Part shown: piece by piece, positions 1 through 64,000 of the stretch
How the letters are laid out: each line of letters opens with the position of its first letter
How positions within the stretch are numbered: the first letter of the stretch is position 1
DNA from: Cyanobacteriota bacterium
GTDB taxonomy: Bacteria; Cyanobacteriota; Vampirovibrionia; JBFMGH01
Direction: 5' to 3'
Assembly (NCBI GenBank): GCA_040752795.1
Contig: JBFMGH010000608.1
Location: 110,325 to 174,324 of the forward strand
DNA length: 64,000 nucleotides
Program-made: the position numbers and the translations under genes
The notes under the pieces: model-generated
The model's database searches: none
Seen by the model: the letters and a program-made list of their open reading frames with translations, nothing else
What the model was told of the DNA's origin: nothing

Positions 1-563
1 ATGTTTGATCTTTCAATACGGTCTTGAACAGTTTCCAGTTCTTTTGTGGCTTGCTCAATTCTTCTGTCAAATTCTGTAACCCCGGCAAGATCATCAATAA
101 TTCTTCTTCTTTCTGTTGGTCCCATATTAATAATACCGGTAACATCACCCTGCATCATAACGTTGTAGCAGCCAGGTGAAACGTTGAAACCACTTAACTT
201 TCTATGTACATCTGACAATGTAGAGACATGGCCATTAATGTAGTATGTACTTGTGTAGCCATTAGAGCCTTCTTTAATTTTTCTTTTTATCTCAAATTGC
301 TCTTCATGATTATCCTCTTCTGCAAAAGCTATTCTAACAGAAGCCTCGCGTCGTTGATTGTTGTTATTTATTAAGTCTGTTAGTTTTTCAGCCCTGAGTG
401 TTCTAGAAGTTGAAAGACCTAAGCCAAAAAGCAGGCAGTCTATTATATTACTCTTGCCTGAGCCGTTGGGTCCTGAAATAGTTGTAAATCCATCTAAGAA
501 AGGTATGGTAGTTTTTGAACGGAAAGACTTAAAGTTATCAATTTCAATCTCTTTTATTCTCAT
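1..563 (-). CDS. smc: Chromosome segregation protein SMC, N-terminal part; the gene's 3' end runs off the window
   Basis: Reverse-strand translation from the ATG at 561-563 reads MRIKEIEIDNFKSFRSKTTIPFLDGFTTISGPNGSGKSNIIDCLLFGLG... This is a Walker A motif followed by the conserved SMC head sequence. The reading frame stays open to the window edge. Confidence 0.75.
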   Translation of the reverse strand, partial: MRIKEIEIDNFKSFRSKTTIPFLDGFTTISGPNGSGKSNIIDCLLFGLGLSTSRTLRAEKLTDLINNNNQRREASVRIAFAEEDNHEEQFEIKRKIKEGSNGYTSTYYINGHVSTLSDVHRKLSGFNVSPGCYNVMMQGDVTGIINMGPTERRRIIDDLAGVTEFDRRIEQATKELETVQDRIERSN

Positions 564-786
564 TTGGCCTCAACAAAACTAAATACTACACGCAAACATT
601 GATCTACACATAAATTAATTAAAATATATGTTGTCCCTCATGTCAAAGACATGGTTAAGATCTCTGAAACTGGCTAATATTCTCAAAAAAACGTTACAAA
701 TCCTTAATAAAAATCTTTTGATAAGGTTTTTACTAATAAAATAAGAATATTGCAATATAAAGCTTTAGGCAGGGGTATTTGAGAGT

Positions 787-1521
787 TTAGATATCTTTTT
801 TATCCCCATCTTTAATACCTTGCATAACATCTTGAGGTTTAAAGATTTCTATGGCCATTTTTTGAACGAAATCAAGTGCTTCTTGATCTCTGGCAATGGC
901 TTCTCTTAGGGATATAATCTCTTCCTTTGTCATTCTTTTAACATCTTCAATGCCAAAGGAGGGGTCAAAAATTTTTTTAAAATTATTTATTGTTTCTTCT
1001 GTATAGCCAGGAAGCTCATTATAGAAAGAAAGCCAGTGATGAATCTGGTGTACCATGTAGCCCATTGGTGGATCTTCGGCTCCGAATACAAACATTGGGG
1101 GTGTTTTGTTTGTAGCTGGTCCTTCCCAGGCACCTGTGATTCGCAGGGCAAAAGTTATTAATTTTGCTCTAAATCCTATTATTGGAGGAATAAAGCCTTC
1201 TATCTCTCCGAATAGTCTTATTACCTTTAGCGCATTATTATTGCGTATAACCTTTGTGCCTCTGCGCTCTACAAATTCAAGCAGCCCATTAACATCATTA
1301 AGATAGCCTTTTATTAAATCTCCAGCATCTTTATTTATTTCATCAAGTTTTTTTTGCTTATTGCCAATTAATTTTAGAGAGTCAAATGATAGTTGTCTGA
1401 CTTTTCTTGGGTCAAATCCTGCTTTGCCGGGGCCGAATTTTCTGCAAAAATCCAAAAATCCATTTAGGAACTTTTTAAAGGGACTTTTAGAACTCTCTGC
1501 TTTCTTTTTATTTTCCACCAT
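787..1521 (-). CDS. Hypothetical protein, 244 aa; possibly a heme-oxygenase-like or iron-dependent redox fold (HQIHHW motif), unverified
   Basis: Clean 244-aa ORF with coding-like composition. No confident family assignment from sequence alone. Confidence 0.4.
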   Translation of the reverse strand: MVENKKKAESSKSPFKKFLNGFLDFCRKFGPGKAGFDPRKVRQLSFDSLKLIGNKQKKLDEINKDAGDLIKGYLNDVNGLLEFVERRGTKVIRNNNALKVIRLFGEIEGFIPPIIGFRAKLITFALRITGAWEGPATNKTPPMFVFGAEDPPMGYMVHQIHHWLSFYNELPGYTEETINNFKKIFDPSFGIEDVKRMTKEEIISLREAIARDQEALDFVQKMAIEIFKPQDVMQGIKDGDKKDI

Positions 1522-1839
1522 AATTATTTAATATTATACAGACTCTTAAATAAGATGGATAGATAGTTACGTTGTGAAACATAAGTTAAAACAGTTTGTG
1601 CTTTTTCTCTTTCATTGTTTTTTAAATTGTCTTTAGTTGAGAAAATTAGCCAATTGTAATATCTTAAATAATTAAATAGAGGCTATTTGGTGTTTGTTTT
1701 GACCTGTTTTTAAGTAATAGGTAATTTAAGTAAAAGTAATAATTGAGGAATATTATACTATTCGATATTGTTAATGTTAGTGTTTTATTTTATTCTAGTA
1801 TTGTTTCGTAAAAAGCGATGAATCTGGAGTTAATCCTTT

Positions 1840-2283
1840 ATGGTGGCATGTTATTCTCCAAAAATATGGAAGAAACAGGATACAATTTTGATCAACCTTC
1901 CGTATAATGATTTTGATTTAAGTGCTAGTGAGCATTTTAAGCAAATGGTAAATACAATAATATCAAAGCATAACTGTTATTCGATAATTTTAGACTTCTC
2001 AAATGTTGTATTGATTGATGGTAATGGATTAGCCGCAATAGTCAACGCTTTTAATGCTTGTTCTAACAAAGATATTAAATTAATATTATGTTCTTTAAAA
2101 GATACTATAATTGATGTGGTAGCTAAAAAAGGTATTAATACTATGCTCGATATTTTTGATAGTATTCATGATGCTGTTGATGTTGCTACCAGTTATTCTT
2201 ATTTAAGGCAAAGGTCTATAGAACAGCTTAAAGGTATGGAGAGCGTTTTTGGTGACCCTTTCGAAGAGAGTATAAGTTACTAA
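1840..2283 (+). CDS. STAS-domain anti-sigma-factor antagonist (SpoIIAA/RsbV-like)
   Basis: The ~110-aa core, ILDFSNVVLIDGNGLAAIVNAF...KLILCSLKDTIIDVV, is typical of the STAS/anti-anti-sigma fold. Confidence 0.65.
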   Translation: MVACYSPKIWKKQDTILINLPYNDFDLSASEHFKQMVNTIISKHNCYSIILDFSNVVLIDGNGLAAIVNAFNACSNKDIKLILCSLKDTIIDVVAKKGINTMLDIFDSIHDAVDVATSYSYLRQRSIEQLKGMESVFGDPFEESISY

Positions 2284-2289
2284 TAGATG

Positions 2290-3078
2290 TTAATTTAGGA
2301 TCTTGATAATGTATCCGATTAATAGACCTTGAAGCATTTTAATGAATTTGGGGTTGGTTATATAGTAATTGTCTACAAGCTTTATAGATGTTGAGAGTAT
2401 ACCAGGGGTAACTTCTTTTTGTCCTTCCATCATTGCCAGGCTTCTTGCGTACCATATAACAAGCTCAATAATTATTTCTATATATAAACGAAGTGTAAAT
2501 ATAGAACATCCCTGAGATAAGAGTGCTGTTCTGGTTAAAATGTTTATAATATAATCTTCAAGTTCATGTGTAGCACTGAATTTTACTTGAGAATGTTTTT
2601 TTAAATCGATGGTTCTGTTTAATATAGAAGAGTAAAAATCCCCCTGGCCTTTGAGTATGCTTAAAAAATCTTTCAAGGAAGCTTCTTTTTTTATAAAAAG
2701 TGCCGTAAGTATTTGTCTTTTTATGATTTTAACTTTACTGGGTTTCGTTATAGTTATTTTTGAATCAATTGTTTTGTTAAAAGCCGTTTTTAGCACTTCC
2801 TGAAAAATTTCTTTATTTGCAATCGGGTCTGTTATGACTAATGTATGATCTTCTTTAAGTATCCCTTTGTTGATTAATTCCCTCAGAATATGATTAAAGA
2901 AAGCGTTACATTGTTTTAGTTTTTCTTCAATACGGATATCTTGTTTAAATAGTTCTGTAAGATAACCTTTAAAGTGTTCCAGCGATGAATAACTTATCTT
3001 TAACCTGTCAGGGTAAAAATAAACAGTGTTTTCATTCTCGTTGAAACTGGTATGTGTTATTTTATTTGAAAAGGGCAT
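2290..3078 (-). CDS. Hypothetical protein, 262 aa; probably co-transcribed with the upstream HTH/zinc-ribbon gene
   Basis: ORF overlaps the preceding gene by 22 nt (3057-3078), implying translational coupling. No recognisable domain. Confidence 0.5.
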   Translation of the reverse strand: MPFSNKITHTSFNENENTVYFYPDRLKISYSSLEHFKGYLTELFKQDIRIEEKLKQCNAFFNHILRELINKGILKEDHTLVITDPIANKEIFQEVLKTAFNKTIDSKITITKPSKVKIIKRQILTALFIKKEASLKDFLSILKGQGDFYSSILNRTIDLKKHSQVKFSATHELEDYIINILTRTALLSQGCSIFTLRLYIEIIIELVIWYARSLAMMEGQKEVTPGILSTSIKLVDNYYITNPKFIKMLQGLLIGYIIKILN

Positions 3079-3479
3079 TTTTTACATCGTGCTTTAGGGT
3101 GTGTTACAGGTTTATCTTCAAGATCTCTTAGCGTTACAGTTTTACATATCAGTGGGTTATTACATTTTGGACAATTATGTCCCTCAAGTTTACCTGACAT
3201 AATGTTGAATTTAATGTTATCTATTATATCTTGATCTGTATATTCTATGTTTGAAACTTTCTTTTCAACCTCTTTTATTGTATTAAGAGAGACTCTTAAT
3301 GCTTTAGAAAGTTTTTGTCTTACTGTAACAGATAAGAATATATCTCTTCCTTCTTCTATATCGTTAATAATAGATAGCTGTAAGTTGCTGGAAGTAGCTA
3401 ACTGCTCTTTAGAGAGGTTATTTAATTCTCTAAGATATTGAACTCTTCCTGCTAAAGTATTTGGTAGATCTTTTTTCAT
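3057..3479 (-). CDS. XRE-family helix-turn-helix protein with a C-terminal CxxC...CxxC zinc ribbon
   Basis: N-terminal RVQYLRELNNLSKEQLATSSNLQLSIINDIEEG is a Cro/C1-type HTH. The C-terminus carries CPKC...CKKCPF. Confidence 0.6.
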   Translation of the reverse strand: MKKDLPNTLAGRVQYLRELNNLSKEQLATSSNLQLSIINDIEEGRDIFLSVTVRQKLSKALRVSLNTIKEVEKKVSNIEYTDQDIIDNIKFNIMSGKLEGHNCPKCNNPLICKTVTLRDLEDKPVTHPKARCKKCPFQIK

Positions 3480-4088
3480 AATAAAGCTTATTTTTAATGG
3501 CTCTTATTGTGGTAATTTAGTCTTTAACGTTTGCTCTTCTGAAATTTTATAAAATTAAATTATGATAAAAGTTCTCTCTATTGTAAAAAGTAGCACAAAT
3601 AAATGAAAAGTGTTGTAAAGATTTATTTTGAGTGTTTTTATAAACAAGTAAAATGTTAAGCTTTGTAACGAAGGCGAAAGTTTTTGTTTCAATTGCTTAA
3701 TGCTTTGTTACTTTTCACTTGAACTTTGATTGTTTATTTGTTAATATGAAATATAATCTAGGTACGGTGCGCATAAATTGTTGTTATAAAACTTTAATAG
3801 CTTTTTACCTATCCAGTTATATTTTTATAACTGAGACTTTAACTACTCAGATTATTTTATTCCTCCCACTTTGCAGCTATTAAATTTTTGACGGTGCTAT
3901 TGGTTATACAGTTGAGGAATATCAAAGGTTACTTTACTAAGGATGAGGAGAAGAAAGTTACCTTAGAAGCGTTGTAGTTGTTATTATATTTAAATAACTT
4001 TTAAAAGAGCCCTGATGGTCTGTACGGCGGTGGCTTTGGTATGCTTTCTTTAAATGATCATTAAAGAAACTAAAGGAGGGCAAGTACT

Positions 4089-5060
4089 TTGGTTACTTTA
4101 ATTTCGCGTACTCTCGGAAACAAGGCAAACAGGGGCAAGAAAAATGTAGTTAACGGCAAACAAAGAAAGGAATACGAGGAAACAGAATCACTTTCAAACA
4201 GCATTCAAGATGAACACTTAACCCCCGGCTTTTTTGATGATTCAGTAAAAATTTATTTAAAAAAACTCTCTCAAATACCTTTATTAACTGCTAAAGAAGA
4301 GCTAGCTCTTGCTGAAAGAGTTGCACAAGGTGATCTCAAAGCAAAACGCCATTTGATAAGGTCTAATTTAAGGTTAGTAGTTAGTATTGCTAAAAAATAT
4401 GTTAATCGTGGTATGACTTTTATGGATCTGATTCAGGAAGGAAACCTTGGACTTATTAAAGCTGCTGAGAAATTTAATTATACTTACGGTTATAAATTTA
4501 GCACATATGCAACATGGTGGATAAGGCAATCTATATGCAAGGCAATTGCTGATCAATCTAAAGGCGTTAGGCTTCCTGTGCACGCTTTTGATACTATTAG
4601 CAAGATCACACGTATTAAAAGGCAGCTAGAGCTCAACCTTGACAGATCACCAAGTATATCTGAAATTGCTAAAGCCATAAAAATTGAAGCTGATAAAATT
4701 GAAGAGCTTTTAAATGTTTCAACATCTCCTATTTCTTTAGAATCACAGGTTACGATGAAAGATGGTAATTCGCTTACTGTAGAAGATTTTATTGAAGATT
4801 ACACTTCTTCACCTGAAGAGAGGCCGATTAAAGAAAATCTTAAAAATGATATTGATACAGTTTTAAATACTTTAAAAGGGCGTGAAAGTGGTGTTTTGAA
4901 TATGCGATTTGGTTTAAATGGCCAGCGAAACAAAACCCTGGAAGAAATTGGAAGAATTTATGGTGTTACCAAAGAGTGTATAAGACAAACTGAAATCAGA
5001 GCTATAAACAGACTGCGTAATTCTAATAAAGCAGCCCAGCTTTTAAAAGTCTATCTTTAA
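4089..5060 (+). CDS. RNA polymerase sigma-70 factor, RpoD family; short, group-2-like
   Basis: Regions 2-4 are recognisable: [14 protein letters not shown]...[19 protein letters not shown]...[12 protein letters not shown]...[30 protein letters not shown] start at 4089, preceded by the strong RBS AAAGGAGGG at 4071-4079. Confidence 0.85.
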
Positions 5061-5333
5061 AATTTTCATATTGTAAATTTAAATTAGCTATCTATTTAAA
5101 TCATATTTAGTCAATAAGTATTTATGTGCTTTAACATTAATAAAGTTGTTTAGCAGGATTAAGTTTAATTTTTAATTAGCTATCCTGCTTTTTGTATTAA
5201 ATTTAAAATTTACATTTTAACTATACTATCTGCTTTCATAATACTTTTAGTCTAGTTTTACCCAAAAAATACACTTGTTATAGGATTAACGAAAAAAATT
5301 AAAAACATAATAATATGTTAAGAAATTTATGTT

Positions 5334-5354
5334 TCTTACACCTACTGTTATAAT
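5334..5354 (+). promoter_or_regulatory. Candidate extended -10 promoter (TGtTATAAT) upstream of rpsA
   Basis: TGTTATAAT at 5346-5354, about 55 nt upstream of the rpsA start. No good -35 box. Confidence 0.3.
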
Positions 5355-5408
5355 ATTAACAGTATAGTGTAGCTTTGCCGGATTGTTTTTCTTGGAGGTT
5401 AAATTTTA

Positions 5409-6536
5409 ATGAAACCCGGAACCGGAGGGACAATATGGGACTCAAACAAACCTGAAGAAGAACTAAGTGAATTTGAACTCTTACTTAGAAAATATGACTA
5501 CAATTTCAATCGTGGGGATGTTATTAAGGGTATTGTAGTTGGTTATGAATCAAATGGTCTTTTAATTGATGTTGGAGCTAAAACAAATGCCTTTGTACCT
5601 CCAAGAGAAGTGGCTCCGGAAAAAGTTGATAAACTACAAGATTACATAGAAATAGGCGAAGAGAGAGATTTTTATATACTTAAAGAAGAAGATGACGATG
5701 GGCAAATAACACTTTCTCTTAAGCGTGTTGCTCTTGCGTACAGCTGGTCTAAACTTGAAGAACTTAAGAATGAAGATGCTGTTGTTGAGTGTGAAGTAAT
5801 GTCTGTCGTTAAAGGTGGAATTCTGGTTGATGTTATGGGCCTAAGAGGCTTTGTTCCAGCAAGTCACCTGAGAGTTAGATCATCTGATGCTATGGTCGGA
5901 CAGGTATTGCCATTAAAGATTTTATCTATAGAACCAAAGAAAAACAACCTTATAATGTCTCATAGAAAAGTAGTTTCAGAGCAACAGGCAGAGCAAAGAA
6001 AAGATACTTTTGAAAAACTTGAAGTCGGTGAATCTGTAATGGGTGAAGTGGTTAGATTAGCTGATTTCGGAGCCTTTATAGATATAGGTGGAATAGATGG
6101 GTTGCTTCCTCTTTCACAAATGTCCTGGCGATGGGTTGATCACCCTTCGGACATATTAAGCGTGGGTGATCGTATAAAAGTTGAAGTCATTGGTATAGAT
6201 TATGAGAAACAACGAGTAAGCCTTAGCTTAAAGAGCCAGCAACCAGATCCATGGGAAGAAATTTCAAAAATGTATAGTGTCGGGCAGAAACTTCCAGGAA
6301 AAGTCACCAGAATAAAACATTTTGGGGCATTCGTTGAGGTTTATCCCGGTGTTGAGGCTTTATTGCCTAGCAAAGAAGTTATTGAGTATGAGAAAGATAA
6401 CAATACAAAACTTTCTTTAGGGCAAGAAATTACTACTACTATAATCAGGTTTGTTCCGGAAGATAGAAGAATGAGCCTCAGTTATACTGGCCAGCTTGAT
6501 GAAGATGAAGAATTACCTCCACCACCAATGGATTAA
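5409..6536 (+). CDS. rpsA: 30S ribosomal protein S1, short 3-4 S1-domain form
   Basis: Repeated S1 domains (GDVIKGIVVGYESNGLLIDVG..., GESVMGEVVRLADFGAFIDIG..., GQKLPGKVTRIKHFGAFVEV). GGAGG RBS at 5392-5396. Confidence 0.8.
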   Translation: MKPGTGGTIWDSNKPEEELSEFELLLRKYDYNFNRGDVIKGIVVGYESNGLLIDVGAKTNAFVPPREVAPEKVDKLQDYIEIGEERDFYILKEEDDDGQITLSLKRVALAYSWSKLEELKNEDAVVECEVMSVVKGGILVDVMGLRGFVPASHLRVRSSDAMVGQVLPLKILSIEPKKNNLIMSHRKVVSEQQAEQRKDTFEKLEVGESVMGEVVRLADFGAFIDIGGIDGLLPLSQMSWRWVDHPSDILSVGDRIKVEVIGIDYEKQRVSLSLKSQQPDPWEEISKMYSVGQKLPGKVTRIKHFGAFVEVYPGVEALLPSKEVIEYEKDNNTKLSLGQEITTTIIRFVPEDRRMSLSYTGQLDEDEELPPPPMD

Positions 6537-6541
6537 ATAAT

Positions 6542-7162
6542 TTAATTGCCTTGTTTAGAGGCATTATAAAGTATATTAATTCCAAATGGCTTTAAAGCTT
6601 CAGATAGTTTATATATTGGTAGCCCTACAATGTTATTATAGCAACCGTTTATACCTGTTATAAAAGTGCTTGCGTAGCCCTGTATTGCATAAGCTCCGGC
6701 TTTATCCATTGGCTCGCCAGTTTTTATGTAATTGATAATTTCTTCATCACTTAATTCTTTAAAGATTACCCGGGATGAAACACTATCTACATAAGTTCTT
6801 TTGAGTTCCCTGTCAATTATTGCTATACCTGATATTACACTATGTGATCGACCACTTAAAATAGAAAGCATTCTATGGGCGTCATTATCATCTTCGGGTT
6901 TTCCTAAAATCATATTATCTATTGTAACAGTAGTATCAGAGCCAATAACTATTGCAGGATAATCAAGCTTTTTAGCTATATCTTCAGCTTTTTTTAATGC
7001 CAGTAACCTTACTATTTCATCTGGTGTAAGTTCATTATTCTCTATTGTTTCATCAATATCTGATGGTATAATTTTAAAGGATAGGCCCAGTTTCTCTAAT
7101 AGCTCTTTTCTTCTTGGTGAAGCTGATGCTAGAACCAGTATCTTAGAATTTATTTCTGACAT
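6542..7162 (-). CDS. maf: Maf-like nucleoside triphosphate pyrophosphatase (septum formation protein Maf)
   Basis: N-terminal ILVLASASPRRKELLEKLGLSFKI followed by the Maf-family core. Confidence 0.85.
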   Translation of the reverse strand: MSEINSKILVLASASPRRKELLEKLGLSFKIIPSDIDETIENNELTPDEIVRLLALKKAEDIAKKLDYPAIVIGSDTTVTIDNMILGKPEDDNDAHRMLSILSGRSHSVISGIAIIDRELKRTYVDSVSSRVIFKELSDEEIINYIKTGEPMDKAGAYAIQGYASTFITGINGCYNNIVGLPIYKLSEALKPFGINILYNASKQGN

Positions 7163-7194
7163 TTCCTTCCCTTTAAATTTATCAGCTTTGCAGA

Positions 7195-7458
7195 TTATTT
7201 AAATATTTCTATATCATAGTATACATTATTATTGCTGTCATAAGCTGTTATATCATTGGAATATTCATCTTCAAGCTCTAATATCAGATTGTTTTCATTG
7301 GATAATTCAATAGTTACAGTGCCACTATCTATGTCAACTTCAGCACTATAGCAGTCACCTGTGTCATGGTTACAGGCTTCGGCATCATAATCTTGAGCTG
7401 AGGCCGGATTAAAGCTTATTAACAGTATAAATAGTAAATAAATAAAGAGTTTATTCAT
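7195..7458 (-). CDS. Small secreted acidic protein, hypothetical
   Basis: N-terminal signal peptide MNKLFIYLLFILLISFNPASA. 87 aa, D/E/N-rich. Confidence 0.45.
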   Translation of the reverse strand: MNKLFIYLLFILLISFNPASAQDYDAEACNHDTGDCYSAEVDIDSGTVTIELSNENNLILELEDEYSNDITAYDSNNNVYYDIEIFK

Positions 7459-7459
7459 A

Positions 7460-8632
7460 TTATTTTACCATCGTTTTAACAGATTCTTCGTAGATTCTTT
7501 TAACATCAGCTTTATTTACAGATGCTGCATTTATATCAACACAGAATTGCATAGTTTTAAATGTATCTTCAGTCAGACGATCTAAGTCTTGAACGGATGC
7601 ACCTAGTTCTGTTATATCACGATTTAGTTCTAATGGTTCATAAAAATCTTTTAAAGTTGTAAGAACTTTTTCTAAGGCATTAGGATCGTCTTTAGCTATA
7701 TTTGATCCCATTAAATTAGCCATATTAATATATTTATCTTTTTCTGAATTGAAGTTGTGTCTGACAATAGCTATTGATATGCTGGCAAGAGCCTCTCCAT
7801 GTGCGCAATCATAGTGACCACTTAATGGGTGTGCCATTGCATGAATTAGTCCTGTGCCAGCCAGTTGAATTGCCATGCCTCCAAGTGTATTGGCAATTGC
7901 CATATTCTCTCTGGCTTCTTTATCCTTGCCGTTTTTATAAGCTCTATGTAGATATTTAGCCACAAGTTCTATAGCTTTTTCACAATAAAGATCTGATATA
8001 GGATTAGCTATCCTTGATGTATAAGCTTCTATGGCATGAAAAAATACGTCAATACCTACAGAAGCAGTTGGCCTTGGCGGCATTGGTTCTGTAAGATCAG
8101 TATCTATAATTGATTCAACAGGAAACATACATTCAAAACCGATCCCTGGTTTTTCATTTGTTTCAGGGTTTGTTATTACAGCATATGTATTGGCTTCACT
8201 GCCTGTGCCTGATGTGGTTGTAATGCAAATAACCGGCAAAGCTTTTTTAGGAGGGTTTGTGGTGCCAATATAGTCCCAAGCATTTCTTCCATCTTTAGCG
8301 ATAAGAGCTATTACTTTGCTTGAATCCATTGGGCTTCCGCCACCAAGGCCAATAACAACATCGCATTTTTCTTTTTTAGCAAGCTCTCCACCTTCATCTA
8401 TTGTTGTTGATCTTGGGTTAGGTTCAATGTTATCGTACACAATATAATTAAGCCCTTCTGCTTTTAAAGAATTTATTACTTTGTCAAGGGCTCCTATTTT
8501 TTTTGAACTACCTTTTCCGGTAACAATAATTGCTTTCTTGCCATATTTCTTTGCTATTTTACCTGTGTCATTAATTTTACCAGCGCCAAAATGTAGTTTT
8601 GTAGGTATAAAATGTTGAAAATTGCCTGTCAT
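7460..8632 (-). CDS. Iron-containing (group III) alcohol dehydrogenase
   Basis: GGGSPMD motif plus the His-rich metal-binding segment HAMAHPLSGHYDCAHG. RBS GAAGGAAG upstream. Confidence 0.85.
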   Translation of the reverse strand: MTGNFQHFIPTKLHFGAGKINDTGKIAKKYGKKAIIVTGKGSSKKIGALDKVINSLKAEGLNYIVYDNIEPNPRSTTIDEGGELAKKEKCDVVIGLGGGSPMDSSKVIALIAKDGRNAWDYIGTTNPPKKALPVICITTTSGTGSEANTYAVITNPETNEKPGIGFECMFPVESIIDTDLTEPMPPRPTASVGIDVFFHAIEAYTSRIANPISDLYCEKAIELVAKYLHRAYKNGKDKEARENMAIANTLGGMAIQLAGTGLIHAMAHPLSGHYDCAHGEALASISIAIVRHNFNSEKDKYINMANLMGSNIAKDDPNALEKVLTTLKDFYEPLELNRDITELGASVQDLDRLTEDTFKTMQFCVDINAASVNKADVKRIYEESVKTMVK

Positions 8633-8796
8633 ATAAACTTCCTTCTTTCATAGTTAATGTCTAAAACTAATATAAATACTAAAACAATATATATTGCGTA
8701 AAATCATATCACAAAGATGAATCCAAAACATTAGAAACTTCTTACATAGATGGGGTGTTTTAAATAACAGAGGGTTTAAAAGTGTTTCTATTCGTA

Positions 8797-8967
8797 TTAA
8801 GAAGATTTTTGCTTTTCTGTTTCATTTACTATTCCTAAAATGGCTCCACAGGAACTGCAATAAACTATTATAGCCGAGGTTTTATAAAACTTTTTTTGTT
8901 GTGTGGAAAAATTCTTACCTTCACATTTAGGGCACATTGGAAAAACCCTGGGCGTTGGAATAGCCAT
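8797..8967 (-). CDS. Small Cys4 zinc-ribbon protein, 56 aa; absent from the ORF track because it is under 60 aa
   Basis: ATG at 8965-8967 is preceded by AAAGGAG (reverse complement of 8971-8977). Translation MAIPTPRVFPMCPKCEGKNFST...VYCSSCGAILGIV has two CxxC pairs. Confidence 0.4.
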   Translation of the reverse strand: MAIPTPRVFPMCPKCEGKNFSTQQKKFYKTSAIIVYCSSCGAILGIVNETEKQKSS

Positions 8968-9109
8968 ATATAACTCCTTTAAATTTATGCATAATACATA
9001 AGACTTCTTTCAGAGCTAAATTCAATATAAAATTTTGCATATAAGCTTAAAAATTAATTATATTCAGAAATAATTGGTAAAAATATTATAAAAAAGTGAA
9101 CGTAGCTAT

Positions 9110-9559
9110 TTAATTGGAGTTAACGCTTTCTTCCTCTTCTTCTTGAATTACATCAATCTGGATAATATCTTCACCTAATTGAATATCTGGTGCTTCGTCA
9201 TCGTGTTCTTCAGGTAGACGAGCCTCTCTGATTGTTGAGGCCCCTGTCCTCGACTTTGCTCTGTTGACAAGTTTTGTTTTATGTTTTCTGATCTGGCGTT
9301 CTACTTTGTCAGCTAACAAATCTATACTTGCATACATGCTTTCAGAAGCTTCCTTGGCCTGAATTCTTCCTTTTTTTAATACTACACTAACTTCTGCTAC
9401 CTGATTGTTAGTGATACTGGGATTTCTTTCTACGCTTAAAATAGCGGTAATCTCCATTATCTGGTCAAATAATTTATTTATTTTACCTAGCTTTTCAGCT
9501 GCATATTGTTTTAGAGCTGGTGTCAATTCTATATTACGACCTTTTATGCTAAGGCGCAT
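9110..9559 (-). CDS. hpf: Ribosome hibernation-promoting factor (sigma-54 modulation protein/S30EA family) with an acidic C-terminal tail
   Basis: MRLSIKGRNIELTPALKQYAAEKLGKINKLF...VSVVLKKGRIQAKEASESMYASIDLLADKVERQIRKHK. GGAGG RBS 7 nt upstream of the ATG. Confidence 0.85.
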   Translation of the reverse strand: MRLSIKGRNIELTPALKQYAAEKLGKINKLFDQIMEITAILSVERNPSITNNQVAEVSVVLKKGRIQAKEASESMYASIDLLADKVERQIRKHKTKLVNRAKSRTGASTIREARLPEEHDDEAPDIQLGEDIIQIDVIQEEEEESVNSN

Positions 9560-9851
9560 TTAGATTCCTCCTTAAGCGTTATATTAAGAGCTTTGATGAT
9601 TATAACCAATTATATTTTTTTCCTCAACGAAAAATTTAAAAATTTTTAAGTGAGAGGTTTTGAGGTTTTAAAAAAAATATTTGTGTTTTAGTTCCTGAAT
9701 TCTTTGATAATAAGATCATTTTTGTGCTTTAAAGTTCCTGCAATTTAACAAAAAAATATTTTAAAAAAGATAATTAGTATTAATTTGTATTCAATTTAGC
9801 TCTTTAGTAACTGAAAACGGTATTCTTGCAAAGCTTTATGAGACAAGAGAG

Positions 9852-9895
9852 ATGATCCATATGAGAAAAATTCTCATGTAGATCATCTAAATGGA
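9852..9895. promoter_or_regulatory. 17-bp imperfect inverted repeat (GATGATCCATATGAGAA / TTCTCATGTAGATCATC); candidate operator or hairpin in the hpf upstream region
   Basis: Two mismatches between the arms. Contains a perfect inner palindrome ATGAGAAaaaTTCTCAT. Confidence 0.35.
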
Positions 9896-10140
9896 GTATT
9901 AAGAAATATTAATTTTTCCCGATATCTATTATGTAATCCAAAACACACGCATCCTCCTCCCAACCCAACCAAACCAAACCAACGTACATTGTCCTCCTCC
10001 TAATCATCGTCCTCCTAACACACACTTAGTATGTCGAAGATATTTTACTACCGAACCTGAATGGATCGGTTTTTTTTTGCTTTAATAAACAGGCAGTTAA
10101 TTAAACTTCAAGGACTGTTTTTCTAGTTGTGTATTTAACT

Positions 10141-10773
10141 TTAGCTTTTTGGTGTTTTGTAAGCATCCACGGCTGAATACAAACTAATTACTCCAGTTGC
10201 AAAAAATGCTTTTCTGGCGGCAATTATGTTACCTGTTAATGCAAACTTTGCTGCTATTAAAGCTGTTGCCATGGATCCTGTAAATAAACCAAGACCTTTT
10301 AAAACCTGGCCGTTAAGCATTTGACCGATACCGGGTAGTATATATGAAGCAATAGATTCTCCAGTGTTTCTTGGATTCTTGGAATCTTTGTCGTTATATT
10401 TGAAAGCATTAATTACTGAATATAAAGTGAGCCCGATGAAACCAGCTAGAGCTGTAAACCCTGCTAAACTTTTTGATTTTAGAGCTAGTTTCTCAGTTTT
10501 TAATAATATTTTAGGATCTGCTTTATCTAGAATAGAGCTAATATGGCAGGATTTTAATAATTTATTTGCCATATATTCAAGCCCGAGAGCACTGGCAAAT
10601 ATTTTTATGCCTTTTGAGCTTTCACCATTTAACATTTGGCCGCTCCCCGGAATAAATAATGATGATATTGCAGGGTAATAATTTTTCTTCTCTGTTTTAT
10701 TTTGCCCTGAAAAAGACAAGTTCCTTTTTTTTGTGAATGTTGCAGGAGGAAGAGTATGAATAGATTCAATCAT
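10141..10773 (-). CDS. Predicted membrane protein with an internally duplicated PGxGQMLNG...KG(L/I) motif
   Basis: Two copies of (I/L)PG(S/I)GQMLNG(E/Q)..KG(I/L). followed by hydrophobic stretches. No family assigned. Confidence 0.5.
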   Translation of the reverse strand: MIESIHTLPPATFTKKRNLSFSGQNKTEKKNYYPAISSLFIPGSGQMLNGESSKGIKIFASALGLEYMANKLLKSCHISSILDKADPKILLKTEKLALKSKSLAGFTALAGFIGLTLYSVINAFKYNDKDSKNPRNTGESIASYILPGIGQMLNGQVLKGLGLFTGSMATALIAAKFALTGNIIAARKAFFATGVISLYSAVDAYKTPKS

Positions 10774-10880
10774 GAGAGCCTTATTCCTTTCATCATAAGT
10801 CTGAGATATTGCTTATATAAAGCTTATCAATATTTATAAATGTTAGTAATAATTACCTAAACTTTTACAAAAATTACCTA

Positions 10881-10915
10881 TACTGATCCTTGAAAGTAAT
10901 TTATAGATTCTAGAT
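10881..10915. repeat. Copy 1 of a 35-bp intergenic motif (tactgATCCTTGAAAGTAATtTATAGATTCTAGAT)
   Basis: Matches 43846-43880 at 33 of 35 positions. Contains the palindromes ATCTATAGAT and TCTAGA. Confidence 0.6.
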
Positions 10916-11196
10916 CTATTGTGCTCTGTAAGAATCGATTCATTATTTATGTGGAATAGATTCTATTGAACTGAATTTTGTTGAGGCTTCTTTAAACAAT
11001 TTTCATTTTTGTCTGTAGAGTCATTTTTATATATATACATGTAAATCATGTCATGAGGCCTCAATAGATCTCATTGGATAATTAATTCTGGTGAAAAAAA
11101 ATCCTTTTTTGTAGTATTTTAGCAATATAGAGTTTTAAAAAATTTGTTTTTAAATTAAGGGTTTTGTTTATTTGATAGAGTTGAGAGGTTAAAAAC

Positions 11197-12036
11197 ATGT
11201 ATAAGATAGCCAGTGCAAAGAATTTAACAGGCGACCTTTATGAATTTAAGATAGAAGCTCCTCATATTACAAGACATGGTAAGCCGGGTCAATTTATAAT
11301 ACTAAGAGTTGATGCAAAAGGCGAAAGAATACCATTGACTATTGCGGACATAGATAAGAAAAACGGCCTTTTAACTATTGTTTTTATGGCAGTTGGCTTT
11401 ACAACTAAAAAACTTGCTGCTCTGAAAACAGGTGAATCAATACAGGATATCGTTGGCCCATTAGGTGTTGCTACTGAAACAACAGAAAACTTTGGAACAG
11501 TTGCTGTTGTGGCAGGCGGGTACGGAGCGGCCCCGGCATATTTAATTGCTCAATCATATAAAGAAAATGGTAATAAAGTTTATATGATATTTGGTGCAAG
11601 AAATGAAGAACTGCTTTTCTGGCAGGATAAAATGAAAAATGCCTGTGATGAACTCTATATAACTACTGATGATGGCTCTTTTGGTATTAAGGGGCTTGTT
11701 ACTGATCCATTAAAGATGATTATTGAAAGAGAAAAAGTAGATCACGTAATGTGCATTGGCCCTATTCCTATGATGAGAGCTGTGGCCAGGCTTACTAAAG
11801 AGTATGATATTTATACTATTGCCAGTATGAACCCATTAATGGTTGATGGTACTGGCATGTGTGGCGGATGCAGGGTTAGTGTTGATGGTGAAATCAAGTT
11901 TGCCTGTGTTGATGGGCCTGATTTTGATGCCCATAAGGTTGACTTTGATGAGCTTATTAATAGAAACAAAGTTTATGATCACTATACCTGTAAGCTGGAA
12001 TCAAAGGTTAATGAACTGGAAGCTCAAAAGTTTTAA
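11197..12036 (+). CDS. PyrK/NfnA/SudB-family FAD/NAD(P)-binding oxidoreductase subunit with a C-terminal 2Fe-2S cluster motif
   Basis: RHGKPGQFIILRV, a GG.GAAP dinucleotide-binding motif, and C-terminal MCGGCRVSVDGEIKFACVDGPDF. Confidence 0.7.
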   Translation: MYKIASAKNLTGDLYEFKIEAPHITRHGKPGQFIILRVDAKGERIPLTIADIDKKNGLLTIVFMAVGFTTKKLAALKTGESIQDIVGPLGVATETTENFGTVAVVAGGYGAAPAYLIAQSYKENGNKVYMIFGARNEELLFWQDKMKNACDELYITTDDGSFGIKGLVTDPLKMIIEREKVDHVMCIGPIPMMRAVARLTKEYDIYTIASMNPLMVDGTGMCGGCRVSVDGEIKFACVDGPDFDAHKVDFDELINRNKVYDHYTCKLESKVNELEAQKF

Positions 12037-13208
12037 AATGTTAGTGTAATCTTGTCAGAGTTTTTTCTTGCAAATTGAAGATTATTAAGTAACATTTTTT
12101 CCAGTTCTTCAAATAATATAACTTCATCAAATAATTGATAATGTTTAGCAAAGCATTTCAAAGGGTAAATAAGAGCATTTTCTGCATCGGGAATACCCTC
12201 AGGAATGCTTTTAGCTTTAATCATATTCTTGAAACATTGCAAGCTACTACTTATGTGCTCACTATCATGTTTTAAAATCTGTTCTTTGCGTGGATACCAT
12301 ACTTTTTCAAAGGTGTCAGATTCTGTGAACCCACCGGCTTTCTGGCCTATTTTAAATATTGCTTTTTGTATGTCTTTTACAAAAGCAGCTTGAATAACGT
12401 CAGATGGGTCAAGAGCTTCTTTTATAGTCATTGCCTTTAGTAGTGCATTTTGACGGTCCAGTGCAAAAATCATCGCAATACTATTTGTTGCTATATTAAC
12501 CATTGCTTTCTCGAATTCAACCCTGTGAGGGTTGGTGTGTATTGAAAAAACGTAGTTCTTAGATGTTAGTAGTTCAACAGCCTGGCCAAATAAAGAGAAT
12601 TTTGGTAGAGCCAGTTTTATTAACCCTTTTTTATGCGGGTAATAAAGGTTGTTTTCTCTATAGGCACCCTGCATAATGCTCGCTCTGACTACTTTGCTGC
12701 AAATATTATTTATTATTTGCTCTGATAAATCTAACTCAACAAGATTCTTGTTAAGATTATAGATTATTTCATCGTATATTATACCGTTAGATGCCAGAAT
12801 AATTGCAGGAAAATAAAACCTGCTCAAATTAGTATATCCTATAAGCAGCTTTTTAGAGTTTAAATATGACACAAGATTTGTTAACTCATTTACCATATCA
12901 TTAATAAAGCAATATGGTGGAGTGCATAATATTGCAGAAGGTAGGATCTTTTTATGAGCTGCATCTAAAATGCCATTTACAAAACAATCTGCAATACCTA
13001 TTTCTTTTGTATTTCCATCTATTTTAATATTTAATGTAGGGTTTTTAGAGAAAATACCCGCTGTAACACCGTCTTTTCTGCAAATCAGAAGATCAACAGT
13101 GCAATGATAATAAAATGAAACCCCAAGTGATGTTACAGGGTAGATTCCTATAGTTGGCTGTATTATATCTTTAACGCCTGAAACGTTTGTTTGAGGTTTA
13201 GTTTCCAT
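12033..13208 (-). CDS. Hypothetical protein, 391 aa
   Basis: Long clean ORF overlapping the upstream methyltransferase gene by 11 nt (operon). No confident domain. Confidence 0.5.
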   Translation of the reverse strand: METKPQTNVSGVKDIIQPTIGIYPVTSLGVSFYYHCTVDLLICRKDGVTAGIFSKNPTLNIKIDGNTKEIGIADCFVNGILDAAHKKILPSAILCTPPYCFINDMVNELTNLVSYLNSKKLLIGYTNLSRFYFPAIILASNGIIYDEIIYNLNKNLVELDLSEQIINNICSKVVRASIMQGAYRENNLYYPHKKGLIKLALPKFSLFGQAVELLTSKNYVFSIHTNPHRVEFEKAMVNIATNSIAMIFALDRQNALLKAMTIKEALDPSDVIQAAFVKDIQKAIFKIGQKAGGFTESDTFEKVWYPRKEQILKHDSEHISSSLQCFKNMIKAKSIPEGIPDAENALIYPLKCFAKHYQLFDEVILFEELEKMLLNNLQFARKNSDKITLTF

Positions 13209-13905
13209 ATGATCCTATGATAAGCAGGGCGCCAATATGTTCTTTAAAGAAAATTAGTTCTTCTACAGTGTTGTAACCCCACTTTGGTTCAAATGTATTT
13301 TTGTCTACAGGCCTGGGGTCAAAGATTCTTTTTGTTTTAATATGGCTAAAACCTGCTTCAATGAATAGTTCTTTATATTCTGATTCAGATAAATAATGCA
13401 TTTTTAGGGGTATATAATCAGCCCATACCGCGCTATTTGTGTGTTCTTTGTAGAAATAAGTTATACAATAAAATTTCCCATAGGGTTTTAGAACACGTTT
13501 GACTTCCTTTAGAGCATTTAGCAGGTTTTCAGCATAATAAATAGACTCAACAGAAGTTATAATATCAAAAAAATCATTATCAAATGACAGGTTTGAAAAA
13601 TTGCCAGTTTTAAAATGAACATTATTAAACTCTTTGCTAAGTGTTTTAGCCCTGTTAAGCATTTTTTCAGATATATCAATGCCATAAGCATTACCATCAG
13701 GGGTAATGTGTTCAGCCATGATACGAACAGTGTAGCCATTACCACAACCAATATCAAGTGTGTTAATACCAGGAGTTAATTGCATTTCTTTTAAGGCTGC
13801 TTCAACAGCTATAATATGTTCATTTTGCATTGAATCAGCCCTGCCCAAGTCATGCCAGTTGTCAAATTCTTTTGATACAATTAATTGATGTTCTTTATTG
13901 ATCAT
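13198..13905 (-). CDS. Class I SAM-dependent methyltransferase
   Basis: Motif I LDIGCGNGYTV. Post I and motif II fit the MTase_11/25 family. Confidence 0.75.
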   Translation of the reverse strand: MINKEHQLIVSKEFDNWHDLGRADSMQNEHIIAVEAALKEMQLTPGINTLDIGCGNGYTVRIMAEHITPDGNAYGIDISEKMLNRAKTLSKEFNNVHFKTGNFSNLSFDNDFFDIITSVESIYYAENLLNALKEVKRVLKPYGKFYCITYFYKEHTNSAVWADYIPLKMHYLSESEYKELFIEAGFSHIKTKRIFDPRPVDKNTFEPKWGYNTVEELIFFKEHIGALLIIGSYGN

Positions 13906-13906
13906 T

Positions 13907-14890
13907 TTAGTTCTTTCTTTGTTTTAAAAGTTCAATTTCTTGTTTGATTTTTTCTCTATCAGAAGCCTCCGGAAATGTTTTTAAGTAGCTTTTCAATACT
14001 AAAATAACATTTACGTAATTGTTAGTTTTCTTTAGTGTGTTTGCGAGAGCTTTATAGCTATCAGGGTTTTTGGTATTATAACTAATAGAGCCATTAAAAG
14101 CATTTATGGCTTCTGGATAATTGTTTAAAGCTTGATAAGTAAGACCTGTATTGAATAAAATTTCCGATTTTAGCTTATTTTCAGTATTCTGTTTCAGTGC
14201 CATGTTAAGATTATCTAATGCTGAACTATAGTTTTGAGACAGAAAATAGGCAAATCCTAGCCGGTTAAGAGTAATGGCAGAGTTTGGATTAATAGATTTT
14301 GATTTTTCCAGAGCGTTAATAGCTTCAGGATAATTTTGTTGTTTTATATAAGCCAGGCCAAGATTGTTATAAGCACTAAAAAAATTGGGATCAATGTTAA
14401 GAGCGATATTTAAATGTTCAAAAGCTTCAGGAAATCGGGCTGCTTTGATGTATGTATGGCCAAGATTATTATGTACCAGTGCACTGTTTGATTTAAATGA
14501 GATAGCTTTTTTGTATGTTTCTATAGCTCGGTCATATTCTCCTATTTCGTCATATGCACCGGCCAGGTTGTTATAGGCAGTAGGATAGTTTGAATTTAAT
14601 TCTATAGCTTTTTTATATTCTTCAATTGCCAGTTGAAACCTTTTCTGAGCATAGTAGGTAAACCCAAGTTCATTATGATAAAGAGCGTTTGCAGGGTCTA
14701 ATTTTACTGCTTCTTTAAATTTTTCTTCAGCATCAGAAAGATTACCAGATTCAAGTGATTTTGAACCAAAAGTATAGAGCCCAAATGCCTCTTTATTGCT
14801 TGTATCTGGGTTGTCATAGTTGCAATAAGCGGGTCTAATACCAGATGTAATTAATATTATTGAGATAATAAAAATAAAAAAATTTTTCAT
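13907..14890 (-). CDS. Tetratricopeptide-repeat (TPR) protein with an N-terminal signal or lipoprotein-like peptide
   Basis: Multiple 34-aa TPR units (A..YNNLG.AY...Y.EAI..YKKA...P). N-terminal hydrophobic segment. Confidence 0.75.
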   Translation of the reverse strand: MKNFFIFIISIILITSGIRPAYCNYDNPDTSNKEAFGLYTFGSKSLESGNLSDAEEKFKEAVKLDPANALYHNELGFTYYAQKRFQLAIEEYKKAIELNSNYPTAYNNLAGAYDEIGEYDRAIETYKKAISFKSNSALVHNNLGHTYIKAARFPEAFEHLNIALNIDPNFFSAYNNLGLAYIKQQNYPEAINALEKSKSINPNSAITLNRLGFAYFLSQNYSSALDNLNMALKQNTENKLKSEILFNTGLTYQALNNYPEAINAFNGSISYNTKNPDSYKALANTLKKTNNYVNVILVLKSYLKTFPEASDREKIKQEIELLKQRKN

Positions 14891-15060
14891 TGTATTTATA
14901 TTGTTTTACGTATTAAATTCTACATTAGTAAGTTTAAAACAAATTATATTAACTAAACAAAACAAAAAAAGATATCAGGTAATTTTTGTGTTCTATAATA
15001 AGAACTGAAATTCTTTTTTTAAAAAAAATTTGTAATTCAAGCATATATAGGTTTTTTATA

Positions 15061-16701
15061 GTGAAAATAGTTATATTATGTGCTGGTAGAGGTTCAAGGC
15101 TTGGGGATATGACAGATTATATACCTAAATCAATGATAACTATCAATAGAAAACCTATTATATCTTTTATACTAGATCACATTTATACAGGGTGCTCTTT
15201 TAAATGCAGAGTAGAAGTTGGTGTTGCAGTTGGATATAGAGCTGAGATACTTCAGAACTATATAGAAGGTTTTTATCCTGATAAAGATATAAAGTGTATA
15301 AAGGTAGACAAGTATCAGGGGAGTGGTGCAGGGCCTGGGTATTCTTTATTGCAAATGAAAAAATTTGTTGCAGGTGAACCGTTTATACTTATTTTGGGTG
15401 ATACATTATGTTTTGATGATCTGGCTACAATCGTGCAAGAGGAGAATGTTGTAGGAGTTTATGGGGTAGATAACCCGGCAAGATTTACAACCTGTGAGAT
15501 TGATAATGATTATCATATTCAAAAGTTCTATGATAAGGAAGTGAATGCCCCATCAAATCTGGCTATAATTGGTGTATATTATATAAAAGAATCAGAATTG
15601 TATTTTGAGGGCCTTGAAAAAACTAAAGAACTTCTCATACAGAATGAGTTACAGATAAGTAACGGGTTGAATTATCTATTAGAAAAAGGTAAGCAAATAA
15701 GAGCATTAGTTTGTGATTGGTATGATGCAGGAATTGAAGAAACCCTTCAGTCAACCAGGTTTTGTCTGGGAGACCATGATACAGTTTTCAAGAATAATAC
15801 ATTAACTATTATTCAGGATGAAAAAGTAAGAAAGTTCGGGTTTGATGAGTCGTTTGATGAACTAATAAAATATTATAAAGAAATACAGAATCTGCCAGCT
15901 AGAGAACTCTACGATGAGGTTCTTTGTGTTTCTGAAGAGCATCCTAAATATTTTGATTTTAAATATAATAAAAACCAGAAACTGGCGGCTATATTTTTAA
16001 ATAAGCAAGTAGGTATAGAAAAAGCTTATAACATGATTAGGAATGTTATAGTAAAACTTAAAGAATGCATGTATACACCTGTAAAAAATATTGCTAATTC
16101 AGAAGATGTTTTATATGAATATAAAACAAGTATTCTTGAATTGTTAAAGGCTGATAGTGTGATAAAAGAGTATATTGAGCAGGAGAGGGTAATAATCAAT
16201 GGAATCGAACAGGAAAACCCTGTAAGGCTTTTAAAATCTATGGATACAGGGTGTTTAGCACCTGATTTTTATGTGCCTATTCATGGCAAGCTTTATCTTG
16301 GAAACATACTTTATAACGTTGATACAGAAGACTTTAAGCTTATTTATCCTGATATGAGATTTGGAAAGACATTTATATATGGAGATTATGCCTGTGATTT
16401 AGCAATGCTAAAGCAGTGTTTTAACGGTAAATATAATATGATCAAAGCAGATAAATTTGATTTAAAAATAAATTCAGCTAGTAGTTTTGAATATAAATTA
16501 TTTAATAATGAGCTTTTAGAAGAAATTAATAATAGATTTGAAAGCCTTGTGAGGGAAGTTTTTGGAGATGATTCTTTGATAAATAAGATAAATTTATTAG
16601 AAGGAATATTGTTTCTTAAAAATATTAGTCAGGTAAGTAAAAAAGAGCAGAAAATAGGTTTTTTATTAACAGCTACCAATATAATTAATAAATATGTTTA
16701 G
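15061..16701 (+). CDS. Fusion protein: N-terminal sugar-phosphate nucleotidyltransferase domain plus a C-terminal kinase-like (APH/choline-kinase fold) domain
   Basis: N-terminus KIVILCAGRGSRLG is the NTP-transferase G-loop. C-terminus has IHGKLYLGNILY (Brenner-like motif with K in place of the catalytic D) and DMRFGK....GDYACDLA (D.E....G....DLA). I chose the GTG at 15061 over the upstream ATG at 14986, which lies in AT-rich promoter-like sequence. Confidence 0.6.
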   Translation: MKIVILCAGRGSRLGDMTDYIPKSMITINRKPIISFILDHIYTGCSFKCRVEVGVAVGYRAEILQNYIEGFYPDKDIKCIKVDKYQGSGAGPGYSLLQMKKFVAGEPFILILGDTLCFDDLATIVQEENVVGVYGVDNPARFTTCEIDNDYHIQKFYDKEVNAPSNLAIIGVYYIKESELYFEGLEKTKELLIQNELQISNGLNYLLEKGKQIRALVCDWYDAGIEETLQSTRFCLGDHDTVFKNNTLTIIQDEKVRKFGFDESFDELIKYYKEIQNLPARELYDEVLCVSEEHPKYFDFKYNKNQKLAAIFLNKQVGIEKAYNMIRNVIVKLKECMYTPVKNIANSEDVLYEYKTSILELLKADSVIKEYIEQERVIINGIEQENPVRLLKSMDTGCLAPDFYVPIHGKLYLGNILYNVDTEDFKLIYPDMRFGKTFIYGDYACDLAMLKQCFNGKYNMIKADKFDLKINSASSFEYKLFNNELLEEINNRFESLVREVFGDDSLINKINLLEGILFLKNISQVSKKEQKIGFLLTATNIINKYV

Positions 16702-16806
16702 ATTAAATATTTATCAAAAATTAAGTATAAATAATTAACACTGGGCTTTACAAAGAAAATGAGCGTTGCTATAATTCTTATAGACAAAAAATAGTATTAA
16801 AATTGT

Positions 16807-16878
16807 TCCTCAGTAGCTCAATGGTAGAGCATGCGGCTGTTAACCGCAGGGTTGTAAGTTCGAATCTTACCTGAGGAG
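16807..16878 (+). tRNA. tRNA-Asn (anticodon GUU)
   Basis: Cloverleaf folded by hand: acceptor UCCUCAG/CUGAGGA, D-arm GCUC..AGAGC, anticodon stem UGCGG/CCGCA with loop CUGUUAA, T-arm GUAAG-UUCGAAU-CUUAC, discriminator G. CCA is not encoded. A T-run follows. Confidence 0.85.
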
Positions 16879-17667
16879 CTTTTTAATTGACAGGCTGTAA
16901 ACACTTGTTATAAAGACTTTTAAGGCACTTGGGTTATTATATAAAAATATGTATGAATTCAGGTGTGTATAAAAATAACAGCTTTTTTTAACATTAACGT
17001 AAGATTTTAATAGAGAAAAAATAAGTTGATTTATAAATAATAATTTGGGTTTTCTTGTTCGAATTGTTCCATTCTATTTTCATTCAAAATGATTGCTAAA
17101 AGTGAATAGAAATAACTCCGATGGTTATATTACTCACTATAAAATGAACAATCAAAATGAACATCTAATAAAGCAAAAGAAAACAATTTTTTTACTGATT
17201 CAATAAAGGTAATAAATATTCGAACAATTTTTCTGTTTAAAAGTATAGTAAGCTGTAAAGAAAAAAAAATTTTTCGATATTTTCCATAGGGCTTAGATCG
17301 TTAATTTACATATAATTAGAAAAAAGTATTTTTCTGGAGCCAAGAATTTATAACTAAATCAGGTAAAATATAAATTTAAAAAATTTACATATTGTTGCAT
17401 TTGGCCAAAAGGAGTTTCTCGTAAGTATTATGCTTAAATTGATCCGAATGCTAGTGATGTAGCATCTTCACTATTCTTAACTTTTAAGCAAAATAGGTTC
17501 CGTGAAATGTAGACGTGTAAACAATGTTAGCTTGCTAGTAGGTTAAAAAAAACCAAATCTTTTTTTTGGTGTAACAGTTGTTGTTAAAGTAGATCAGTGG
17601 CCCACCCGCCCGCCCAAAGCTTTGCCAGTTAGAAAAACAATGAAAAAAATCTGTTAACATAAAATAA

Positions 17668-17695
17668 AAGAGGAACACCTTGGCATGGTTCCTCT
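17668..17695 (-). terminator. Rho-independent terminator of the 17732-18148 gene
   Basis: 8-bp stem AGAGGAAC/GTTCCTCT with an 11-nt loop. On the minus strand it is followed by UUUUAUUUUAU. Confidence 0.55.
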
Positions 17696-17731
17696 CAAAC
17701 TTTGGATTTTTGGTTAAAGAATTATCTCCCT

Positions 17732-18148
17732 TTACCGGAGCTCTTCTAATAGTAATTGAGCTTTTTTCATAAGTTCTGGTTTATCCAGATCGGGTTTGAG
17801 TTCCAGATATTTATCCAGAGCTTTTAAGGGAGATTTGTAGAACGTAGCATTTAGCTCAGGGAGGTTAGTTCTTGACGGATTTTGAACTACAACCGGAGTT
17901 ATGCTACAAAAGGAGGTTCTAGTAAGTTTTTCCTTAAGTTTTCCTACGTTTATAGAATGAACCTGTTCGGGAGAGACAGAGTATATTATTTTTATGACAC
18001 AGTCTTCTATTTCGTGGTTTTCAATAGTAGAAATAATTTTTTGTTGTGGGTCAGAGTCATTAACAGCATCAATAACGATAGTTTTAAACTTGCTAGGTTT
18101 AAATAGTACAGTATTTCCTTTGAATCGATCTTTATGAAAGCTTGCCAC
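17732..18148 (-). CDS. Hypothetical protein, 138 aa
   Basis: ORF with a downstream terminator. No recognisable domain. Confidence 0.45.
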   Translation of the reverse strand: MASFHKDRFKGNTVLFKPSKFKTIVIDAVNDSDPQQKIISTIENHEIEDCVIKIIYSVSPEQVHSINVGKLKEKLTRTSFCSITPVVVQNPSRTNLPELNATFYKSPLKALDKYLELKPDLDKPELMKKAQLLLEELR

Positions 18149-18473
18149 GTTAAGTCCTTTAACCCAAAAATATGTCTAAACCCACACCAAGTGTGGTGGC
18201 AGAAAATCTAGCCACTATTAATGTGTTTGTTGTATAAATACCTTTAGTGTCGTCCTGTGTAATACATGATTAAAAAAAACCGCTTAACTGTCAAGTTTTG
18301 ACCTTCAAATATTTTTTTAAAAAATCTTCATTAAGTCTAAATTTTCTTTCGTGATCTAGGTATATGTTGAGTATTATTCATAAAAAAATTTACATTTTAA
18401 CCTTAATATTTCTTGAATTAATTTTTTAATAGTATTTAAGGTTTAAGCGTAAAAAGTTTATTTGAGATAGATT

Positions 18474-20438
18474 TTAGAGTCTTCTCATATCTTTATCAGC
18501 TATTATAAAAAGATTTATAAGGTCATCCAGCTCTTTAGCTCTTCTCTGATAATAACTTATATCATCTTCTAATTGTCTGATAAGTTGTTTCTGTTCTTCA
18601 ATTTTATTAATATTATCTTTCATATATTTTTGCAGTTTAGCTTGTGCGCCCTGAGCATCTGAAAGAACTTCAGACATTGAAATGCCCATTGCTTCCATAG
18701 TTTGCCTGATTATTTGAGCTCCGGTTTGTCTTGTAACACCTGGAGGCAAAGTAGAAACCAGTTTTATAAGAGTTTCAACATTTGAATTAAATAATTCTAC
18801 CCTTCTACGAGTGGCCCTTTCATCTCTTCTAGGATCAAAATCTCTATCTCTTGACATATCATTGTACGACCTGTCATCATATCTGTGATAATCTCTTGAT
18901 GAATCGTGATAAAGCCTATCATCATATCTGTGATAGTCGCGAGATGATTCCTGATAAGATCTATCATCATACCTGAGAGAATCTCTATGTGGTTCATGGT
19001 AAGATCTGTCATCGTGCTTGTTGTAACCTCTATCATCAGGTCTATAAGGTTCAGGATGTGTTTCACGATAGCCTCTATCATCAGGTCTATAAGGTTCAGA
19101 ATGTGTTTCACGATAGCCTCTATCATCAGGTCTATAAGGTTCAGGGTGTGTTTCACGATAGCCCCTATCATCAGGTCTATAAGGTTCAGGGTGTGTTTCA
19201 CGAGGCCTGTAGTGATCAGACTGATCTTGCGCATAATGTTTACGAGGTTCAGGTTGAGGTTCGTGATAGCTTCTATTGTCAGGTTTGTAAGGTTCAGGTT
19301 TAACAGGTGGAGATGTTATATGAGGATCCCTCTCTTGTGATACATTATAGTCTTTAGGCTGATATTGATCAAGATCTAAAGGAGACTTTGAAGGTTCTTG
19401 AGGTTTAGCATACTGTGGCTCAACTCCCGGGTGAATAGAGTCAAGATCAATAGTTCTTTGAGGTTCCTGTCTCCTAGGAATCTCTTCCCATTGCTGATTT
19501 TGATTCATTTGTTGTTGTGGGTATCCTATTTGAACTTCTTGTGGTTCATAACTATCGTAAGTCGACATTTCTTGCTTATGCGGTTGATATGGCTCAGGTT
19601 CATACTGCTCTGGTTCTAATTGTTGATTGTAATCATCCTCCTGATAGGAGTATTGATTATAACCAATATTTGCTTGAGCATGAGAAGCATGGGCAGGTTG
19701 TGGAGTATATTCCTGGTATTCCTGAGTCTCGTAAGGTTGATATTCTGTAAACTCCTGGGGATAATCTTCTGTTTCAGGAGGATCCACCTCTTCAAGTGCT
19801 GGCTGTTGTTGCATCTCTTGATAAGCTCTCCCCTGAGAATATCCTAATTGAGGGGGCTGATATTCTGGTACATCAGAATCATCTTCAAATTGTTGAATAT
19901 CATCACTAAAGTCATCATAAGATTGTTGATTGTAATTAAAATCATCTTGAGCCTGTTGCTCATATCTTTGAGGGTCAAAGCTTTGTGGATCATAAGATTG
20001 CTGATCATATGACGGCTGATCATATGATTGTTCATTGTAATCAATAGACATAGGGGTTTCTTCTGACATCATTTGTTCTTCAATTGGTGCAAAACTTCCG
20101 TATTGGGGAGTATCCGTAGTAGTAGTCATACCGTCTAGGTCAGGTAATTCTGAAGTCATTTCGGGCTGAAATTCAGTGGGTTCAAGAGGACCAGGTTCTT
20201 CATCATAGTGCATTTCTTGAGATCCAAAATCCATATGTGAAATAGTTTCCAGACCATGATTAGCATCAGGTTGATGAGCAGCATAAGGATCAACAGGTAC
20301 TTCTTGATAAGTTGATTGAGCAGCTGCTTGACCTGTTTGAACTTCAGGGTCTTGGGTTTTTAAAGCCTGAATGATTTTCTTACCTAATCCATCTGGAAGT
20401 TTACTTTGTCTTTTAGAATCCACTAATATGCTCTCCAA
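18474..20438 (-). CDS. Large intrinsically disordered Q/Y/D/P/E-rich repeat protein (654 aa) with a short structured C-terminal domain
   Basis: About 540 aa of low complexity (SYDQPSYDQQSYDPQSFDPQRYEQQ). Four or five tandem copies of ETHPEPYRPDDRGYR, then RYDDRSY..SSRDYH repeats. Ends with a ~110-aa non-repetitive, helical-looking domain (VELFNSNVETLIKLVSTLPPGVTRQTGAQIIRQTMEAMG...). Confidence 0.6.
   Translation of the reverse strand: MESILVDSKRQSKLPDGLGKKIIQALKTQDPEVQTGQAAAQSTYQEVPVDPYAAHQPDANHGLETISHMDFGSQEMHYDEEPGPLEPTEFQPEMTSELPDLDGMTTTTDTPQYGSFAPIEEQMMSEETPMSIDYNEQSYDQPSYDQQSYDPQSFDPQRYEQQAQDDFNYNQQSYDDFSDDIQQFEDDSDVPEYQPPQLGYSQGRAYQEMQQQPALEEVDPPETEDYPQEFTEYQPYETQEYQEYTPQPAHASHAQANIGYNQYSYQEDDYNQQLEPEQYEPEPYQPHKQEMSTYDSYEPQEVQIGYPQQQMNQNQQWEEIPRRQEPQRTIDLDSIHPGVEPQYAKPQEPSKSPLDLDQYQPKDYNVSQERDPHITSPPVKPEPYKPDNRSYHEPQPEPRKHYAQDQSDHYRPRETHPEPYRPDDRGYRETHPEPYRPDDRGYRETHSEPYRPDDRGYRETHPEPYRPDDRGYNKHDDRSYHEPHRDSLRYDDRSYQESSRDYHRYDDRLYHDSSRDYHRYDDRSYNDMSRDRDFDPRRDERATRRRVELFNSNVETLIKLVSTLPPGVTRQTGAQIIRQTMEAMGISMSEVLSDAQGAQAKLQKYMKDNINKIEEQKQLIRQLEDDISYYQRRAKELDDLINLFIIADKDMRRL
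18860..19210. repeat. Tandem 45-bp (15-codon) repeat array inside the disordered-protein gene
   Basis: Near-identical 45-bp units cctctatcatcaggtctataaggttcagRRtgtgtttcacgatag begin at 19027, 19072, 19117 and 19162. More diverged 45-bp units lie at 18862-19020. Confidence 0.8.
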
Positions 20439-20701
20439 AACCTCACTATTTAAACAATATTATATTTCAATAAACGACAAACATAAAATTCTATAATAAA
20501 ATATAAAATATCTTTAACTATACAATTTCTAGTAATATTGGATTTGTTGCACATAATTATTATTTATCTGTTGTGAAGATATAGTTACAAAAAATGAAAT
20601 TTATTGCAAATAAATAATTGATTTCATATAGCTGGTTGGCCTAAAATAAACTGTTTCTATGTTATACTTTTTGAGATATTGCTTTAGGAGAGAAAGTAAT
20701 T

Positions 20702-22057
20702 ATGCAAAAATCCCCAAACCAAAATATATATCCTATTACGATGAATGTTAACTCCAGAGCCCATCTAGAAATAGGTGGATGTAGTGCCATTGAACTGTCT
20801 TCTAAGTTTGGTACGCCTCTATATATTATAGATGAAGATACTTTAAGAAAAACTATACAGGATTATAAATTGCAATTTTCTTCAAAATATGAAGATAGCC
20901 TTGTTTTATATGCAGCTAAATCTTTTGTTTGTGAGTCAATATGCCATATATTGCACGAAGAAGGTATAGGTATAGATGTTGTGTCAGGTGGTGAATTATA
21001 TCTTGCTCTTAAAGCAGGGATTCCATCATCTAAAATATATTTTAATGGTAATAATAAATCAAAAGAAGAGATTGTATTGGCTATTGATAATGAAATAGGG
21101 GCTATCATTGTAGATAATTTTTATGAACTTCAGATTTTAAATAAAATTGCAACATCAAAATCTAAATCCTGTCCTATAATGTTACGTATTACTCCTGGAA
21201 TTGAGTGTCATACCCATGAATATATTAAAACAGGTCAGATAGATAGTAAATTTGGCTTTGATTTAACTCAAATAGAAGAAGCAGTCAGACAAATTACCTC
21301 TAAATATAAAAAATTGGATCTTCAGGGGTTGCATGCTCATATAGGTTCACAAATATTTGAACTGGATTCTTATGCAGATCTAGTTAGTATCTTACTTGAG
21401 CAATATGCAAAAATTAAAAATGATTATGGCCTCGAATTGACAAAAATAAACGTTGGAGGAGGCCTTGGAATAAAATATACCGAAGAAGATCAACCTCCTC
21501 ATATCTCACAGGTAGCCAGTATTATATCCCGGTCTATTAATGAAAATGCTTCAAAGCTTTCTTTAGAAAAACCGATGTTGTTGTTAGAGCCTGGCAGAAG
21601 CATAATAGGCCCATCGGGCGTTACTTTGTATGAAATAGGAAGTATTAAAGAGGTGCCTGGTATCAGAAAATATGTTTCTGTGGATGGAGGTATGGCGGAT
21701 AACCCCAGACCTGCTATGTATCAATCAGTTTATACCGCATGTGTAGCTAATAAAATGTTAGAAAAAAATAAGGAAGTTGTTACTGTAGCTGGTAGATTTT
21801 GTGAATCTGGTGATATACTTATAAAAGATATTGAACTAGCGAAAACTGTTAGTGGAGATATATTAGCTGTATTTGCAACTGGAGCCTATAATTATTCAAT
21901 GTCAAGCAATTATAATATGGTGCCAAGGCCAGCTTGTGTCATAGTAAAAGATGGTAATGCCGATATAATAATAGAAAGAGAATCTTATCAAGATTTAATT
22001 GCCCATGATAAGGTTCCTTCTAGATTGCTGAAGTATAAAAATATGCCTGTAGTTTAG
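20702..22057 (+). CDS. lysA: Diaminopimelate decarboxylase
   Basis: Orn/DAP/Arg decarboxylase family 2 (PLP-binding barrel; LYAAKSF..., GGG.GI, EPGR..). AGGAG RBS. Confidence 0.9.
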   Translation: MQKSPNQNIYPITMNVNSRAHLEIGGCSAIELSSKFGTPLYIIDEDTLRKTIQDYKLQFSSKYEDSLVLYAAKSFVCESICHILHEEGIGIDVVSGGELYLALKAGIPSSKIYFNGNNKSKEEIVLAIDNEIGAIIVDNFYELQILNKIATSKSKSCPIMLRITPGIECHTHEYIKTGQIDSKFGFDLTQIEEAVRQITSKYKKLDLQGLHAHIGSQIFELDSYADLVSILLEQYAKIKNDYGLELTKINVGGGLGIKYTEEDQPPHISQVASIISRSINENASKLSLEKPMLLLEPGRSIIGPSGVTLYEIGSIKEVPGIRKYVSVDGGMADNPRPAMYQSVYTACVANKMLEKNKEVVTVAGRFCESGDILIKDIELAKTVSGDILAVFATGAYNYSMSSNYNMVPRPACVIVKDGNADIIIERESYQDLIAHDKVPSRLLKYKNMPVV

Positions 22058-22069
22058 AGGATACATATT

Positions 22070-22999
22070 GTGCCTTTTAACATTCCTGAATATTTAAATG
22101 TTTTTGACTTTATCTACAAACCTTTTGAGGGGTTCGTTGATCAGATATGGATGAAGCCTATTAATATTTTCCAAATAGCTCTTCTGGCGTTTATAGTTTG
22201 GAAAATATACACACGTATTAAAGGCACTCAGGCTGAACAGCTTTTAAAAGGTATACTGGTTATTGTTTTTGCTCTAATATTGAGCCAGGCCTTTCAGCTT
22301 GAAATTATAAGTAAGGTATTAGAGAATCTTGTAAGCGTTGTATTGGTAGGTCTTGTTGTTATATTTCAACCTGAACTCAGACGAATATTAGGCTACCTTG
22401 GCCAAACAGGTGTTTTCTCAAAAAATATTTTTGGTTTTGGAACCGAAAGTGATATTAAAAGGCTCATTGGTTTAGTATGTGAAGCAATAAAGCATCTTAG
22501 CAAAAAACATATTGGAGCTTTAATTGTACTAGAAGATACTGCTTCTCCTGAAACTTTTCTTGAAGTGGGGACACCACTAAATGCAGATATAAGTACAGAG
22601 CTTATATTAACAATATTTCACCCTAATACTCCCCTGCATGATGGGGCTATTGTTGTTAATGGAAATAAAATAGTTGCAGCTGGAGTATTGCTACCTCTGA
22701 CAGAAGACCCTAAACTTAGCTGGCAATATGGAACAAGACATAGAGCTGCTATCGGAATGAGTGAAATTTCTACTGCCATGTGTATTGTTGTTTCAGAAGA
22801 AACCGGCGAAGTCTCACTGGCAAAAGAAGGTGTTTTGAAAAAATATTCAGATATAGAAGAAATGAAAAGAGTTCTTGAGGAAACTTATACTAAAGCCTAT
22901 TCTTCTAAGCAAAAAGGCGATCCATCAAATACTTTTCAGGATATATTATCATCAGATATTACAAAACTATCGAATATATTACCCGGCAAAAAGAAATAA
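22070..22999 (+). CDS. cdaA: Diadenylate cyclase CdaA (DisA_N domain) with N-terminal transmembrane helices
   Basis: DAC-domain motifs DGA (PLHDGAIVVNG) and GTRHRAA (QYGTRHRAAIGMSE), preceded by ~3 TM helices. GTG start 13 nt after lysA, with RBS AGAGGA. Confidence 0.85.
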   Translation: MPFNIPEYLNVFDFIYKPFEGFVDQIWMKPINIFQIALLAFIVWKIYTRIKGTQAEQLLKGILVIVFALILSQAFQLEIISKVLENLVSVVLVGLVVIFQPELRRILGYLGQTGVFSKNIFGFGTESDIKRLIGLVCEAIKHLSKKHIGALIVLEDTASPETFLEVGTPLNADISTELILTIFHPNTPLHDGAIVVNGNKIVAAGVLLPLTEDPKLSWQYGTRHRAAIGMSEISTAMCIVVSEETGEVSLAKEGVLKKYSDIEEMKRVLEETYTKAYSSKQKGDPSNTFQDILSSDITKLSNILPGKKK

Positions 23000-23006
23000 A
23001 ATCAAT

Positions 23007-23031
23007 CACACCACCTCTAATGGGTGGTGTG
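23007..23031. terminator. Perfect 9-bp stem-loop (CACACCACC-TCTAATG-GGTGGTGTG) immediately after cdaA; probable terminator or RNA-stability hairpin without a strong U-tract
   Basis: Read directly from the sequence. 7-nt loop. Downstream is A-rich, not U-rich. Confidence 0.4.
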
Positions 23032-23703
23032 CTATTAAAAACGTGTTATTAATTTGTTTAACTTTTTAAATGGTTAAATTATCACGCACCTTTCGTGTCT
23101 TTACCAAGATATTACTAATATGCCCTGCTTGTTAAATTTTTAAACTTATTATATTAATGTTTGTTACAAAAAAGAATTTAGTCTGCATGTTTGTAGAATA
23201 CTCTTAGATTTTCGCCTTAACAAATTGTTGAACAATTGTCTTAATCTGTGTCATGCTTGACCAAAATTTGAAAACGCTTAATTGACCATATTGGTTGAAT
23301 TTCTAAAGTTAGTTCAAATTAGAAATCAAATATAATGTCATGTTTGACTTTTATAGTAAGTAACATTATTTATATTTAAGAAAAACAGGCGAAAAATTCC
23401 CCATAATCGGTACTTCAATGAGTTAAGAAGAAATATAAAGTAAATTTTATGAAACATTTTAGCAAAAATTTTTTTGCCTTGAACTTCTTATAAAATAAGA
23501 GTTTTAGTTCGTGAAATAAAAATTTTCAAAAAAACTTGTTTCATGTTTTTCTACTCCTGTTATAATTATTCTACTAAGAGTTTCACTACGAAGATTGTTG
23601 TGCTCATAGGATAATAGTATACAAACAAATGTGTAATCAATAAACAAGTTACTAGTCACCTTACAGGGTAACTAGGAGTGGATAAATACGTTTTTTTGAT
23701 GAT

Positions 23704-24288
23704 GTGGATAACGTAAAAGCAAAAAAAGTTGGAGGGATCTATTTGTTAAAGAATGGTTATGTACAGATCTATACCGGTGATGGTAAAGGCAAAACCACAG
23801 CATCCTTAGGGTTGGCACTGAGAGCAATAGGTCATGGCTGGAAAGTTTTAATTATACAGTTTACAAAAGGTGAAAAAGAAGAAAACGGAGAAAACTTTTA
23901 CGGAGAATTGAAAGCTGCATCTAAATTCATGGCAAACCTTGAAGTTATGCAGTTTGGGCTTGATAGGGTTGTTTATTCCTCCAACATTAGTATTGAAGAT
24001 TACAAAGAAACCCGTAAAGGTTGGGAACGAGCCAAAGAAGCCGTTGCCAGTGGAGAATATGGTTTAATTATTCTTGACGAAATTAATGTTTGCATTGATC
24101 TTAATATGATTAAACTCTCTGAGGTTAAAGAACTTCTTATAAATAGACCCAAGCATCTTGAAGTTGTTCTTACCGGAAGAAGAGCTCATCCTGAATTAAT
24201 TTCAATGGCCCATCTGGTTACAGAAATGAAACCAATCAAACATTATTTCGATGTAGGAGTAAAGGCAAGAAGAGGAATTGAATACTAA
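23704..24288 (+). CDS. cobO: Cob(I)yrinic acid a,c-diamide / cob(I)alamin adenosyltransferase (CobA/CobO/BtuR family)
   Basis: P-loop YTGDGKGKTTASLGLALRAIGHG. LIILDE and C-terminal KHYFDVGVKARRGIEY are typical of CobA. Confidence 0.8.
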   Translation: MDNVKAKKVGGIYLLKNGYVQIYTGDGKGKTTASLGLALRAIGHGWKVLIIQFTKGEKEENGENFYGELKAASKFMANLEVMQFGLDRVVYSSNISIEDYKETRKGWERAKEAVASGEYGLIILDEINVCIDLNMIKLSEVKELLINRPKHLEVVLTGRRAHPELISMAHLVTEMKPIKHYFDVGVKARRGIEY

Positions 24289-24297
24289 AGCGTAACT

Positions 24298-24323
24298 CCC
24301 CGGCATTTAGTCGGGGTTTTTTT
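24298..24323 (+). terminator. Rho-independent terminator of cobO
   Basis: CCCCGGcatttagtCGGGG followed by TTTTTTT. Confidence 0.7.
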
Positions 24324-24545
24324 ATTTCTGTTGGTCTCTTTGAACCGTTTGTAATTCACAAAATTCTTCTACCTGTATTTATTCTTTATGATTGTTTGTA
24401 TGAGAAATAATTAAAAATTTATTTGTACCGTAATTACATTAAAAAATTCATAAAAAAACTTCTCTTTTCATGTATTTTCGCTTTGTTTGATATACACTTG
24501 GAAAAATATGCGAAAACAAAATGTTGATAAGAGAAATAATTTTTT

Positions 24546-25295
24546 ATGACTACTAAACAAACATCTTTATTTGAAACAGCAAAAGAAATAGTAATAGAAA
24601 CCCCCATAAGACACGTTGCTGTTATTATGGATGGTAATAGACGTTGGGCGAAAAAACATAATTTCATAAAAACAGTTGGACACGATAATGGTAGAAAAAC
24701 TTTTAAAAATATAGTTAAACATTCAGCAAAATTAAAACTACACTGTCTTACTACGTATGCTTTTTCAACTGAAAATTGGGGAAGAGACCCGGATGAAGTT
24801 AAATTTTTAATGGGCTTGTTGGTGGAATCTCTTAAAAACGAAATTAAAGAGCTTTGCGAGAATAATATAAGGCTTAGATTTATTGGTAGAAGAGATAGGC
24901 TAAATAAAGATGTGGTTAAAAAAATGGAAAATGCTGAAAATAGCACAGCTGAAAATACTGGCCTGATTCTTCAAATTGCCATTGATTACGGTAGCAGGTA
25001 TGAAATTACATATGCTTTAAGACAAATAACTCAAAAAGTCCAGAATGGTGAACTGTCTATTAATGATATAGATGAAAATCTTATTGGTTCTTGCCTGTAT
25101 ACTAGTACTGTTCCGGATCCAGACCTTATTATAAGAACTGGTGGGGAATACAGATTGAGTAATTACCTTCTATGGCAGGCTGCCTATAGTGAGTTATATA
25201 TAACAGACACTTTCTGGCCTGACTTTTTAGAGAATGAATTTGACATGGCTATAATAGATTTCAGTAAAAGACATAGAAGATGGGGAAAAGACTAA
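24546..25295 (+). CDS. uppS: Isoprenyl transferase (undecaprenyl diphosphate synthase)
   Basis: HVAVIMDGNRRWAKK, and the ...RTGGE.R.SN.LLWQ.AY.E... cis-prenyltransferase signature. Confidence 0.9.
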   Translation: MTTKQTSLFETAKEIVIETPIRHVAVIMDGNRRWAKKHNFIKTVGHDNGRKTFKNIVKHSAKLKLHCLTTYAFSTENWGRDPDEVKFLMGLLVESLKNEIKELCENNIRLRFIGRRDRLNKDVVKKMENAENSTAENTGLILQIAIDYGSRYEITYALRQITQKVQNGELSINDIDENLIGSCLYTSTVPDPDLIIRTGGEYRLSNYLLWQAAYSELYITDTFWPDFLENEFDMAIIDFSKRHRRWGKD

Positions 25296-25298
25296 AAA

Positions 25299-25880
25299 AT
25301 GCTGGATAAAATAGTATTTGCTTCTAAAAATAAGGGCAAAATACGCGAAGTTAAACAGCTTTTTTCTAATATAAATGTAGAAGTTTTACAGGTGCCCGAA
25401 GATTTTGATGTAATTGAGAATGGAGAAACTTTTCTTGATAATGCATTGATTAAAGCAAAAAAGGCAGTAGGCCTTACCAGACAGGTCTCACTAGCAGATG
25501 ATTCAGGATTAATGGTCGATGCTCTTAATGGTGAACCAGGTGTGCATTCTTCTCGTTATGCTGATACTGATATTGCTAGAATTAGTAAGTTGCTTAAAGC
25601 TTTAGAAGGAATACCATGCGATAAAAGAACTGCAAGATTTGTATGCTCTCTGGTTCTGGTTTCAACAAAAGGGGAAGTATTACATTCAACATCTGGTGTT
25701 TGTGAAGGTACAATCATTTTTGAACCAAGAGGTTCTGATGGCTTTGGCTTTGATCCTGTGTTTCTTGTGCCTGAATTGAATCTTACTATGGCTCAAATTC
25801 CCCTGGAACAAAAGAATACCCTGAGTCATAGAGCCAGGGCTTTTAACCAAATGCTCAAATGGATTTCTGTAAATAATTAG
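25299..25880 (+). CDS. rdgB: Non-canonical purine NTP pyrophosphatase (RdgB/HAM1 family)
   Basis: IVFASKNKGKIREV...ADDSGL.VDALNGEPGV.S.RYA...FGFDPVF. Confidence 0.9.
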   Translation: MLDKIVFASKNKGKIREVKQLFSNINVEVLQVPEDFDVIENGETFLDNALIKAKKAVGLTRQVSLADDSGLMVDALNGEPGVHSSRYADTDIARISKLLKALEGIPCDKRTARFVCSLVLVSTKGEVLHSTSGVCEGTIIFEPRGSDGFGFDPVFLVPELNLTMAQIPLEQKNTLSHRARAFNQMLKWISVNN

Positions 25881-25907
25881 TATATAGATATATAGAGAGG
25901 TTAGATT

Positions 25908-28900
25908 ATGGTTAGCATCTTTTTAAAATGGTTTAAATCTTTATTCATTTTATGTTTATTAGTAATGACTGCAAATAATTTTACTTATGCTTATGACAAC
26001 CTTTCTAAAGAAGAAAAAACGATTTTTTACTCTTCTAATATTCTTGGAGAATGCTCTTTTTTAATCTCAGATGTATTGTCTAATAGCCAGATCATGGGCG
26101 TTGCAAATTTAGATGCTAAACTGGAGTATGTTAAAAAGCAACTTACACTTGAACCTCCTCTTGTTGAAGATTTAAAAGTTTCTAAAAAAACATTACAAAC
26201 ACTAAAAAAATTTATTGAAGAAGTTAATGAATCCTATAATGAAAAGACATTTAAACTAAAAAAACTAGAACAGGCTAATAAAACTTTTGGCGATTATTCT
26301 GTAGAGCTAAGAGAAGACATTAATAAGTTGTATGGCCCTAAGTATACCTGGCTGTTTGATACAGGTTTCCTTGTTTCTTTTACCAAAGCTTCAATGATAT
26401 CAGATTATAAGAATAAACTTGTATTGTTAGAGTACAAATTTCTGCTTGATTATGTGCCCTATAATATGCCTACCAGTGTAATAAGCTCGTTATCATCTAT
26501 TGCTACTGTTAAAGATGAGGAATTAACACAAAATCAGGTAGAGATACTAAAAGAAGCATCTGATAATATGATATCTTACTTTACAAGCCCCGAGACATAT
26601 TCGCCACCGGCTACTTTAAGAGATCTTGTGGGGAAATGGGAAGGAAGACTGGCCCCTCCTAATGGAGATTATCATAAAGCAAATATTTCAATTACCCCAG
26701 ATATGAGTGCTATATTAAATGTTGAAGGCATGTTTAAAGATATGCCAGTGAATGACTTAACAGTAACTCAGAGTTTGGTTAGCTTTAATATTAAACCCTT
26801 TGCTGATGAACAGCTTATAATAAGATTTTCTGGAAGAATAGTCGATGATGTATTATCGGGCGAAGCTATTGATGTATCTGGTAAAAAAGGTTTATGGCAA
26901 TTTTTGAAAACCCCACAGGTTGATCTAAGTGAATTAGTTAATGCTGAAATAAAAACAGAACCAACAGCCCTTGATAAATTATCAGGTGTTTGGAAAGGTA
27001 AAATACTCGAACAAGATGGAGCAATATCTAATTTAACCCTTCGATTCAATATAGTTGATGATAGTGTGATGTTTGTTGAAAATCCTAACCATAAAAAGAC
27101 TCTTAAGCTTAATTCTGTAGCTGCTAATGATAAGGCAGTCAGGTTTAGCATTTCTCCTGATAATGGTGATATCAATATTACATTTATGGGTGAAATTAAG
27201 GGTAGAATATTAGAAGGGAATGCAATAGGAACAGATGGCAATAAGGCCTATTGGAAAATTATTAAAGTTGAAGATAAACTTACTAAGCCTCAATTAAAGA
27301 GTGATGCTGGTTTTTTTTTCTTGGATCATTTATGTGATCCTATTGTAGACAATTCCTTTATTGAAGGCTTCACGTTAGTTTCTAAAAATATAATTGTGCC
27401 GCCACCTAAAATTAATGAAGGCAAATATAAAGGCCATCTTATTTTTGAAGATGGCTCTAGGGCAGGGCTTGTTCTTGTTTTGTCTAATAAGCAGTCCAAG
27501 ATGTACCTTTTTAGCAAGGAGGATAACTCAAAAATATCTTTAGATATTGATTTAATGAATATTACAGATAGAGAAATAACAATAGATACAACAATAGATG
27601 GCAATAAAGATACTCTGGTTAAGTTTAAAGGCAAAGTTTTTGGAGGATATATTTATGGCGATGCTGTAAATATTGCTGGTGAAAATCTTAAATGGGAACT
27701 TATGGCTGTTGATAAAGCAGATACATTTTTAAGCAATGTTAATTCTTCAAATGTAAAAAGAATAAAAGGCTTATGGAATGGAATGGTGACCTTCTCTAAC
27801 TTGTTTGAGGTGCCTGTAAAACTTGTTATTTCAGATGATGAAACAAAAATGTACTTCGATGACGCAAAAATCTTACTAATATCAGATATTATTCTTGATG
27901 GGACATCGGTTAGCTTCGTTGCAAAGAATGAAGCTGATCCCATGCAAACCATAACCTTTAATGGCAACCTAGAAGAACAGAGTATAACTGGAAAAATAAC
28001 TACAGTTAATGGTCTGGGGCTTGATGTGGTGCTTTCTATGTCTGAAAAATATCAAGAAGATCCATTGAAAGGTATCTGGGCAGGGAGAATTATGCTAGAT
28101 AATGCTTCTGCTGATATTGTATTTGACTTTGTAGAAGATAAAAAGAAAGTTTATATTGATGACTCTAGAGCAGAATCAGGTAGAGTAGAACTATTAATAA
28201 GTAATTTAGTTAAAGATTCTAAAGGAATTAAATTTACAGCTAATACATCTAAAAGCCCTTCAAAAATTGAATTTGTTGGTACTTTTGATAGAGAACTTCT
28301 CAAAGGATCTGCAAAAAATCAGATACAGGGATCTAATAAACTTAATTGGGAAACTTCTAAATCTAATCTAAGTAAGTATGATCCCGAAAGTATTGAGATA
28401 GTATTACATTCTGAACCTGAAAATGCAGGGTATAAAAAAACGTTTTCTTTTCTTGATGAAATGGATAACCTTAATGACAGCAAAATAGATAATGAAACTA
28501 ATGATAAAGTTACTGAAAAAGAAGATAAAACAACTTCAACTATAGATAAAAAACCAGATGAAACTGAAATAAAAGAAAATAAAACAGATGAAATCCTTTC
28601 TCAAAAAGTGATAAATGCAGATGAGATAGATAAAACCAAACAAGATAAAAAAGATAAAGATGTTGATATTGATGAAAGTTCTTCAGAAAAAGAGATTACG
28701 AAAAAAAATGATAAAGAAAGTAAGATAGATAAAAAGATAAAAAAAGATAAATCTAAAAAATCAAGTGAAAATATCAATAAAGAGGAAAATAACAGATCTT
28801 CAGATAAGAAATCAAAGAAAACTAAAAAAACTAAATCTAAAAAAGAAAAACCTGACAAAGTAAAATCAGAAAAAGATACTAAAACAAAGGATAAAAGTAA

Positions 28901-29807
28901 ATCTGAAAAAGAAGATAAGTCTAAACAGTCTGAAGAAGAGAAAATGTCTGATAATAAAAAACCTTCGGATAAGAAATCAAAGAAAACTAAGAAAACTGAA
29001 TCTAAAAAAGAAAAACCTGACGAAATAAAGTCAGAAAAAGATACTAAAACAAAAGATAAAAATAAATCGGTAAAGGATGATCAATCTAAACAGCCTAAAG
29101 AAGAGAAAATATCTGATGAAGATCTGTTTGAAAAATCTAAAATTAAAAAGGCCAGAGAAAATTTAAATTCTGAAACACCTAAAACAGATAAATTAAAAGA
29201 AAAGAAAAAGGATAAGAAAAAAAGAAGATGGCCTTTTGGACGCAAGGACAAAGATAAAACACAAAAAAATAAGCAAAAAGAAGTCGATGTAATACAAGAA
29301 AATCCTGTTAAAGTTGAAGATAATACTGAAGTAATACAGGAAGAGACCTCTGATAAAGATGATAATAAAGAGGAAAATATAAAAAACCCTGAAGAAGATA
29401 AAAGCATTGAATCCAAAGATTTACAGATAAATACTGAAGATAAGCAAATAGAAGAATCTGATGAGATACAAGAATCTAAACAAGAAGATATGCAAGTAGC
29501 TATTGGAGATGAGCTTATTGGTAAATGGGTAGGAGAATTATTTAATCCTCAGGGTGATAAAGGGGAGATATTAATAGATCTTAAGAAATCTGATAGCTAT
29601 ATCTATGTTAATAAAGAAGGTGAAAAAGTTCCGTTTAAATTACTTGACTTAAAAATAAATGGTAAGAATATATATTTTAAAATAAAGCCATCACCTGATT
29701 CAGACTATGGCATAATATTTGATGGGTCTTTAATACAGGGAGTATTGTCCGGAACAGCAACTGACCCCACAGGCAACAAAGGCAAATGGCATGCGCAAAA
29801 GCCCTGA
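25908..29807 (+). CDS. Giant secreted modular protein (1299 aa): signal peptide, six ~95-aa GxWxG...GxKxxW modules, and a K/D/E-rich low-complexity spacer
   Basis: N-terminal signal (MVSIFLKWFKSLFILCLLVMTANNFTYA). Module starts: LVGKWEGRL, LSGVWKGKI, IKGLWNGMV, LKGIWAGRI, LIGKWVGEL, plus one degenerate. Each module ends G.A.D..G.K..W. The ~350-aa spacer is rich in K, D and E. Confidence 0.6.
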   Translation: MVSIFLKWFKSLFILCLLVMTANNFTYAYDNLSKEEKTIFYSSNILGECSFLISDVLSNSQIMGVANLDAKLEYVKKQLTLEPPLVEDLKVSKKTLQTLKKFIEEVNESYNEKTFKLKKLEQANKTFGDYSVELREDINKLYGPKYTWLFDTGFLVSFTKASMISDYKNKLVLLEYKFLLDYVPYNMPTSVISSLSSIATVKDEELTQNQVEILKEASDNMISYFTSPETYSPPATLRDLVGKWEGRLAPPNGDYHKANISITPDMSAILNVEGMFKDMPVNDLTVTQSLVSFNIKPFADEQLIIRFSGRIVDDVLSGEAIDVSGKKGLWQFLKTPQVDLSELVNAEIKTEPTALDKLSGVWKGKILEQDGAISNLTLRFNIVDDSVMFVENPNHKKTLKLNSVAANDKAVRFSISPDNGDINITFMGEIKGRILEGNAIGTDGNKAYWKIIKVEDKLTKPQLKSDAGFFFLDHLCDPIVDNSFIEGFTLVSKNIIVPPPKINEGKYKGHLIFEDGSRAGLVLVLSNKQSKMYLFSKEDNSKISLDIDLMNITDREITIDTTIDGNKDTLVKFKGKVFGGYIYGDAVNIAGENLKWELMAVDKADTFLSNVNSSNVKRIKGLWNGMVTFSNLFEVPVKLVISDDETKMYFDDAKILLISDIILDGTSVSFVAKNEADPMQTITFNGNLEEQSITGKITTVNGLGLDVVLSMSEKYQEDPLKGIWAGRIMLDNASADIVFDFVEDKKKVYIDDSRAESGRVELLISNLVKDSKGIKFTANTSKSPSKIEFVGTFDRELLKGSAKNQIQGSNKLNWETSKSNLSKYDPESIEIVLHSEPENAGYKKTFSFLDEMDNLNDSKIDNETNDKVTEKEDKTTSTIDKKPDETEIKENKTDEILSQKVINADEIDKTKQDKKDKDVDIDESSSEKEITKKNDKESKIDKKIKKDKSKKSSENINKEENNRSSDKKSKKTKKTKSKKEKPDKVKSEKDTKTKDKSKSEKEDKSKQSEEEKMSDNKKPSDKKSKKTKKTESKKEKPDEIKSEKDTKTKDKNKSVKDDQSKQPKEEKISDEDLFEKSKIKKARENLNSETPKTDKLKEKKKDKKKRRWPFGRKDKDKTQKNKQKEVDVIQENPVKVEDNTEVIQEETSDKDDNKEENIKNPEEDKSIESKDLQINTEDKQIEESDEIQESKQEDMQVAIGDELIGKWVGELFNPQGDKGEILIDLKKSDSYIYVNKEGEKVPFKLLDLKINGKNIYFKIKPSPDSDYGIIFDGSLIQGVLSGTATDPTGNKGKWHAQKP
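28804..29125. repeat. ~165-bp (55-codon) tandem duplication within the K/D/E-rich spacer of the giant protein
   Basis: Two near-identical DNA units encode SDKKSKKTKKTKSKKEKPDKVKSEKDTKTKDKSKSEKEDKSKQSEEEKMSD and SDKKSKKTKKTESKKEKPDEIKSEKDTKTKDKNKSVKDDQSKQPKEEKISD. Confidence 0.75.
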
Positions 29808-29844
29808 TGGTTACTGTTAGGGTGTTTAGGTCTTTGTAATGGTT

Positions 29845-32064
29845 TTATTTGCGTTTGTGCTTTTTAGACTTGGTTTTTTTAACACTTTTAGTTTGAATGG
29901 CAGTACCAACTTGCTGTCGTTTAACATTTACAACATCACTAATGTCATATAATGATTTAATTATTGAATCAAAATGCTGTTTACCGCTTACTTCCACAGA
30001 CATTTCTATAACAGCAGTATTATCCTGCCTTGTTTTTACTCCTGCGTAAGTAACGTTAGTATTTAAATCCGCTATCTTTCCTAAAATGTCTTTAAATACT
30101 CCAATCCTGTCTATTACTTCAACAATAAAGCTTACAGGGTAATTTTTTGCTTCTGAAATCTGGCTTTTTTCTGACCATGTAATATTCATAACTCTTTCAG
30201 GAGCTACTTTAGATAAAGATTTACAATCTTCTCTATGAACACTTATACCTCTTGATCTTGTTATAACACCTACTATATTCTCGCCTGGCAAAGGGAAACA
30301 GCATTTAGAAATATGATAAAGCATGCCTTGTAGTCCATCTATGTTTTTTTCGGATTTAGAGGCTTTGCCAGATGCATATCTTGGTTTGTTTCTTAGAACT
30401 TCCAGCGATTCTTTGTCTTCTTTTTTAATTTTATTAGTAACTTTAGGGGTATTGATTTCACCATATCCTATAGCCGCATAAAGATCATCCAGGGCGTTGT
30501 AATTCAGTTGATTAGCAATTTCAAGTAATTTCCCTGATTTACTGACATCTTCGAGTTTCTGCTTGCTTAGTTCTGCTTCAAGAAGCATTTTACCCTGTGA
30601 GATATGCTCTTCACGACGATTTTTCTTGAACCAGCTTCTTATTCTGCCTTTGGCACTGTTAGTAGCGACAAGGTTTAACCAATCTAGCCTGGGGTGCGAA
30701 TTTTTACTTGTTAATATTGAGACAATATCCCCACTCTGAAGTGGAGTATCTATTGGTACCATTTTGTTATTAACAAGAGCTCCTACGCAGGTATGGCCTA
30801 CTTCCGTATGAACTCTGTAGGCAAAGTCTAAAGGGATAGCGCCTTTAGGTAAATCGTATACATCTCCTTTAGGGCTGAATACAAATACCTCATCTCTGAA
30901 AAGGTCTAGCTTTACGGAATCAACGTATTCTTGTGCATCTTTTACATCTTGTTGAAATTCAACCAGCTTTCGTAGCCATACAAATTTTTTATCCAGCTCA
31001 TTATTAGCTGCAATACTACCCTTCTCTTTGTATTTCCAGTGAGCAGCAATACCGTATTCGGCAATTTGATGCATTTCTTGTGTTCTTATTTGTACTTCTA
31101 GTGGTTTGCCATTTGATCCCATAACTGTTGTATGTAGTGATCTATATAGATTACTTTTGGGCATGGCTATGTAGTCTTTAAATCTTCCAGGTATTGGTTT
31201 GAATGCTGAGTGGATTACTCCTAAAACTTCATAGCATTCTTTTTCGCTGTCTACAATAACTCTTACTGCACTAATATCATATAACTCCTGGAATGTTTTA
31301 TTTTGAAATGTAATTTTATTATAAATACTAAAATAATTTTTCGCTCTACCATATACAGTGGCATTAATGCTATGTTTTATAAGTAGCTCCTGAAGTTTAT
31401 CTAGAGAGTTCTTAATAGCCTCTTCACGGTCTTTCTTGCTTTGAGAAACAAGTTGTGCAATTTCAAGATATTCTTTAGGGTGAAGATAGTTCAGGCACAG
31501 GTCATCCATTTCTGATTTAAGTTTCCACATACCTAACCTGTTTGCAAGAGGAGAGAATATTTCCATTGTTTCTTTTGCGATTCTTTTTTGTTTGTCTGGT
31601 GTCATGTGATTAAGAGTTCTTATATTGTGAAGTCTATCGGCTAGCTTTAGCAATATAACTCTTATATCACTCGCCATAGCAAGAAACATTTTCCTGAAAT
31701 TTTCTGCCTGTCTTTGTTCTTTAGATCTAAATTCGAATTTACTAAGTTTTGTTACCCCATTAACGAGGTTTGCGATTGTTTCACCAAACTCTTTTTCAAG
31801 AATTTCAGGTGTTACATCGGTGTCTTCTACGGTATCATGTAGCAAAGCAGCTGCAATAGTTTCTGTATCTGATTGAAACTCTGTTAATATACAAGCAACT
31901 TCGACTGGATGAGTTATATATGGTTCTTCACTGGCCCTGTATTGACCATCATGATGTTTGGCAGCAAAATCAAAAGCTCTTTTAATTGTGTCTATATCTT
32001 CTGTTAATCTATTTTGTTCTGCTAGAATATTTTCTAAACTTTTAAATAAAGTACTGTTTTCCAT
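29845..32064 (-). CDS. rel: Bifunctional (p)ppGpp synthetase/hydrolase (RelA/SpoT homolog: HD, synthetase, TGS and ACT domains)
   Basis: HD motif (HDTVEDT), synthetase motif (DISAVRVIV...RFKDYIAMPKSNLYRSLHTTV), TGS domain and C-terminal ACT. Confidence 0.9.
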   Translation of the reverse strand: MENSTLFKSLENILAEQNRLTEDIDTIKRAFDFAAKHHDGQYRASEEPYITHPVEVACILTEFQSDTETIAAALLHDTVEDTDVTPEILEKEFGETIANLVNGVTKLSKFEFRSKEQRQAENFRKMFLAMASDIRVILLKLADRLHNIRTLNHMTPDKQKRIAKETMEIFSPLANRLGMWKLKSEMDDLCLNYLHPKEYLEIAQLVSQSKKDREEAIKNSLDKLQELLIKHSINATVYGRAKNYFSIYNKITFQNKTFQELYDISAVRVIVDSEKECYEVLGVIHSAFKPIPGRFKDYIAMPKSNLYRSLHTTVMGSNGKPLEVQIRTQEMHQIAEYGIAAHWKYKEKGSIAANNELDKKFVWLRKLVEFQQDVKDAQEYVDSVKLDLFRDEVFVFSPKGDVYDLPKGAIPLDFAYRVHTEVGHTCVGALVNNKMVPIDTPLQSGDIVSILTSKNSHPRLDWLNLVATNSAKGRIRSWFKKNRREEHISQGKMLLEAELSKQKLEDVSKSGKLLEIANQLNYNALDDLYAAIGYGEINTPKVTNKIKKEDKESLEVLRNKPRYASGKASKSEKNIDGLQGMLYHISKCCFPLPGENIVGVITRSRGISVHREDCKSLSKVAPERVMNITWSEKSQISEAKNYPVSFIVEVIDRIGVFKDILGKIADLNTNVTYAGVKTRQDNTAVIEMSVEVSGKQHFDSIIKSLYDISDVVNVKRQQVGTAIQTKSVKKTKSKKHKRK

Positions 32065-32137
32065 ATAAATTATTTATTCTATTATTATTTATGTAATTTA
32101 TTCATAAATTGTACATTATTTCTTCAGGTAAAAGAAG

Positions 32138-32440
32138 TTGTCTGCAAAAATTACTAAAACTTTAAAGGGTATAAAATTTAGTATTAGAGTTGTACCTAAA
32201 TCTTCAAAGAATCAACTTTCTTTGAATGAAGATGGTACGATAAAACTAAAAATAAATGCTCCTCCAGTAGATGGGAAGGCTAATGATGCATGTATTAAGT
32301 TTTTATCTAACATTTTAGAAGTGAACAAATCTGATATTTCTATTACTTCAGGTTTAAAGTCAAAAACAAAAATCTTAGAAGTGTTAGGAGATTCTAACGT
32401 TCTTTATGATAAGATTCTTACTTCCCTGGAAAAAGAGTAA
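32138..32440 (+). CDS. DUF167/YggU-family (UPF0235) protein
   Basis: ...RVVPKSSKNQL....DGTIKLKINAPPVDGKANDACIKFLSNIL is the characteristic YggU core. TTG start. Confidence 0.65.
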   Translation: MSAKITKTLKGIKFSIRVVPKSSKNQLSLNEDGTIKLKINAPPVDGKANDACIKFLSNILEVNKSDISITSGLKSKTKILEVLGDSNVLYDKILTSLEKE

Positions 32441-32447
32441 TAAAGCC

Positions 32448-33323
32448 TTAAGGCATAATAGTTGATCTATCCATTAGAGCACTAAGAAGATTATCAGCAA
32501 GATTTATGCTTGAACCAGAAAGGTTAGCACTTCTTAAGTCAGTTTGTTCAACATTTGCTCTGTCCAGTTCAGCATTTTTAAGGTTGGCATGTTTCAGGTC
32601 AGCTTTAAGAAGATTTGCTTCTTTTAGATTAGCGTTTTCAAGGTTGCAATTTCTCATAATAGTCTTTTCAAGGTTACTTTTGTTGAGGTTAGCATTACTT
32701 AAATTGCCTTCAGATAAATCGCACCAGAATAAGGTAGCGCTTTCTAGATTGCACTTAGATAAATTAGAAAACCTTAGATCGGCTTTTTCAAGATTTACCC
32801 CTTGTAAATTTGCACCGGATAAATCTGCATTGCTAATATCTGTCCAGTAAAGGTTTGACTCAGTCAAGATTGAATCTTTTAGTATGGAATTTGTAAGGAA
32901 AGCCTTGTTTAGAGTGCTATTAGTTAATTCTACAGATGTTAAATTGCTATTTTCAAGATTTGTTCTTGTTAGTTTTACTGAATTAAGCTTACTTCCAGTT
33001 AGGTCAGAGTTAATTATTTCTGCCCAATCTAGATCAGAACCACTTAAATCAGCATTGCAGATCTTAGCATTGTTAATCATACAACCTTTAAGGTTGGCAT
33101 TAGTTAAATTGGCTTCATTTAATATAGCACTGACAAGCTTTGTATTTACCATTGTGATATTTGATAGATTAGCTTTGCTAAAATCAATTCCAGGTAAAGC
33201 CATACCTGTTAAATCTGTTCCACTTAGATCTATTTCATCTTCCGGATTATCTTTTCGATATTCGTTAAACTTTTCAGGGTCAGCGGTTAATAAATCTATT
33301 AGCTCTGTTTTTGTTAAACTCAT
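32448..33323 (-). CDS. Pentapeptide-repeat protein
   Basis: Long runs of A(D/N)L..A.L..A.L pentads. I set the start at the ATG at 33321-33323, which has an AAGGAG RBS 8 nt upstream; that RBS overlaps the trxB stop codon. Confidence 0.75.
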   Translation of the reverse strand: MSLTKTELIDLLTADPEKFNEYRKDNPEDEIDLSGTDLTGMALPGIDFSKANLSNITMVNTKLVSAILNEANLTNANLKGCMINNAKICNADLSGSDLDWAEIINSDLTGSKLNSVKLTRTNLENSNLTSVELTNSTLNKAFLTNSILKDSILTESNLYWTDISNADLSGANLQGVNLEKADLRFSNLSKCNLESATLFWCDLSEGNLSNANLNKSNLEKTIMRNCNLENANLKEANLLKADLKHANLKNAELDRANVEQTDLRSANLSGSSINLADNLLSALMDRSTIMP

Positions 33324-33333
33324 ATATGACTCC

Positions 33334-34287
33334 TTATGCAGGTATAGAATTTTCTTCAAATACCTCATCCAAGTATTTTATAGCATCTGTAGCAGCTATT
33401 GCACCATCAGAAGCAGATACTACTAATTGTCTGAGATTGGTTTTACGAACGTCCCCAGCCGCATAGACTCCAGCAACATTTGTTTTCATCGTTTCATCTG
33501 TTAAAATATAACCTGTTTCATCAAGATTTATTTGACCTTTGAATAAACCAGTATTAGGATTAGCACCAATATAAGGGAATACACCATCTGTTTTATATTC
33601 TTCTATTTTTCCAGTTTTAACGTTTTTAACCATTATGTCTGTTACTGCTCTATCGTTACCTTTGATTTCTTCGATAACAGAGTTCCAGATAAATTTAATT
33701 TTAGGATGATTAAGAACTTTTTCCTGATATGCTTTACTGGCTCTGAGTTCATCTCTCCTGTGTACTATAGTTACAGAGCTGGCATATCGTGTTAAATATA
33801 AGCTTTCTTCAATAGCAGAATTCCCTCCTCCTGCTACAGTGATATTTTTTTCTTTGAAAAAAGCCCCATCGCATACTGCACAATAGCTAACACCTCTTCC
33901 AATAAATTCTTTTTCTCCGGGTACGCCAAGCTTTCTTGGATTAGCACCGGTAGCGATAAGTATAGATTTTGCTCTATAAGTACCTTCTAATGTTTCTATA
34001 ATCTTTACTTGTTTGGTTAAGTCTACTTTTTGTATTTCCTGAAATTGTTTAATTTCAACATTTAAGTTTTCAAGCTGTTCTCTGAATTTCTCTATAAGTT
34101 CAAATCCAGATATTTTTAGGTATCCAGGGTAGTTCTCTATTGTTTCTGTCCAGTTTAATTGTCCACCAAGTGTTGCAGTATCGAGAATAAAGCAGTCAAT
34201 CATGCCTCTAGCTGCATAAATAGCCGCAGATACACCTGCTGGTCCGCCACCTAGTATTATAAAATCTCTAATTCTTGACTCTTCCAT
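33334..34287 (-). CDS. trxB: Thioredoxin-disulfide reductase
   Basis: GGGPAG FAD motif, CAVC redox-active disulfide, GGGNSA NADPH motif. Confidence 0.9.
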   Translation of the reverse strand: MEESRIRDFIILGGGPAGVSAAIYAARGMIDCFILDTATLGGQLNWTETIENYPGYLKISGFELIEKFREQLENLNVEIKQFQEIQKVDLTKQVKIIETLEGTYRAKSILIATGANPRKLGVPGEKEFIGRGVSYCAVCDGAFFKEKNITVAGGGNSAIEESLYLTRYASSVTIVHRRDELRASKAYQEKVLNHPKIKFIWNSVIEEIKGNDRAVTDIMVKNVKTGKIEEYKTDGVFPYIGANPNTGLFKGQINLDETGYILTDETMKTNVAGVYAAGDVRKTNLRQLVVSASDGAIAATDAIKYLDEVFEENSIPA

Positions 34288-34356
34288 GTTATATCCTCTA
34301 TTTATTATTCATTTGAGTATACTACCAAGTTGCATGTATTTAAATAACTATTTTCT

Positions 34357-35022
34357 TTAGTGGTTAGATTTTGAAGGTGATGTGTTAAATATTGATGGGG
34401 TAGGACCAGAAATTTTTGTTGCGTTTAAATTGAAAAATGCCTGCTCAACACGAATTAATGTTTTTTTAAGAAAAAACTGAATCTCCATTACACTTACTCC
34501 GCTGAAATTATCACCATCTACAGTAATTGTAATCTTTTCAAATTGAGAAAACTTTCTATCAGGTGTTGTGTTAACAGTAAAAGTTGCCATATTATCTTTA
34601 ACTTCGTTGACAGTAATAAATGTTTCAGTCTGAGTATCTGGATTGGCTAACCGGATTTTTTTCTCTACTTGTTGGAGAATCCATATGTCACTGGTTTTTC
34701 TTTTAAATCTATAAGGAGCATTAGTGCTTAATAATGTACCTGATACTTGCCATGTGCCATACAATGCTGGAGGTAAATATTGAGCTTCAACAACATGGGC
34801 TTGAAAAGTAGGCTTATTAGGGTTGGAATACTCTGGCTTTGAATTTTCTTCGACCTCAGGTGGGTCATAAATTTTGGGGTTTGTATCTAATGCTGGTTCT
34901 TGGGCTAAAACCACAGGAATAACTATCAATAATAAAATTGATAAAAAGACGTTAACCAGTAACCGTAAAATCATCAAAATTGCCACTATATTGCTTTTTA
35001 AAAGTTTCAACTTGTGTAACAT
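34357..35022 (-). CDS. Hypothetical secreted or membrane-anchored protein
   Basis: N-terminal hydrophobic segment, then a Pro-rich linker and a ~150-aa domain. Start is uncertain: an alternative ATG at 34974 would reduce the overlap with acyP. Confidence 0.45.
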   Translation of the reverse strand: MLHKLKLLKSNIVAILMILRLLVNVFLSILLLIVIPVVLAQEPALDTNPKIYDPPEVEENSKPEYSNPNKPTFQAHVVEAQYLPPALYGTWQVSGTLLSTNAPYRFKRKTSDIWILQQVEKKIRLANPDTQTETFITVNEVKDNMATFTVNTTPDRKFSQFEKITITVDGDNFSGVSVMEIQFFLKKTLIRVEQAFFNLNATKISGPTPSIFNTSPSKSNH

Positions 35023-35248
35023 ATGCCATAGGAGGCCCCTGGTGACACCATGATAACATTTGATCTACTAATTCTGCTTCACCTTCAAAGAGGGCTTCTA
35101 CCCTGCCATCATAAAGATTTTTAACCCAGCCTTTTAGCCCGAGTTTTTTGGCTTGTATAACAGTGCTATAACGATAATTTACGCCCTGAACCCTTCCTGA
35201 TACATAAACATGTAGACCAACTAGAGCCACGGATATTCCTCCTGACAT
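34952..35248 (-). CDS. acyP: Acylphosphatase
   Basis: V.GRVQGV.YR motif and G.V.N...G.VE....G. Confidence 0.8.
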   Translation of the reverse strand: MSGGISVALVGLHVYVSGRVQGVNYRYSTVIQAKKLGLKGWVKNLYDGRVEALFEGEAELVDQMLSWCHQGPPMAYVTQVETFKKQYSGNFDDFTVTG

Positions 35249-35258
35249 GAATTATTGT

Positions 35259-35807
35259 TTAATTGTCTTCTAACTCACCATCAAACAACTTTTCTTCGAA
35301 GTCATCATCTTCATAATTAAGATGATTACTATAGTCAGTATCGAAATCTTCCGGTAAATTGTGACTATCTGGCCATACAGTAAATTTATCAAACTTAGCC
35401 TGTGAAAGATTAAAGCTGGAAGATAATTCGGCATCGCTTAAATCAGCTTCTCTTAGATCAGCTCCATTAAGATTAGCTTCTGTAAAATCTGACTCAGTAA
35501 GGATTGCGCCGGTTAAGAGTATGCCACTCAGGTTAGCATTGTTGAAACAACAGAACTGCATTGAAGTGCTTGTTAGATTGGCAGCACTTAAATTAGCTTC
35601 TGTAAAATCCGCATTATCTAAATTACAGTCTCTAAGATCAGAACCGTTTAGATCAGTATAGCTTAAATCAATGCCGTTTAAGTTTAGACCGCTTAAATCC
35701 ATTTCAGATAAATCTAAGTCTGTTATATTATTTTCTTCCTTTAGCTGATTAAAGGCTTCAACTTCTTCTGTAAGTAATAAATTTGTTAGTTCATCGTTTA
35801 AACTCAT
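35259..35807 (-). CDS. Acidic pentapeptide-repeat protein
   Basis: Repeats of (D/N)L(S/N)(G/E)(A/I)(D/N)L. D/E-rich termini. Confidence 0.7.
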   Translation of the reverse strand: MSLNDELTNLLLTEEVEAFNQLKEENNITDLDLSEMDLSGLNLNGIDLSYTDLNGSDLRDCNLDNADFTEANLSAANLTSTSMQFCCFNNANLSGILLTGAILTESDFTEANLNGADLREADLSDAELSSSFNLSQAKFDKFTVWPDSHNLPEDFDTDYSNHLNYEDDDFEEKLFDGELEDN

Positions 35808-35830
35808 AAGGTAACTCCTAAAACATATTG

Positions 35831-36463
35831 TTAGTCTAACAAGTTCATTTGAATGGCAGATAGAACGGCTTGTGTTCTATTTGAAACATTTAATTTTTTA
35901 AAGATACTATTAAGATGTGTTTTAACAGTAACTTCTCTAACAACTAGTTTTTCTGCAATTTCTTGGTTGTTAGCACCCTGAGCAACGAGTTTCAAAACTT
36001 CTTTCTCTCTAGAAGTCAGAGGTGCTACAGGCTCTTCAGCGGAAAAAGGAATATTTACAGTGCTTGCTTGCTGGTTTTTTTCTCTCCACTTTGAACGTCT
36101 TAGCAGAGCTTCTATTCTGGCGAGCAGATTTGGTAAGACAAAAGGCTTAACTATATAGTCATCTGCTCCAAATTTTAAACCATATACTTGTTTTTGGTCA
36201 CTATCTAATGCCGTTATCATTATTATTGGTATATATTCGTAATGAGAGTCTTTTCTGATGGCTTTTAATACTTCCCAGCCATCCATATTAGGCATCATTA
36301 CATCTAGCAATATTAAATCAAACTTTTGTTCCTTATCGCTTAGAACTCTTAAACCCTGTAAACCATCGTTGGCTACAACTACTTCGTAGCCATACATAGG
36401 GAGAACATCTCTTAAATATTTAGGGTTATCATCTACAAGTAAAATTTTAGCTATTGAAGACAT
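35831..36463 (-). CDS. Two-component response regulator, NarL/LuxR family (REC + HTH_LuxR); no histidine kinase adjacent
   Basis: ILLVDDNP...DLILLDVMMP.MDGWEVL (REC domain) and LTSREKEVLKLVAQGANNQEIAEKLVVREVTVKTHLNSIFKKL (LuxR HTH). Confidence 0.85.
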   Translation of the reverse strand: MSSIAKILLVDDNPKYLRDVLPMYGYEVVVANDGLQGLRVLSDKEQKFDLILLDVMMPNMDGWEVLKAIRKDSHYEYIPIIMITALDSDQKQVYGLKFGADDYIVKPFVLPNLLARIEALLRRSKWREKNQQASTVNIPFSAEEPVAPLTSREKEVLKLVAQGANNQEIAEKLVVREVTVKTHLNSIFKKLNVSNRTQAVLSAIQMNLLD

Positions 36464-36599
36464 GAGCTAATTTCATTTCCCTCACTACCATGAATTATAA
36501 TATCAGATTTATTAGGTTTTTGTATGATTAAATTTTTGGAATTTTCTATATTATTATGTAAAAGTAGTTTTTAATTTAGATTTAATTTCATAGGTTCTT

Positions 36600-37637
36600 G
36601 TGATGAAGAAATTTAAGGTTGATAAGATTATATTAAATTGGTTTCGTAATACGTTGATTTTAATCTTTATAATGATTATTCTTTCTCCTGCTGCTTTTGC
36701 TGATAAGAATGTTCTGGCTGCTGGTATTGTTTTTTACAATCAAGGCAAATATGATCAAGCATTATCATATTTGTCAAGAGCTGTTAAAGATGACCCTAAT
36801 GATATTAAATCAATGTATTACTTTGCTAATACACTTGTAAAGACATATAACCTTGGATATGCAGAAAAATATTATAGAAAGATAATTGAAATACAGCCTT
36901 ATTCAGAAATAGCAGAATTGTCAAAACAGGCTCTTGTGGATATATCAGATTATAAAGCCAATATAAGAACACCTCATGAGAGCTTGCTTGTTAAAGACAA
37001 GCAGTTGTATAGTTCTGTCAATTCTTATATTCAGGAAATCATAGATAATGGAGTAATAGTTCACTGGCAAAAAGATAAAATGCCCCTTAATGTCTATATT
37101 TCTCCTTCAACGTATAAAGAATACGAAGCTTTTGCCTGGGATGCTTTTGAAGACTGGGAAACTTCTTTAGGTGGTTTAATATCTTTTAATAAGGTTGATA
37201 AAGAGGAAAATGCACACCTGAAAATAATATGGGATAAAAACTTTTCAAATGAAATTGAATATGATTTAAATGGTTATACATATCCTGTGATTGATGGAAA
37301 TGAACTAACAAAATATAATATATGTATTGTAGAACGTGGTATGGATGGGAAAATATTATTACCAACTACTTTATATACCTATGTCTTGCATCAGATAGGG
37401 CATGCTCTTGGTGTAAGTTCTCATAGTAAGAATGAAAAAGATATAATGTTTGTTAGTGGTAATGAAGGTAAGCTAACTAGAAGAGATGTATCTACTCTTC
37501 ATGTTCTTTATAGCTTAAAACCTGATATTTCAAACTTTAATGACACCAGAGTTGAAACAGTACAACAACAGCCTCAAAACACTGAAAGCCAGGTTGTGCC
37601 TGAAGAAAATAATAAATCAGAGGCCGGGAATCAGTAG
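36600..37637 (+). CDS. TPR-repeat plus matrixin-like (zincin) domain protein with a variant HQxxHxxGxxxH motif
   Basis: N-terminal signal and TPR units. The C-terminal domain carries LHQIGHALGVSSHS where matrixins have HExxHxxGxxH (Q replaces the catalytic E). Confidence 0.5.
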   Translation: MMKKFKVDKIILNWFRNTLILIFIMIILSPAAFADKNVLAAGIVFYNQGKYDQALSYLSRAVKDDPNDIKSMYYFANTLVKTYNLGYAEKYYRKIIEIQPYSEIAELSKQALVDISDYKANIRTPHESLLVKDKQLYSSVNSYIQEIIDNGVIVHWQKDKMPLNVYISPSTYKEYEAFAWDAFEDWETSLGGLISFNKVDKEENAHLKIIWDKNFSNEIEYDLNGYTYPVIDGNELTKYNICIVERGMDGKILLPTTLYTYVLHQIGHALGVSSHSKNEKDIMFVSGNEGKLTRRDVSTLHVLYSLKPDISNFNDTRVETVQQQPQNTESQVVPEENNKSEAGNQ

Positions 37638-37639
37638 AT

Positions 37640-39565
37640 TTAAATGGAACCTAAAAATTCTTCGATCTCTTCTAATGAGTTTACAATAGGGCTTTTAGGC
37701 AGACTGTTTAATATAATCTGACCGTATGCTTTGGTAAGCAAACGTGGGTCTAGGATACTGACCATGCCTGTATCATTTTTGGATCGTATTAATCTGCCAA
37801 ATCCCTGCTTGAGTTTTAATGTGGCTTCAGGTAACATATATTCCATAAACCAACTTTTATTTGCGGATTTCATATAGTCTACTGTAGCACTTATAATTGG
37901 GTCATCTGGAGCGCTAAAAGGTATTTTGTCTATTATTACGCAAATAAGGTCTTCTCCTGGTATGTCAATCCCCTCCCAGTAGGTGGAAGTAGCAAACAGA
38001 ACACTATTATCGATTTCTTTAAACCATTCAATAAGTTTTTTCCTTGGCAAATCACCTTGCACTTTGGTCGGGAATTCTAATCTTTCTATTACTGCTGAGC
38101 TAACATCTTTCATGGCACTTATACTGGTGAATAATACAAGGCTTCTTCCTTTAGTTATATTTAATATTTCTATTATTAGATTTGATATTGCCGAGTTATA
38201 TTCTTGCGAGTTTGGTAAGGTCTTAAGTCTAGGTAAATGAAGTCTTGATTGGTTGGCGTAGCTAAAAGGGCTATCAAGAATTAATTCATCGGCGTTCAGC
38301 CCTAGTTGATTTTTAGTGTAATTACAATTTTTATCTACAGCCAGTGTAGCACTTGTTAGTATTGAAGGTTTTTTGTTCCAGAGATGCTCTTTTAGTATAT
38401 TTGATACAAATATTGGTGCCGAATTAATCTCAAAACTGAGCTTATGTTTATTAGTTTCTGCCCAATTAACTCTTAAATCTTCATCTTCAATTATGTCTTG
38501 CTCAAGAAAATATTCCCATCTGCTTATTAGATTAGATGCTTGAGATGTTAATCGGTCTTTGTGACTCATTTTGAGCGTTTTATTGTCTGTGTCAAACAGT
38601 TCTATGTGGTCAATTTCAAGTTCATTTAACCAGTTTCGCAGTCTTTTTAATTCATCTATTTCATTGGCAACAAGCGAATAAAAGTTGCTATCAGGGAATA
38701 TTCTAAATGAGTCCTTTCCTTTAGAAAGTAACCAGCTTAGAATATCTGATTCAATGTTTGTTAAATTAGATGTTATAGTATGTGGTACAGGTGATATGCG
38801 TTTTTGTATCTTTTGTAAAAGTTTTGTTGAAGCCCATTTGCCAATAGTAATGGTAAAAGCTCTAGTAGCAACACTTTTTATGTGATGAGCTTCATCAAAA
38901 ATTACGTAATCATGGGGAGGTAAAATAGTACCTCCGCCTGCAAGATCAGTAAAATATAGCGCATGATTGGCTACAATTATATCAGCATCAGACAGTTCAG
39001 CTCTGGCTAGCCTGAAGGGGCATTCACTAAAATGCTGGCATTTATGGTTTATGCAATCATCTTTATCTGAATTAATTTCTTGCCAGATAAGATTTTGAAC
39101 TATAAAATCAAGTTCTGCCTGGTCTCCTTTCCAGCCTTTTAAATATTGTTTTTCTATCTTTTGAATAATGCTTCCTTCTTTAGATTTTGGAGGTATAGCT
39201 CGTTGAGTTTCAAAGAACTTCATCAGGCAAAGATAGTTACCTCTCCCTTTAGCAAGGGCATATTTAAGATTAGTGTTATAGTTATCTACAACAAATGGCA
39301 CATCCTTGTGAAGTAATTGTTCTTGTAATGCTATAGTACCGGTTGAAACAACAACCTTGTATTCTGAAGTAGCAATAGGTACTAAATAACCAAATGATTT
39401 ACCAGAACCAGTACCAGCTTCTATTATTAAACTTTTATTTTTATCGAATGATTTTACTATGGCTTCTGCCATTTCAAACTGTTGTGGTCTGGGTTCATAG
39501 TTGTCTAAAGTTTTTACAACTTTTTCAAGTACTTCTTTAATATTTAATTTGTCTGTTATATTCAT
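37640..39565 (-). CDS. dinG: ATP-dependent DNA helicase, DinG/Rad3 (XPD-like) family
   Basis: Walker A AGTGSGKSFGYLVP, DEAH box (VIFDEAHH), and a C-terminal helicase_C_2 region. Confidence 0.8.
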   Translation of the reverse strand: MNITDKLNIKEVLEKVVKTLDNYEPRPQQFEMAEAIVKSFDKNKSLIIEAGTGSGKSFGYLVPIATSEYKVVVSTGTIALQEQLLHKDVPFVVDNYNTNLKYALAKGRGNYLCLMKFFETQRAIPPKSKEGSIIQKIEKQYLKGWKGDQAELDFIVQNLIWQEINSDKDDCINHKCQHFSECPFRLARAELSDADIIVANHALYFTDLAGGGTILPPHDYVIFDEAHHIKSVATRAFTITIGKWASTKLLQKIQKRISPVPHTITSNLTNIESDILSWLLSKGKDSFRIFPDSNFYSLVANEIDELKRLRNWLNELEIDHIELFDTDNKTLKMSHKDRLTSQASNLISRWEYFLEQDIIEDEDLRVNWAETNKHKLSFEINSAPIFVSNILKEHLWNKKPSILTSATLAVDKNCNYTKNQLGLNADELILDSPFSYANQSRLHLPRLKTLPNSQEYNSAISNLIIEILNITKGRSLVLFTSISAMKDVSSAVIERLEFPTKVQGDLPRKKLIEWFKEIDNSVLFATSTYWEGIDIPGEDLICVIIDKIPFSAPDDPIISATVDYMKSANKSWFMEYMLPEATLKLKQGFGRLIRSKNDTGMVSILDPRLLTKAYGQIILNSLPKSPIVNSLEEIEEFLGSI

Positions 39566-39580
39566 ATGAAAATCTACTAT

Positions 39581-40702
39581 TTAACTTTCTACCTTTGTAA
39601 TTTTGGTTTTATTAATTAAATAACTACCTATAACAGCTGTTATAGGAATACATAGAACTAAACCAATGCTACCTGCAAGAGCAGCTGTAATTTCACTTAC
39701 TATAGAATCTAGATTAAGTAATTTTATTAATGATACATTATTATTTACCAATAATAAAAGAAACATAGCACTACCAGTATAAGCAAGAAGTAAGGTATTA
39801 GTCATTGTGCCCATTATATCTTTCCCTACATTCATTCCGGACTTAATTAAATCTTTTATAGAGATCTCAGGGCTAACTTGTTTTACTTCCATGATACAAC
39901 TGGCTACTGATATAGCTACGTCCATGGCAGCACCAAGAGCTCCAATAATCATGGCAGAAGCTAATATGCCTTTAAAATCAAGATCTGGAAACTCTGTCCA
40001 CAAACCTACAGCTTCATGATTTGGAATTCCAGAAAGGGTGGCAACTTTTATGGTAAATAATGATACTATGGCAGCAGCGACTACACCTCCAATAGTGCCA
40101 ATGACAGCACTTAAGCTTTTCATATTGATACCAGAAATGATAAAAATAGTAACACATGTTGCCAGAAAGCAAATTATTACTGTGAGAAATAGGGGGTTAT
40201 ACCCTTTTAAAAGACCAGGTATTAGGAAATAAAAGATCATTAAATATGTTAAAACCAAACATATAATTGCTTTAAGTCCTTTTAGTCCTCCAAAAATTAG
40301 TATTAATAATGCAAAAACACAAACAAGAATTGTCAAGGCATGAGTTCGATATAGATTTGAAATGTTAGCTATAAGCACTCCATTTGTGTCTTCTTCAATA
40401 TCTAATACGACTTTATCACCTTTTTTAACAGGTATATCGTAAGCAGGATTTCCGGAAAGAATATTTTCTGTGGTGAATTCTTTACCTTCTAACTCTCCAC
40501 TCAGTACCTTAACTTTAACAGTTTGTATAGTATGTCCTTCACCAAATACGTCAAGGCTTTTATCTTGGTTATCGTTGATTATATTAATTACCTGACCTAC
40601 TTCTTCTATGTAATTATCAGAGATATTATCTTCTGCTAGAAGGTTAAGGTTGCTAAATAGTAGTATTAATAATGTAAAAATTAGTGAAAAAACGAATCTC
40701 AT
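39581..40702 (-). CDS. YibE/F-family integral membrane protein
   Basis: N-terminal signal or TM segment, a ~110-aa soluble segment, then ~7 TM helices, as in the YibE/F topology. Start set at the MRFVFS ATG to limit overlap with ruvB. Confidence 0.55.
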   Translation of the reverse strand: MRFVFSLIFTLLILLFSNLNLLAEDNISDNYIEEVGQVINIINDNQDKSLDVFGEGHTIQTVKVKVLSGELEGKEFTTENILSGNPAYDIPVKKGDKVVLDIEEDTNGVLIANISNLYRTHALTILVCVFALLILIFGGLKGLKAIICLVLTYLMIFYFLIPGLLKGYNPLFLTVIICFLATCVTIFIISGINMKSLSAVIGTIGGVVAAAIVSLFTIKVATLSGIPNHEAVGLWTEFPDLDFKGILASAMIIGALGAAMDVAISVASCIMEVKQVSPEISIKDLIKSGMNVGKDIMGTMTNTLLLAYTGSAMFLLLLVNNNVSLIKLLNLDSIVSEITAALAGSIGLVLCIPITAVIGSYLINKTKITKVES

Positions 40703-40715
40703 AGTGAAACCTTGT

Positions 40716-41786
40716 TTAAAATAATGATTGTTGATAACCATGTGATTTAAAATTCAAGTGTTTATAGGCAAAATGAGTTGCCATTCTGCCTCTTGGCGTT
40801 CTATTAAGAAACCCGGCTTGAAGCAAATAGGGTTCATAGACGTCTTCAATGGTTTTAGAATCTTCTCCAAGTGCTGCGGCAAGTGTATCGATGCCAACAG
40901 GCCCACCATTATGTTTTTCAATGATTAGCTTTAGTAGTTCTCTGTCTGTTGTTTCTAGCCCATAGGAATCAACTTTAAGCATATCAAGAGCATTATTGGC
41001 AATATCACTATTAATAAGTTCTTCATTATGGACCTGAGCGAAATCACGAACTCTTTTTAGTAGTCTATTGGCAATTCTAGGTGTTCCTCTTGCTCTTGAA
41101 GCGATAGCCATGGAACCGTCTTCTGAAATAGTTACTTCGAGAATTTTAGCAGATCTTTTAATAATGGTTGATAAATCTTCTATGGTATAAAACTCTAGTC
41201 GATGCACGATTCCAAAACGATCCCGTAACGGTCCAGAAAGTGCACCAGCTCTTGTGGTAGCGCCTATTAGTGTAAATTTTGGTATTGGAATTCTAATTGT
41301 TTTTGCACTATGACCTTTGCCTGTGGTTCTATCAAGTTTATAGTCTTCCATCGCCGGGTATAATATTTCTTCAGTAACTTTATTTAATCTGTGAATTTCA
41401 TCAATAAAAAGAACTTCGCCATCTTTCATTCCCATTAAAATACCAACAATATCTCTAGGCCTTTCAAGTGCAGGAGCAGAGCTAATACGAATATTTACAT
41501 CCATTTCATTGGCTATAATGGTAGCCAGAGTGGTTTTGCCCAGCCCAGGTGGCCCATATAAAAGTAAATGATCAATGGATTCTTGGCGTTGTGTTGCGGC
41601 GTTAATGCTTATTAAAAGGTTATTTTTAAGGTGTGTTTGGCCAATGTATTCTGACAAGATTTTAGGCCGAAGTGATTTATCCAAAGTTCTGTCAATACTG
41701 GTTTCTTTGGTTACTATGTTTCTGTTTCTTTTCTTTTTATCATTATCTTTATTATTTTCGCTATTGTCTGCAGATATGATAGTCAA
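40716..41786 (-). CDS. ruvB: Holliday junction branch-migration helicase RuvB
   Basis: [11 protein letters not shown] Walker A, sensor motifs, and a C-terminal winged helix. The N-terminal ~35 aa are a lineage-specific extension or an over-called start. Confidence 0.9.
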
Positions 41787-41924
41787 TATTTAATTCCTTC
41801 AAATAAAAAATTGTTTTTGATATCAACATTATAAAACACTCAAAAATAAAAAATTTTTTTCCTTGTCGGCTTATTAAAAAATGTGCTTTACTATTATTGA
41901 GCTTTAACAAAGTAGGAAGAATAA

Positions 41925-42455
41925 ATGAAAAAAGTTTTGTTGATAATTATTCCGTTGTTGTTAATTATTATAATTTACTTTTCTTATATTTTATTGAATA
42001 ATACCCCCAAAAAATCTGAAGTAAACCTTGGTGAATACGTATACGCTGAAGACAACTCAGTTAATGATGTCAATGAAATGCTAAAAACATCAATTAATGG
42101 AGATAGACCAGTAATATTAATGTTTTATTCTCAGTGGTGTGGCTCATGCAGAAAAATAAGACCAGCATATGAAACGGTTAGAGATGAATATTCAGATAAA
42201 GCTGTTTTTATAGATGTTGATGTAGATGAAAATCCTGATTTAGCGGGCCAATTTAAAGTATTTTTTGTACCATCTTTATTTGCATTAAATACTGACACTA
42301 AAGAAGTATATGGCTTGCCTGCACATAAAATGGCTACTGTAACGTCATTCAAATCAGTTTTAGATGACCTTTTTGATACTTTTACTACAATAAAAACTGG
42401 CAAGCAAAAAGATAAAGAGCCAGAGGCAGAACCTGAAAAAAATTCAGAGAACTAA
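41925..42455 (+). CDS. Membrane-anchored thioredoxin-family protein (WCGSC active site)
   Basis: N-terminal TM helix, then a thioredoxin fold VILMFYSQWCGSCRKIRPAYE. Confidence 0.7.
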   Translation: MKKVLLIIIPLLLIIIIYFSYILLNNTPKKSEVNLGEYVYAEDNSVNDVNEMLKTSINGDRPVILMFYSQWCGSCRKIRPAYETVRDEYSDKAVFIDVDVDENPDLAGQFKVFFVPSLFALNTDTKEVYGLPAHKMATVTSFKSVLDDLFDTFTTIKTGKQKDKEPEAEPEKNSEN

Positions 42456-43795
42456 AGCAATTCTCCTCTTAAAGACCAGGCTGTGATATCAGTGATTCTA
42501 ACTGTTATTAATTGTCCAATTAGTTTTGTATTACCTTCAAAGTGCGTTATTTTATTGTTTCTTGTTCTTCCGCTGAGAATAGTTTTGCCTTCTTTCTCTG
42601 AAGAATTTTCAACCATTATTTCTTGAATTGTCCCCAGATATTTCTTATTTGCTTTTAATGCAGACTTTTTAACGTGTTTATTAAGTAAATTAATTCTTTC
42701 CTTTTTAATGTGTTTATTTAGTTGAAGGTCTTTCCAGGTAGCAGCGGGCGTTTGTTTTCTTGGCGAATACATGGCAGTATTGCATTGATCAAATACAAGA
42801 TAATCTACAGCCTTAACAGTATCTAGAAATTGATCTTCAGTTTCTCCCGGAAATGCTACTATAAAATCAGAAGTGATGCCTACATCCTGAACTTTTTCTC
42901 TTATTTTTTTTACCAGATTATAGTATTCTTCAGCAGAGTAGTCTCGTTTCATTTTTTTGAGTATCTCAGTATTTCCGCTTTGCATTGGAATATGGAAATA
43001 TTCACATACTTTGTCGAGTGTTGCTACTGTATCTATTAATTCATCAGTAATATCATTAGGGTGTGAAGTTACAAACCTTATTCTATAAATATTATCAATT
43101 TGGTTCAATCTTTTGAGCAGGTTAGTCAAGTTTATATTAATATCATCAATGTCATTGCCGTAAGAATCAACGGTTTGTCCCAGCAATGTAATTTCTTTAA
43201 AGCCTTGATCTGCAAGGGATTGAACTTCCTTAACTATTTCATCGAAATCCCTGCTGCGTTGTCTTCCTCTGACATACGGTACAACGCAATATGTGCAAAA
43301 GTAGTCACATCCTTCTATAATATTAATCCATGCTGTTAGAGCACTGTCTCTAAATGATTTAAAGTTTATTTTATCTCCCTGATAAGGTTGATTTAGTATA
43401 GAGCATTGATGTTCTTTAGTAGTTTTAAACTTGTTTATTAGTACTGGAAGCTCATCAATGTTTTGTGTTCCGAATATTATATCAACGTAAGGTGCCTGTT
43501 TAAAAATGGTTTCTTTTTTTTGCTGTGCTACACAACCACATATGGCTATAATTAGTTCTGGTTTAGATTTTTTCATTTTTCCCCAGACCCCCAGATAGCT
43601 GAAAGCTTTGTCTTCCGCAGATCCTCTTATTGTACATGTGTTTATAATAAGCAGATTAGCTTCTTTGGGGTTAGTGGTGTTTTTATATCCTATTGAATCT
43701 AGTATGCCTAAAATCTTTTCGCTGTCGGATTTGTTCATCTGGCAGCCTAATGTTTCTATATAAACCTTTTTGTGGTTTGTTTGCAATGTTTGCAC
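42452..43795 (-). CDS. miaB: tRNA-2-methylthio-N6-dimethylallyladenosine synthase (radical SAM methylthiotransferase)
   Basis: UPF0004 N-domain cysteines (C..C..C), radical-SAM CDYFCTYCVVP, and a TRAM C-terminus. Confidence 0.9.
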   Translation of the reverse strand: MQTLQTNHKKVYIETLGCQMNKSDSEKILGILDSIGYKNTTNPKEANLLIINTCTIRGSAEDKAFSYLGVWGKMKKSKPELIIAICGCVAQQKKETIFKQAPYVDIIFGTQNIDELPVLINKFKTTKEHQCSILNQPYQGDKINFKSFRDSALTAWINIIEGCDYFCTYCVVPYVRGRQRSRDFDEIVKEVQSLADQGFKEITLLGQTVDSYGNDIDDININLTNLLKRLNQIDNIYRIRFVTSHPNDITDELIDTVATLDKVCEYFHIPMQSGNTEILKKMKRDYSAEEYYNLVKKIREKVQDVGITSDFIVAFPGETEDQFLDTVKAVDYLVFDQCNTAMYSPRKQTPAATWKDLQLNKHIKKERINLLNKHVKKSALKANKKYLGTIQEIMVENSSEKEGKTILSGRTRNNKITHFEGNTKLIGQLITVRITDITAWSLRGELL

Positions 43796-43845
43796 TCGAT
43801 TTGTCTTAAATACAGATTAAAGTATATCACAACTGATTCTTGCTA

Positions 43846-43880
43846 TACTTATCCTTGAAAGTAATCTATAGATTCTAGAT
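43846..43880. repeat. Copy 2 of the 35-bp intergenic motif (tacttATCCTTGAAAGTAATcTATAGATTCTAGAT)
   Basis: 33 of 35 identical to 10881-10915. On the minus strand a perfect TATAAT lies just beyond it (from 43879-43884), about 85 nt upstream of the miaB start. Confidence 0.6.
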
Positions 43881-43889
43881 TATAGAGGC

Positions 43890-43926
43890 AGGGTGTTTTT
43901 GTCTGCTGCGTAGGCAAAAACACCCT
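43890..43926. terminator. Long perfect hairpin (12-bp stem AGGGTGTTTTTG/CAAAAACACCCT, extendable to ~17 bp); probable terminator of the 44018-44776 gene and insulator before miaB
   Basis: Read directly from the sequence. On the minus strand it is followed by CCUCUAUAAUCU, only weakly U-rich. Confidence 0.45.
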
Positions 43927-44017
43927 ATAATAATTTAAAGCCATATATCGTTTACTTGCGTGGATTGGTATAAATAATCAGGTTATAAATTATAAAAAAA
44001 CTGTAATAAAAGAAAAC

Positions 44018-44776
44018 TTAAATATTTATAGCGTATTTTTTAAATATGCTTTTGGCTTTTGGCGAAGAAAGGAATTGATTGAACTTATATATAGCTGAAT
44101 TACTATCTGCTTCTATGTTAATACCGCTTGAATAAATAATAGGCTTATGCAATGTAGGGTTTAAATAGTCTGATATTTGTATGAAAGATCTTTTTGCAAA
44201 GCTACAATACATAATGCCTCCATCATAATTTCCTCTAGAAACTGTAGAGGCTATGTCATTATTATTTTCAAAAAAAATAATCTTTTTAGCTGCTTTTTCC
44301 CAGAGGTTTAAATTACTTAATGCTTCTTTAGTATGTCTCCCTAGTGAGGTTATAGAAGGGTTACTTACAATTAAGCCTTTCATTACACTTGTTTTAGGGT
44401 ACAGCATAAATGCTCTCATCTCTATACTTTTTTTTACAACAACACAGAGTTGATCTTTTCCAAGTTCTTTAATGCTTTTTTTATTTATAAAATTCTGTTT
44501 TGAGAGCTCTTCCAGTGTATATTTATTATCAAGAAAGATCATATCAATAAAGGTATCAGGGCTTTGGAATATTTCAACAAGTTCACTTTCTTTACCTGTA
44601 ATAAAGTTGATTATTATATTAGGGTTATCTTCTTCAAAAGAGCTTTTGAGGTCTTGTGCCAGGGGTTTTAAGTCTTTTATTGTGCCTATGATGATTTCTT
44701 CAGATCTACAGGCTGAAATAAAAATCATTGAAGATATAATAAGGCTTGCTATATATGTAATTATAGTTTTATACAT
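44018..44776 (-). CDS. Periplasmic substrate-binding-like protein (possibly ModA/WtpA-type), hypothetical
   Basis: N-terminal signal with a Cys (lipoprotein-like), an α/β composition, and the length of a type-II periplasmic-binding fold. Weak similarity only. Confidence 0.4.
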   Translation of the reverse strand: MYKTIITYIASLIISSMIFISACRSEEIIIGTIKDLKPLAQDLKSSFEEDNPNIIINFITGKESELVEIFQSPDTFIDMIFLDNKYTLEELSKQNFINKKSIKELGKDQLCVVVKKSIEMRAFMLYPKTSVMKGLIVSNPSITSLGRHTKEALSNLNLWEKAAKKIIFFENNNDIASTVSRGNYDGGIMYCSFAKRSFIQISDYLNPTLHKPIIYSSGINIEADSNSAIYKFNQFLSSPKAKSIFKKYAINI

Positions 44777-44778
44777 AG

Positions 44779-45936
44779 TTAGTTTAGTAAATTTACCAGG
44801 CCTCTTTTAGATAATGCGGGTTTTTTTCCGATGTTATAAAAGGTTGATAAACCAAACCAGATTACGTTTTGAGAATAATAGTCTTTAGGATTAGCCCAAA
44901 AACCTTTGATATATTCAGCAGCTATTTTTTTATGGTAAATTTCTTTTCCAACCTTTTTGTTTACTAAGGCAATGGCAGGTAGTGCACAACCGTATATTGC
45001 GTATGAATCATGAGGTTCCCTTATAATGCCATCAATTGTTACAGCTGTTGGGAGGTTGTCATTGATTTCCCAGTATTTTATTAGGCTTTTAGTGGATTTA
45101 TTTAGATAATTGAGAGCTGATTTGTCATTATTTAATATGTAATCCAGTGCTATCCTCCAGTGAACTCTAATTGCATCATATGAATAATCGCTTTCTTTCG
45201 GGTTTATTTGCTTGTCAATTGTTATGTTGCCTGTTTTTTTGTTTATATAACACCAGTCAGGTGGCAGGTAAAACGCTGATTGTTGAGAAGCCTTGTTTAA
45301 TACATCATAAGAACTACTGACAAGACTTAACCAGTCATGTTTGTTGTCATACTTAGCAAAAATTCTATATGCATAAGGCGAAAAGTAAGAAGGGTTTAAT
45401 TTTATATTTTCATCTTTAGTTGCCCAGTCACCCGCAGTAAGATAATTATTGCCTTTAATGTTAACTACAGTTTTATTCCAGATGTCTTTTAGAGTATTTT
45501 TCGCTTGCGCTAGATATTTTTTATCGTTCCATTTTTCATAAGCAAGAATAAGAGCCAGTGCAATGTCTTCATCAGCATCTGTAGCATTAGAACGATCGAT
45601 TATAGTCCATTCACCATTTTTATTTTCTCCCCATTTCCAGCTATATAAATTATCTCCTCTAGCTTTTAAGTTGCTATTTGTCCAATTGAGAACATTATCG
45701 AATGTATTTTTATCATTAAGCCATACAGACCTCAAAAGAGCATATGATTGCCCTTCGGAAGTCGTTATACTATTGGAATAGAAGTCCATAACTCTTCCAT
45801 CATTTTGTATGAAATAGCTTTTATAAATTTGCCATGATTGTTTGAGCTGTTCGTAACTGCTTAATTCTGAAGAATATGATTTGCTTGCATAAATAACTAA
45901 CAAAAATAACAGCAGCAATAGGAGTATTTGCTTCAT
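44779..45936 (-). CDS. Glycoside hydrolase family 8 (endoglucanase/BcsZ-like), secreted
   Basis: Signal peptide. The GH8 signature ATDADEDIALALILAYEKW fits A-[ST]-D-[AG]-D-x2-[IM]-A-x-[SA]-[LIVM]. Confidence 0.75.
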   Translation of the reverse strand: MKQILLLLLLFLLVIYASKSYSSELSSYEQLKQSWQIYKSYFIQNDGRVMDFYSNSITTSEGQSYALLRSVWLNDKNTFDNVLNWTNSNLKARGDNLYSWKWGENKNGEWTIIDRSNATDADEDIALALILAYEKWNDKKYLAQAKNTLKDIWNKTVVNIKGNNYLTAGDWATKDENIKLNPSYFSPYAYRIFAKYDNKHDWLSLVSSSYDVLNKASQQSAFYLPPDWCYINKKTGNITIDKQINPKESDYSYDAIRVHWRIALDYILNNDKSALNYLNKSTKSLIKYWEINDNLPTAVTIDGIIREPHDSYAIYGCALPAIALVNKKVGKEIYHKKIAAEYIKGFWANPKDYYSQNVIWFGLSTFYNIGKKPALSKRGLVNLLN

Positions 45937-45962
45937 ATTGTTTCCTCATATACGACCTGGAA

Positions 45963-46646
45963 TTACACTATACCATCTTTTAATGCTTTTATAGCAGCCT
46001 GGGTTCTGTCGTCTACGGATAACTTTTGGAGAATGCTGCATACATGGGCTTTAGCGGTATGTATGCTTACCACTAATTTTTTGGCGATTTCAGCATTTGA
46101 ATTACCATCAACCAGTAACTTCAGAACTTCTAGCTCTCTTTCAGTTAGCAGAGACTTCTCAATATGAGACTCAATAGATACAGTGCTCCCAACTTTTTTA
46201 CTGGACTGGTTGGAAATAGATTTAAGAACTATGTTAGCTATTGAAGGATCTAGCCATGCTGCACCCTCATGTATTGACTCTACAACATGTATTAGTCTAT
46301 CAGGTTCAATGTCTTTTAAACAATAAGCATTAGCACCAGCGCCAAGAGCTGCCCATACTTCTTCTTCGTTATTGTGGGAGGTCAAGATTACAATTTTAAT
46401 ATCTTCATTTAAAGATTTAATTTTTTGGGTAGCGTCAATACCGTTCATTCCAGGTAAACCCAAATCCATTAATACAACATCAGGATTAAGCTGTGATACC
46501 ATTGAAATACCTTCTTCTCCTGTCTCAGCTTCTCCTATGACTTGTATTGTTGGTGCCTCTTCGAACGCTGTTTTTAAACCAAACCTGGTTAAAGTATGAT
46601 CTTCAACCAGTATAATCTTTATTTTATCAATGGGTGATTTATTCAT
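45963..46646 (-). CDS. Two-component response regulator, NarL/LuxR family; second orphan in the window
   Basis: REC domain (IILVEDH...[14 protein letters not shown]) and LuxR HTH ([36 protein letters not shown]). Confidence 0.85.
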
Positions 46647-47086
46647 TTTCTCAACCTCTATTGTTTTAGAAAGTTAAAAAACATTATTTGCATTTTAATT
46701 TAAGGTTTTTGTTTATCTATAGTTTTAATGATTTAATTTGTCAGGTTTTGTTCCTATTTCATTTAAATAATACCACTCTTCTGTTTTTAAGTCTTAGTAA
46801 TTTGAATAAAACTTAAAGAGGCGCTTTCTAGCTGCTACCTAATTATATGAATTAGCTGTAAGTATTTTATTGTTTTTGAATATAGTTATTAAATTGGATT
46901 ATTAATTCATATATGAGTTACTTTATATTGTTATTAGTGCTAATAAACTTATAAAATAACGCACTTAAAGATAATTGCTTTAATTTTACATAAGAAAAAC
47001 TTCATTATTAGTTAAATCAAGAAATGAACTTATGTTATTCTTGAATGAAATGCTAATAAGAGAAAAAAAATAAAATTAATTTAACC

Positions 47087-47866
47087 ATGGATTTAGTTTT
47101 TTCTATCTTTTTATTTGTAGTAGGTACAGTTGTAGGCTTGTTTTCAGGTCTTTTGGGTATAGGAGGAGCACTTTTAATGCTTCCCATACTTCTTTATGTT
47201 CCTGGTTTATTTGGCCATGATAAAATACCTGTACATATGATAACAGGAATGGTTTCTATGCAATCACTTTTCGGTACTGCAACATCTTCTTTTTTTCACC
47301 ATAAAACTGGAAATGTAAACTATTACCTTGTTTTAAATATAGGTATAGGCATGGCAATAGGAGCCTTTACTGGTGCAGTATTTTCTAAGTATCTTCATGG
47401 CAATATAATAATATGGATTTATATATTTGTTTTAGCATTTTCAGCTATTTCAATGATATTTCATAAAGAAAAAGAACCTGAAGAACTACCAGAGAAGAAA
47501 ATATCCAGATATAAATATATAATATTTGGATTGTTGGTAGGCCTTCCTGCTGGAGCTATAGGTTTTGCAGGTTCGGTTGTGGTTATACCGCTTTTGAATA
47601 CACTATTTGATGTACCTATAAAAATATGTATAAGCTCTAGTACGCATATTGCTTTTATTGCCTCGCTTCTAACGTTTATTGGCAAATCTGCTACCGGCCA
47701 GATTGAGTTTTTAAGTGCCCTTATAATATCTGTTTCGGCAATGATAGGAGCTTTTATAGGTACCAAATTGAATAAAAAAGCTGATCCCAGACTATTAAAA
47801 AACATACTATTAACCTTGATAGTTCTGGTATTTTTAAGATTACTTGTAGATATGCTCTGGAATTAG
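47087..47866 (+). CDS. TSUP-family (TauE/SafE) membrane transporter
   Basis: Duplicated 4-TM halves with GLLGIGGALLMLP-type motifs. Confidence 0.8.
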   Translation: MDLVFSIFLFVVGTVVGLFSGLLGIGGALLMLPILLYVPGLFGHDKIPVHMITGMVSMQSLFGTATSSFFHHKTGNVNYYLVLNIGIGMAIGAFTGAVFSKYLHGNIIIWIYIFVLAFSAISMIFHKEKEPEELPEKKISRYKYIIFGLLVGLPAGAIGFAGSVVVIPLLNTLFDVPIKICISSSTHIAFIASLLTFIGKSATGQIEFLSALIISVSAMIGAFIGTKLNKKADPRLLKNILLTLIVLVFLRLLVDMLWN

Positions 47867-48085
47867 CTAGTCTTGAATAATAGATTCAATCATTGATACT
47901 ATTCTCTCGTGGCTATTGTCTATTTCTTCAGCAGGTATTTCTTCTTCAATTTTGCTGACTAGTAAATCTACATTAATGTATTCAATATTTTTAAGCTTTT
48001 GAGTGGTATCTTTGAGTTGATTTTGATAATAAGCACGGAGAACTTTAATTATAGACTGAACAATTATATAATTTGGCTGGTTCAT
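47867..48085 (-). CDS. Hypothetical small acidic protein, 72 aa
   Basis: ORF only. No RBS checked. Low confidence. Confidence 0.3.
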   Translation of the reverse strand: MNQPNYIIVQSIIKVLRAYYQNQLKDTTQKLKNIEYINVDLLVSKIEEEIPAEEIDNSHERIVSMIESIIQD

Positions 48086-48354
48086 CGTGCCTCCTGGCTT
48101 GTTTTACCTGATTCTTAGGTGAAATAAATTCTTGTTCTACTTTAATAATAAAGTACTTTTTCCCTACTTTGAATACAACTTTAGTTTAAAAAACATGGTA
48201 CTTTTGCTCTAACTTTTAGGAATTATTCCTAAAAATACCAAAGCATTATTGAAAAGTAGTAGTATGTTTATATACTACTTAGCCTGTATTTATAAGTAAT
48301 AAAGAGAATAATTAGAATAATTCTTTAGACGAATTAGAAAATAATAAGTTCTTT

Positions 48355-48981
48355 TTAGTCTTCTATCATTATATAATTTGATTTTTGTTGCGCTGTAATA
48401 GCTGGTTTTATTTGAGGAGCATTGATAGGCTTATAAGCATAGTACTTACTTCTTTTGTATGCAACGTATTTTAGATATTTAGGCAATTTTTGCAGGTAAT
48501 CTATTGGATTAACATAACCACCATTGTAGTGAACTTCAAAGTGTAAGTGTGGACCTGTTGACCTGCCTGTAGATCCTACCTGTGCTATAATATCTCCCCT
48601 TCTTACGTATTGCCCAACTTTAACTAAATTATCTGAGTTATGAGCATACATGGTTTCAACTATAGGCAACTCAGGAATATCAGGGTATTGATGCCTTATA
48701 ATAACAGCTTTACCATAACCACCTTTTATATCTGAATATACCACATACCCTTCCTGGAGGGCGTAAATAGGAGTTCCTGATTTAGCAGCCACATCTAGAC
48801 CACAATGGAAGGCTGTTTTTTTACTGAAGGGGTCACTCCTCCAGCCAAACAAAGACGATATGCTTCCTCTTGTTGGCCCTATAAAGGTTTTGGTAGACTT
48901 GGTTTCGCAATAAGCTTCTGTGGCTAAGCTGATAGACAGTATTAGGCTTATTATTAATCCTGTTGTTAACCTTTTAAGCAT
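48355..48981 (-). CDS. M23-family (LytM-like) metallopeptidase, secreted
   Basis: Signal peptide. HCGLDVAA...GD.IA.VGSTGRSTGPHLHFEV (H.G.D and H.H motifs). Confidence 0.8.
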   Translation of the reverse strand: MLKRLTTGLIISLILSISLATEAYCETKSTKTFIGPTRGSISSLFGWRSDPFSKKTAFHCGLDVAAKSGTPIYALQEGYVVYSDIKGGYGKAVIIRHQYPDIPELPIVETMYAHNSDNLVKVGQYVRRGDIIAQVGSTGRSTGPHLHFEVHYNGGYVNPIDYLQKLPKYLKYVAYKRSKYYAYKPINAPQIKPAITAQQKSNYIMIED

Positions 48982-49211
48982 AATCGCTTACTCCAGTTGC
49001 TTATTTTGAATCCCTAATATACTATGCCCCTAATATCATAATAATAACTATATTAACAAAATTCTACATCCAGCAAATAATGTAAAATTTATTTAATGAC
49101 TGATTATGTTAAAATTTGATTTTGATTGAGTTAAAAATATTTAAAGGATAACGTTTTGAATATCTTTATTAAGATGTTTTATATTTTGTTAATAGTTGTT
49201 ATTGTTTCAGG

Positions 49212-50078
49212 TTGTGGCCCAATTTGAATTTCATTGAGTTATTAAAAGTTAACCTTAAAATAGCAAGTTTATACTTACAAGGTTATCAAGTAGAAACCTC
49301 AGATTTTAGAAGAAGCTATAAATATTTGGCTTCTAGTTATGATGATGAATGGTTTGTTTATCTTAGCTCAATTACAGAAGATGTTTTATCTAAAATTTCA
49401 GACCAGAAACCTAAATATATTTTAGACTTAGGCTGTGGTACGGGCGGTGCAACCTTAAAGCTAAAATATATGTTCCCAGAGGCTAAAATTATAGGAATGG
49501 ATTGCTCTAAACACATGCTGAGACAGGCCAGACCTAAATTAGGTTCTGATAGTGTTATACTTTTTAGAGATACTATGGAGAGAGGTCTAACAAAACTTTC
49601 AGATAATCAGTTTGACCTGATTACATGTGCTTGGAGCTTGGGATATGCTAGGCATAAAAAAGTTTATAAAGAGCTTTATCGTGTTTTATCAAAAAATGGT
49701 TATTTATTAACGCTTACTAATAAAAGAGATACTCTGAAAGCAGTCCAAAAAACCATGAAATATACTATGTATAACCACTATAAAAGTCTAAAGAAATTAC
49801 CTCTTCATAAATTCCCTGAAAATAAAGAATATTTGTTAAAAAAATTTGGTAAACGGTTTAAAGAAATTGATTATGGAGAAGGTAATTTTTCTATTGACCT
49901 GACTAACAAGCAATCTATTTTAGACTGGCTTTTAAATACAGGTATATTAGCTGGTTATGAATATGTTCTTGATCTTAAGAATGATAAAAAGTGCAGAAAA
50001 ACTTTTGAAGATTATATAAAATCAAATTTTAAAGATGTTACGCATGAATATATGTGGATATTACTCCAGAAACAGTAG
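49212..50078 (+). CDS. Class I SAM-dependent methyltransferase
   Basis: ILDLGCGTGGATLKL (motif I), then D (post I) and motif II. TTG start. A 6-nt gap to the next gene suggests an operon. Confidence 0.7.
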   Translation: MWPNLNFIELLKVNLKIASLYLQGYQVETSDFRRSYKYLASSYDDEWFVYLSSITEDVLSKISDQKPKYILDLGCGTGGATLKLKYMFPEAKIIGMDCSKHMLRQARPKLGSDSVILFRDTMERGLTKLSDNQFDLITCAWSLGYARHKKVYKELYRVLSKNGYLLTLTNKRDTLKAVQKTMKYTMYNHYKSLKKLPLHKFPENKEYLLKKFGKRFKEIDYGEGNFSIDLTNKQSILDWLLNTGILAGYEYVLDLKNDKKCRKTFEDYIKSNFKDVTHEYMWILLQKQ

Positions 50079-50084
50079 TATTTA

Positions 50085-51377
50085 ATGTTTGATAAGTTTA
50101 AAAAGCTTTATACCCTCTATAAAATTCTCCGGACAAAGGAAATAACTACTGTTCCAATAGAAGTTTTGAATAAATTACCAGCTAAAAGATTGCCAGATAA
50201 AATTTTTGATGAAATAAAACAAAAAAAAAGTTTTATACCATTTAAAACCTTAGTTTATATGTATAACTGGCTTAAAAATGAAACAATTACGCAAATGTTA
50301 GATGGTCGTTATGTTATAAATGCATTTTTGCCACCAATGCCTGGTAAGGGGCATGATAGAATGTTTGTAAATATGCTTTCTGGCAGAAAAATTAGCCCTG
50401 TATCTGCGTACATTGCTATAACATCTAAGTGTTGCTACAATTGCTGGCATTGCAGTTATAAAAATCGTTCAGGAGAAGATTTAACCTATAATCAAATATC
50501 TGATTTAATTGACCAGCTATTGTCTATAGGTACAAGTATTATAGGTATTACAGGTGGAGAACCAACTTTAAGAGAAGATCTAGTTGAAATAATTGAAAAA
50601 GCCTCAGCCGAAACAGACTGCATGCTATTTACTAACGGGGTTAATTTTACAGAAGATCTTGCTATAAAACTTAAAAAGGCAGGTCTATGGGCTGTTGCTA
50701 TAAGTGTAGATAGTCATATACCGGATATTCATAATAAAAAGAGGTCTAATGAAAAGGCATATGAAACTGCAATAAGGGCTATAAAACTTAGTAATAAGTA
50801 TTCATTTTATACAATGCTTACTACTGTTCCAGATATGGAGATACTTAAGGATGGTACATATAAAGAAATTTACAAACTAGCAACAGATTTACAGGTTGAT
50901 GAGTATAGAATAGTTGAACCAATGCCTACAGGAAAACTGATTGATTGTAATAATTGCTTTTTAGATAATACTCTTAGAGATGAAATAAAAGATTTTCATA
51001 AGCAAATAAACAAAAGAAATCTTAAACCAAAGGTGTGTTCATTTGCTCTGGTTGAGTCTGGAGAATATTTTGGTTGTTGTGCTGGCACTATGCACCTTTT
51101 TATAGATAGTTTTGGAAATGTTTGCCCCTGTGACTTTACACCATTGAGTTTTGGCAATATTAAAGAAATCCCACTTAAAGAGGCCTGGAAAAGACTTAAT
51201 GAAGCCTTTAAACTGCCACGTTATAATTGTTTTATTCAGGAAAATTACAATATTATTCGAAAATATTATAAGGGAACTCTTCCAATTAGCTTTGAAAATA
51301 TTGAAGAAATCTTTAAAGAGGTTCCAGAATCTGATTTACCTGCTTATTTTAAACATGTTTTATCACGTAGAAATTAA
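50085..51377 (+). CDS. Radical SAM protein with a C-terminal SPASM/twitch-like Cys cluster and a ~100-aa N-terminal extension
   Basis: CCYNCWHC (CxxxCxxC-like). GGEPTL. C-terminal cysteines CNNC ... C..........CC.............CPC. Confidence 0.75.
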   Translation: MFDKFKKLYTLYKILRTKEITTVPIEVLNKLPAKRLPDKIFDEIKQKKSFIPFKTLVYMYNWLKNETITQMLDGRYVINAFLPPMPGKGHDRMFVNMLSGRKISPVSAYIAITSKCCYNCWHCSYKNRSGEDLTYNQISDLIDQLLSIGTSIIGITGGEPTLREDLVEIIEKASAETDCMLFTNGVNFTEDLAIKLKKAGLWAVAISVDSHIPDIHNKKRSNEKAYETAIRAIKLSNKYSFYTMLTTVPDMEILKDGTYKEIYKLATDLQVDEYRIVEPMPTGKLIDCNNCFLDNTLRDEIKDFHKQINKRNLKPKVCSFALVESGEYFGCCAGTMHLFIDSFGNVCPCDFTPLSFGNIKEIPLKEAWKRLNEAFKLPRYNCFIQENYNIIRKYYKGTLPISFENIEEIFKEVPESDLPAYFKHVLSRRN

Positions 51378-51492
51378 CTTTAACTAGATTATTGTTAATT
51401 AATATACTTAATACAAAGGTCTTATGCTTGCTAAACATCTTATTTAACAATACAATCATCAATATTAAGTTAGTACACTTTGTGAGAAGAAT

Positions 51493-52764
51493 ATGACGGA
51501 TAAGATTATAAATATTGGTATATTAGGTCTTGGAACAGTTGGAACGGGTGTCGTTAAGGTATTAAAGAAATATGATTGTTTGAAAATAAAAAAAATTGCA
51601 GTTAGAAACACAAATAAAAAGCGAGATGTTGATATAGAAGGTATTCTAACTGATAATCCTTTTGAAATTACAAATGATCCAGATATATCAATTGTTGTTG
51701 AGGTGATGGGAGGAACTGACCCAGCGTTTCAGCTTGTGACAGATGCTATAAGGAACGGCAAGCATATTGTTACTGCTAACAAGGAGTTGTTGGCTAAAAG
51801 AGGTCCTGAAATATATGAGTTAGCAAGAGAAAAGAATGTAGCAGTTTTGTATGAAGCCTCTGTTGGTGGTGGTATACCTATAATAATGCCAATGAAACAA
51901 AGCCTTGCTGCTAACAAAATTACTTCTATGGCTGGTATTCTTAATGGTACTACAAATTATATTTTAACTAAAATGGAGCAAGAGAATTCTGAATTTGCTG
52001 ATGTTTTGAAAGAAGCACAGGAATTAGGTTATGCTGAACCCGATCCTACCAGTGATGTAGAAGGACATGATGCAGCATATAAACTTTCTATTCTTGCATC
52101 AATAGCTTTTGGATACAGAATTAATATCAATGATATTTATTGTGAAGGAATAAGCAATATTACTCCTGTTGATATAGCTTATGCTTCAGAGCTTGGCTAT
52201 AAAATAAAACTAATTGCAATGGCAAGCATAAAAGATGATAACAAACTTGATGTGAGAGTTCATCCGGCACTTGTTTCCAAGACACATCCACTGGCAAGTA
52301 TAAATGGTGTTACAAATGCCCTTACTGTTTATGGTGATGCTGTTGGCCAGGTTAATTTCTCTGGCCCTGGAGCAGGTCAAATGCCTACAGCTAGTGCTGT
52401 AGTTGGTGACATCTTAGCAATTGTACGTGAAATGGATATGACAGTTAATGTATTACCATCTATGAAGTGTACACACAAACTAAATGCAACTATTGTGCCA
52501 ATAGAAGATACAGTTAGTAAGTTTTATGTTAGATTTAATTCTTTAGACCAGCCTGGTGTTATTGGCCACATGGGAATGTCATGTGGTAATCATGGTGTTA
52601 GCCTTCTTGGAGTGATTCAAAAGGATATGTTACTTGGTGGTCAGGCACGTATAATTTTGTTAACACATGAGGTAAAAGAGTCAGCTTTACGTGCAGCAAT
52701 TGATGAGATTTCATTACATTTCTCTACTAAACAGATAGCTAATGTTATAAGAGTATTTAGATAA
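51493..52764 (+). CDS. hom: Homoserine dehydrogenase
   Basis: NAD-binding IGILGLGTVGTGV, the homoserine-DH catalytic domain, and a C-terminal ACT domain. Confidence 0.9.
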   Translation: MTDKIINIGILGLGTVGTGVVKVLKKYDCLKIKKIAVRNTNKKRDVDIEGILTDNPFEITNDPDISIVVEVMGGTDPAFQLVTDAIRNGKHIVTANKELLAKRGPEIYELAREKNVAVLYEASVGGGIPIIMPMKQSLAANKITSMAGILNGTTNYILTKMEQENSEFADVLKEAQELGYAEPDPTSDVEGHDAAYKLSILASIAFGYRININDIYCEGISNITPVDIAYASELGYKIKLIAMASIKDDNKLDVRVHPALVSKTHPLASINGVTNALTVYGDAVGQVNFSGPGAGQMPTASAVVGDILAIVREMDMTVNVLPSMKCTHKLNATIVPIEDTVSKFYVRFNSLDQPGVIGHMGMSCGNHGVSLLGVIQKDMLLGGQARIILLTHEVKESALRAAIDEISLHFSTKQIANVIRVFR

Positions 52765-52773
52765 GGAAATAAA

Positions 52774-53856
52774 ATGGATAGTACAATGACAACAAAAAGC
52801 TTTGTCCCTTTAATCGAACATTATAAAGAATTTTTGCCTGTAACCGATAAAACTCCTATAGTGTCAATTAATGAAGGTTTTACACCATTAATAAAAGCAG
52901 ATAGAATAGCAGAAAAAACAGGCATCAAAGGGCTAAAACTTTATCTTAAATATGATGGGGCTAATCCTACTGGAAGCTTTAAAGACCGTGGAATGACTAT
53001 GGCAATAAGCAAAGCTTTGGAAGAAGGGTCAAAATCTGTAATGTGTGCTAGTACAGGAAATACAAGCGCATCTGCAGCTGCATATAGTGCAAAGGCAGGT
53101 CTTAAATGTTATGTTCTAATACCTGATGGCTATATTGCATTAGGTAAATTATCTCAGGCAATGCTTTATGGGGCTGATATTATTGCTATTGATGGAAACT
53201 TTGATGAAGCTCTTGAGATAGTTTTAGAACTAACAAAATCATCCCCTATTACTCTTGTTAATTCACTAAACCCTTATAGAATTGATGGACAACAAACATC
53301 AGCTTTTGAGATATGTGATAAGCTTAACAGGGCGCCTGACTACTTATGTATACCAGTGGGCAATGCCGGAAATATTACTGCTTACTGGAAGGGATTTAAA
53401 GCATACTATAATGCAGGAAAAATTTCACAGAAACCTGTTATGTATGGTTTTGAAGCTGAAGGAGCTGCAGCAATAGTTAAAGGTGAGAGAATTCTGAAAC
53501 CTGAGACAATTGCTACTGCTATAAGAATAGGTAATCCTGCTAGCTGGGAACATGCAGTGAATGCCGCAAATGAATCAAATGGTAAAGTTGATTTTGTTAC
53601 AGATAATGAAATATTAAATGCGTATAGAGACCTGGCTAGACTAGAAGGAGTATTTTGTGAACCTGCTAGTGCAGCCAGTGTAGCAGGATTATATAAAGCC
53701 GCATGTCATGGAAAACTTAAAGAAAACTCTTTAGTTGTATGTGTATTAACTGGAAATGGTTTGAAGGATCCTGATTGTGCAATAAATAATTCTAATTGTG
53801 TAGTCAAGAAAACTTCATCTAACCTTGAAGATATAAAGCAGATGCTTGCATTATAA
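52774..53856 (+). CDS. thrC: Threonine synthase
   Basis: PLP-lysine motif TGSFKDRG and the fold-type II core. Confidence 0.9.
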
Positions 53857-54064
53857 ATAATATTCATTGAGATATAGTATTGAAAAGAAAACATTCTTAT
53901 AAAAAGGTGTTTTCTTTTAGTTATTATACAATATGCTTGTTTGATGTTTAAAAATGTTAAGCTAATATTAAAAACTACACCAATTTTTAAAATGCTGGTA
54001 CTATTAGATTTGTTGAGTACACACTACCATTAATTTGTATATAAAAACTTAAGCAGGTTGATTA

Positions 54065-54628
54065 TTGGATAATAAATGGTTAGAAATTAGAGAAGCATCC
54101 GAAGTTTTAGACGTAGAACTTGAATATTTGTGTGATCAAGTCATAAATGGAACTGTTAAAACCTCAACATGTGATGATCTTTTAATGATTGATGTATTAT
54201 CACTACCAGATTTCTCTGAAGTATCTTATGACCGTAATGCAATGTCTGTAGAAACTGTAAGGAAAGAACTTGAGAAATTTAAGGTTGAATATGCCTGGCT
54301 AAAATCTGAAAACTTGATGAATGCAAAGCTTATAGAAGATTATCATGTTAGATTTAGCGAATTAAAACGTATACAAACTGAGCTTATTGAAGTTATTAAT
54401 CATCAGTCTGAAACAATAAGAGCTTTAAAGGGTTATAATTCTATAACAAGATGCAACCAGGAGACTCAGTTAGAAACAATGCCTCAAGCTAAACGGGTAA
54501 ATACAGGCTTTTCTCTATGGATGTTTTTACCTATTTTAGGGCTCTCTATGGCTGCTATAGTTGAAATATTTAAGGTCCAGCATATCTATAGTTTTGATGA
54601 CTTTCTTAGATACATAGGTATGCTGTAG
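54065..54628 (+). CDS. Hypothetical coiled-coil protein with a C-terminal transmembrane anchor
   Basis: ORF with a predicted C-terminal TM segment (LWMFLPILGLSMAAIV). TTG start; uncertain. Confidence 0.4.
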   Translation: MDNKWLEIREASEVLDVELEYLCDQVINGTVKTSTCDDLLMIDVLSLPDFSEVSYDRNAMSVETVRKELEKFKVEYAWLKSENLMNAKLIEDYHVRFSELKRIQTELIEVINHQSETIRALKGYNSITRCNQETQLETMPQAKRVNTGFSLWMFLPILGLSMAAIVEIFKVQHIYSFDDFLRYIGML

Positions 54629-54641
54629 AATGCATTAAAAA

Positions 54642-55538
54642 TCATGCAAAAACTATTTCTGGTTTTATTAAATCATTAATACTGTCATATCTACCTACAG
54701 CCTGAATTTGATTATTATTATTTATAAGAAAAATTCTTTGATTGTGTTCGAAGAAAGTGTTTTCTAGCTTGATAAACTGTCCCAAAAAAACTTTATTAAT
54801 AAGATCATTGTTTATAATACAGGCTGGCCAGTTTATTAACTCTCTTGGATCAACAAGGAACTGTTCAAGTGTGTTTGTATCAACGATATGAGATAGTTCA
54901 TCTAAGGTAATACTATCATCTAAATGTAACCCTGATGATTTAGTGCGTATAAGGTTACTCAGATAGGCTCCGCAATTAAGATCTTTACCGAGATCATTAG
55001 CAATACTTCTAATATAAGTACCTGCACTACATTCTATTTTGACCTTTATAACCGGGTGGTCTATTTCAATATAGGAAATATCAAGCAGTTCAATATTATA
55101 AATAGTAACAGGTTTAGAAGGCAGGTCATCTATAATGATGCCTTTATGTGCATATTTATAGAGTTTCTTGCCTTTATAGTGTGTAGCTGACTTTAAAGGC
55201 ACTTGTTGTTGAATAGTTCCTGTATAATTTAGTAATTTTTCAGTGATAATAGTTTGATTTGTTTCACCTTTTTGTTTTGAGAGAATTTCGCCTTCAGAGT
55301 CGTAGCTGTCTGTAGTAATACCAAGGGTTATCTCAGCAATATATTCTTTTTCTCCTGGTAAAAACTGAATAAGTTTTGTGTATTTACCTATAAAAACAGG
55401 TAAAACACCAATAGCAAGAGGGTCTAATGTTCCAGCATGCCCTATCTTTTTAGTTTTTAATATTTTTCGAAGTTTGTTTATAGTGTCATGTGAAGTAAAG
55501 TTTATAGGCTTATTTATATTTAATATTCCGGTAAGCAA
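54642..55538 (-). CDS. truB: tRNA pseudouridine(55) synthase
   Basis: GILNINKP...HAGTLDPLA.GVL catalytic Asp motif. Confidence 0.9.
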   Translation of the reverse strand: MLTGILNINKPINFTSHDTINKLRKILKTKKIGHAGTLDPLAIGVLPVFIGKYTKLIQFLPGEKEYIAEITLGITTDSYDSEGEILSKQKGETNQTIITEKLLNYTGTIQQQVPLKSATHYKGKKLYKYAHKGIIIDDLPSKPVTIYNIELLDISYIEIDHPVIKVKIECSAGTYIRSIANDLGKDLNCGAYLSNLIRTKSSGLHLDDSITLDELSHIVDTNTLEQFLVDPRELINWPACIINNDLINKVFLGQFIKLENTFFEHNQRIFLINNNNQIQAVGRYDSINDLIKPEIVFA

Positions 55539-55541
55539 TGT

Positions 55542-55892
55542 TTAGACTTCACCCCTTGCTATTTTTTCCAGCAATTTAGTAACTCTTACGCCTCTTTCAA
55601 GTGAATCATCTATCATGAACTTTATTTCAGGAGTGAATCTAAGAGAAATTCTTTTTCCTATTTCTGTTCTTATAAAGCCAGTTGATGAAGCAAGTGCCTC
55701 CATTGTGTTATTTTGATCATCTGCTTCTCCAAGTATGCTAACAAAAACTTTAGCATGTCTGCAATCTGCTGAAAGCTCTACGTCAGTGACGGAAACAATA
55801 CCTGATATTCTAGGGTCTTTTAGGCGTGTTTGTAATAAATCACTAACCTCTCTAATAAGAGCTTTCCTGACCTTATCTACTCTGCTAACCAT
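55542..55892 (-). CDS. rbfA: Ribosome-binding factor A
   Basis: R..KV..LI.EV...L........I..V.VS.D...A.VFVS KH-like fold. Confidence 0.9.
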   Translation of the reverse strand: MVSRVDKVRKALIREVSDLLQTRLKDPRISGIVSVTDVELSADCRHAKVFVSILGEADDQNNTMEALASSTGFIRTEIGKRISLRFTPEIKFMIDDSLERGVRVTKLLEKIARGEV

Positions 55893-55919
55893 TTTATCTT
55901 CCTTATTTATGATGGAGTG

Positions 55920-58900
55920 TTAATTGAGGCTTTCTCTTTCAATTTCGACCATAGTGGTGACTTTAATAAGGTCACCTTTTTGCAGGTCGTTGAATTTATT
56001 GAATGAAATACCACATTCGTATCCTGAAGCAACTTCTTTAGCGTCGTCTTTAAATCTTTTTAAGTTATCAAGATTGCCTTTGTAAATTTCTTTATTCTCT
56101 CTCAGTACAGTTGCTGTTCTATTCCGTACAACTTTACCATCGAGAACGTAACAACCTGCAATAACTAAATTTTTTCCAACTGTAAATAAGTCTCTAACTT
56201 CAGCTACACCTAGTTCAATCTCTTTAAGCTCTGGTTTAAGGAGGCCCAGCATGGTTTTTTCAATATCTTCTGAGATCTGGTAAATGATTTCATATGTTCT
56301 TATGCTAACGCCTTCTTCTGCTGAAACTCTTAGAGCGTTTGGATCTTCTTTTACACCAAATCCAATTATTATTGCATCACTGGTGGCTGCTAACATAACG
56401 TCAGCTTCAGATATATCACCAACGCCGCTGTGTATAAGTTTTACTTTGATTTCTTTAGATTTAAGTTCTTGTAAAGCTGTTTCAACAGCTTTTGCTGAGC
56501 CATCAGTGTCGGATTTTATAATAATATTAAGTTCTTTGATTTCGTTATCAGTTTTTTTCTTCTGTTTAGCTGTAAAGATGGTATCTTTTTGAAGTTTAAT
56601 TGGTCCCTGGCTGCTAAGTCTTTTTTCTCTATCTTCTTCTTTACGCTTACTAACAATTTGTTTGAGTTCTTTATCGCTTTCAACTACTGCAAATGTGTCT
56701 CCTGCATTAGGAACATCGCCTAACCCCAAAATTTCTACTGGAGTACTTGGACCTGCTTCAACAACTCTTTCCCCATGGTCATTGATAAGAGCTCTTACTT
56801 TACCTCCAACGCTTCCTACAACAACAAAATCTCCGATGTATAATGTGCCATTTTGAACTAAAACTCTTGCTACAGCACCTTTGCCTTTGTCTAGTTCGGC
56901 TTCAATGACAACACCAGTTGCCTTGGCGGTTGAATCTGCCTTAAGCTCTTGCATTTCAGCGACAAGTGTTATCATTTCAAGTAAGTCGTCTATGTTTTCA
57001 CCTTTAAACGCACTTATTTTTACAGTTACAGTTTCACCGCCCCATTCTTCGGGTATGAGGTTGTGTTCAGTAAGTTGTTGTAAAATTCTGTCGGGATCAG
57101 CATTAGATTTATCAATTTTATTAATAGCCACAATAATTGGCACTTCTGCGGCTTTAGCGTGGTTTATAGCTTCAACAGTTTGAGGCATAACGCCATCATC
57201 TGCAGCAACAATCAAGATTGCTATATCAGTTGCCTGAGCTCCTCGAGCTCTCATCGCTGTAAATGCTTGGTGGCCTGGTGTATCAATAAATACAATTTTA
57301 TTATTGTTATATTCAACGGTATAAGCACCAATTGACTGGGTTATACCACCAACTTCTGCGTCTACAAGTTTGTGTTTAGAGGCTCTAATAGAATCAAGAA
57401 GCGTTGTTTTACCGTGATCAACGTGCCCTAATATTGTAACAATGGGTGCTCTTTTTTCTAATTTGCTTTTATCTATTGTTGATTCTTTTTCTTCATCTTC
57501 TTTTTTGTCTTCAATTTCAGGTTCTTTTTCTTTTATTATTTCTTCTATAATTTGATATCCTAATTTTTCAGTTACTTCTTTTGCTAAATCTTCACTAATG
57601 GTTTCGTTTATAGTTGCAAATACACCAGCTTTCATAAGTTCTTTAATGATTTCAGCAGCACTAATTTTCAATAATTTAGCTAGTTCTGCTATAATCATTG
57701 CCTCTTTGATACATACTTCGGTAGGAATCTCTTCCACGACCTCTTTTTTAGGAGGTTTCTTTTTCTTGAAGATTTCTGTTATAGGTTTTAGATCTTGATA
57801 TTTATCTTTTTTCTTTGGAAGTTCTTTTTTGTGTCCGTGTTTTACACCAGGTTTTGCGGCTGGTTTATTACCGTCTGTTGTTGCTGAATTTACTCTAATA
57901 GGTCCATTATCCTCTTGTTTTGGCTTTTCTTTATACCTTATATCAGGACGATCTACTGGTCTGATATCTTTTTTATCCCGAGGTTCAAATCTTCTATCTG
58001 TAGATCTTTCTCTAGGTCTGTCATCAGGTCTATCTCTTCGCTTATCTCTAGGTCTGTCATCAGGTTTTACATGATGTCTCTTTTCAAATCTTTCACCTGG
58101 TTGGCGCTCAGTTTTAGTGGCTGGTGCGGTTTCTTCTTTTAGAAGAGTTTTAGTTTCAGCTGTTTGATCAATACTTTCTACAGTTGTAATGTCTGGTTTT
58201 TCTGCTGGTTTAAAATCAGTTTTTCCTTGAATCGTTTCGTCAGTTTTAATATTATGTTGTGTGGAATGTTTAAAGTATTGAGGTTTTCTGCCGGTTGGTT
58301 TCCCTCTCTGTTGTTGTTTAGCTCCAGCTCCAGGTGCTGGAGTAGATGGTTTAAGTCGATACTTATTACCAGAGATACCAAATGGTTTATCTCCTCCGAA
58401 GGGTTTTCTGAATTTTTCATGAGGAGATTCTGATTGATTTTGTTCAGTTGATTGTTGTTGTGGATTCTGGCCAGGTTTTTGGTGTTGTCTGTTTAAATCC
58501 CTTTGTTGTTTGTACATGTCTGGTCTTTTATGTACTGACCTGTCAGGAACATAGCCTTTAGAAGGTGTTCTGTCTCCAGATGATTGCTCAGCATTAGTTC
58601 TTGTAGGTGCGTGTGGTTGTGCTTGTTGCACTTTTCTTTCTGCGGGTTGGGCTTCCATTGGAGCTGGCTTTGGTTCTTTTTTGGGTTCAGTTGCAGGCTC
58701 TGATAATTTAGTTTGATTTGTTTGTGGACTAGTTATTTCAGCTATTGTTTCTGGTTTTATCGATTCTTCAGATTTTGATTCTGGTGTTGGCTCTGGTGCA
58801 GAGGGTTGTTTTTTACTGGAACTATCAGAACCTGTAAAAGCTCTAAGCTTATCTGCCACATCTTGACTAATAGTGCTTGAGTGACTTTTTACGGATATAT

Positions 58901-58991
58901 TAAGCTTATCTTTTAAGAGATTAATCAAAACCTTATTAGGAGTTCCTAACTCCCTTGCAAGGTCATAGATTCTTACTTTTTCAGGTGACAT
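55920..58991 (-). CDS. infB: Translation initiation factor IF-2, with a long low-complexity N-terminal region
   Basis: G-domain GHVDHGKTTLLD...DTPGH...NKID, and a conserved C-terminal β-barrel. Confidence 0.95.
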   Translation of the reverse strand: MSPEKVRIYDLARELGTPNKVLINLLKDKLNISVKSHSSTISQDVADKLRAFTGSDSSSKKQPSAPEPTPESKSEESIKPETIAEITSPQTNQTKLSEPATEPKKEPKPAPMEAQPAERKVQQAQPHAPTRTNAEQSSGDRTPSKGYVPDRSVHKRPDMYKQQRDLNRQHQKPGQNPQQQSTEQNQSESPHEKFRKPFGGDKPFGISGNKYRLKPSTPAPGAGAKQQQRGKPTGRKPQYFKHSTQHNIKTDETIQGKTDFKPAEKPDITTVESIDQTAETKTLLKEETAPATKTERQPGERFEKRHHVKPDDRPRDKRRDRPDDRPRERSTDRRFEPRDKKDIRPVDRPDIRYKEKPKQEDNGPIRVNSATTDGNKPAAKPGVKHGHKKELPKKKDKYQDLKPITEIFKKKKPPKKEVVEEIPTEVCIKEAMIIAELAKLLKISAAEIIKELMKAGVFATINETISEDLAKEVTEKLGYQIIEEIIKEKEPEIEDKKEDEEKESTIDKSKLEKRAPIVTILGHVDHGKTTLLDSIRASKHKLVDAEVGGITQSIGAYTVEYNNNKIVFIDTPGHQAFTAMRARGAQATDIAILIVAADDGVMPQTVEAINHAKAAEVPIIVAINKIDKSNADPDRILQQLTEHNLIPEEWGGETVTVKISAFKGENIDDLLEMITLVAEMQELKADSTAKATGVVIEAELDKGKGAVARVLVQNGTLYIGDFVVVGSVGGKVRALINDHGERVVEAGPSTPVEILGLGDVPNAGDTFAVVESDKELKQIVSKRKEEDREKRLSSQGPIKLQKDTIFTAKQKKKTDNEIKELNIIIKSDTDGSAKAVETALQELKSKEIKVKLIHSGVGDISEADVMLAATSDAIIIGFGVKEDPNALRVSAEEGVSIRTYEIIYQISEDIEKTMLGLLKPELKEIELGVAEVRDLFTVGKNLVIAGCYVLDGKVVRNRTATVLRENKEIYKGNLDNLKRFKDDAKEVASGYECGISFNKFNDLQKGDLIKVTTMVEIERESLN

Positions 58992-59052
58992 TTAATAAAT
59001 TTCAACTCCAATTTCATTTAATCTTTATCATAACATTTTAAAAGAAGTATAG

Positions 59053-59304
59053 TTATTTGGCTATGTTCTGTAACATTTCCGTAATTTCGGAATTAACCTT
59101 TTTCCGCAGTGCTTTTTGCAATTTACCTTTCTTTAAGCATGTCTTAATACATGTTTTGTTGTAACAAATATAAGCACTTCTTCCCTGTAATTTTGAGGAT
59201 GGCTGTAAATGCAGATATTTAGTTTTGTTATTTACCATTATTCTGATTAAATCAGATTTTGGTAGTAGCTTTCTGCAAGATACACACTGCCTTTCTGAAA
59301 TCAA
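59053..59304 (-). CDS. ylxR: YlxR-family (DUF448) RNA-binding protein of the nusA-infB operon
   Basis: RQCVSCRKLLPKSDLIRI. Sits between nusA and infB, as in Firmicutes and Cyanobacteria. Confidence 0.75.
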   Translation of the reverse strand: MISERQCVSCRKLLPKSDLIRIMVNNKTKYLHLQPSSKLQGRSAYICYNKTCIKTCLKKGKLQKALRKKVNSEITEMLQNIAK

Positions 59305-60410
59305 TACTCCTCTTCCTCGTAGTATTCTTCTTCTAAGACGTATGCTTCATCGTTCTCGATCTGACTTAAACTCTTGATATCTAGTTTCCAGGAGGTTAGT
59401 TTAACTGCAAGTCTTACGTTTTGTCCTTCTCTTCCAATGGCTAAACTCAGTTGGTCATCAGGTACAACTACAAGAGCTTGAAGGTTTTCAGGGTCGTCGT
59501 TTAATATTTCAACAGAGATTATTTTAGCAGGAGACAAAGCATTGATAATATATTCAACAGGATCAGGCGAGTATCTGATAATGTCTATTTTTTCATTTTT
59601 TAGTTCATTAACGATAGCTTGAATCCGGCTGCCTCTTGGGCCGATGCAGGCTCCAACCGGATCAACTTCAGGGTCGTTGCTTGCAACGCTTATTTTAGTT
59701 CTGTAACCTGCTTCTCTTGCTATAGATTTAATTTCAACTATAGTATCTTCGATTTCTGGTACCTCGAGTTCAAATAATTCCTGAACTATCATAGGGTGAA
59801 CTTGAGAAATAATAACACGCGGCAGTCTTGATGTTTCTGTAACATCAAGTACATAGACTCTAAGCCTGTTACCAACTCTATAATATTCACCTGGTATTTG
59901 TTCTTTAGGAGGTAATAGAGCCTCTGTTCTTCCTATGCTGACTATGACATTTCTACCTTCCATTCTTTGTATAATGCCTGTAGTCATAGTTCCTTTTTTA
60001 TCAAGGAATTCTTCGAGAATAAGTCTACGTTCAGCTTCTCTTATTCTTTGTGTAATGACCTGTTTAGCTGCTTGTGCTGCGATTCTTCCGAAATCTTCCG
60101 GGGTAACTTCTTCAGTAATGATGCTTCCTACTTGAGAATTTTCATCAATATCTCTTGCATCTTCAATAGAAATTTCTGTTTGATCATTGGTAACATGTTC
60201 AACAACAATCTTTTCAGAGTAAATACCAATCTCTCCTGTTTGTTCTTCAACTTTGGCGTAAATTCCGGTGGTATCGTGAAGTTTGCTATATTTTCGATAT
60301 GCAGCCATCATGGCATCACAAAGTGAGTCTAAAACAACTTGTTTAGGAATACCACGTTCTCTTTCAAGTTGGTCTGTTGCATCCATTAAGGCTGAACCAA
60401 TTTTAATCAC
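59301..60410 (-). CDS. nusA: Transcription termination/antitermination factor NusA (S1 plus two KH domains), with an acidic C-terminus
   Basis: [26 protein letters not shown]... N-terminal domain, S1, KH1/KH2. Confidence 0.95.
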
Positions 60411-60429
60411 TATCTTTTCTCCTTATAGC

Positions 60430-60939
60430 TTATTCATCTAGCTGAATAGTTTTAATGTCGCTTAAATTAATGACTTTTGTTGCTTCTTCCACCTTTATAA
60501 TAGCACTTTCCATATCCTCAGTTAGTCCGATGAGTTCGCCCGTAAAAACATTATTTTTTTCTTCAGGTTTTTTAAGTATGACTTTGACAGTTTTCCCTTT
60601 AAAGACGTCAAATTCTACAGGATTTTTAAGTTTTCTATTTATGCCCGGGCTACTTATTTCTAGTGCGTATGGCACAGGAATCAGGTCTGTTTCATCTATA
60701 ATGCAGCTTAAAGATCTTGTAAGGTCAGAACATTCACCATGTGTTATAGGTTTTTTCTCACTATAAATGAAAATTCGTAAAAAGTATTTGCCGTGTTCTC
60801 TGTTAAAGCTAACTTCTAATACGGTTAGTCCGAGCTTTTCAGCTGTCTCTTCTACTATAGGAATCAGTGTATCAAGTATTTTAGCTTTATTGACAGATAC
60901 GTTAACTTTATTAATTTTTTTATTAAATGGTTTAGTCAT
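60430..60939 (-). CDS. rimP: Ribosome maturation factor RimP
   Basis: LEVSFNREHGKYFLRIFI...LEISSPGINR. Confidence 0.85.
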   Translation of the reverse strand: MTKPFNKKINKVNVSVNKAKILDTLIPIVEETAEKLGLTVLEVSFNREHGKYFLRIFIYSEKKPITHGECSDLTRSLSCIIDETDLIPVPYALEISSPGINRKLKNPVEFDVFKGKTVKVILKKPEEKNNVFTGELIGLTEDMESAIIKVEEATKVINLSDIKTIQLDE

Positions 60940-60948
60940 TTCTATTAT

Positions 60949-60980
60949 TTAAACAAAAAAGTGGGTAAAATAACCCACTT
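60949..60980 (-). promoter_or_regulatory. Terminator-like hairpin with a U-tract in the rimP-nusA-infB leader; candidate transcription attenuator
   Basis: Minus strand reads AAGUGGGU-UAUUUU-ACCCACUU followed by UUUUUUGUUU, ending ~19 nt before the rimP ATG. Confidence 0.4.
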
Positions 60981-61185
60981 CCTCTAACGAGAAGCTTCAC
61001 ACATCTTAGCACGTAAAAATCCAAATTACAATAATCTTTTTGCAATTTTGTATTAGCCCTATTTCTGAAACTTTTGTAGTTTTGCAAACATTTTTGTGTG
61101 ACCAAATCAATTTTTTGTAGTATTTATTATTCTAATTATTAAGTTAAACTGTTTTTTAACATAAATTATTTTAATATTTAAGAGC

Positions 61186-63483
61186 TTGACGTTAGTGGAA
61201 AATATAAATAAAGATAAAAATACTCTGGGTAAATATTTAAGCTATTTATCATCTCTGGAAGGTCAAAGATTAATAGTAACTGTAATTGCTGTTATATTGG
61301 TTACCTTTATTCTTTGCAGTCGTTACTTTTCTTTTCAGTCAGTTATTTCTGATAATATAGCAAAACAAGAAATTATTGCCAATAAAACAATTGAGGTAGT
61401 TGATGTTAGGGCTACTGAATTAAAAAGAAAAGAAGCTGCAGCAAAAGTTAAACCTGCTTTTAAACCTGTTGAAGGTGATGTTGATGAAGCAATTGAAAAT
61501 AGACTTCTAAACATTTTCAGGCTTGTTTCTCAGTTGCGTCAGGATATTGTTAAAGATAGTACTAAAGCTTACAAGCTTGATACGCTGGTAAAAACCACAC
61601 CATTGGAAACTCTGGATACTTCAATAGTTGCGTATCTTCTTGTTGAAGCGAGTGATTATAACTGGGAAATTATTCAAAGTGATTGTGATAAAATTCTAAA
61701 AAAAATATTAAAACAGGGTATATCCGGTAAAGAACTGGGAAATAGTAAAGTTAAACTTATAAAGTCCTATTTATCAAGAACTACAACTGAAGAAAATAAG
61801 AAATCTATAATAGTTCTGGTTGATTATACTATTGATAAGCCAAACATTGAGATAGATAATGAACAGACAAACCTTGCTAAAAAAAATGCTATGGAAGCAG
61901 TTGAAGATGTTAAGGTTTATTTTAAAAAAGGTCGTTTAGTAGTAGAAAAAGGTCAAAGTGTTACACCAGTTCAATATGAAGCACTTAAAAAATTAGGGTA
62001 TACAGTGGATAAAATGGACTGGTTACTTATGTTTGGTGTCTTCTGCTTTGTTATAATTGCATTTTATGTAGTATGGTACTATTTGTCTCGTTATGAACCT
62101 AGATATGCTAATTCTCCGAAATATTTAGCTTTACTGGGTACACTTGCAGTAGTTAGTGTTGCTGTTGCCAGAATAATTCCTGATTTTCCCAGAATTTATA
62201 ATGAATCAATGCCTGTCTATATATTGCCTATAGCGGCAGTAACTTTAATAATATCATTCTTTACTAATCCAAGGATATCCTTGTTAGTTACCTCTATGAT
62301 AATGTTTTTAATTACTGTTATTTTCCATTTCCCTATAGAGGATGTATCTGTATTACTAATAGGAATAATTGTAGCGGTTTTTAAGTCTAGTAAAATGACT
62401 TATTATAGAGACACTTACCTTATTGAATGTGGCGTTGCAGTCGGTTTAGCACAGGTTTTAGTTGTATTAAGCAACTTCCTTATTGGTAGTACGATGTACT
62501 TTGATTATGATTTGCAGACACTATTTTATAAATCATTATTTGCCCTGGTAGGTGGCTTCATAACAGGTGCAATTACTATTGCAGCAATGCCTCACCTTGA
62601 AGCACTCTTTAAAATTGTTACGGCACATGGCCTTATGGAACTATCTGATCAAAATCAACCACTCTTAAGGAGATTGCAGTTTGAAGCCCCTGGTACATAC
62701 CACCACAGTCTCATGGTTAGCACACTAGCAGAGGCAGCTGCAGAAGCTATAGGCGCTTCATCTATACTGGTTCGGGTTGGTGCCTTCTATCATGATATAG
62801 GTAAGCTTAAAAGACCTTCTTTCTTTATTGAAAATCAGTCATACTTTGGCTCTGAAAACCCTCATAATAAACTTAACCCAAGATTGAGTAAGATGGTTTT
62901 AACAGCGCATACCAAAGATGGCCTTGAACTATCAAGACAATATCAAATACCAGAAGCAATTCAGAATATTATTGTTGAACACCATGGTGATGGTGTTATG
63001 CTTTATTTTTATATGTCAGCACTTGAATCTGAAGGCCCTGATAAGGTAATTAAAGATCAGTTTAGATATTCTGGGCCTAAACCTTCATCAAAAGAAAGCG
63101 CCATAGTAATGCTAGCAGATGCTACTGAGTCGGCTGTTAGGTCGTTAAATAACCCTAGTATAACTGATATTGAAGAAATGATTAAAAAAATTATTAATGA
63201 AAGAGTTGAAGATGGTCAACTTTCTGATTCACCTTTAACTCTTAAAGACATAAAAGTTATTCAATCTACTTTTATAAGAGTCTTAAGAGGTATGCAGCAT
63301 CACAGAATTGAATATCATGATAATATGTTAGAAGAATTGGGTAAAAAACAATCTGAAAGTGCCAGGCTAAAACAAGATAAAAACTCTGTTCAGCAACAAA
63401 ATCAGCCACAAATTAAAAATAAAGAAATACAAATAAGTAATAAAGAAGAAGATATTGAAAAGAAGGAGAATAAAAATAGGTAG
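61186..63483 (+). CDS. pgpH: 7TM-receptor with intracellular HD phosphohydrolase (7TMR-HDED + 7TM + HD domain; YqfF/PgpH-like c-di-AMP phosphodiesterase candidate)
   Basis: Large extracytoplasmic N-domain, ~7 TM helices, then an HD domain (HHSLMVSTLAEAAAEAIG...FYHDIGK...HHGDG). Immediately followed by ybeY, as in B. subtilis yqfF-ybeY. Confidence 0.75.
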   Translation: MTLVENINKDKNTLGKYLSYLSSLEGQRLIVTVIAVILVTFILCSRYFSFQSVISDNIAKQEIIANKTIEVVDVRATELKRKEAAAKVKPAFKPVEGDVDEAIENRLLNIFRLVSQLRQDIVKDSTKAYKLDTLVKTTPLETLDTSIVAYLLVEASDYNWEIIQSDCDKILKKILKQGISGKELGNSKVKLIKSYLSRTTTEENKKSIIVLVDYTIDKPNIEIDNEQTNLAKKNAMEAVEDVKVYFKKGRLVVEKGQSVTPVQYEALKKLGYTVDKMDWLLMFGVFCFVIIAFYVVWYYLSRYEPRYANSPKYLALLGTLAVVSVAVARIIPDFPRIYNESMPVYILPIAAVTLIISFFTNPRISLLVTSMIMFLITVIFHFPIEDVSVLLIGIIVAVFKSSKMTYYRDTYLIECGVAVGLAQVLVVLSNFLIGSTMYFDYDLQTLFYKSLFALVGGFITGAITIAAMPHLEALFKIVTAHGLMELSDQNQPLLRRLQFEAPGTYHHSLMVSTLAEAAAEAIGASSILVRVGAFYHDIGKLKRPSFFIENQSYFGSENPHNKLNPRLSKMVLTAHTKDGLELSRQYQIPEAIQNIIVEHHGDGVMLYFYMSALESEGPDKVIKDQFRYSGPKPSSKESAIVMLADATESAVRSLNNPSITDIEEMIKKIINERVEDGQLSDSPLTLKDIKVIQSTFIRVLRGMQHHRIEYHDNMLEELGKKQSESARLKQDKNSVQQQNQPQIKNKEIQISNKEEDIEKKENKNR

Positions 63484-63487
63484 TTAG

Positions 63488-63997
63488 ATGAATTTAAATG
63501 TTTCTTATTCCTGTAGTGACAGTATTAATGATAAAATTGAATATACAGAAGAGTTTTTTGAGGTAGTTATTGAAGATATATTCCGTTATATTCTAGATAC
63601 TGACTATGTTAAAAACAACTTAAAGATATATAATTCCTTAATAAGTAACTATGAAGTGGTAGAGTTAAGTTTATATCTTTGTGATAATGAAGAAATAAAA
63701 TATTTGAATTCTAAATATAGGGGTATTGACTCATCTACAGATGTTTTATCATTTCCGATGTCAGCAGAAGAAAATCTAATAGATTTACCAATATTGCACC
63801 TCGGTGAAATAATTATATCTATTGAAAAACTAAGAGAGCAAGCTAAACAAAATAGCCATGATGAAATGCATGAAATGCTATATCTTATATCTCATGGTAT
63901 GTTGCATCTATTAGGTGCTCATCATGAAACAGTAGAAAACTACAATAATGTAGTTGATCTGCAGAATAGAGTTGTGGAATATATCACAAATAGGTAA
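63488..63997 (+). CDS. ybeY: Endoribonuclease YbeY (rRNA maturation factor)
   Basis: H..H.....H zinc motif (HGMLHLLGAHHE). Confidence 0.85.
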   Translation: MNLNVSYSCSDSINDKIEYTEEFFEVVIEDIFRYILDTDYVKNNLKIYNSLISNYEVVELSLYLCDNEEIKYLNSKYRGIDSSTDVLSFPMSAEENLIDLPILHLGEIIISIEKLREQAKQNSHDEMHEMLYLISHGMLHLLGAHHETVENYNNVVDLQNRVVEYITNR

Positions 63998-64000
63998 GTT

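Follow-up and report, generated by a model that had tools for sequence, protein, structure and literature searches.

A six-gene cluster of separable modules around trxB and two pentapeptide-repeat protein genes in a probable Vampirovibrionia bacterium

Six genes form a real cluster in a 64-kb stretch of DNA (the window, meaning the whole stretch that was analysed) whose likely host is an uncultured member of the Vampirovibrionia (Melainabacteria). The cluster is shared by a few uncultured cyanobacterial relatives and consists of separable modules rather than being a proven redox operon. The explanation proposed here, which we hold with about as much doubt as confidence, is a lineage-specific, same-strand cluster of three such modules. 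Module 1 would comprise an orphan NarL/LuxR-type response regulator (RR) and an extremely acidic pentapeptide-repeat protein (PRP1), module 2 an acylphosphatase (acyP) in translational overlap with Hyp, an exported protein with a lipocalin-like barrel, and module 3 a canonical trxB followed 10 nt later by a second pentapeptide-repeat protein gene (PRP2). Transcription most likely starts from an extended -10 element before RR and would read through all six genes because no terminator lies between them, and trxB and PRP2 are probably also transcribed on their own, as a bicistron, from a promoter-like box before trxB, with RR as a non-obligatory part of the unit.

Layout of the cluster and identity of its genes

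All six open reading frames are present on the minus strand in the order RR, PRP1, acyP, Hyp, trxB, and PRP2 (Table 1), and their positions and the family scans that back their labels bear out the gene order and short gaps given in a preliminary description of this DNA. With corrected start codons, the intergenic gaps are 23, 28, -23, 69, and 10 nt in gene order. The start of acyP is most likely the GTG at 35230, which sits 6 nt after an AGGAGG, and the start lies at the matching position behind AGGAGG in all relatives; the ATG at 35248 that had been chosen before is probably too far upstream and would change the PRP1-acyP gap from 28 to 10 nt. The Hyp gene, formerly begun at 35022, starts at ATG 34974 according to both the gene caller and the relatives, by which an acyP/Hyp overlap of 71 nt is corrected to 23 nt, and the length of PRP2 is corrected from 292 aa. 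The reading that the ribosome-binding site of PRP2 overlaps the trxB stop codon holds, as the stop TAA, 10 nt ahead of the PRP2 ATG, makes up the first three letters of TAAGGAG. Since the stop codon lies inside this site, translation of PRP2 is probably coupled to that of trxB, and the amount of PRP2 would follow that of TrxB.

Table 1. Genes and candidate control elements of the cluster (positions in the window)
Feature	Coordinates	Strand	Description
RR	35831..36463	-	orphan response regulator, REC + LuxR/GerE HTH, 210 aa
PRP1	35259..35807	-	very acidic pentapeptide-repeat protein, 182 aa; D/E-rich C-terminal tail
acyP	34952..35230	-	acylphosphatase, 92 aa from GTG 35230
Hyp	34357..34974	-	exported (signal-peptide-like N-terminus), predicted 8-stranded beta-barrel, 205 aa from ATG 34974
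trxB	33334..34287	-	canonical low-Mr NADPH thioredoxin-disulfide reductase, 317 aa
PRP2	32448..33323	-	291 aa: N-terminal two-helix cap, ~50 uninterrupted repeats, C-terminal helix
TAAGGAG	33330..33336	-	trxB stop codon inside PRP2 Shine-Dalgarno; PRP2 ATG at 33323
TGATATTATAAT	36494..36505	-	extended -10 promoter-like element, ~30-40 nt upstream of RR start codon
GTAGTATACT	34316..34325	-	box ~30 nt upstream of trxB ATG; candidate internal promoter or operator

The trxB product scores 388.2 bits against the equivalog model TIGR01292 (cutoff 343.45), and its translation contains the CAVC active site (C136, C139), GGGNSAIEE, and HRRDELR, the last matching the HRRxxxR motif of canonical low-Mr enzymes. 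The usual operon partners of trxB, namely trxA, ahpC, and similar genes, are absent from the cluster. The sole thioredoxin-like gene in the window (41925-42455) is located ~8 kb away and encodes a membrane-anchored protein with WCGSC. The acyP product scores 93 bits against PF00708 (cutoff 22.5) and contains VSGRVQGVNYR and GWVKN, so that score, phosphate loop, and Asn together predict an acylphosphatase. Hyp is predicted to fold into a lipocalin-like, 8-stranded antiparallel up-and-down barrel and represents an unannotated family. Its export, compared with the cytoplasmic location of AcyP and TrxB, argues against direct contact among these proteins. Both pentapeptide-repeat proteins far exceed the PF00805 cutoff of 20.2 bits, at 193.5 bits for PRP2 and 107.7 bits for PRP1.

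Conservation and separability of the modules

Five other lineages, with TrxB identities of 63-76%, carry the full cluster, one of them lacking RR; the orthologues are 73-85% identical for RR, 55-67% for PRP1, and 75-84% for acyP. Adjacency of trxB and PRP2 extends to nine lineages (WIN/L059, L060, L061, L062/63, L064/65/71, L066, L068, L070, and L072), across which the gap is 10-26 nt and identity decreases to 58% for TrxB and 45% for PRP2. The proposal made in the preliminary description depended on this adjacency not being unique to one genome, and that much stands. Furthermore, all full-length PRP2 relatives with at least 45% identity adjoin trxB, whereas weaker pentapeptide-repeat matches (at most 39%) do not.

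The six genes had also been taken as one unit, and outside the narrow clade they do not travel together. The acyP-Hyp and Hyp-trxB pairs also occur without PRP2; L067 and L069 have acyP-Hyp-trxB loci of this kind, and in Gastranaerophilales a zinc-ADH-like gene follows trxB instead of PRP2. Depending on the lineage, the gene downstream of trxB is zinc-ADH-like, MptE-like, SurE, or a queuosine-synthesis gene. None of the cluster partners and no pentapeptide-repeat gene was found near trxB at 58 more distant representative loci. These loci, together with L067, L069, and Gastranaerophilales, indicate that TrxB does not generally need a pentapeptide-repeat protein.

Such a pattern could also arise if the genes were neighbours by descent only, that is, functionally unrelated housekeeping and accessory genes in a small clade with little rearrangement, where genome compactness is enough to account for the tight spacing. 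We regard this explanation as possible, with a real but minor share of the probability. A region of ~17 kb is collinear in all close relatives and comprises genes for Trx, RuvB, YibE_F, DinG, a TPR-peptidase, the cluster, DUF167, RelA, a large protein, Ham1, and UppS; as the flanking genes are equally syntenic in the clade, the cluster as a whole is conserved no better than its background. The break-up of the cluster in more distant relatives, the 58 partnerless trxB loci, and the changing neighbour downstream of trxB are likewise what shared descent would predict. However, the trxB-PRP2 pair outlasts rearrangement of the upstream neighbour in two of the nine lineages. In L066 the pair is kept behind a DUF2721 gene, and PRP2 is linked to DUF167 and relA as tightly as to trxB. 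In L070, a 2.9-kb contig, the pair follows a GIY-YIG-like ORF and a 330-nt spacer, and no DUF167 gene lies within 500 nt downstream; this short contig is the one case in which trxB-PRP2 is separated from DUF167. Two other observations also speak against descent alone: the placement of the stop codon in the Shine-Dalgarno sequence (TAAGGAG, TAGGAG, or TAAGGAA) is kept in 8/9 trxB-PRP2 lineages, and outside the close clade homologues of Hyp adjoin acyP, trxB, or both in all five contexts examined, although the surrounding genes there are otherwise unrelated. These data make a functional link between trxB and PRP2 plausible at the level of sequence, in keeping with the modular explanation.

A mobile or defence island, in which the pentapeptide-repeat genes and RR were acquired horizontally as anti-phage or stress cargo beside trxB, is effectively refuted. 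It could draw on a very weak match of PRP2 to the Hailong HalA NCBIfam model (16 bits, cutoff 250) and on weak matches of the RR HTH to CARF-associated HTH models. GC content is flat over the region, vertical synteny is stable, PADLOC gave no match for PRP1, PRP2, acyP, Hyp, or trxB, and neither integrase, tRNA, nor repeats adjoin the cluster, the sole tRNA being at 16807.

Promoter-like elements and the response regulator

The preliminary description proposed a single redox operon under the control of the orphan RR, in which the pentapeptide-repeat proteins are coupled to TrxB and act as regulators or DNA mimics; we consider this reading quite unlikely. Common direction and short gaps are indeed seen, and an intrinsic-terminator scan found no terminator-like site in any intergenic gap of the cluster; three minus-strand terminator-like sites fall inside coding sequence, with counts not clearly above those of shuffled sequences. 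In addition, one conserved promoter-like element precedes RR. Its consensus is TnTGnTATcAT, the T-TG-TAT-AT columns are invariant in a five-lineage alignment, and it may act as an extended -10 promoter.

The cluster is, however, probably not an indivisible co-transcribed operon; a conserved promoter-like box also lies inside it, in the 69-nt Hyp-trxB spacer. This box contains the palindrome AGTATACT, has one exact match only in the whole window, and is conserved in WIN, L060, L061, L063, and L064 while its flanks diverge; it sits in AT-rich DNA, where its register as a -10 element is ambiguous. In L070, ATAGTATATAAT is found upstream of trxB behind an unrelated gene, and the Hyp-trxB-type spacer upstream of trxB contains TATAAT in L068 and TGATACAAT in L072. 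The conservation of the box suggests a separate trxB-PRP2 transcription unit.

Nor is RR a fixed member, since L064/L065/L071 lack the gene but keep the trxB box and the five remaining genes. The protein scores 89 bits for Response_reg (PF00072) and 71 bits for GerE (PF00196), and inspection of its translation revealed all phospho-acceptor residues (acidic pair D11-D12, D54, T84, and K106). This combination of a REC domain having the phospho-acceptor Asp with a GerE HTH is that of NarL/FixJ regulators, and the structures of VraR and NarL align over its full length. RR differs from these regulators in that its REC domain gives the best scores against OmpR-family receivers, e.g., CpxR and RpaB, and in that a cognate kinase was not found. 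The lack of a nearby histidine kinase had been pointed out before, and the scan agrees: neither HisKA nor HATPase_c was detected in 30 ORFs over the 64-kb window, which included the immediate neighbours and 20 further ORFs of 176-1023 aa, among them nearly all ORFs of at least 300 aa. For two of these 20 (391 and 654 aa) no family match was obtained. A histidine kinase is likewise absent from the annotated flanks of relatives. A redox-responsive module is not indicated by the sequence: RR contains neither Cys nor a recognisable redox-sensing domain, CxxC is absent from both pentapeptide-repeat proteins, and the pair of invariant Cys in PRP2 occupies the i-2 position, which is the usual inward-facing position in pentapeptide repeats.

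Pentapeptide-repeat proteins and possible functional pairs

[quoted passage not shown] In a Foldseek comparison of this model with the PDB, HetL ranks first, and matches 1-49 comprise only pentapeptide-repeat proteins and synthetic solenoids derived from them; for PRP1, HetL and Np275/276 are the top matches among natural solved structures. Both proteins resemble cyanobacterial HetL/Np275-type proteins. Features in common with the group 3 proteins (HetL/All3740, Np275-Np276, Alr5209, and Rfr23, with CipG as a functional example) are uninterrupted A(D/N)LXX repeats with an N-terminal helical cap and the lack of an enzymatic motif, and the top sequence and structure matches among natural proteins fall in this group. 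Neither PRP1 nor PRP2 is orthologous to a characterised member, and whereas the group is cyanobacterial, the host here is probably a non-photosynthetic Vampirovibrionia bacterium. Both fall below the HetL equivalog cutoff (NF047416, 260 bits; PRP2 125.3, PRP1 62.0), and PRP2 reaches 130 bits against the Alr5209 model (cutoff 125) but only through four partial repeat matches to a model of 113 positions.

The suggestion that these proteins are DNA mimics or gyrase regulators fares less well. DNA mimics are strongly electronegative, and PRP1, with a net charge of -36 and a pI of 4.05, is acidic in the same way and is predicted to share, as is PRP2 (net charge -13), the beta-helix fold class of Qnr, MfpA, and AlbG. 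However, the scores lie far under the cutoffs of the Qnr model (NF033086, 240 bits; PRP2 72.8, PRP1 36.7) and the MfpA model (NF000349, 360 bits; PRP2 57.8, PRP1 35.1), the repeat register of PRP2 is unbroken with no room for Qnr-type loops, and no gyrase, topoisomerase, or toxin genes are near this cluster. PRP2 is probably not a DNA mimic.

Under the modular explanation, PRP2 would be a right-handed beta-helix like its cyanobacterial counterparts, with no enzymatic role, and we infer that it serves as a protein-binding adaptor or a client of the thioredoxin system. Two precedents can be cited. In CipG-GlgC, exposed aromatic residues allow a pentapeptide-repeat helix to act as a protein-binding adaptor (PMC13506006). 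Three Trp of PRP2 (W100, W160, and W200) are invariant and share one repeat position, so that they may form a surface stripe for contact if they are exposed. The lumenal proteins TL15, TL17, and TL20.3 are putative thioredoxin targets, of which TL15 has an internal disulfide (PMC3813922). These are exported to the thylakoid lumen, whereas PRP1 and PRP2 have no signal-peptide-like N-terminus by eye, the likeness to 3n90 is weak (E about 1e-6), and nothing points to a disulfide in PRP2. A search of a full-text literature library found no description of a gene pair of pentapeptide-repeat protein and thioredoxin reductase, in line with the preliminary description, which knew of none.

It is doubtful, though somewhat short of far-fetched, that the cluster hides two undescribed functional pairs, TrxB with PRP2 and the acylphosphatase with Hyp, the latter joined in this clade by RR. 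The aspartyl phosphate of a response regulator is an acyl phosphate. If the second pair were true, the enzyme could hydrolyse acetyl phosphate or the RR aspartyl phosphate, which would give a bacterial acylphosphatase a signalling role. If the first were true, trxB-PRP2 would be a dedicated, translationally coupled unit in which a group 3 pentapeptide-repeat helix acts as an adaptor, regulator, or substrate of the thioredoxin reductase system, and a partner would be assigned to a pentapeptide-repeat protein in a non-photosynthetic relative of cyanobacteria.

Gene content and boundaries of the trxB cluster

Six consecutive genes were found on the minus strand between positions 36463 and 32448 by ORF listing and strand reading, and Pfam and NCBIfam scans bear out the set, the order and the labels of the preliminary description: an orphan response regulator (RR), a pentapeptide-repeat protein (PRP1), acyP, an exported beta-barrel protein (Hyp), trxB and a second pentapeptide-repeat protein (PRP2). 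The starts assigned there to acyP and Hyp have been corrected. The acyP gene most likely begins at a GTG, because AGGAGG lies 6 nt before this codon and does so in all relatives, and Hyp begins at an ATG that gives a 23-nt overlap with acyP. A longer ORF of PRP2, from 33368, is without a ribosome-binding site. The gaps along the cluster, from RR to PRP2, are 23, 28, -23, 69 and 10 nt. The GC content is ~33% across the whole window, and an identical cluster is also present on a 9.7-kb Logan contig.

Features of the cluster and other genes noticed in the window
Feature	Position	Strand	Length	Assignment
RR	35831-36463	minus	210 aa	receiver (REC), 89 bits; LuxR/GerE HTH, 71 bits
PRP1		minus	182 aa	pentapeptide-repeat protein, 108 bits
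acyP	start most likely GTG 35230	minus	92 aa	acylphosphatase, 93 bits
Hyp	34357-34974 (ATG 34974)	minus	205 aa	matches no family
Box, exact 10-mer GTAGTATACT	34316-34325			candidate regulatory element, once in window
trxB		minus		thioredoxin-disulfide reductase, TIGR01292 equivalog, 388 bits (cutoff 343); CAVC and HRRDELR
PRP2	32448-33323 (ATG 33323)	minus		pentapeptide-repeat protein, 194 bits
DUF167 gene	32138-32440	plus		YggU-like
Large protein with signal-peptide-like N-terminus	25908-29807	plus	1299 aa	no Pfam/NCBIfam match
Thioredoxin-like gene	41925-42455	plus		WCGSC
Large ORF	12033-13208	minus	391 aa	no Pfam/NCBIfam match
Large ORF	18474-20438	minus	654 aa	no Pfam/NCBIfam match

Downstream of PRP2, the DUF167 gene is convergent and relA/spoT follows. 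Since 7 nt separate the two stops and no terminator-like hairpin lies between them, the transcripts of the two strands should overlap. This convergence is kept in relatives, with gaps of -4 to 15 nt.

Conservation of the cluster and of its gene pairs

Conservation was followed by looking up the genomic context of TrxB relatives, and tblastn and profile searches confirmed the outcome. Among named sequences, the TrxB nearest to that of the window (69% identity) carries a Vampirovibrionia annotation, and the nearest species-representative genomes by TrxB are Candidatus Gastranaerophilales (54-55% identity). The host is therefore most likely an uncultured Vampirovibrionia (Melainabacteria) lineage, in agreement with the cyanobacterial flavour of the pentapeptide-repeat proteins. 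The whole cluster is found in the relatives' loci L060, L061, L062/63, L064/65/71 and L068 (TrxB 63-76% identical), of which the lineage L064/65/71 is devoid of RR. On the L061 contig (ENA), two ORFs stand in place of one for both PRP2 (8965-9838) and RuvB (520-1594), more likely through assembly frameshift errors than as pseudogenes.

The flanks in this close clade are collinear too (Trx, RuvB, YibE_F, DinG, TPR-peptidase, the cluster, DUF167, RelA, a large protein, Ham1 and UppS), and because every flanking gene is equally collinear, the conservation of the cluster there says little about function. Plain inherited synteny, the main rival explanation, accounts for most of the conservation; the only evidence against it comes from L066, L070 and the scattered contexts of Hyp. 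In L066 (TrxB 58%), trxB-PRP2-DUF167-relA is retained behind an unrelated upstream region (DUF2721). In L070 (TrxB 65%, PRP2 46%), a GIY-YIG-like ORF and a 330-nt spacer precede trxB, which is followed after 12 nt by PRP2, with no DUF167 gene within 500 nt 3' of the latter. A 2-kb contig, L072, carries Hyp-trxB-PRP2. The trxB-PRP2 adjacency, whose conservation the preliminary description had left to be checked, is also present in other genomes, namely L060, L061, L062/63, L064/65/71, L066, L068, L070 and L072. From the side of PRP2, all full-length relatives of at least 45% identity are encoded directly 3' of trxB, and weaker pentapeptide-repeat matches are not; a word-index search for homologues of PRP2 was dominated by long, generic pentapeptide-repeat proteins and gave no orthologue.

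The other adjacency is found in L067 and L069 (TrxB 59-60%), which carry acyP-Hyp-trxB with gaps of 18-35 nt and no PRP2. Five Hyp contexts were sampled outside the close clade; among remote Hyp homologues, L078/79 and L081 show a 4-nt acyP-Hyp overlap without trxB, and L080 has Hyp followed after 15 nt by trxB, without acyP. A genome-collection scan with TrxB returned relatives of at most 55% identity, missing the window's own clade, and serves as a negative control: in 58 of 58 species-representative loci, no pentapeptide-repeat gene, acyP or Hyp lies within ~7 kb of trxB. In Gastranaerophilales, a zinc-ADH-like gene is located 3 nt 3' of trxB. Judged from gene order, the six-gene cluster consists of modules set side by side, in which trxB-PRP2 and acyP-Hyp(-trxB) are the adjacencies that outlast rearrangement.

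Regulatory signals and the orphan response regulator

The RR upstream regions have in common an invariant extended -10-like element, TnTGnTATcAT, at 36494-36505 in the window. The Hyp-trxB spacer is divergent except for a block, TnGTAGTATACTC, common to five lineages, and the promoter-like box of the window sits in it. The same spacer contains TATAAT in L068 and TGATACAAT in L072; in L070, where another gene precedes trxB, ATAGTATATAAT lies about as far from the trxB ATG. We read the box as a candidate promoter of trxB itself. It is possibly an operator instead, because AGTATACT within it is a palindrome; the window contains a single copy of this palindrome, which gives no hint of a regulon. 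An RR operator at AGTATACT is not preferred, since the lineage that has lost the RR gene still carries the box. The Hyp-trxB gaps of L067 and L069 (18-25 nt) are too short for such an element, and acyP-Hyp-trxB probably forms one unit there.

In a pattern scan, the intergenic gaps of the cluster were all free of terminator-like hairpins; the matches fall inside coding sequence, at counts not clearly above those of shuffled sequences. An Rfam scan of 31800-36900 gave no riboswitch, leader or structured RNA, and one sub-threshold snoRNA match. At the end of trxB, the stop codon forms the first triplet of the PRP2 Shine-Dalgarno sequence, TAAGGAG. This overlap, already pointed out in the preliminary description, is borne out in eight of nine lineages, and as a stop placed within the Shine-Dalgarno sequence commonly marks translational coupling, we infer that trxB and PRP2 are coupled in this way.

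The phospho-acceptor residues of RR are intact in the translation (acidic pair, D54, T84 and K106). No kinase domain was detected in 30 ORFs scanned across the window, including nearly all those of at least 300 aa and two that gave no match at all, so that RR is an orphan within 64 kb, as had been proposed. Its receiver scores best against OmpR-family receivers (CpxR, RpaB and PhoB), not against those of the NarL family, which suggests a domain-shuffled architecture. In L064/65/71, the gene has been lost cleanly, leaving a ~350-nt spacer (L064 6150-6500), and PRP1-acyP-Hyp-trxB-PRP2 and the box upstream of trxB are kept.

The preliminary description had taken the cluster for a single redox-responsive operon under RR. 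This model is weakened by the loss of RR in one lineage and by the internal promoter-like box, and no redox-sensing feature was found; its observations were correct, its interpretation over-reaching. A defence or mobile island is in practice excluded: PADLOC gave no defence-system match, and only weak HTH/REC matches, which come from RR. The best-supported reading is one of nested transcription units containing the two conserved gene pairs.

Candidate roles of the paired proteins

PRP2 is made up of a two-helix cap, an unbroken run of ~50 pentapeptides that forms roughly 12 coils, and a helix at the C terminus. Of five single-sequence AF2 models, only one was confident (pLDDT 87, pTM 0.81), and its Foldseek matches 1-49 are all pentapeptide-repeat proteins or synthetic solenoids built on them, HetL first. 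By sequence, HetL and Np275/276 are the best natural solved relatives, whereas Qnr and MfpA are far weaker matches; PRP2 falls below the Qnr, MfpA and HetL model cutoffs. Mean column identity among the orthologues is 72%. W100, W160 and W200 are invariant at the same position on the same face, as are C201 and C226 at the inward-facing i-2 position, and the translation has no CxxC motif. PRP1 is shorter than PRP2, with a net charge of -36 and an acidic tail.

For TrxB and PRP2, we favour a protein-protein relationship, in which PRP2 may serve the thioredoxin system as an adaptor or be one of its clients. The reading draws on the putative coupled expression, on the retention of the pair where its surroundings differ and on two precedents: CipG, a cyanobacterial pentapeptide-repeat protein, scaffolds GlgC via exposed aromatic residues (PMC13506006), and lumenal pentapeptide-repeat proteins are reported as putative thioredoxin targets (PMC3813922). 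Apart from the thioredoxin-like gene ~8 kb from trxB, no gene for a thioredoxin fold was seen in the window. The product of this gene has an N-terminal transmembrane helix and probably faces the periplasm; the gene and ruvB are divergently oriented, and its synteny holds in relatives, a few of them with two copies.

Hyp shows a signal-peptide-like N-terminus (…VVLA/QEP) and a disordered linker, followed in the predicted model by an eight-stranded up-and-down barrel (mean pLDDT 79, barrel mostly >90). The family comprises 215 representative clusters and is unannotated. Its members are repeatedly encoded directly 3' of acyP (4-nt or 23-nt overlaps) and/or 5' of trxB in otherwise unrelated contexts, and conservation of the acyP-barrel pairing seems to reach further than that of the trxB-PRP link. 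The neighbouring 1299-aa protein has a signal-peptide-like N-terminus, a long K/E/D/S-rich low-complexity centre and, by eye only, several modules starting G-x-W-x-G; self-BLAST did not confirm internal repeats. All relatives have a family-less protein of 852-1250 aa at this position. A profile search found no similarity between the 1299-aa protein and Hyp.

Acylphosphatase hydrolyses acyl phosphates, and acetyl phosphate serves as a phosphodonor for kinase-less regulators. Because acetyl phosphate and the aspartyl phosphate of regulators are both acyl phosphates, acyP could, speculatively, modulate the orphan RR. In L067 (3639-8948 of a 2.6-Mb contig), acyP is again associated with genes for receiver domains: a same-strand string of a REC protein, a 125-aa ORF, a second REC protein, an MshEN/HD_5 protein and a PilT-like ATPase is closed by acyP-Hyp-trxB, with a 4-nt overlap of acyP and the ATPase gene. 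Literature searches gave nothing relevant on acyP with a response regulator or on acyP with trxB in one operon.

Likewise, no relevant description of trxB with a pentapeptide-repeat gene was retrieved, in keeping with the novelty suspected in the preliminary description; neither the trxB-PRP2 bicistron nor the pair of acyP and the barrel protein is described in the literature searched. All six genes belong to known families as ordinary members, and the pairs stand as candidate links, not as a demonstrated new mechanism. If they reflect inherited gene order only, the cluster is ordinary. To our knowledge, partners have been identified for very few pentapeptide-repeat proteins, what acylphosphatases do in bacterial physiology is still obscure, and Vampirovibrionia have almost no experimental genetics. 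The two pairs offer cheap, testable hypotheses on the partners of pentapeptide-repeat proteins and the role of acylphosphatase, and thereby a modest lead on the function of both families.

Follow-up and report, generated by a model that had tools for sequence, protein, structure and literature searches.

The locus lies within the window, by which we mean the whole 64,000-nucleotide stretch of DNA analysed here, and is best read as a three-gene cassette composed of a mini-ORF, a methyltransferase (MT), and a radical SAM/SPASM enzyme (rSAM). The two longer ORFs listed in an earlier note on this DNA (49212–50078 and 50085–51377, both on the + strand) are present and 6 nt apart, and the pair is flanked, as described there, by genes for an M23 peptidase, hom, and thrC. 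The 17-codon ORF reported at 49174–49227, encoding MFYILLIVVIVSGCGPI followed by a stop, is present as well. Its frame is open from 49135, i.e. upstream of ATG 49174, and a 23-aa version beginning at TTG 49156 falls in the same length class as the peptides of relatives (23–25 aa). The cassette and its 5′ region comprise the following features:

48993..49088, strand unassigned: conserved stretch of the intergenic region that separates the cassette from the divergent M23 gene, function putative
49143..49148, + strand: Shine-Dalgarno-like AAAGGA, 7 nt 5′ of TTG 49156, read from the sequence, function putative
49156..49227, + strand: mini-ORF for a precursor-like peptide, 23 aa from TTG 49156 (MNIFIKMFYILLIVVIVSGCGPI, then stop) or 17 aa from the alternative ATG 49174
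49224..50078, + strand: class I SAM-dependent MT, 284 aa, whose TTG start overlaps the mini-ORF stop (TTGA)
50085..51377, + strand: rSAM with a partial SPASM/twitch domain, 430 aa
50085..50396, + strand: family-specific N-terminal domain of the rSAM (aa 1–104), conserved in 58 homologs
50430..50453, + strand: CxxxCxxC motif (C116, C120, C123), invariant in alignments A1 and A3
51036..51230, + strand: predicted auxiliary-cluster cysteine array (C318, C331, C347, C349, C382; invariant or almost so in the alignments) with invariant H337

For the MT, the most likely start is TTG 49224 rather than 49212, since this yields 284 aa, the length that gene callers give most close homologs. Its TTGA overlap with the mini-ORF stop implies translational coupling. 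At the position equivalent to AAAGGA, relatives carry GAGGT or GAGAAA. Further upstream, columns 12–107 of a four-genome alignment (A2) are near-invariant across the intergenic block, and the strongest promoter-like candidate also lies there (TTAACA, 17 nt, AATAAT at 49053–49081 on the + strand, fitting at 10 of 12 positions). A promoter and terminator scan of the region gave no more matches than shuffled sequence, and an Rfam search of the cassette 5′ region and the intergenic block returned no riboswitch and no known RNA family. The impression that the MT-rSAM pair had been inserted into a housekeeping context was not borne out: both synteny in the lineage and GC content are normal, which rules out a recent insertion. 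Among the reference-genome contigs scanned for the cassette, no locus exceeded 46% identity, so that the window's lineage is either absent from, or masked in, that collection.

The assignment of the first ORF to the class I SAM methyltransferases held up, with matches to Pfam Methyltransf_25/31/11 at 61–64 bits and both the Rossmann-fold domain and the GxGxG SAM motif of that class. Family invariants are G72xG74, D93, W137, G140-Y141, N166, W235, and H274, with no invariant Cys. A BioC, Tam, or UbiE identity was rejected since every score lies under the curated NCBIfam cutoff (cutoffs in parentheses: BioC, 74.5 bits (185); Tam, 64.9 (297); UbiE/MenG, 62.8 (158)). The AF2 model of the MT has a pLDDT of 86.8, and the fold search was flat across N-, O-, S-, and C-methyltransferases, so the methyl acceptor is not assignable. 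ArsM-type MTs carry conserved As-binding cysteines; an ArsS/ArsL plus ArsM pair, as in arsenosugar or arsinothricin systems, was likewise rejected because no Cys is conserved in at least 90% of 51 cassette MTs and ArsM models score 27–33 bits.

The second ORF is, as predicted, a radical SAM enzyme (PF04055 Radical_SAM, 77.3 bits; cutoff 29.5), and its proposed CxxxCxxC cluster motif was confirmed by alignment. Conserved cysteines are also found in the C-terminal region where a SPASM/twitch array had been noted, and the SPASM domain PF13186 matches aa 331–370 at 34 bits (cutoff 21.5). A full SPASM motif contains seven Cys; only five are conserved here, which indicates a partial SPASM or twitch-like domain. 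Similarly, the N-terminal extension of ~100 aa exists and is conserved in all homologs, with invariant N79, F81, P83, P84, and P86, but its suggested likeness to an RRE was not upheld. No PqqD match was obtained up to E=10 for seven N-terminal domains, and the lack of any Pfam match together with a mainly helical predicted model led us to reject an RRE. The enzyme does not match a well-defined housekeeping subfamily, one half of the outcome that would have undone the earlier proposal: all 25 listed NCBIfam families score far under cutoff, and the best matches include NirJ2 (107 bits; cutoff 500), AhbD (106 bits; cutoff 500), and MoaA. Its closest solved relatives are the RiPP maturases SkfB, SuiB, and PqqE.

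The anticipated co-occurrence of the two enzymes extends over many phyla, the genes being adjacent in 70–73 of 77 evaluable reference loci; 70 of 80 loci have them side by side in the same orientation. In-frame MT-rSAM fusions were seen in P0097 and L079 only (L-numbers denote distant reference loci), most of the long rSAM ORFs called at the loci being out-of-frame artefacts of high-GC DNA. An accessory polytopic membrane-protein family without a Pfam family occurs in 38 loci; in PVC-group bacteria it is part of the cassette and is sometimes fused to a periplasmic beta-propeller-like domain. No homolog was found within the 64 kb of the window, and this protein was therefore rejected as a universal fourth cassette gene. 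Neither a PqqD/MftB partner nor a peptidase nor any other gene of the pathway was found in the window.

The mini-ORF had been described as a leader or precursor-like peptide, or else chance. Of these options, chance can be dropped and the precursor-like reading is strengthened by conservation of the peptide both in the lineage and at distant loci. The window's peptide consists of an n-region with K6, a hydrophobic core, the lipobox V-S-G-C, and the tail C-G-P-I before a TGA stop, and all six lineage genomes encode a peptide of 23–25 aa ending in (S/T)GCGPI and a stop. Substitutions in the tail codons within the lineage (TGT/TGC, GGC/GGT/GGA, and CCA/CCC/CCG) leave the residues encoded by the mini-ORF unchanged but alter those read in the MT frame. 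The possibility that the mini-ORF is a frameshifted MT N-terminus was rejected because the ORFs of other phyla end in TAA, TAG, or TGA with variable spacing to the MT start; in the window, the +1 frame meets a stop within a few codons, which also counts against it.

Beyond the lineage, a small ORF with a CGP tail is found in the cassette at 54 of 76 evaluable distant loci, ranging from 33 to 73% GC. These peptides have a median length of 27 aa (overall precursor range, 17–39 aa) and a shared architecture that runs from an n-region containing K/R through a hydrophobic core to a canonical lipobox and ends in C-G-P-[I/V/L/M]-stop, which abuts the MT start. The last residue is I in 30 loci, V in 14, L in nine, and M in one. 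Between them, the loci use all four Gly, all four Pro, and both Cys codons, and the conservation of the mini-ORF is at the amino-acid level. It is also far beyond chance: of 80 distant loci, 51 have CGPx-stop where the MT begins, whereas 2 × 1.03 Mb of background yielded 11 unrelated matches, none with a signal peptide or hydrophobic leader. The small-ORF stop typically abuts or overlaps the MT start (23 NTGA overlaps, besides junctions such as TGATG or TAATG), and the presence of the ORF follows the rSAM tree. Carriers include Vampirovibrionia, PVC-group bacteria, Elusimicrobia, gut anaerobes, Melainabacteria, human-gut taxa such as Victivallis, and gut ‘Alphaproteobacteria’, one protein cluster of which holds 314 member sequences; the family as a whole has roughly 1,000 members. 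Cultured carriers of the full cassette are Oligosphaera ethanolica DSM 24202 (L070) and Pontiellaceae strain B1224 (L057); in L070 the small ORF spans 6907–6987, its TGA is overlapped by the MT ATG at 6984, and the rSAM begins near 7980. Annotation has likely missed the gene because it is shorter than gene callers accept; none of ten family peptides looked up in a 15-billion-protein collection was present there. The recurrence in several phyla of a mini-ORF with a signal-like leader and a four-residue tail ahead of the MT-rSAM pair suggests a hitherto undescribed family of membrane peptides tailored by enzymes.

Sequence features of the leader are those of a lipoprotein (SPII) signal, defined here as a positive n-region, an uncharged h-region, and the lipobox [LVI][ASTVI][GAS]C. 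The window's peptide has all three in K6, its uncharged core, and V-S-G-C. Across the family, all 54 of the peptides compared have G, A, or S at lipobox position −1, while S, A, and T predominate at −2, and L, A, V, and I at −3. The last 15 positions are free of charged residues in 55 of 56 peptides, most N-termini are net positive, and 48 of 56 match a PROSITE-type lipobox pattern. In a profile search, the only matches came from unrelated lipoproteins and covered their signal and lipobox segments. As a separate observation, the window's genome encodes a solute-binding protein with a classical lipoprotein N-terminus (...MIFISAC).

A precursor-like gene beside candidate modifying enzymes, the arrangement that characterizes RiPP loci, is what we observed, with the small ORF abutting the MT start in 51 loci and in the cassette in 54 of 76. 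From these sequence patterns, we consider it probable that the rSAM and the MT act on the mini-ORF peptide as their substrate. In the pathway that we propose, ribosomes would first translate the peptide and then yield the MT through termination-reinitiation at the observed TTGA overlap, an arrangement that would leave peptide in excess over MT. In the cytoplasm, the rSAM, with its CxxxCxxC motif and auxiliary cluster, would abstract hydrogen from the C-G-P-[I/V/L/M] tail while its helical N-terminal domain holds the hydrophobic leader, and the MT would methylate the peptide. Candidate chemistries pair methylation of the C-terminal carboxyl or of the thiol with an epimerisation, a cross-link, or an oxidation in the tail. 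By analogy with the DAG-RiPPs discussed below, the leader and its lipobox would then carry the tailored peptide into the Lgt/LspA pathway, giving a modified tetrapeptide anchored through a diacylglyceryl group at the periplasmic side of the membrane; the cassette of PVC-group bacteria would add the accessory polytopic membrane protein, which the window's lineage does without. For the complete sequence of events, in which the enzymes modify the peptide and the lipoprotein pathway then lipidates it, our confidence stops a little short of even.

The best-surviving alternative accepts that the peptide is an enzyme substrate but not that it becomes a lipoprotein: the hydrophobic part would serve as leader or anchor only, and the invariant Cys would be the target of S-methylation, thioether cross-linking, or an anSME-like conversion to formylglycine within C-x-P-x. 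This seems unlikely, as positions −3 to −1 fit an independent lipobox consensus that a pure recognition motif need not follow, and the layout of the n- and h-regions corresponds to an export signal. The anSME-like option is further weakened by the absence of the anSME NCBIfam model from the top matches. The sequence match to anSME is weak (E=8e-5), and the system differs from anSME in having no Arg at +4, a four-residue tail rather than a sulfatase as target, and an MT partner.

A second alternative, which we regard as decidedly unlikely, casts the mini-ORF product as a small membrane subunit or anchor that recruits or regulates the MT and the rSAM, with a lipid or a membrane-bound small molecule as the substrate of both. 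The peptide indeed amounts to little more than one TM helix, polytopic membrane proteins occur in the 38 loci mentioned above, and in several loci of the peptide-less clades one lies directly 5′ of the MT. A lipid substrate would also suit the lipid-modifying GDGT-MAS/Tes found among the sequence and fold neighbours of the rSAM, and the resemblance of the MT to BioC, PE N-methyltransferase, and UbiE-type enzymes, whose acceptors are lipids or acyl carriers. An anchor, however, would need neither an invariant four-residue C-terminal tail with a free carboxylate nor a lipobox; no TM segment is predicted in the MT or in the rSAM, and the closest rSAM relatives are peptide maturases.

It is very unlikely that the mini-ORF acts solely as a cis-acting leader peptide controlling MT and rSAM expression through coupling or arrest. 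The position of its stop at the MT start and the weak TTG start of the MT in the window's lineage fit such a role, as do the small-ORF copies preceding other cassette genes in L023 and L004, and a GP-x-stop ending recalls arrest- or termination-sensitive leaders. Yet the signal composition is maintained from 33 to 73% GC although it has no role in the ribosome tunnel, and the peptides are too short for force-sensing arrest of the SecM/MifM type, which depends on Sec or YidC. Moreover, some loci have a gap of ~20 nt and separate start signals for the small ORF and the MT (L009), and the copies in L023 are multiple and identical, as is typical of precursor genes. Finally, an ordinary housekeeping pair for heme, cofactor, or tRNA/rRNA modification with an incidental mini-ORF is scarcely credible, despite the syntenic position of the cassette among housekeeping genes in the lineage and the nature of the best NCBIfam matches, since NirJ2, AhbD, and MoaA score four- to fivefold under their cutoffs and the conservation and placement of the peptide cannot be incidental.

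The reading in which the peptide is modified and then lipidated has its nearest precedent in the DAG-RiPPs, hybrids of RiPPs and lipoproteins that MNIO enzymes produce (chryseobasin-like DybA/DybH, NedA; PNAS 2026, PMC13056109). DAG-RiPP precursors bear SPII signals and undergo cytoplasmic modification before the lipoprotein pathway triacylates them; they were mined as ORFs of 50–160 aa beside MNIO genes, and the term ‘radical SAM’ is absent from that paper (PMC13056109). Our cassette likewise pairs an SPII-type precursor with enzymes that lack signal peptides and are cytoplasmic in silico, and the lipobox Cys would by analogy become the lipidated N-terminus. In contrast, the enzymes are an rSAM and an MT rather than an MNIO, and the precursor is 17–39 aa long with three residues after the lipobox Cys. 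Our best reading, by analogy, is of a cassette that would parallel the MNIO-based DAG-RiPPs, with a radical SAM enzyme in place of the MNIO and a core of four residues. Our search for literature combining radical SAM with lipobox, SPII, or lipoprotein signals found nothing relevant.

Other known systems share individual traits with the cassette. The MftA/MftC and PqqA/PqqE pairs each combine a short peptide with an rSAM/SPASM enzyme that works on its extreme C-terminus. As in mycofactocin and PQQ biosynthesis, the precursor here is very short, has conserved residues at or near its C-terminus, and adjoins an rSAM/SPASM gene, but its tail lacks an aromatic residue, its leader is a hydrophobic signal peptide, and the PqqD/MftB and peptidase genes are missing from the window. 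Scores against the SkfB, PqqE, and mycofactocin maturase NCBIfam models are far under cutoff (60.8 (300), 67.5 (381), and 66.7 (265) bits, respectively), and the rSAM differs from SkfB, SuiB, and PqqE in its helical N-terminal domain without a PqqD/RRE signal, its five auxiliary Cys, and the new motif C-G-P-Phi. LptM (YifL) is, like the mini-ORF product, a tiny envelope lipoprotein candidate starting with C-G, and the family peptides reach 19.4 bits against its model over the signal and first residues; this is below the cutoff of 27.7, and the mini-ORF product further differs in its four-residue mature part and its dedicated modifying enzymes.

Cross-phylum comparison of this kind can recover ORFs of 20–30 codons 5′ of ‘orphan’ radical SAM genes. 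If the proposed pathway is correct, a widespread three-gene cassette would perform an unknown post-translational chemistry on a four-residue core, the RiPPs known to use the lipoprotein pathway would extend from MNIO to radical SAM enzymes, and the peptide would offer a minimal natural substrate for the requirements of Lgt and LspA. We tentatively suggest, as a possibility somewhat below even, that the product may be the smallest known ribosomal lipoprotein, a DAG-anchored Cys-Gly-Pro-Ile/Val/Leu tailored by the rSAM and the MT, which would found a new radical-SAM branch of lipidated RiPPs and serve as a conserved envelope component or signal. Since triacylated short lipopeptides are classical TLR2 ligands, a tailored lipopeptide of gut bacteria could matter for host interaction.

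Two adjacent genes in the window encode a class I SAM methyltransferase (MT) and a 430-aa radical SAM/SPASM enzyme (rSAM), lying in the same direction and 6 nt apart as the earlier note had described, and Pfam profiles matched the domains of both:

49212-50078, forward strand: MT ORF; Methyltransf_25, 31 and 11 at 61-64 bits
50085-51377, forward strand: rSAM ORF; PF04055 at 77 bits, SPASM PF13186 at 34 bits

The proposed CxxxCxxC-like cluster and C-terminal cysteine array were borne out in alignments of homologs, with C116-x3-C120-x2-C123 invariant and five more cysteines (C318, C331, C347, C349, and C382) invariant or nearly so. Both enzymes fall outside every named subfamily; no curated NCBIfam cutoff was reached by rSAM (best NirJ2, 107 bits, and AhbD, 106 bits; cutoff 500 for each) or by MT (best BioC, 74.5 bits, cutoff 185, and Tam, 64.9 bits, cutoff 297). 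Among proteins of solved structure, SkfB (E = 3.7e-25) was closest to rSAM in sequence, with MoaA, BlsE, and PqqE next. The N-terminal extension of ~100 residues before the core is present and conserved family-wide (N79, F81, P83, P84, and P86 invariant). Its suggested identity as an RRE, a PqqD-like leader-binding domain, is unsupported, since profile searches found neither a Pfam nor a PqqD signal and the confident AlphaFold model (pLDDT 92.3) predicts five helices, the fourth and fifth separated by a minimal hairpin.

MT and rSAM form a conserved pair. Among 80 distant loci from species-representative genomes, an MT homolog was present in 73 (three of the seven others are truncated by a contig end) and lay directly upstream of rSAM on the same strand in 70, while P0097 and L079 are in-frame MT-rSAM fusions. 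The link first proposed between the two genes thus holds, since no NCBIfam cutoff was reached that would make them a housekeeping pair, MT adjoins rSAM in most loci, and fusions exist. The >1,000 rSAM homologs include full-length proteins, 39-47% identical, from Lentisphaerae, Verrucomicrobia, Kiritimatiellae, Planctomycetes, Desulfobacteraceae, and Chitinispirillum, as well as a gut "Azospirillum sp. 51_20" cluster of 314 member sequences. Across 185,579 species-representative genomes, the best locus was at most 46% identical to the window rSAM; relatives at 63-95%, one of them named Vampirovibrionia, came from metagenome assemblies, and the window's lineage seems absent from, or masked in, the species-representative collection. 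Some loci depart from the pair. Victivallis vadensis DSM 14823 carries a lone rSAM homolog (L035:7977-9287) that includes the family's N-terminal domain and is preceded by a 478-aa ORF (6377-7813) unrelated to MT; MT and mini-ORF are not adjacent, and may lie elsewhere in that genome or be missing. In two further loci with neither MT nor mini-ORF, a CPBP/Rce1-like intramembrane protease (PF02517, E = 1.7e-10; L064:1538-2182 and L066:1448-2092) sits immediately 5' of the rSAM homolog.

The pair is flanked, as first stated, by an M23 peptidase gene upstream and hom and thrC downstream, and the order TauE, 72-aa ORF, M23, MT, rSAM, hom, thrC is kept in five relatives from the same lineage (rSAM 63-70% identical). 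This shared order, together with a GC content of 28.5-30% against 30-34% in the neighbours, rules out the earlier impression that the pair looks inserted. Other features of the neighbourhood are:

44018-44776, reverse strand: solute-binding protein SBP_bac_11; N-terminus MYKTIITYIASLIISSMIFISAC, a classical lipoprotein signal whose lipobox reads ISAC
47867-48085, reverse strand: 72-aa ORF between TauE and M23; no Pfam match
48993-49088: conserved intergenic block of ~100 nt, in the spacer that separates the mini-ORF from the divergent M23 gene
54065-54628, forward strand: 187-aa ORF downstream of thrC; no Pfam match, hydrophobic C-terminal segment

Four genomes that share only about 65% protein identity keep the intergenic block nearly unchanged. 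The best sigma-70-like match (49053-49081) lies inside it, no Rfam family matched, and the block could represent either a shared regulatory region or an RNA of unknown type. The 72-aa ORF is called as a gene and keeps its position in every relative examined, occurring twice in L084 (3321-3539 and 3690-3908), and counterparts of the 187-aa ORF (185-199 aa) occupy the same position in L081, L083, and L084.

The 17-codon ORF first described at 49174-49227, overlapping the MT start, is present and belongs to a real gene. In an alignment of the region upstream of MT from four genomes, its 3' end is near-invariant within an otherwise diverged spacer, and the peptide is encoded in all six lineage genomes:

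window: MNIFIKMFYILLIVVIVSGCGPI
L081: MTLNYIFKSVVFTFIVVLISGCGPI
L083: MLFTYLVKLIFVLAVIVIVSGCGPI
L084: MKYLDSLKILLIVMLIVVITGCGPI
L085: MRNLYKVVLIMFVVAIVTGCGPI
L086: MNYLNSLKISLIVMLIVVITGCGPI

The last codons vary (TGT/TGC, GGC/GGT/GGA, CCA/CCC/CCG), and these changes fall at third positions in the mini-ORF frame and at first, non-synonymous positions in the MT frame; selection acts at the amino-acid level. The window frame is open from 49135, and a TTG start at 49156, preceded by AAAGGA, gives a peptide of 23 aa whose n-region contains a Lys, as that of L085 does. Its stop TGA overlaps TTG 49224 (TTGA), the start used by gene callers for 284-aa MT homologs.

When small ORFs around the MT start were sought in the 80 distant loci, with a Cys close to the C-terminus as the sole requirement, this architecture turned up repeatedly, for example:

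L001: MKKFLVILALIIIISACGPI
L003 (Elusimicrobia): MRNPWFLLLLALAAFAGCGPI
L005 (Victivallis): MLKIAKFVVLAMFAVAAILLTPGCGPL
L024 (Desulfobacteraceae): MNNQIWYFSLITGMILTSLILNGCGPI
L070 (Oligosphaera ethanolica DSM 24202; sequence verified): MSSKLTKIFLLLAVLELLILSGCGPI

C-G-P-x-stop occurred at the MT start in 51 of the 80, and in-cassette copies in L004, L023, and L079 bring the total to 54 of 76 evaluable loci, which disposes of chance. In L023, MKKYLTLVAVIAVISLFILSGCGPL appears twice, identically (2171-2185 and 2850-2864), ahead of membrane-protein genes rather than MT, and the L004 copy (5845-5859) likewise precedes a membrane-protein or other cassette gene. The remaining CGPx-stop matches numbered 11 in 2 x 1.03 Mb, none with a hydrophobic leader and one ending in I, V, L, or M. 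The 54 peptides analyzed, a set that includes the window and the three of its relatives retrieved first, have a median length of 27 aa, with mostly L, A, V, or I at position -3, mostly S, A, or T at -2, and G (48), A (5), or S (1) at -1, followed by C, G, P, and a final I (30), V (14), L (9), or M (1) before the stop. Invariance of C-G-P is partly by construction, as ORFs were retrieved with that pattern; no variant tails appeared in the earlier Cys-only scan or in a scan of loci lacking the motif. All four Gly, all four Pro, and both Cys codons are used in these tails, in loci of 33-73% GC, so it is the peptide, rather than an RNA motif, that is under selection. The lipobox-like VSGC first noticed at the mini-ORF end proved a family trait, a PROSITE-type lipobox pattern matching 48 of 56 peptides, and the last 15 positions are uncharged in 55 of 56. 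Profile searches with the peptides gave only sub-cutoff matches, confined to the signal and lipobox portions of unrelated lipoprotein families, and none of ten peptides tested was found among about 15 billion predicted proteins. In a neighbor-joining tree of rSAM proteins, small-ORF presence follows phylogeny: the loci that lack it fall into an outgroup clade and a clade made up mainly of planctomycetes, L032 being the only locus without it in the large clade containing the window.

In 38 loci, the pair has a same-strand neighbour from a poorly conserved family of polytopic membrane proteins (126-540 aa); the small ORF is present in 37 of these loci:

L036:9272-9886, L023:1440-4502, L054:5329-6906, and L067:5483-6967: example members

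In the longer members, a C-terminal extension shows a sub-threshold hint of PD40 repeats. This family is accessory rather than core, since no homolog was found in the window. Several peptide-less loci have a membrane-protein gene immediately 5' of MT in place of the small ORF. The planctomycete clade without the CGP mini-ORF encodes a Cys-free membrane protein (140-213 aa) with a conserved ITPLRLLxPT motif, ending exactly at the MT start, which may be an alternative partner or substrate:

L038:1260-1706, L043:317-763, L062:1860-2501, and L068:6678-7100: Cys-free membrane protein

We infer that the peptide is the substrate of MT and rSAM. This most simply accounts for four facts: the mini-peptide is translated and conserved across phyla, with four invariant residues as its tail; its gene is obligately placed next to, and apparently coupled in translation to, those of two enzymes that use SAM and are themselves found fused; it co-evolves with rSAM; and rSAM is akin to peptide maturases. 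The tailored peptide would then be passed to Lgt and LspA, modification preceding lipoprotein handling, as suggested by a leader that fits a lipoprotein consensus derived from unrelated proteins and by classical lipoproteins in the same genome; judging from the SBP_bac_11 signal, the organism appears to use this pathway. A precedent exists in DAG-RiPPs, RiPP-lipoprotein hybrids modified by MNIO enzymes, whose route to Lgt and LspA was shown by experiment in 2026 (PMC13056109). That study makes no mention of radical SAM enzymes and could not have found the present family because it mined only 50-160 aa ORFs beside MNIO genes (PMC13056109); here, in contrast, rSAM and MT would act on a peptide of median 27 aa, with lipidation proposed by analogy. 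Our literature search found no other publication on such a cassette.

A serious alternative is that the peptide is a substrate without lipidation and the Cys itself is the target, of S-methylation, thioether formation, or anSME-like oxidation in its C-x-P context. The peptide could instead be a membrane anchor or subunit for enzymes acting on a lipid, or a cis-regulatory leader, or the two enzymes an ordinary housekeeping pair, but these three are jointly disfavoured by the peptide's lipobox and signal character, by its invariant C-terminus, which is free, by the repeated copies seen in L023, and by the lack of any housekeeping subfamily match.

What the earlier note had glimpsed is real, and more interesting than first described. 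The cassette appears to represent a previously undescribed form of rSAM-dependent modification of ribosomal peptides, and a coupling to the lipoprotein pathway is most likely, by analogy with DAG-RiPPs. Its core is, to our knowledge, the shortest. It is widespread in anaerobic diderm bacteria, gut taxa among them, and is directly testable in vitro.
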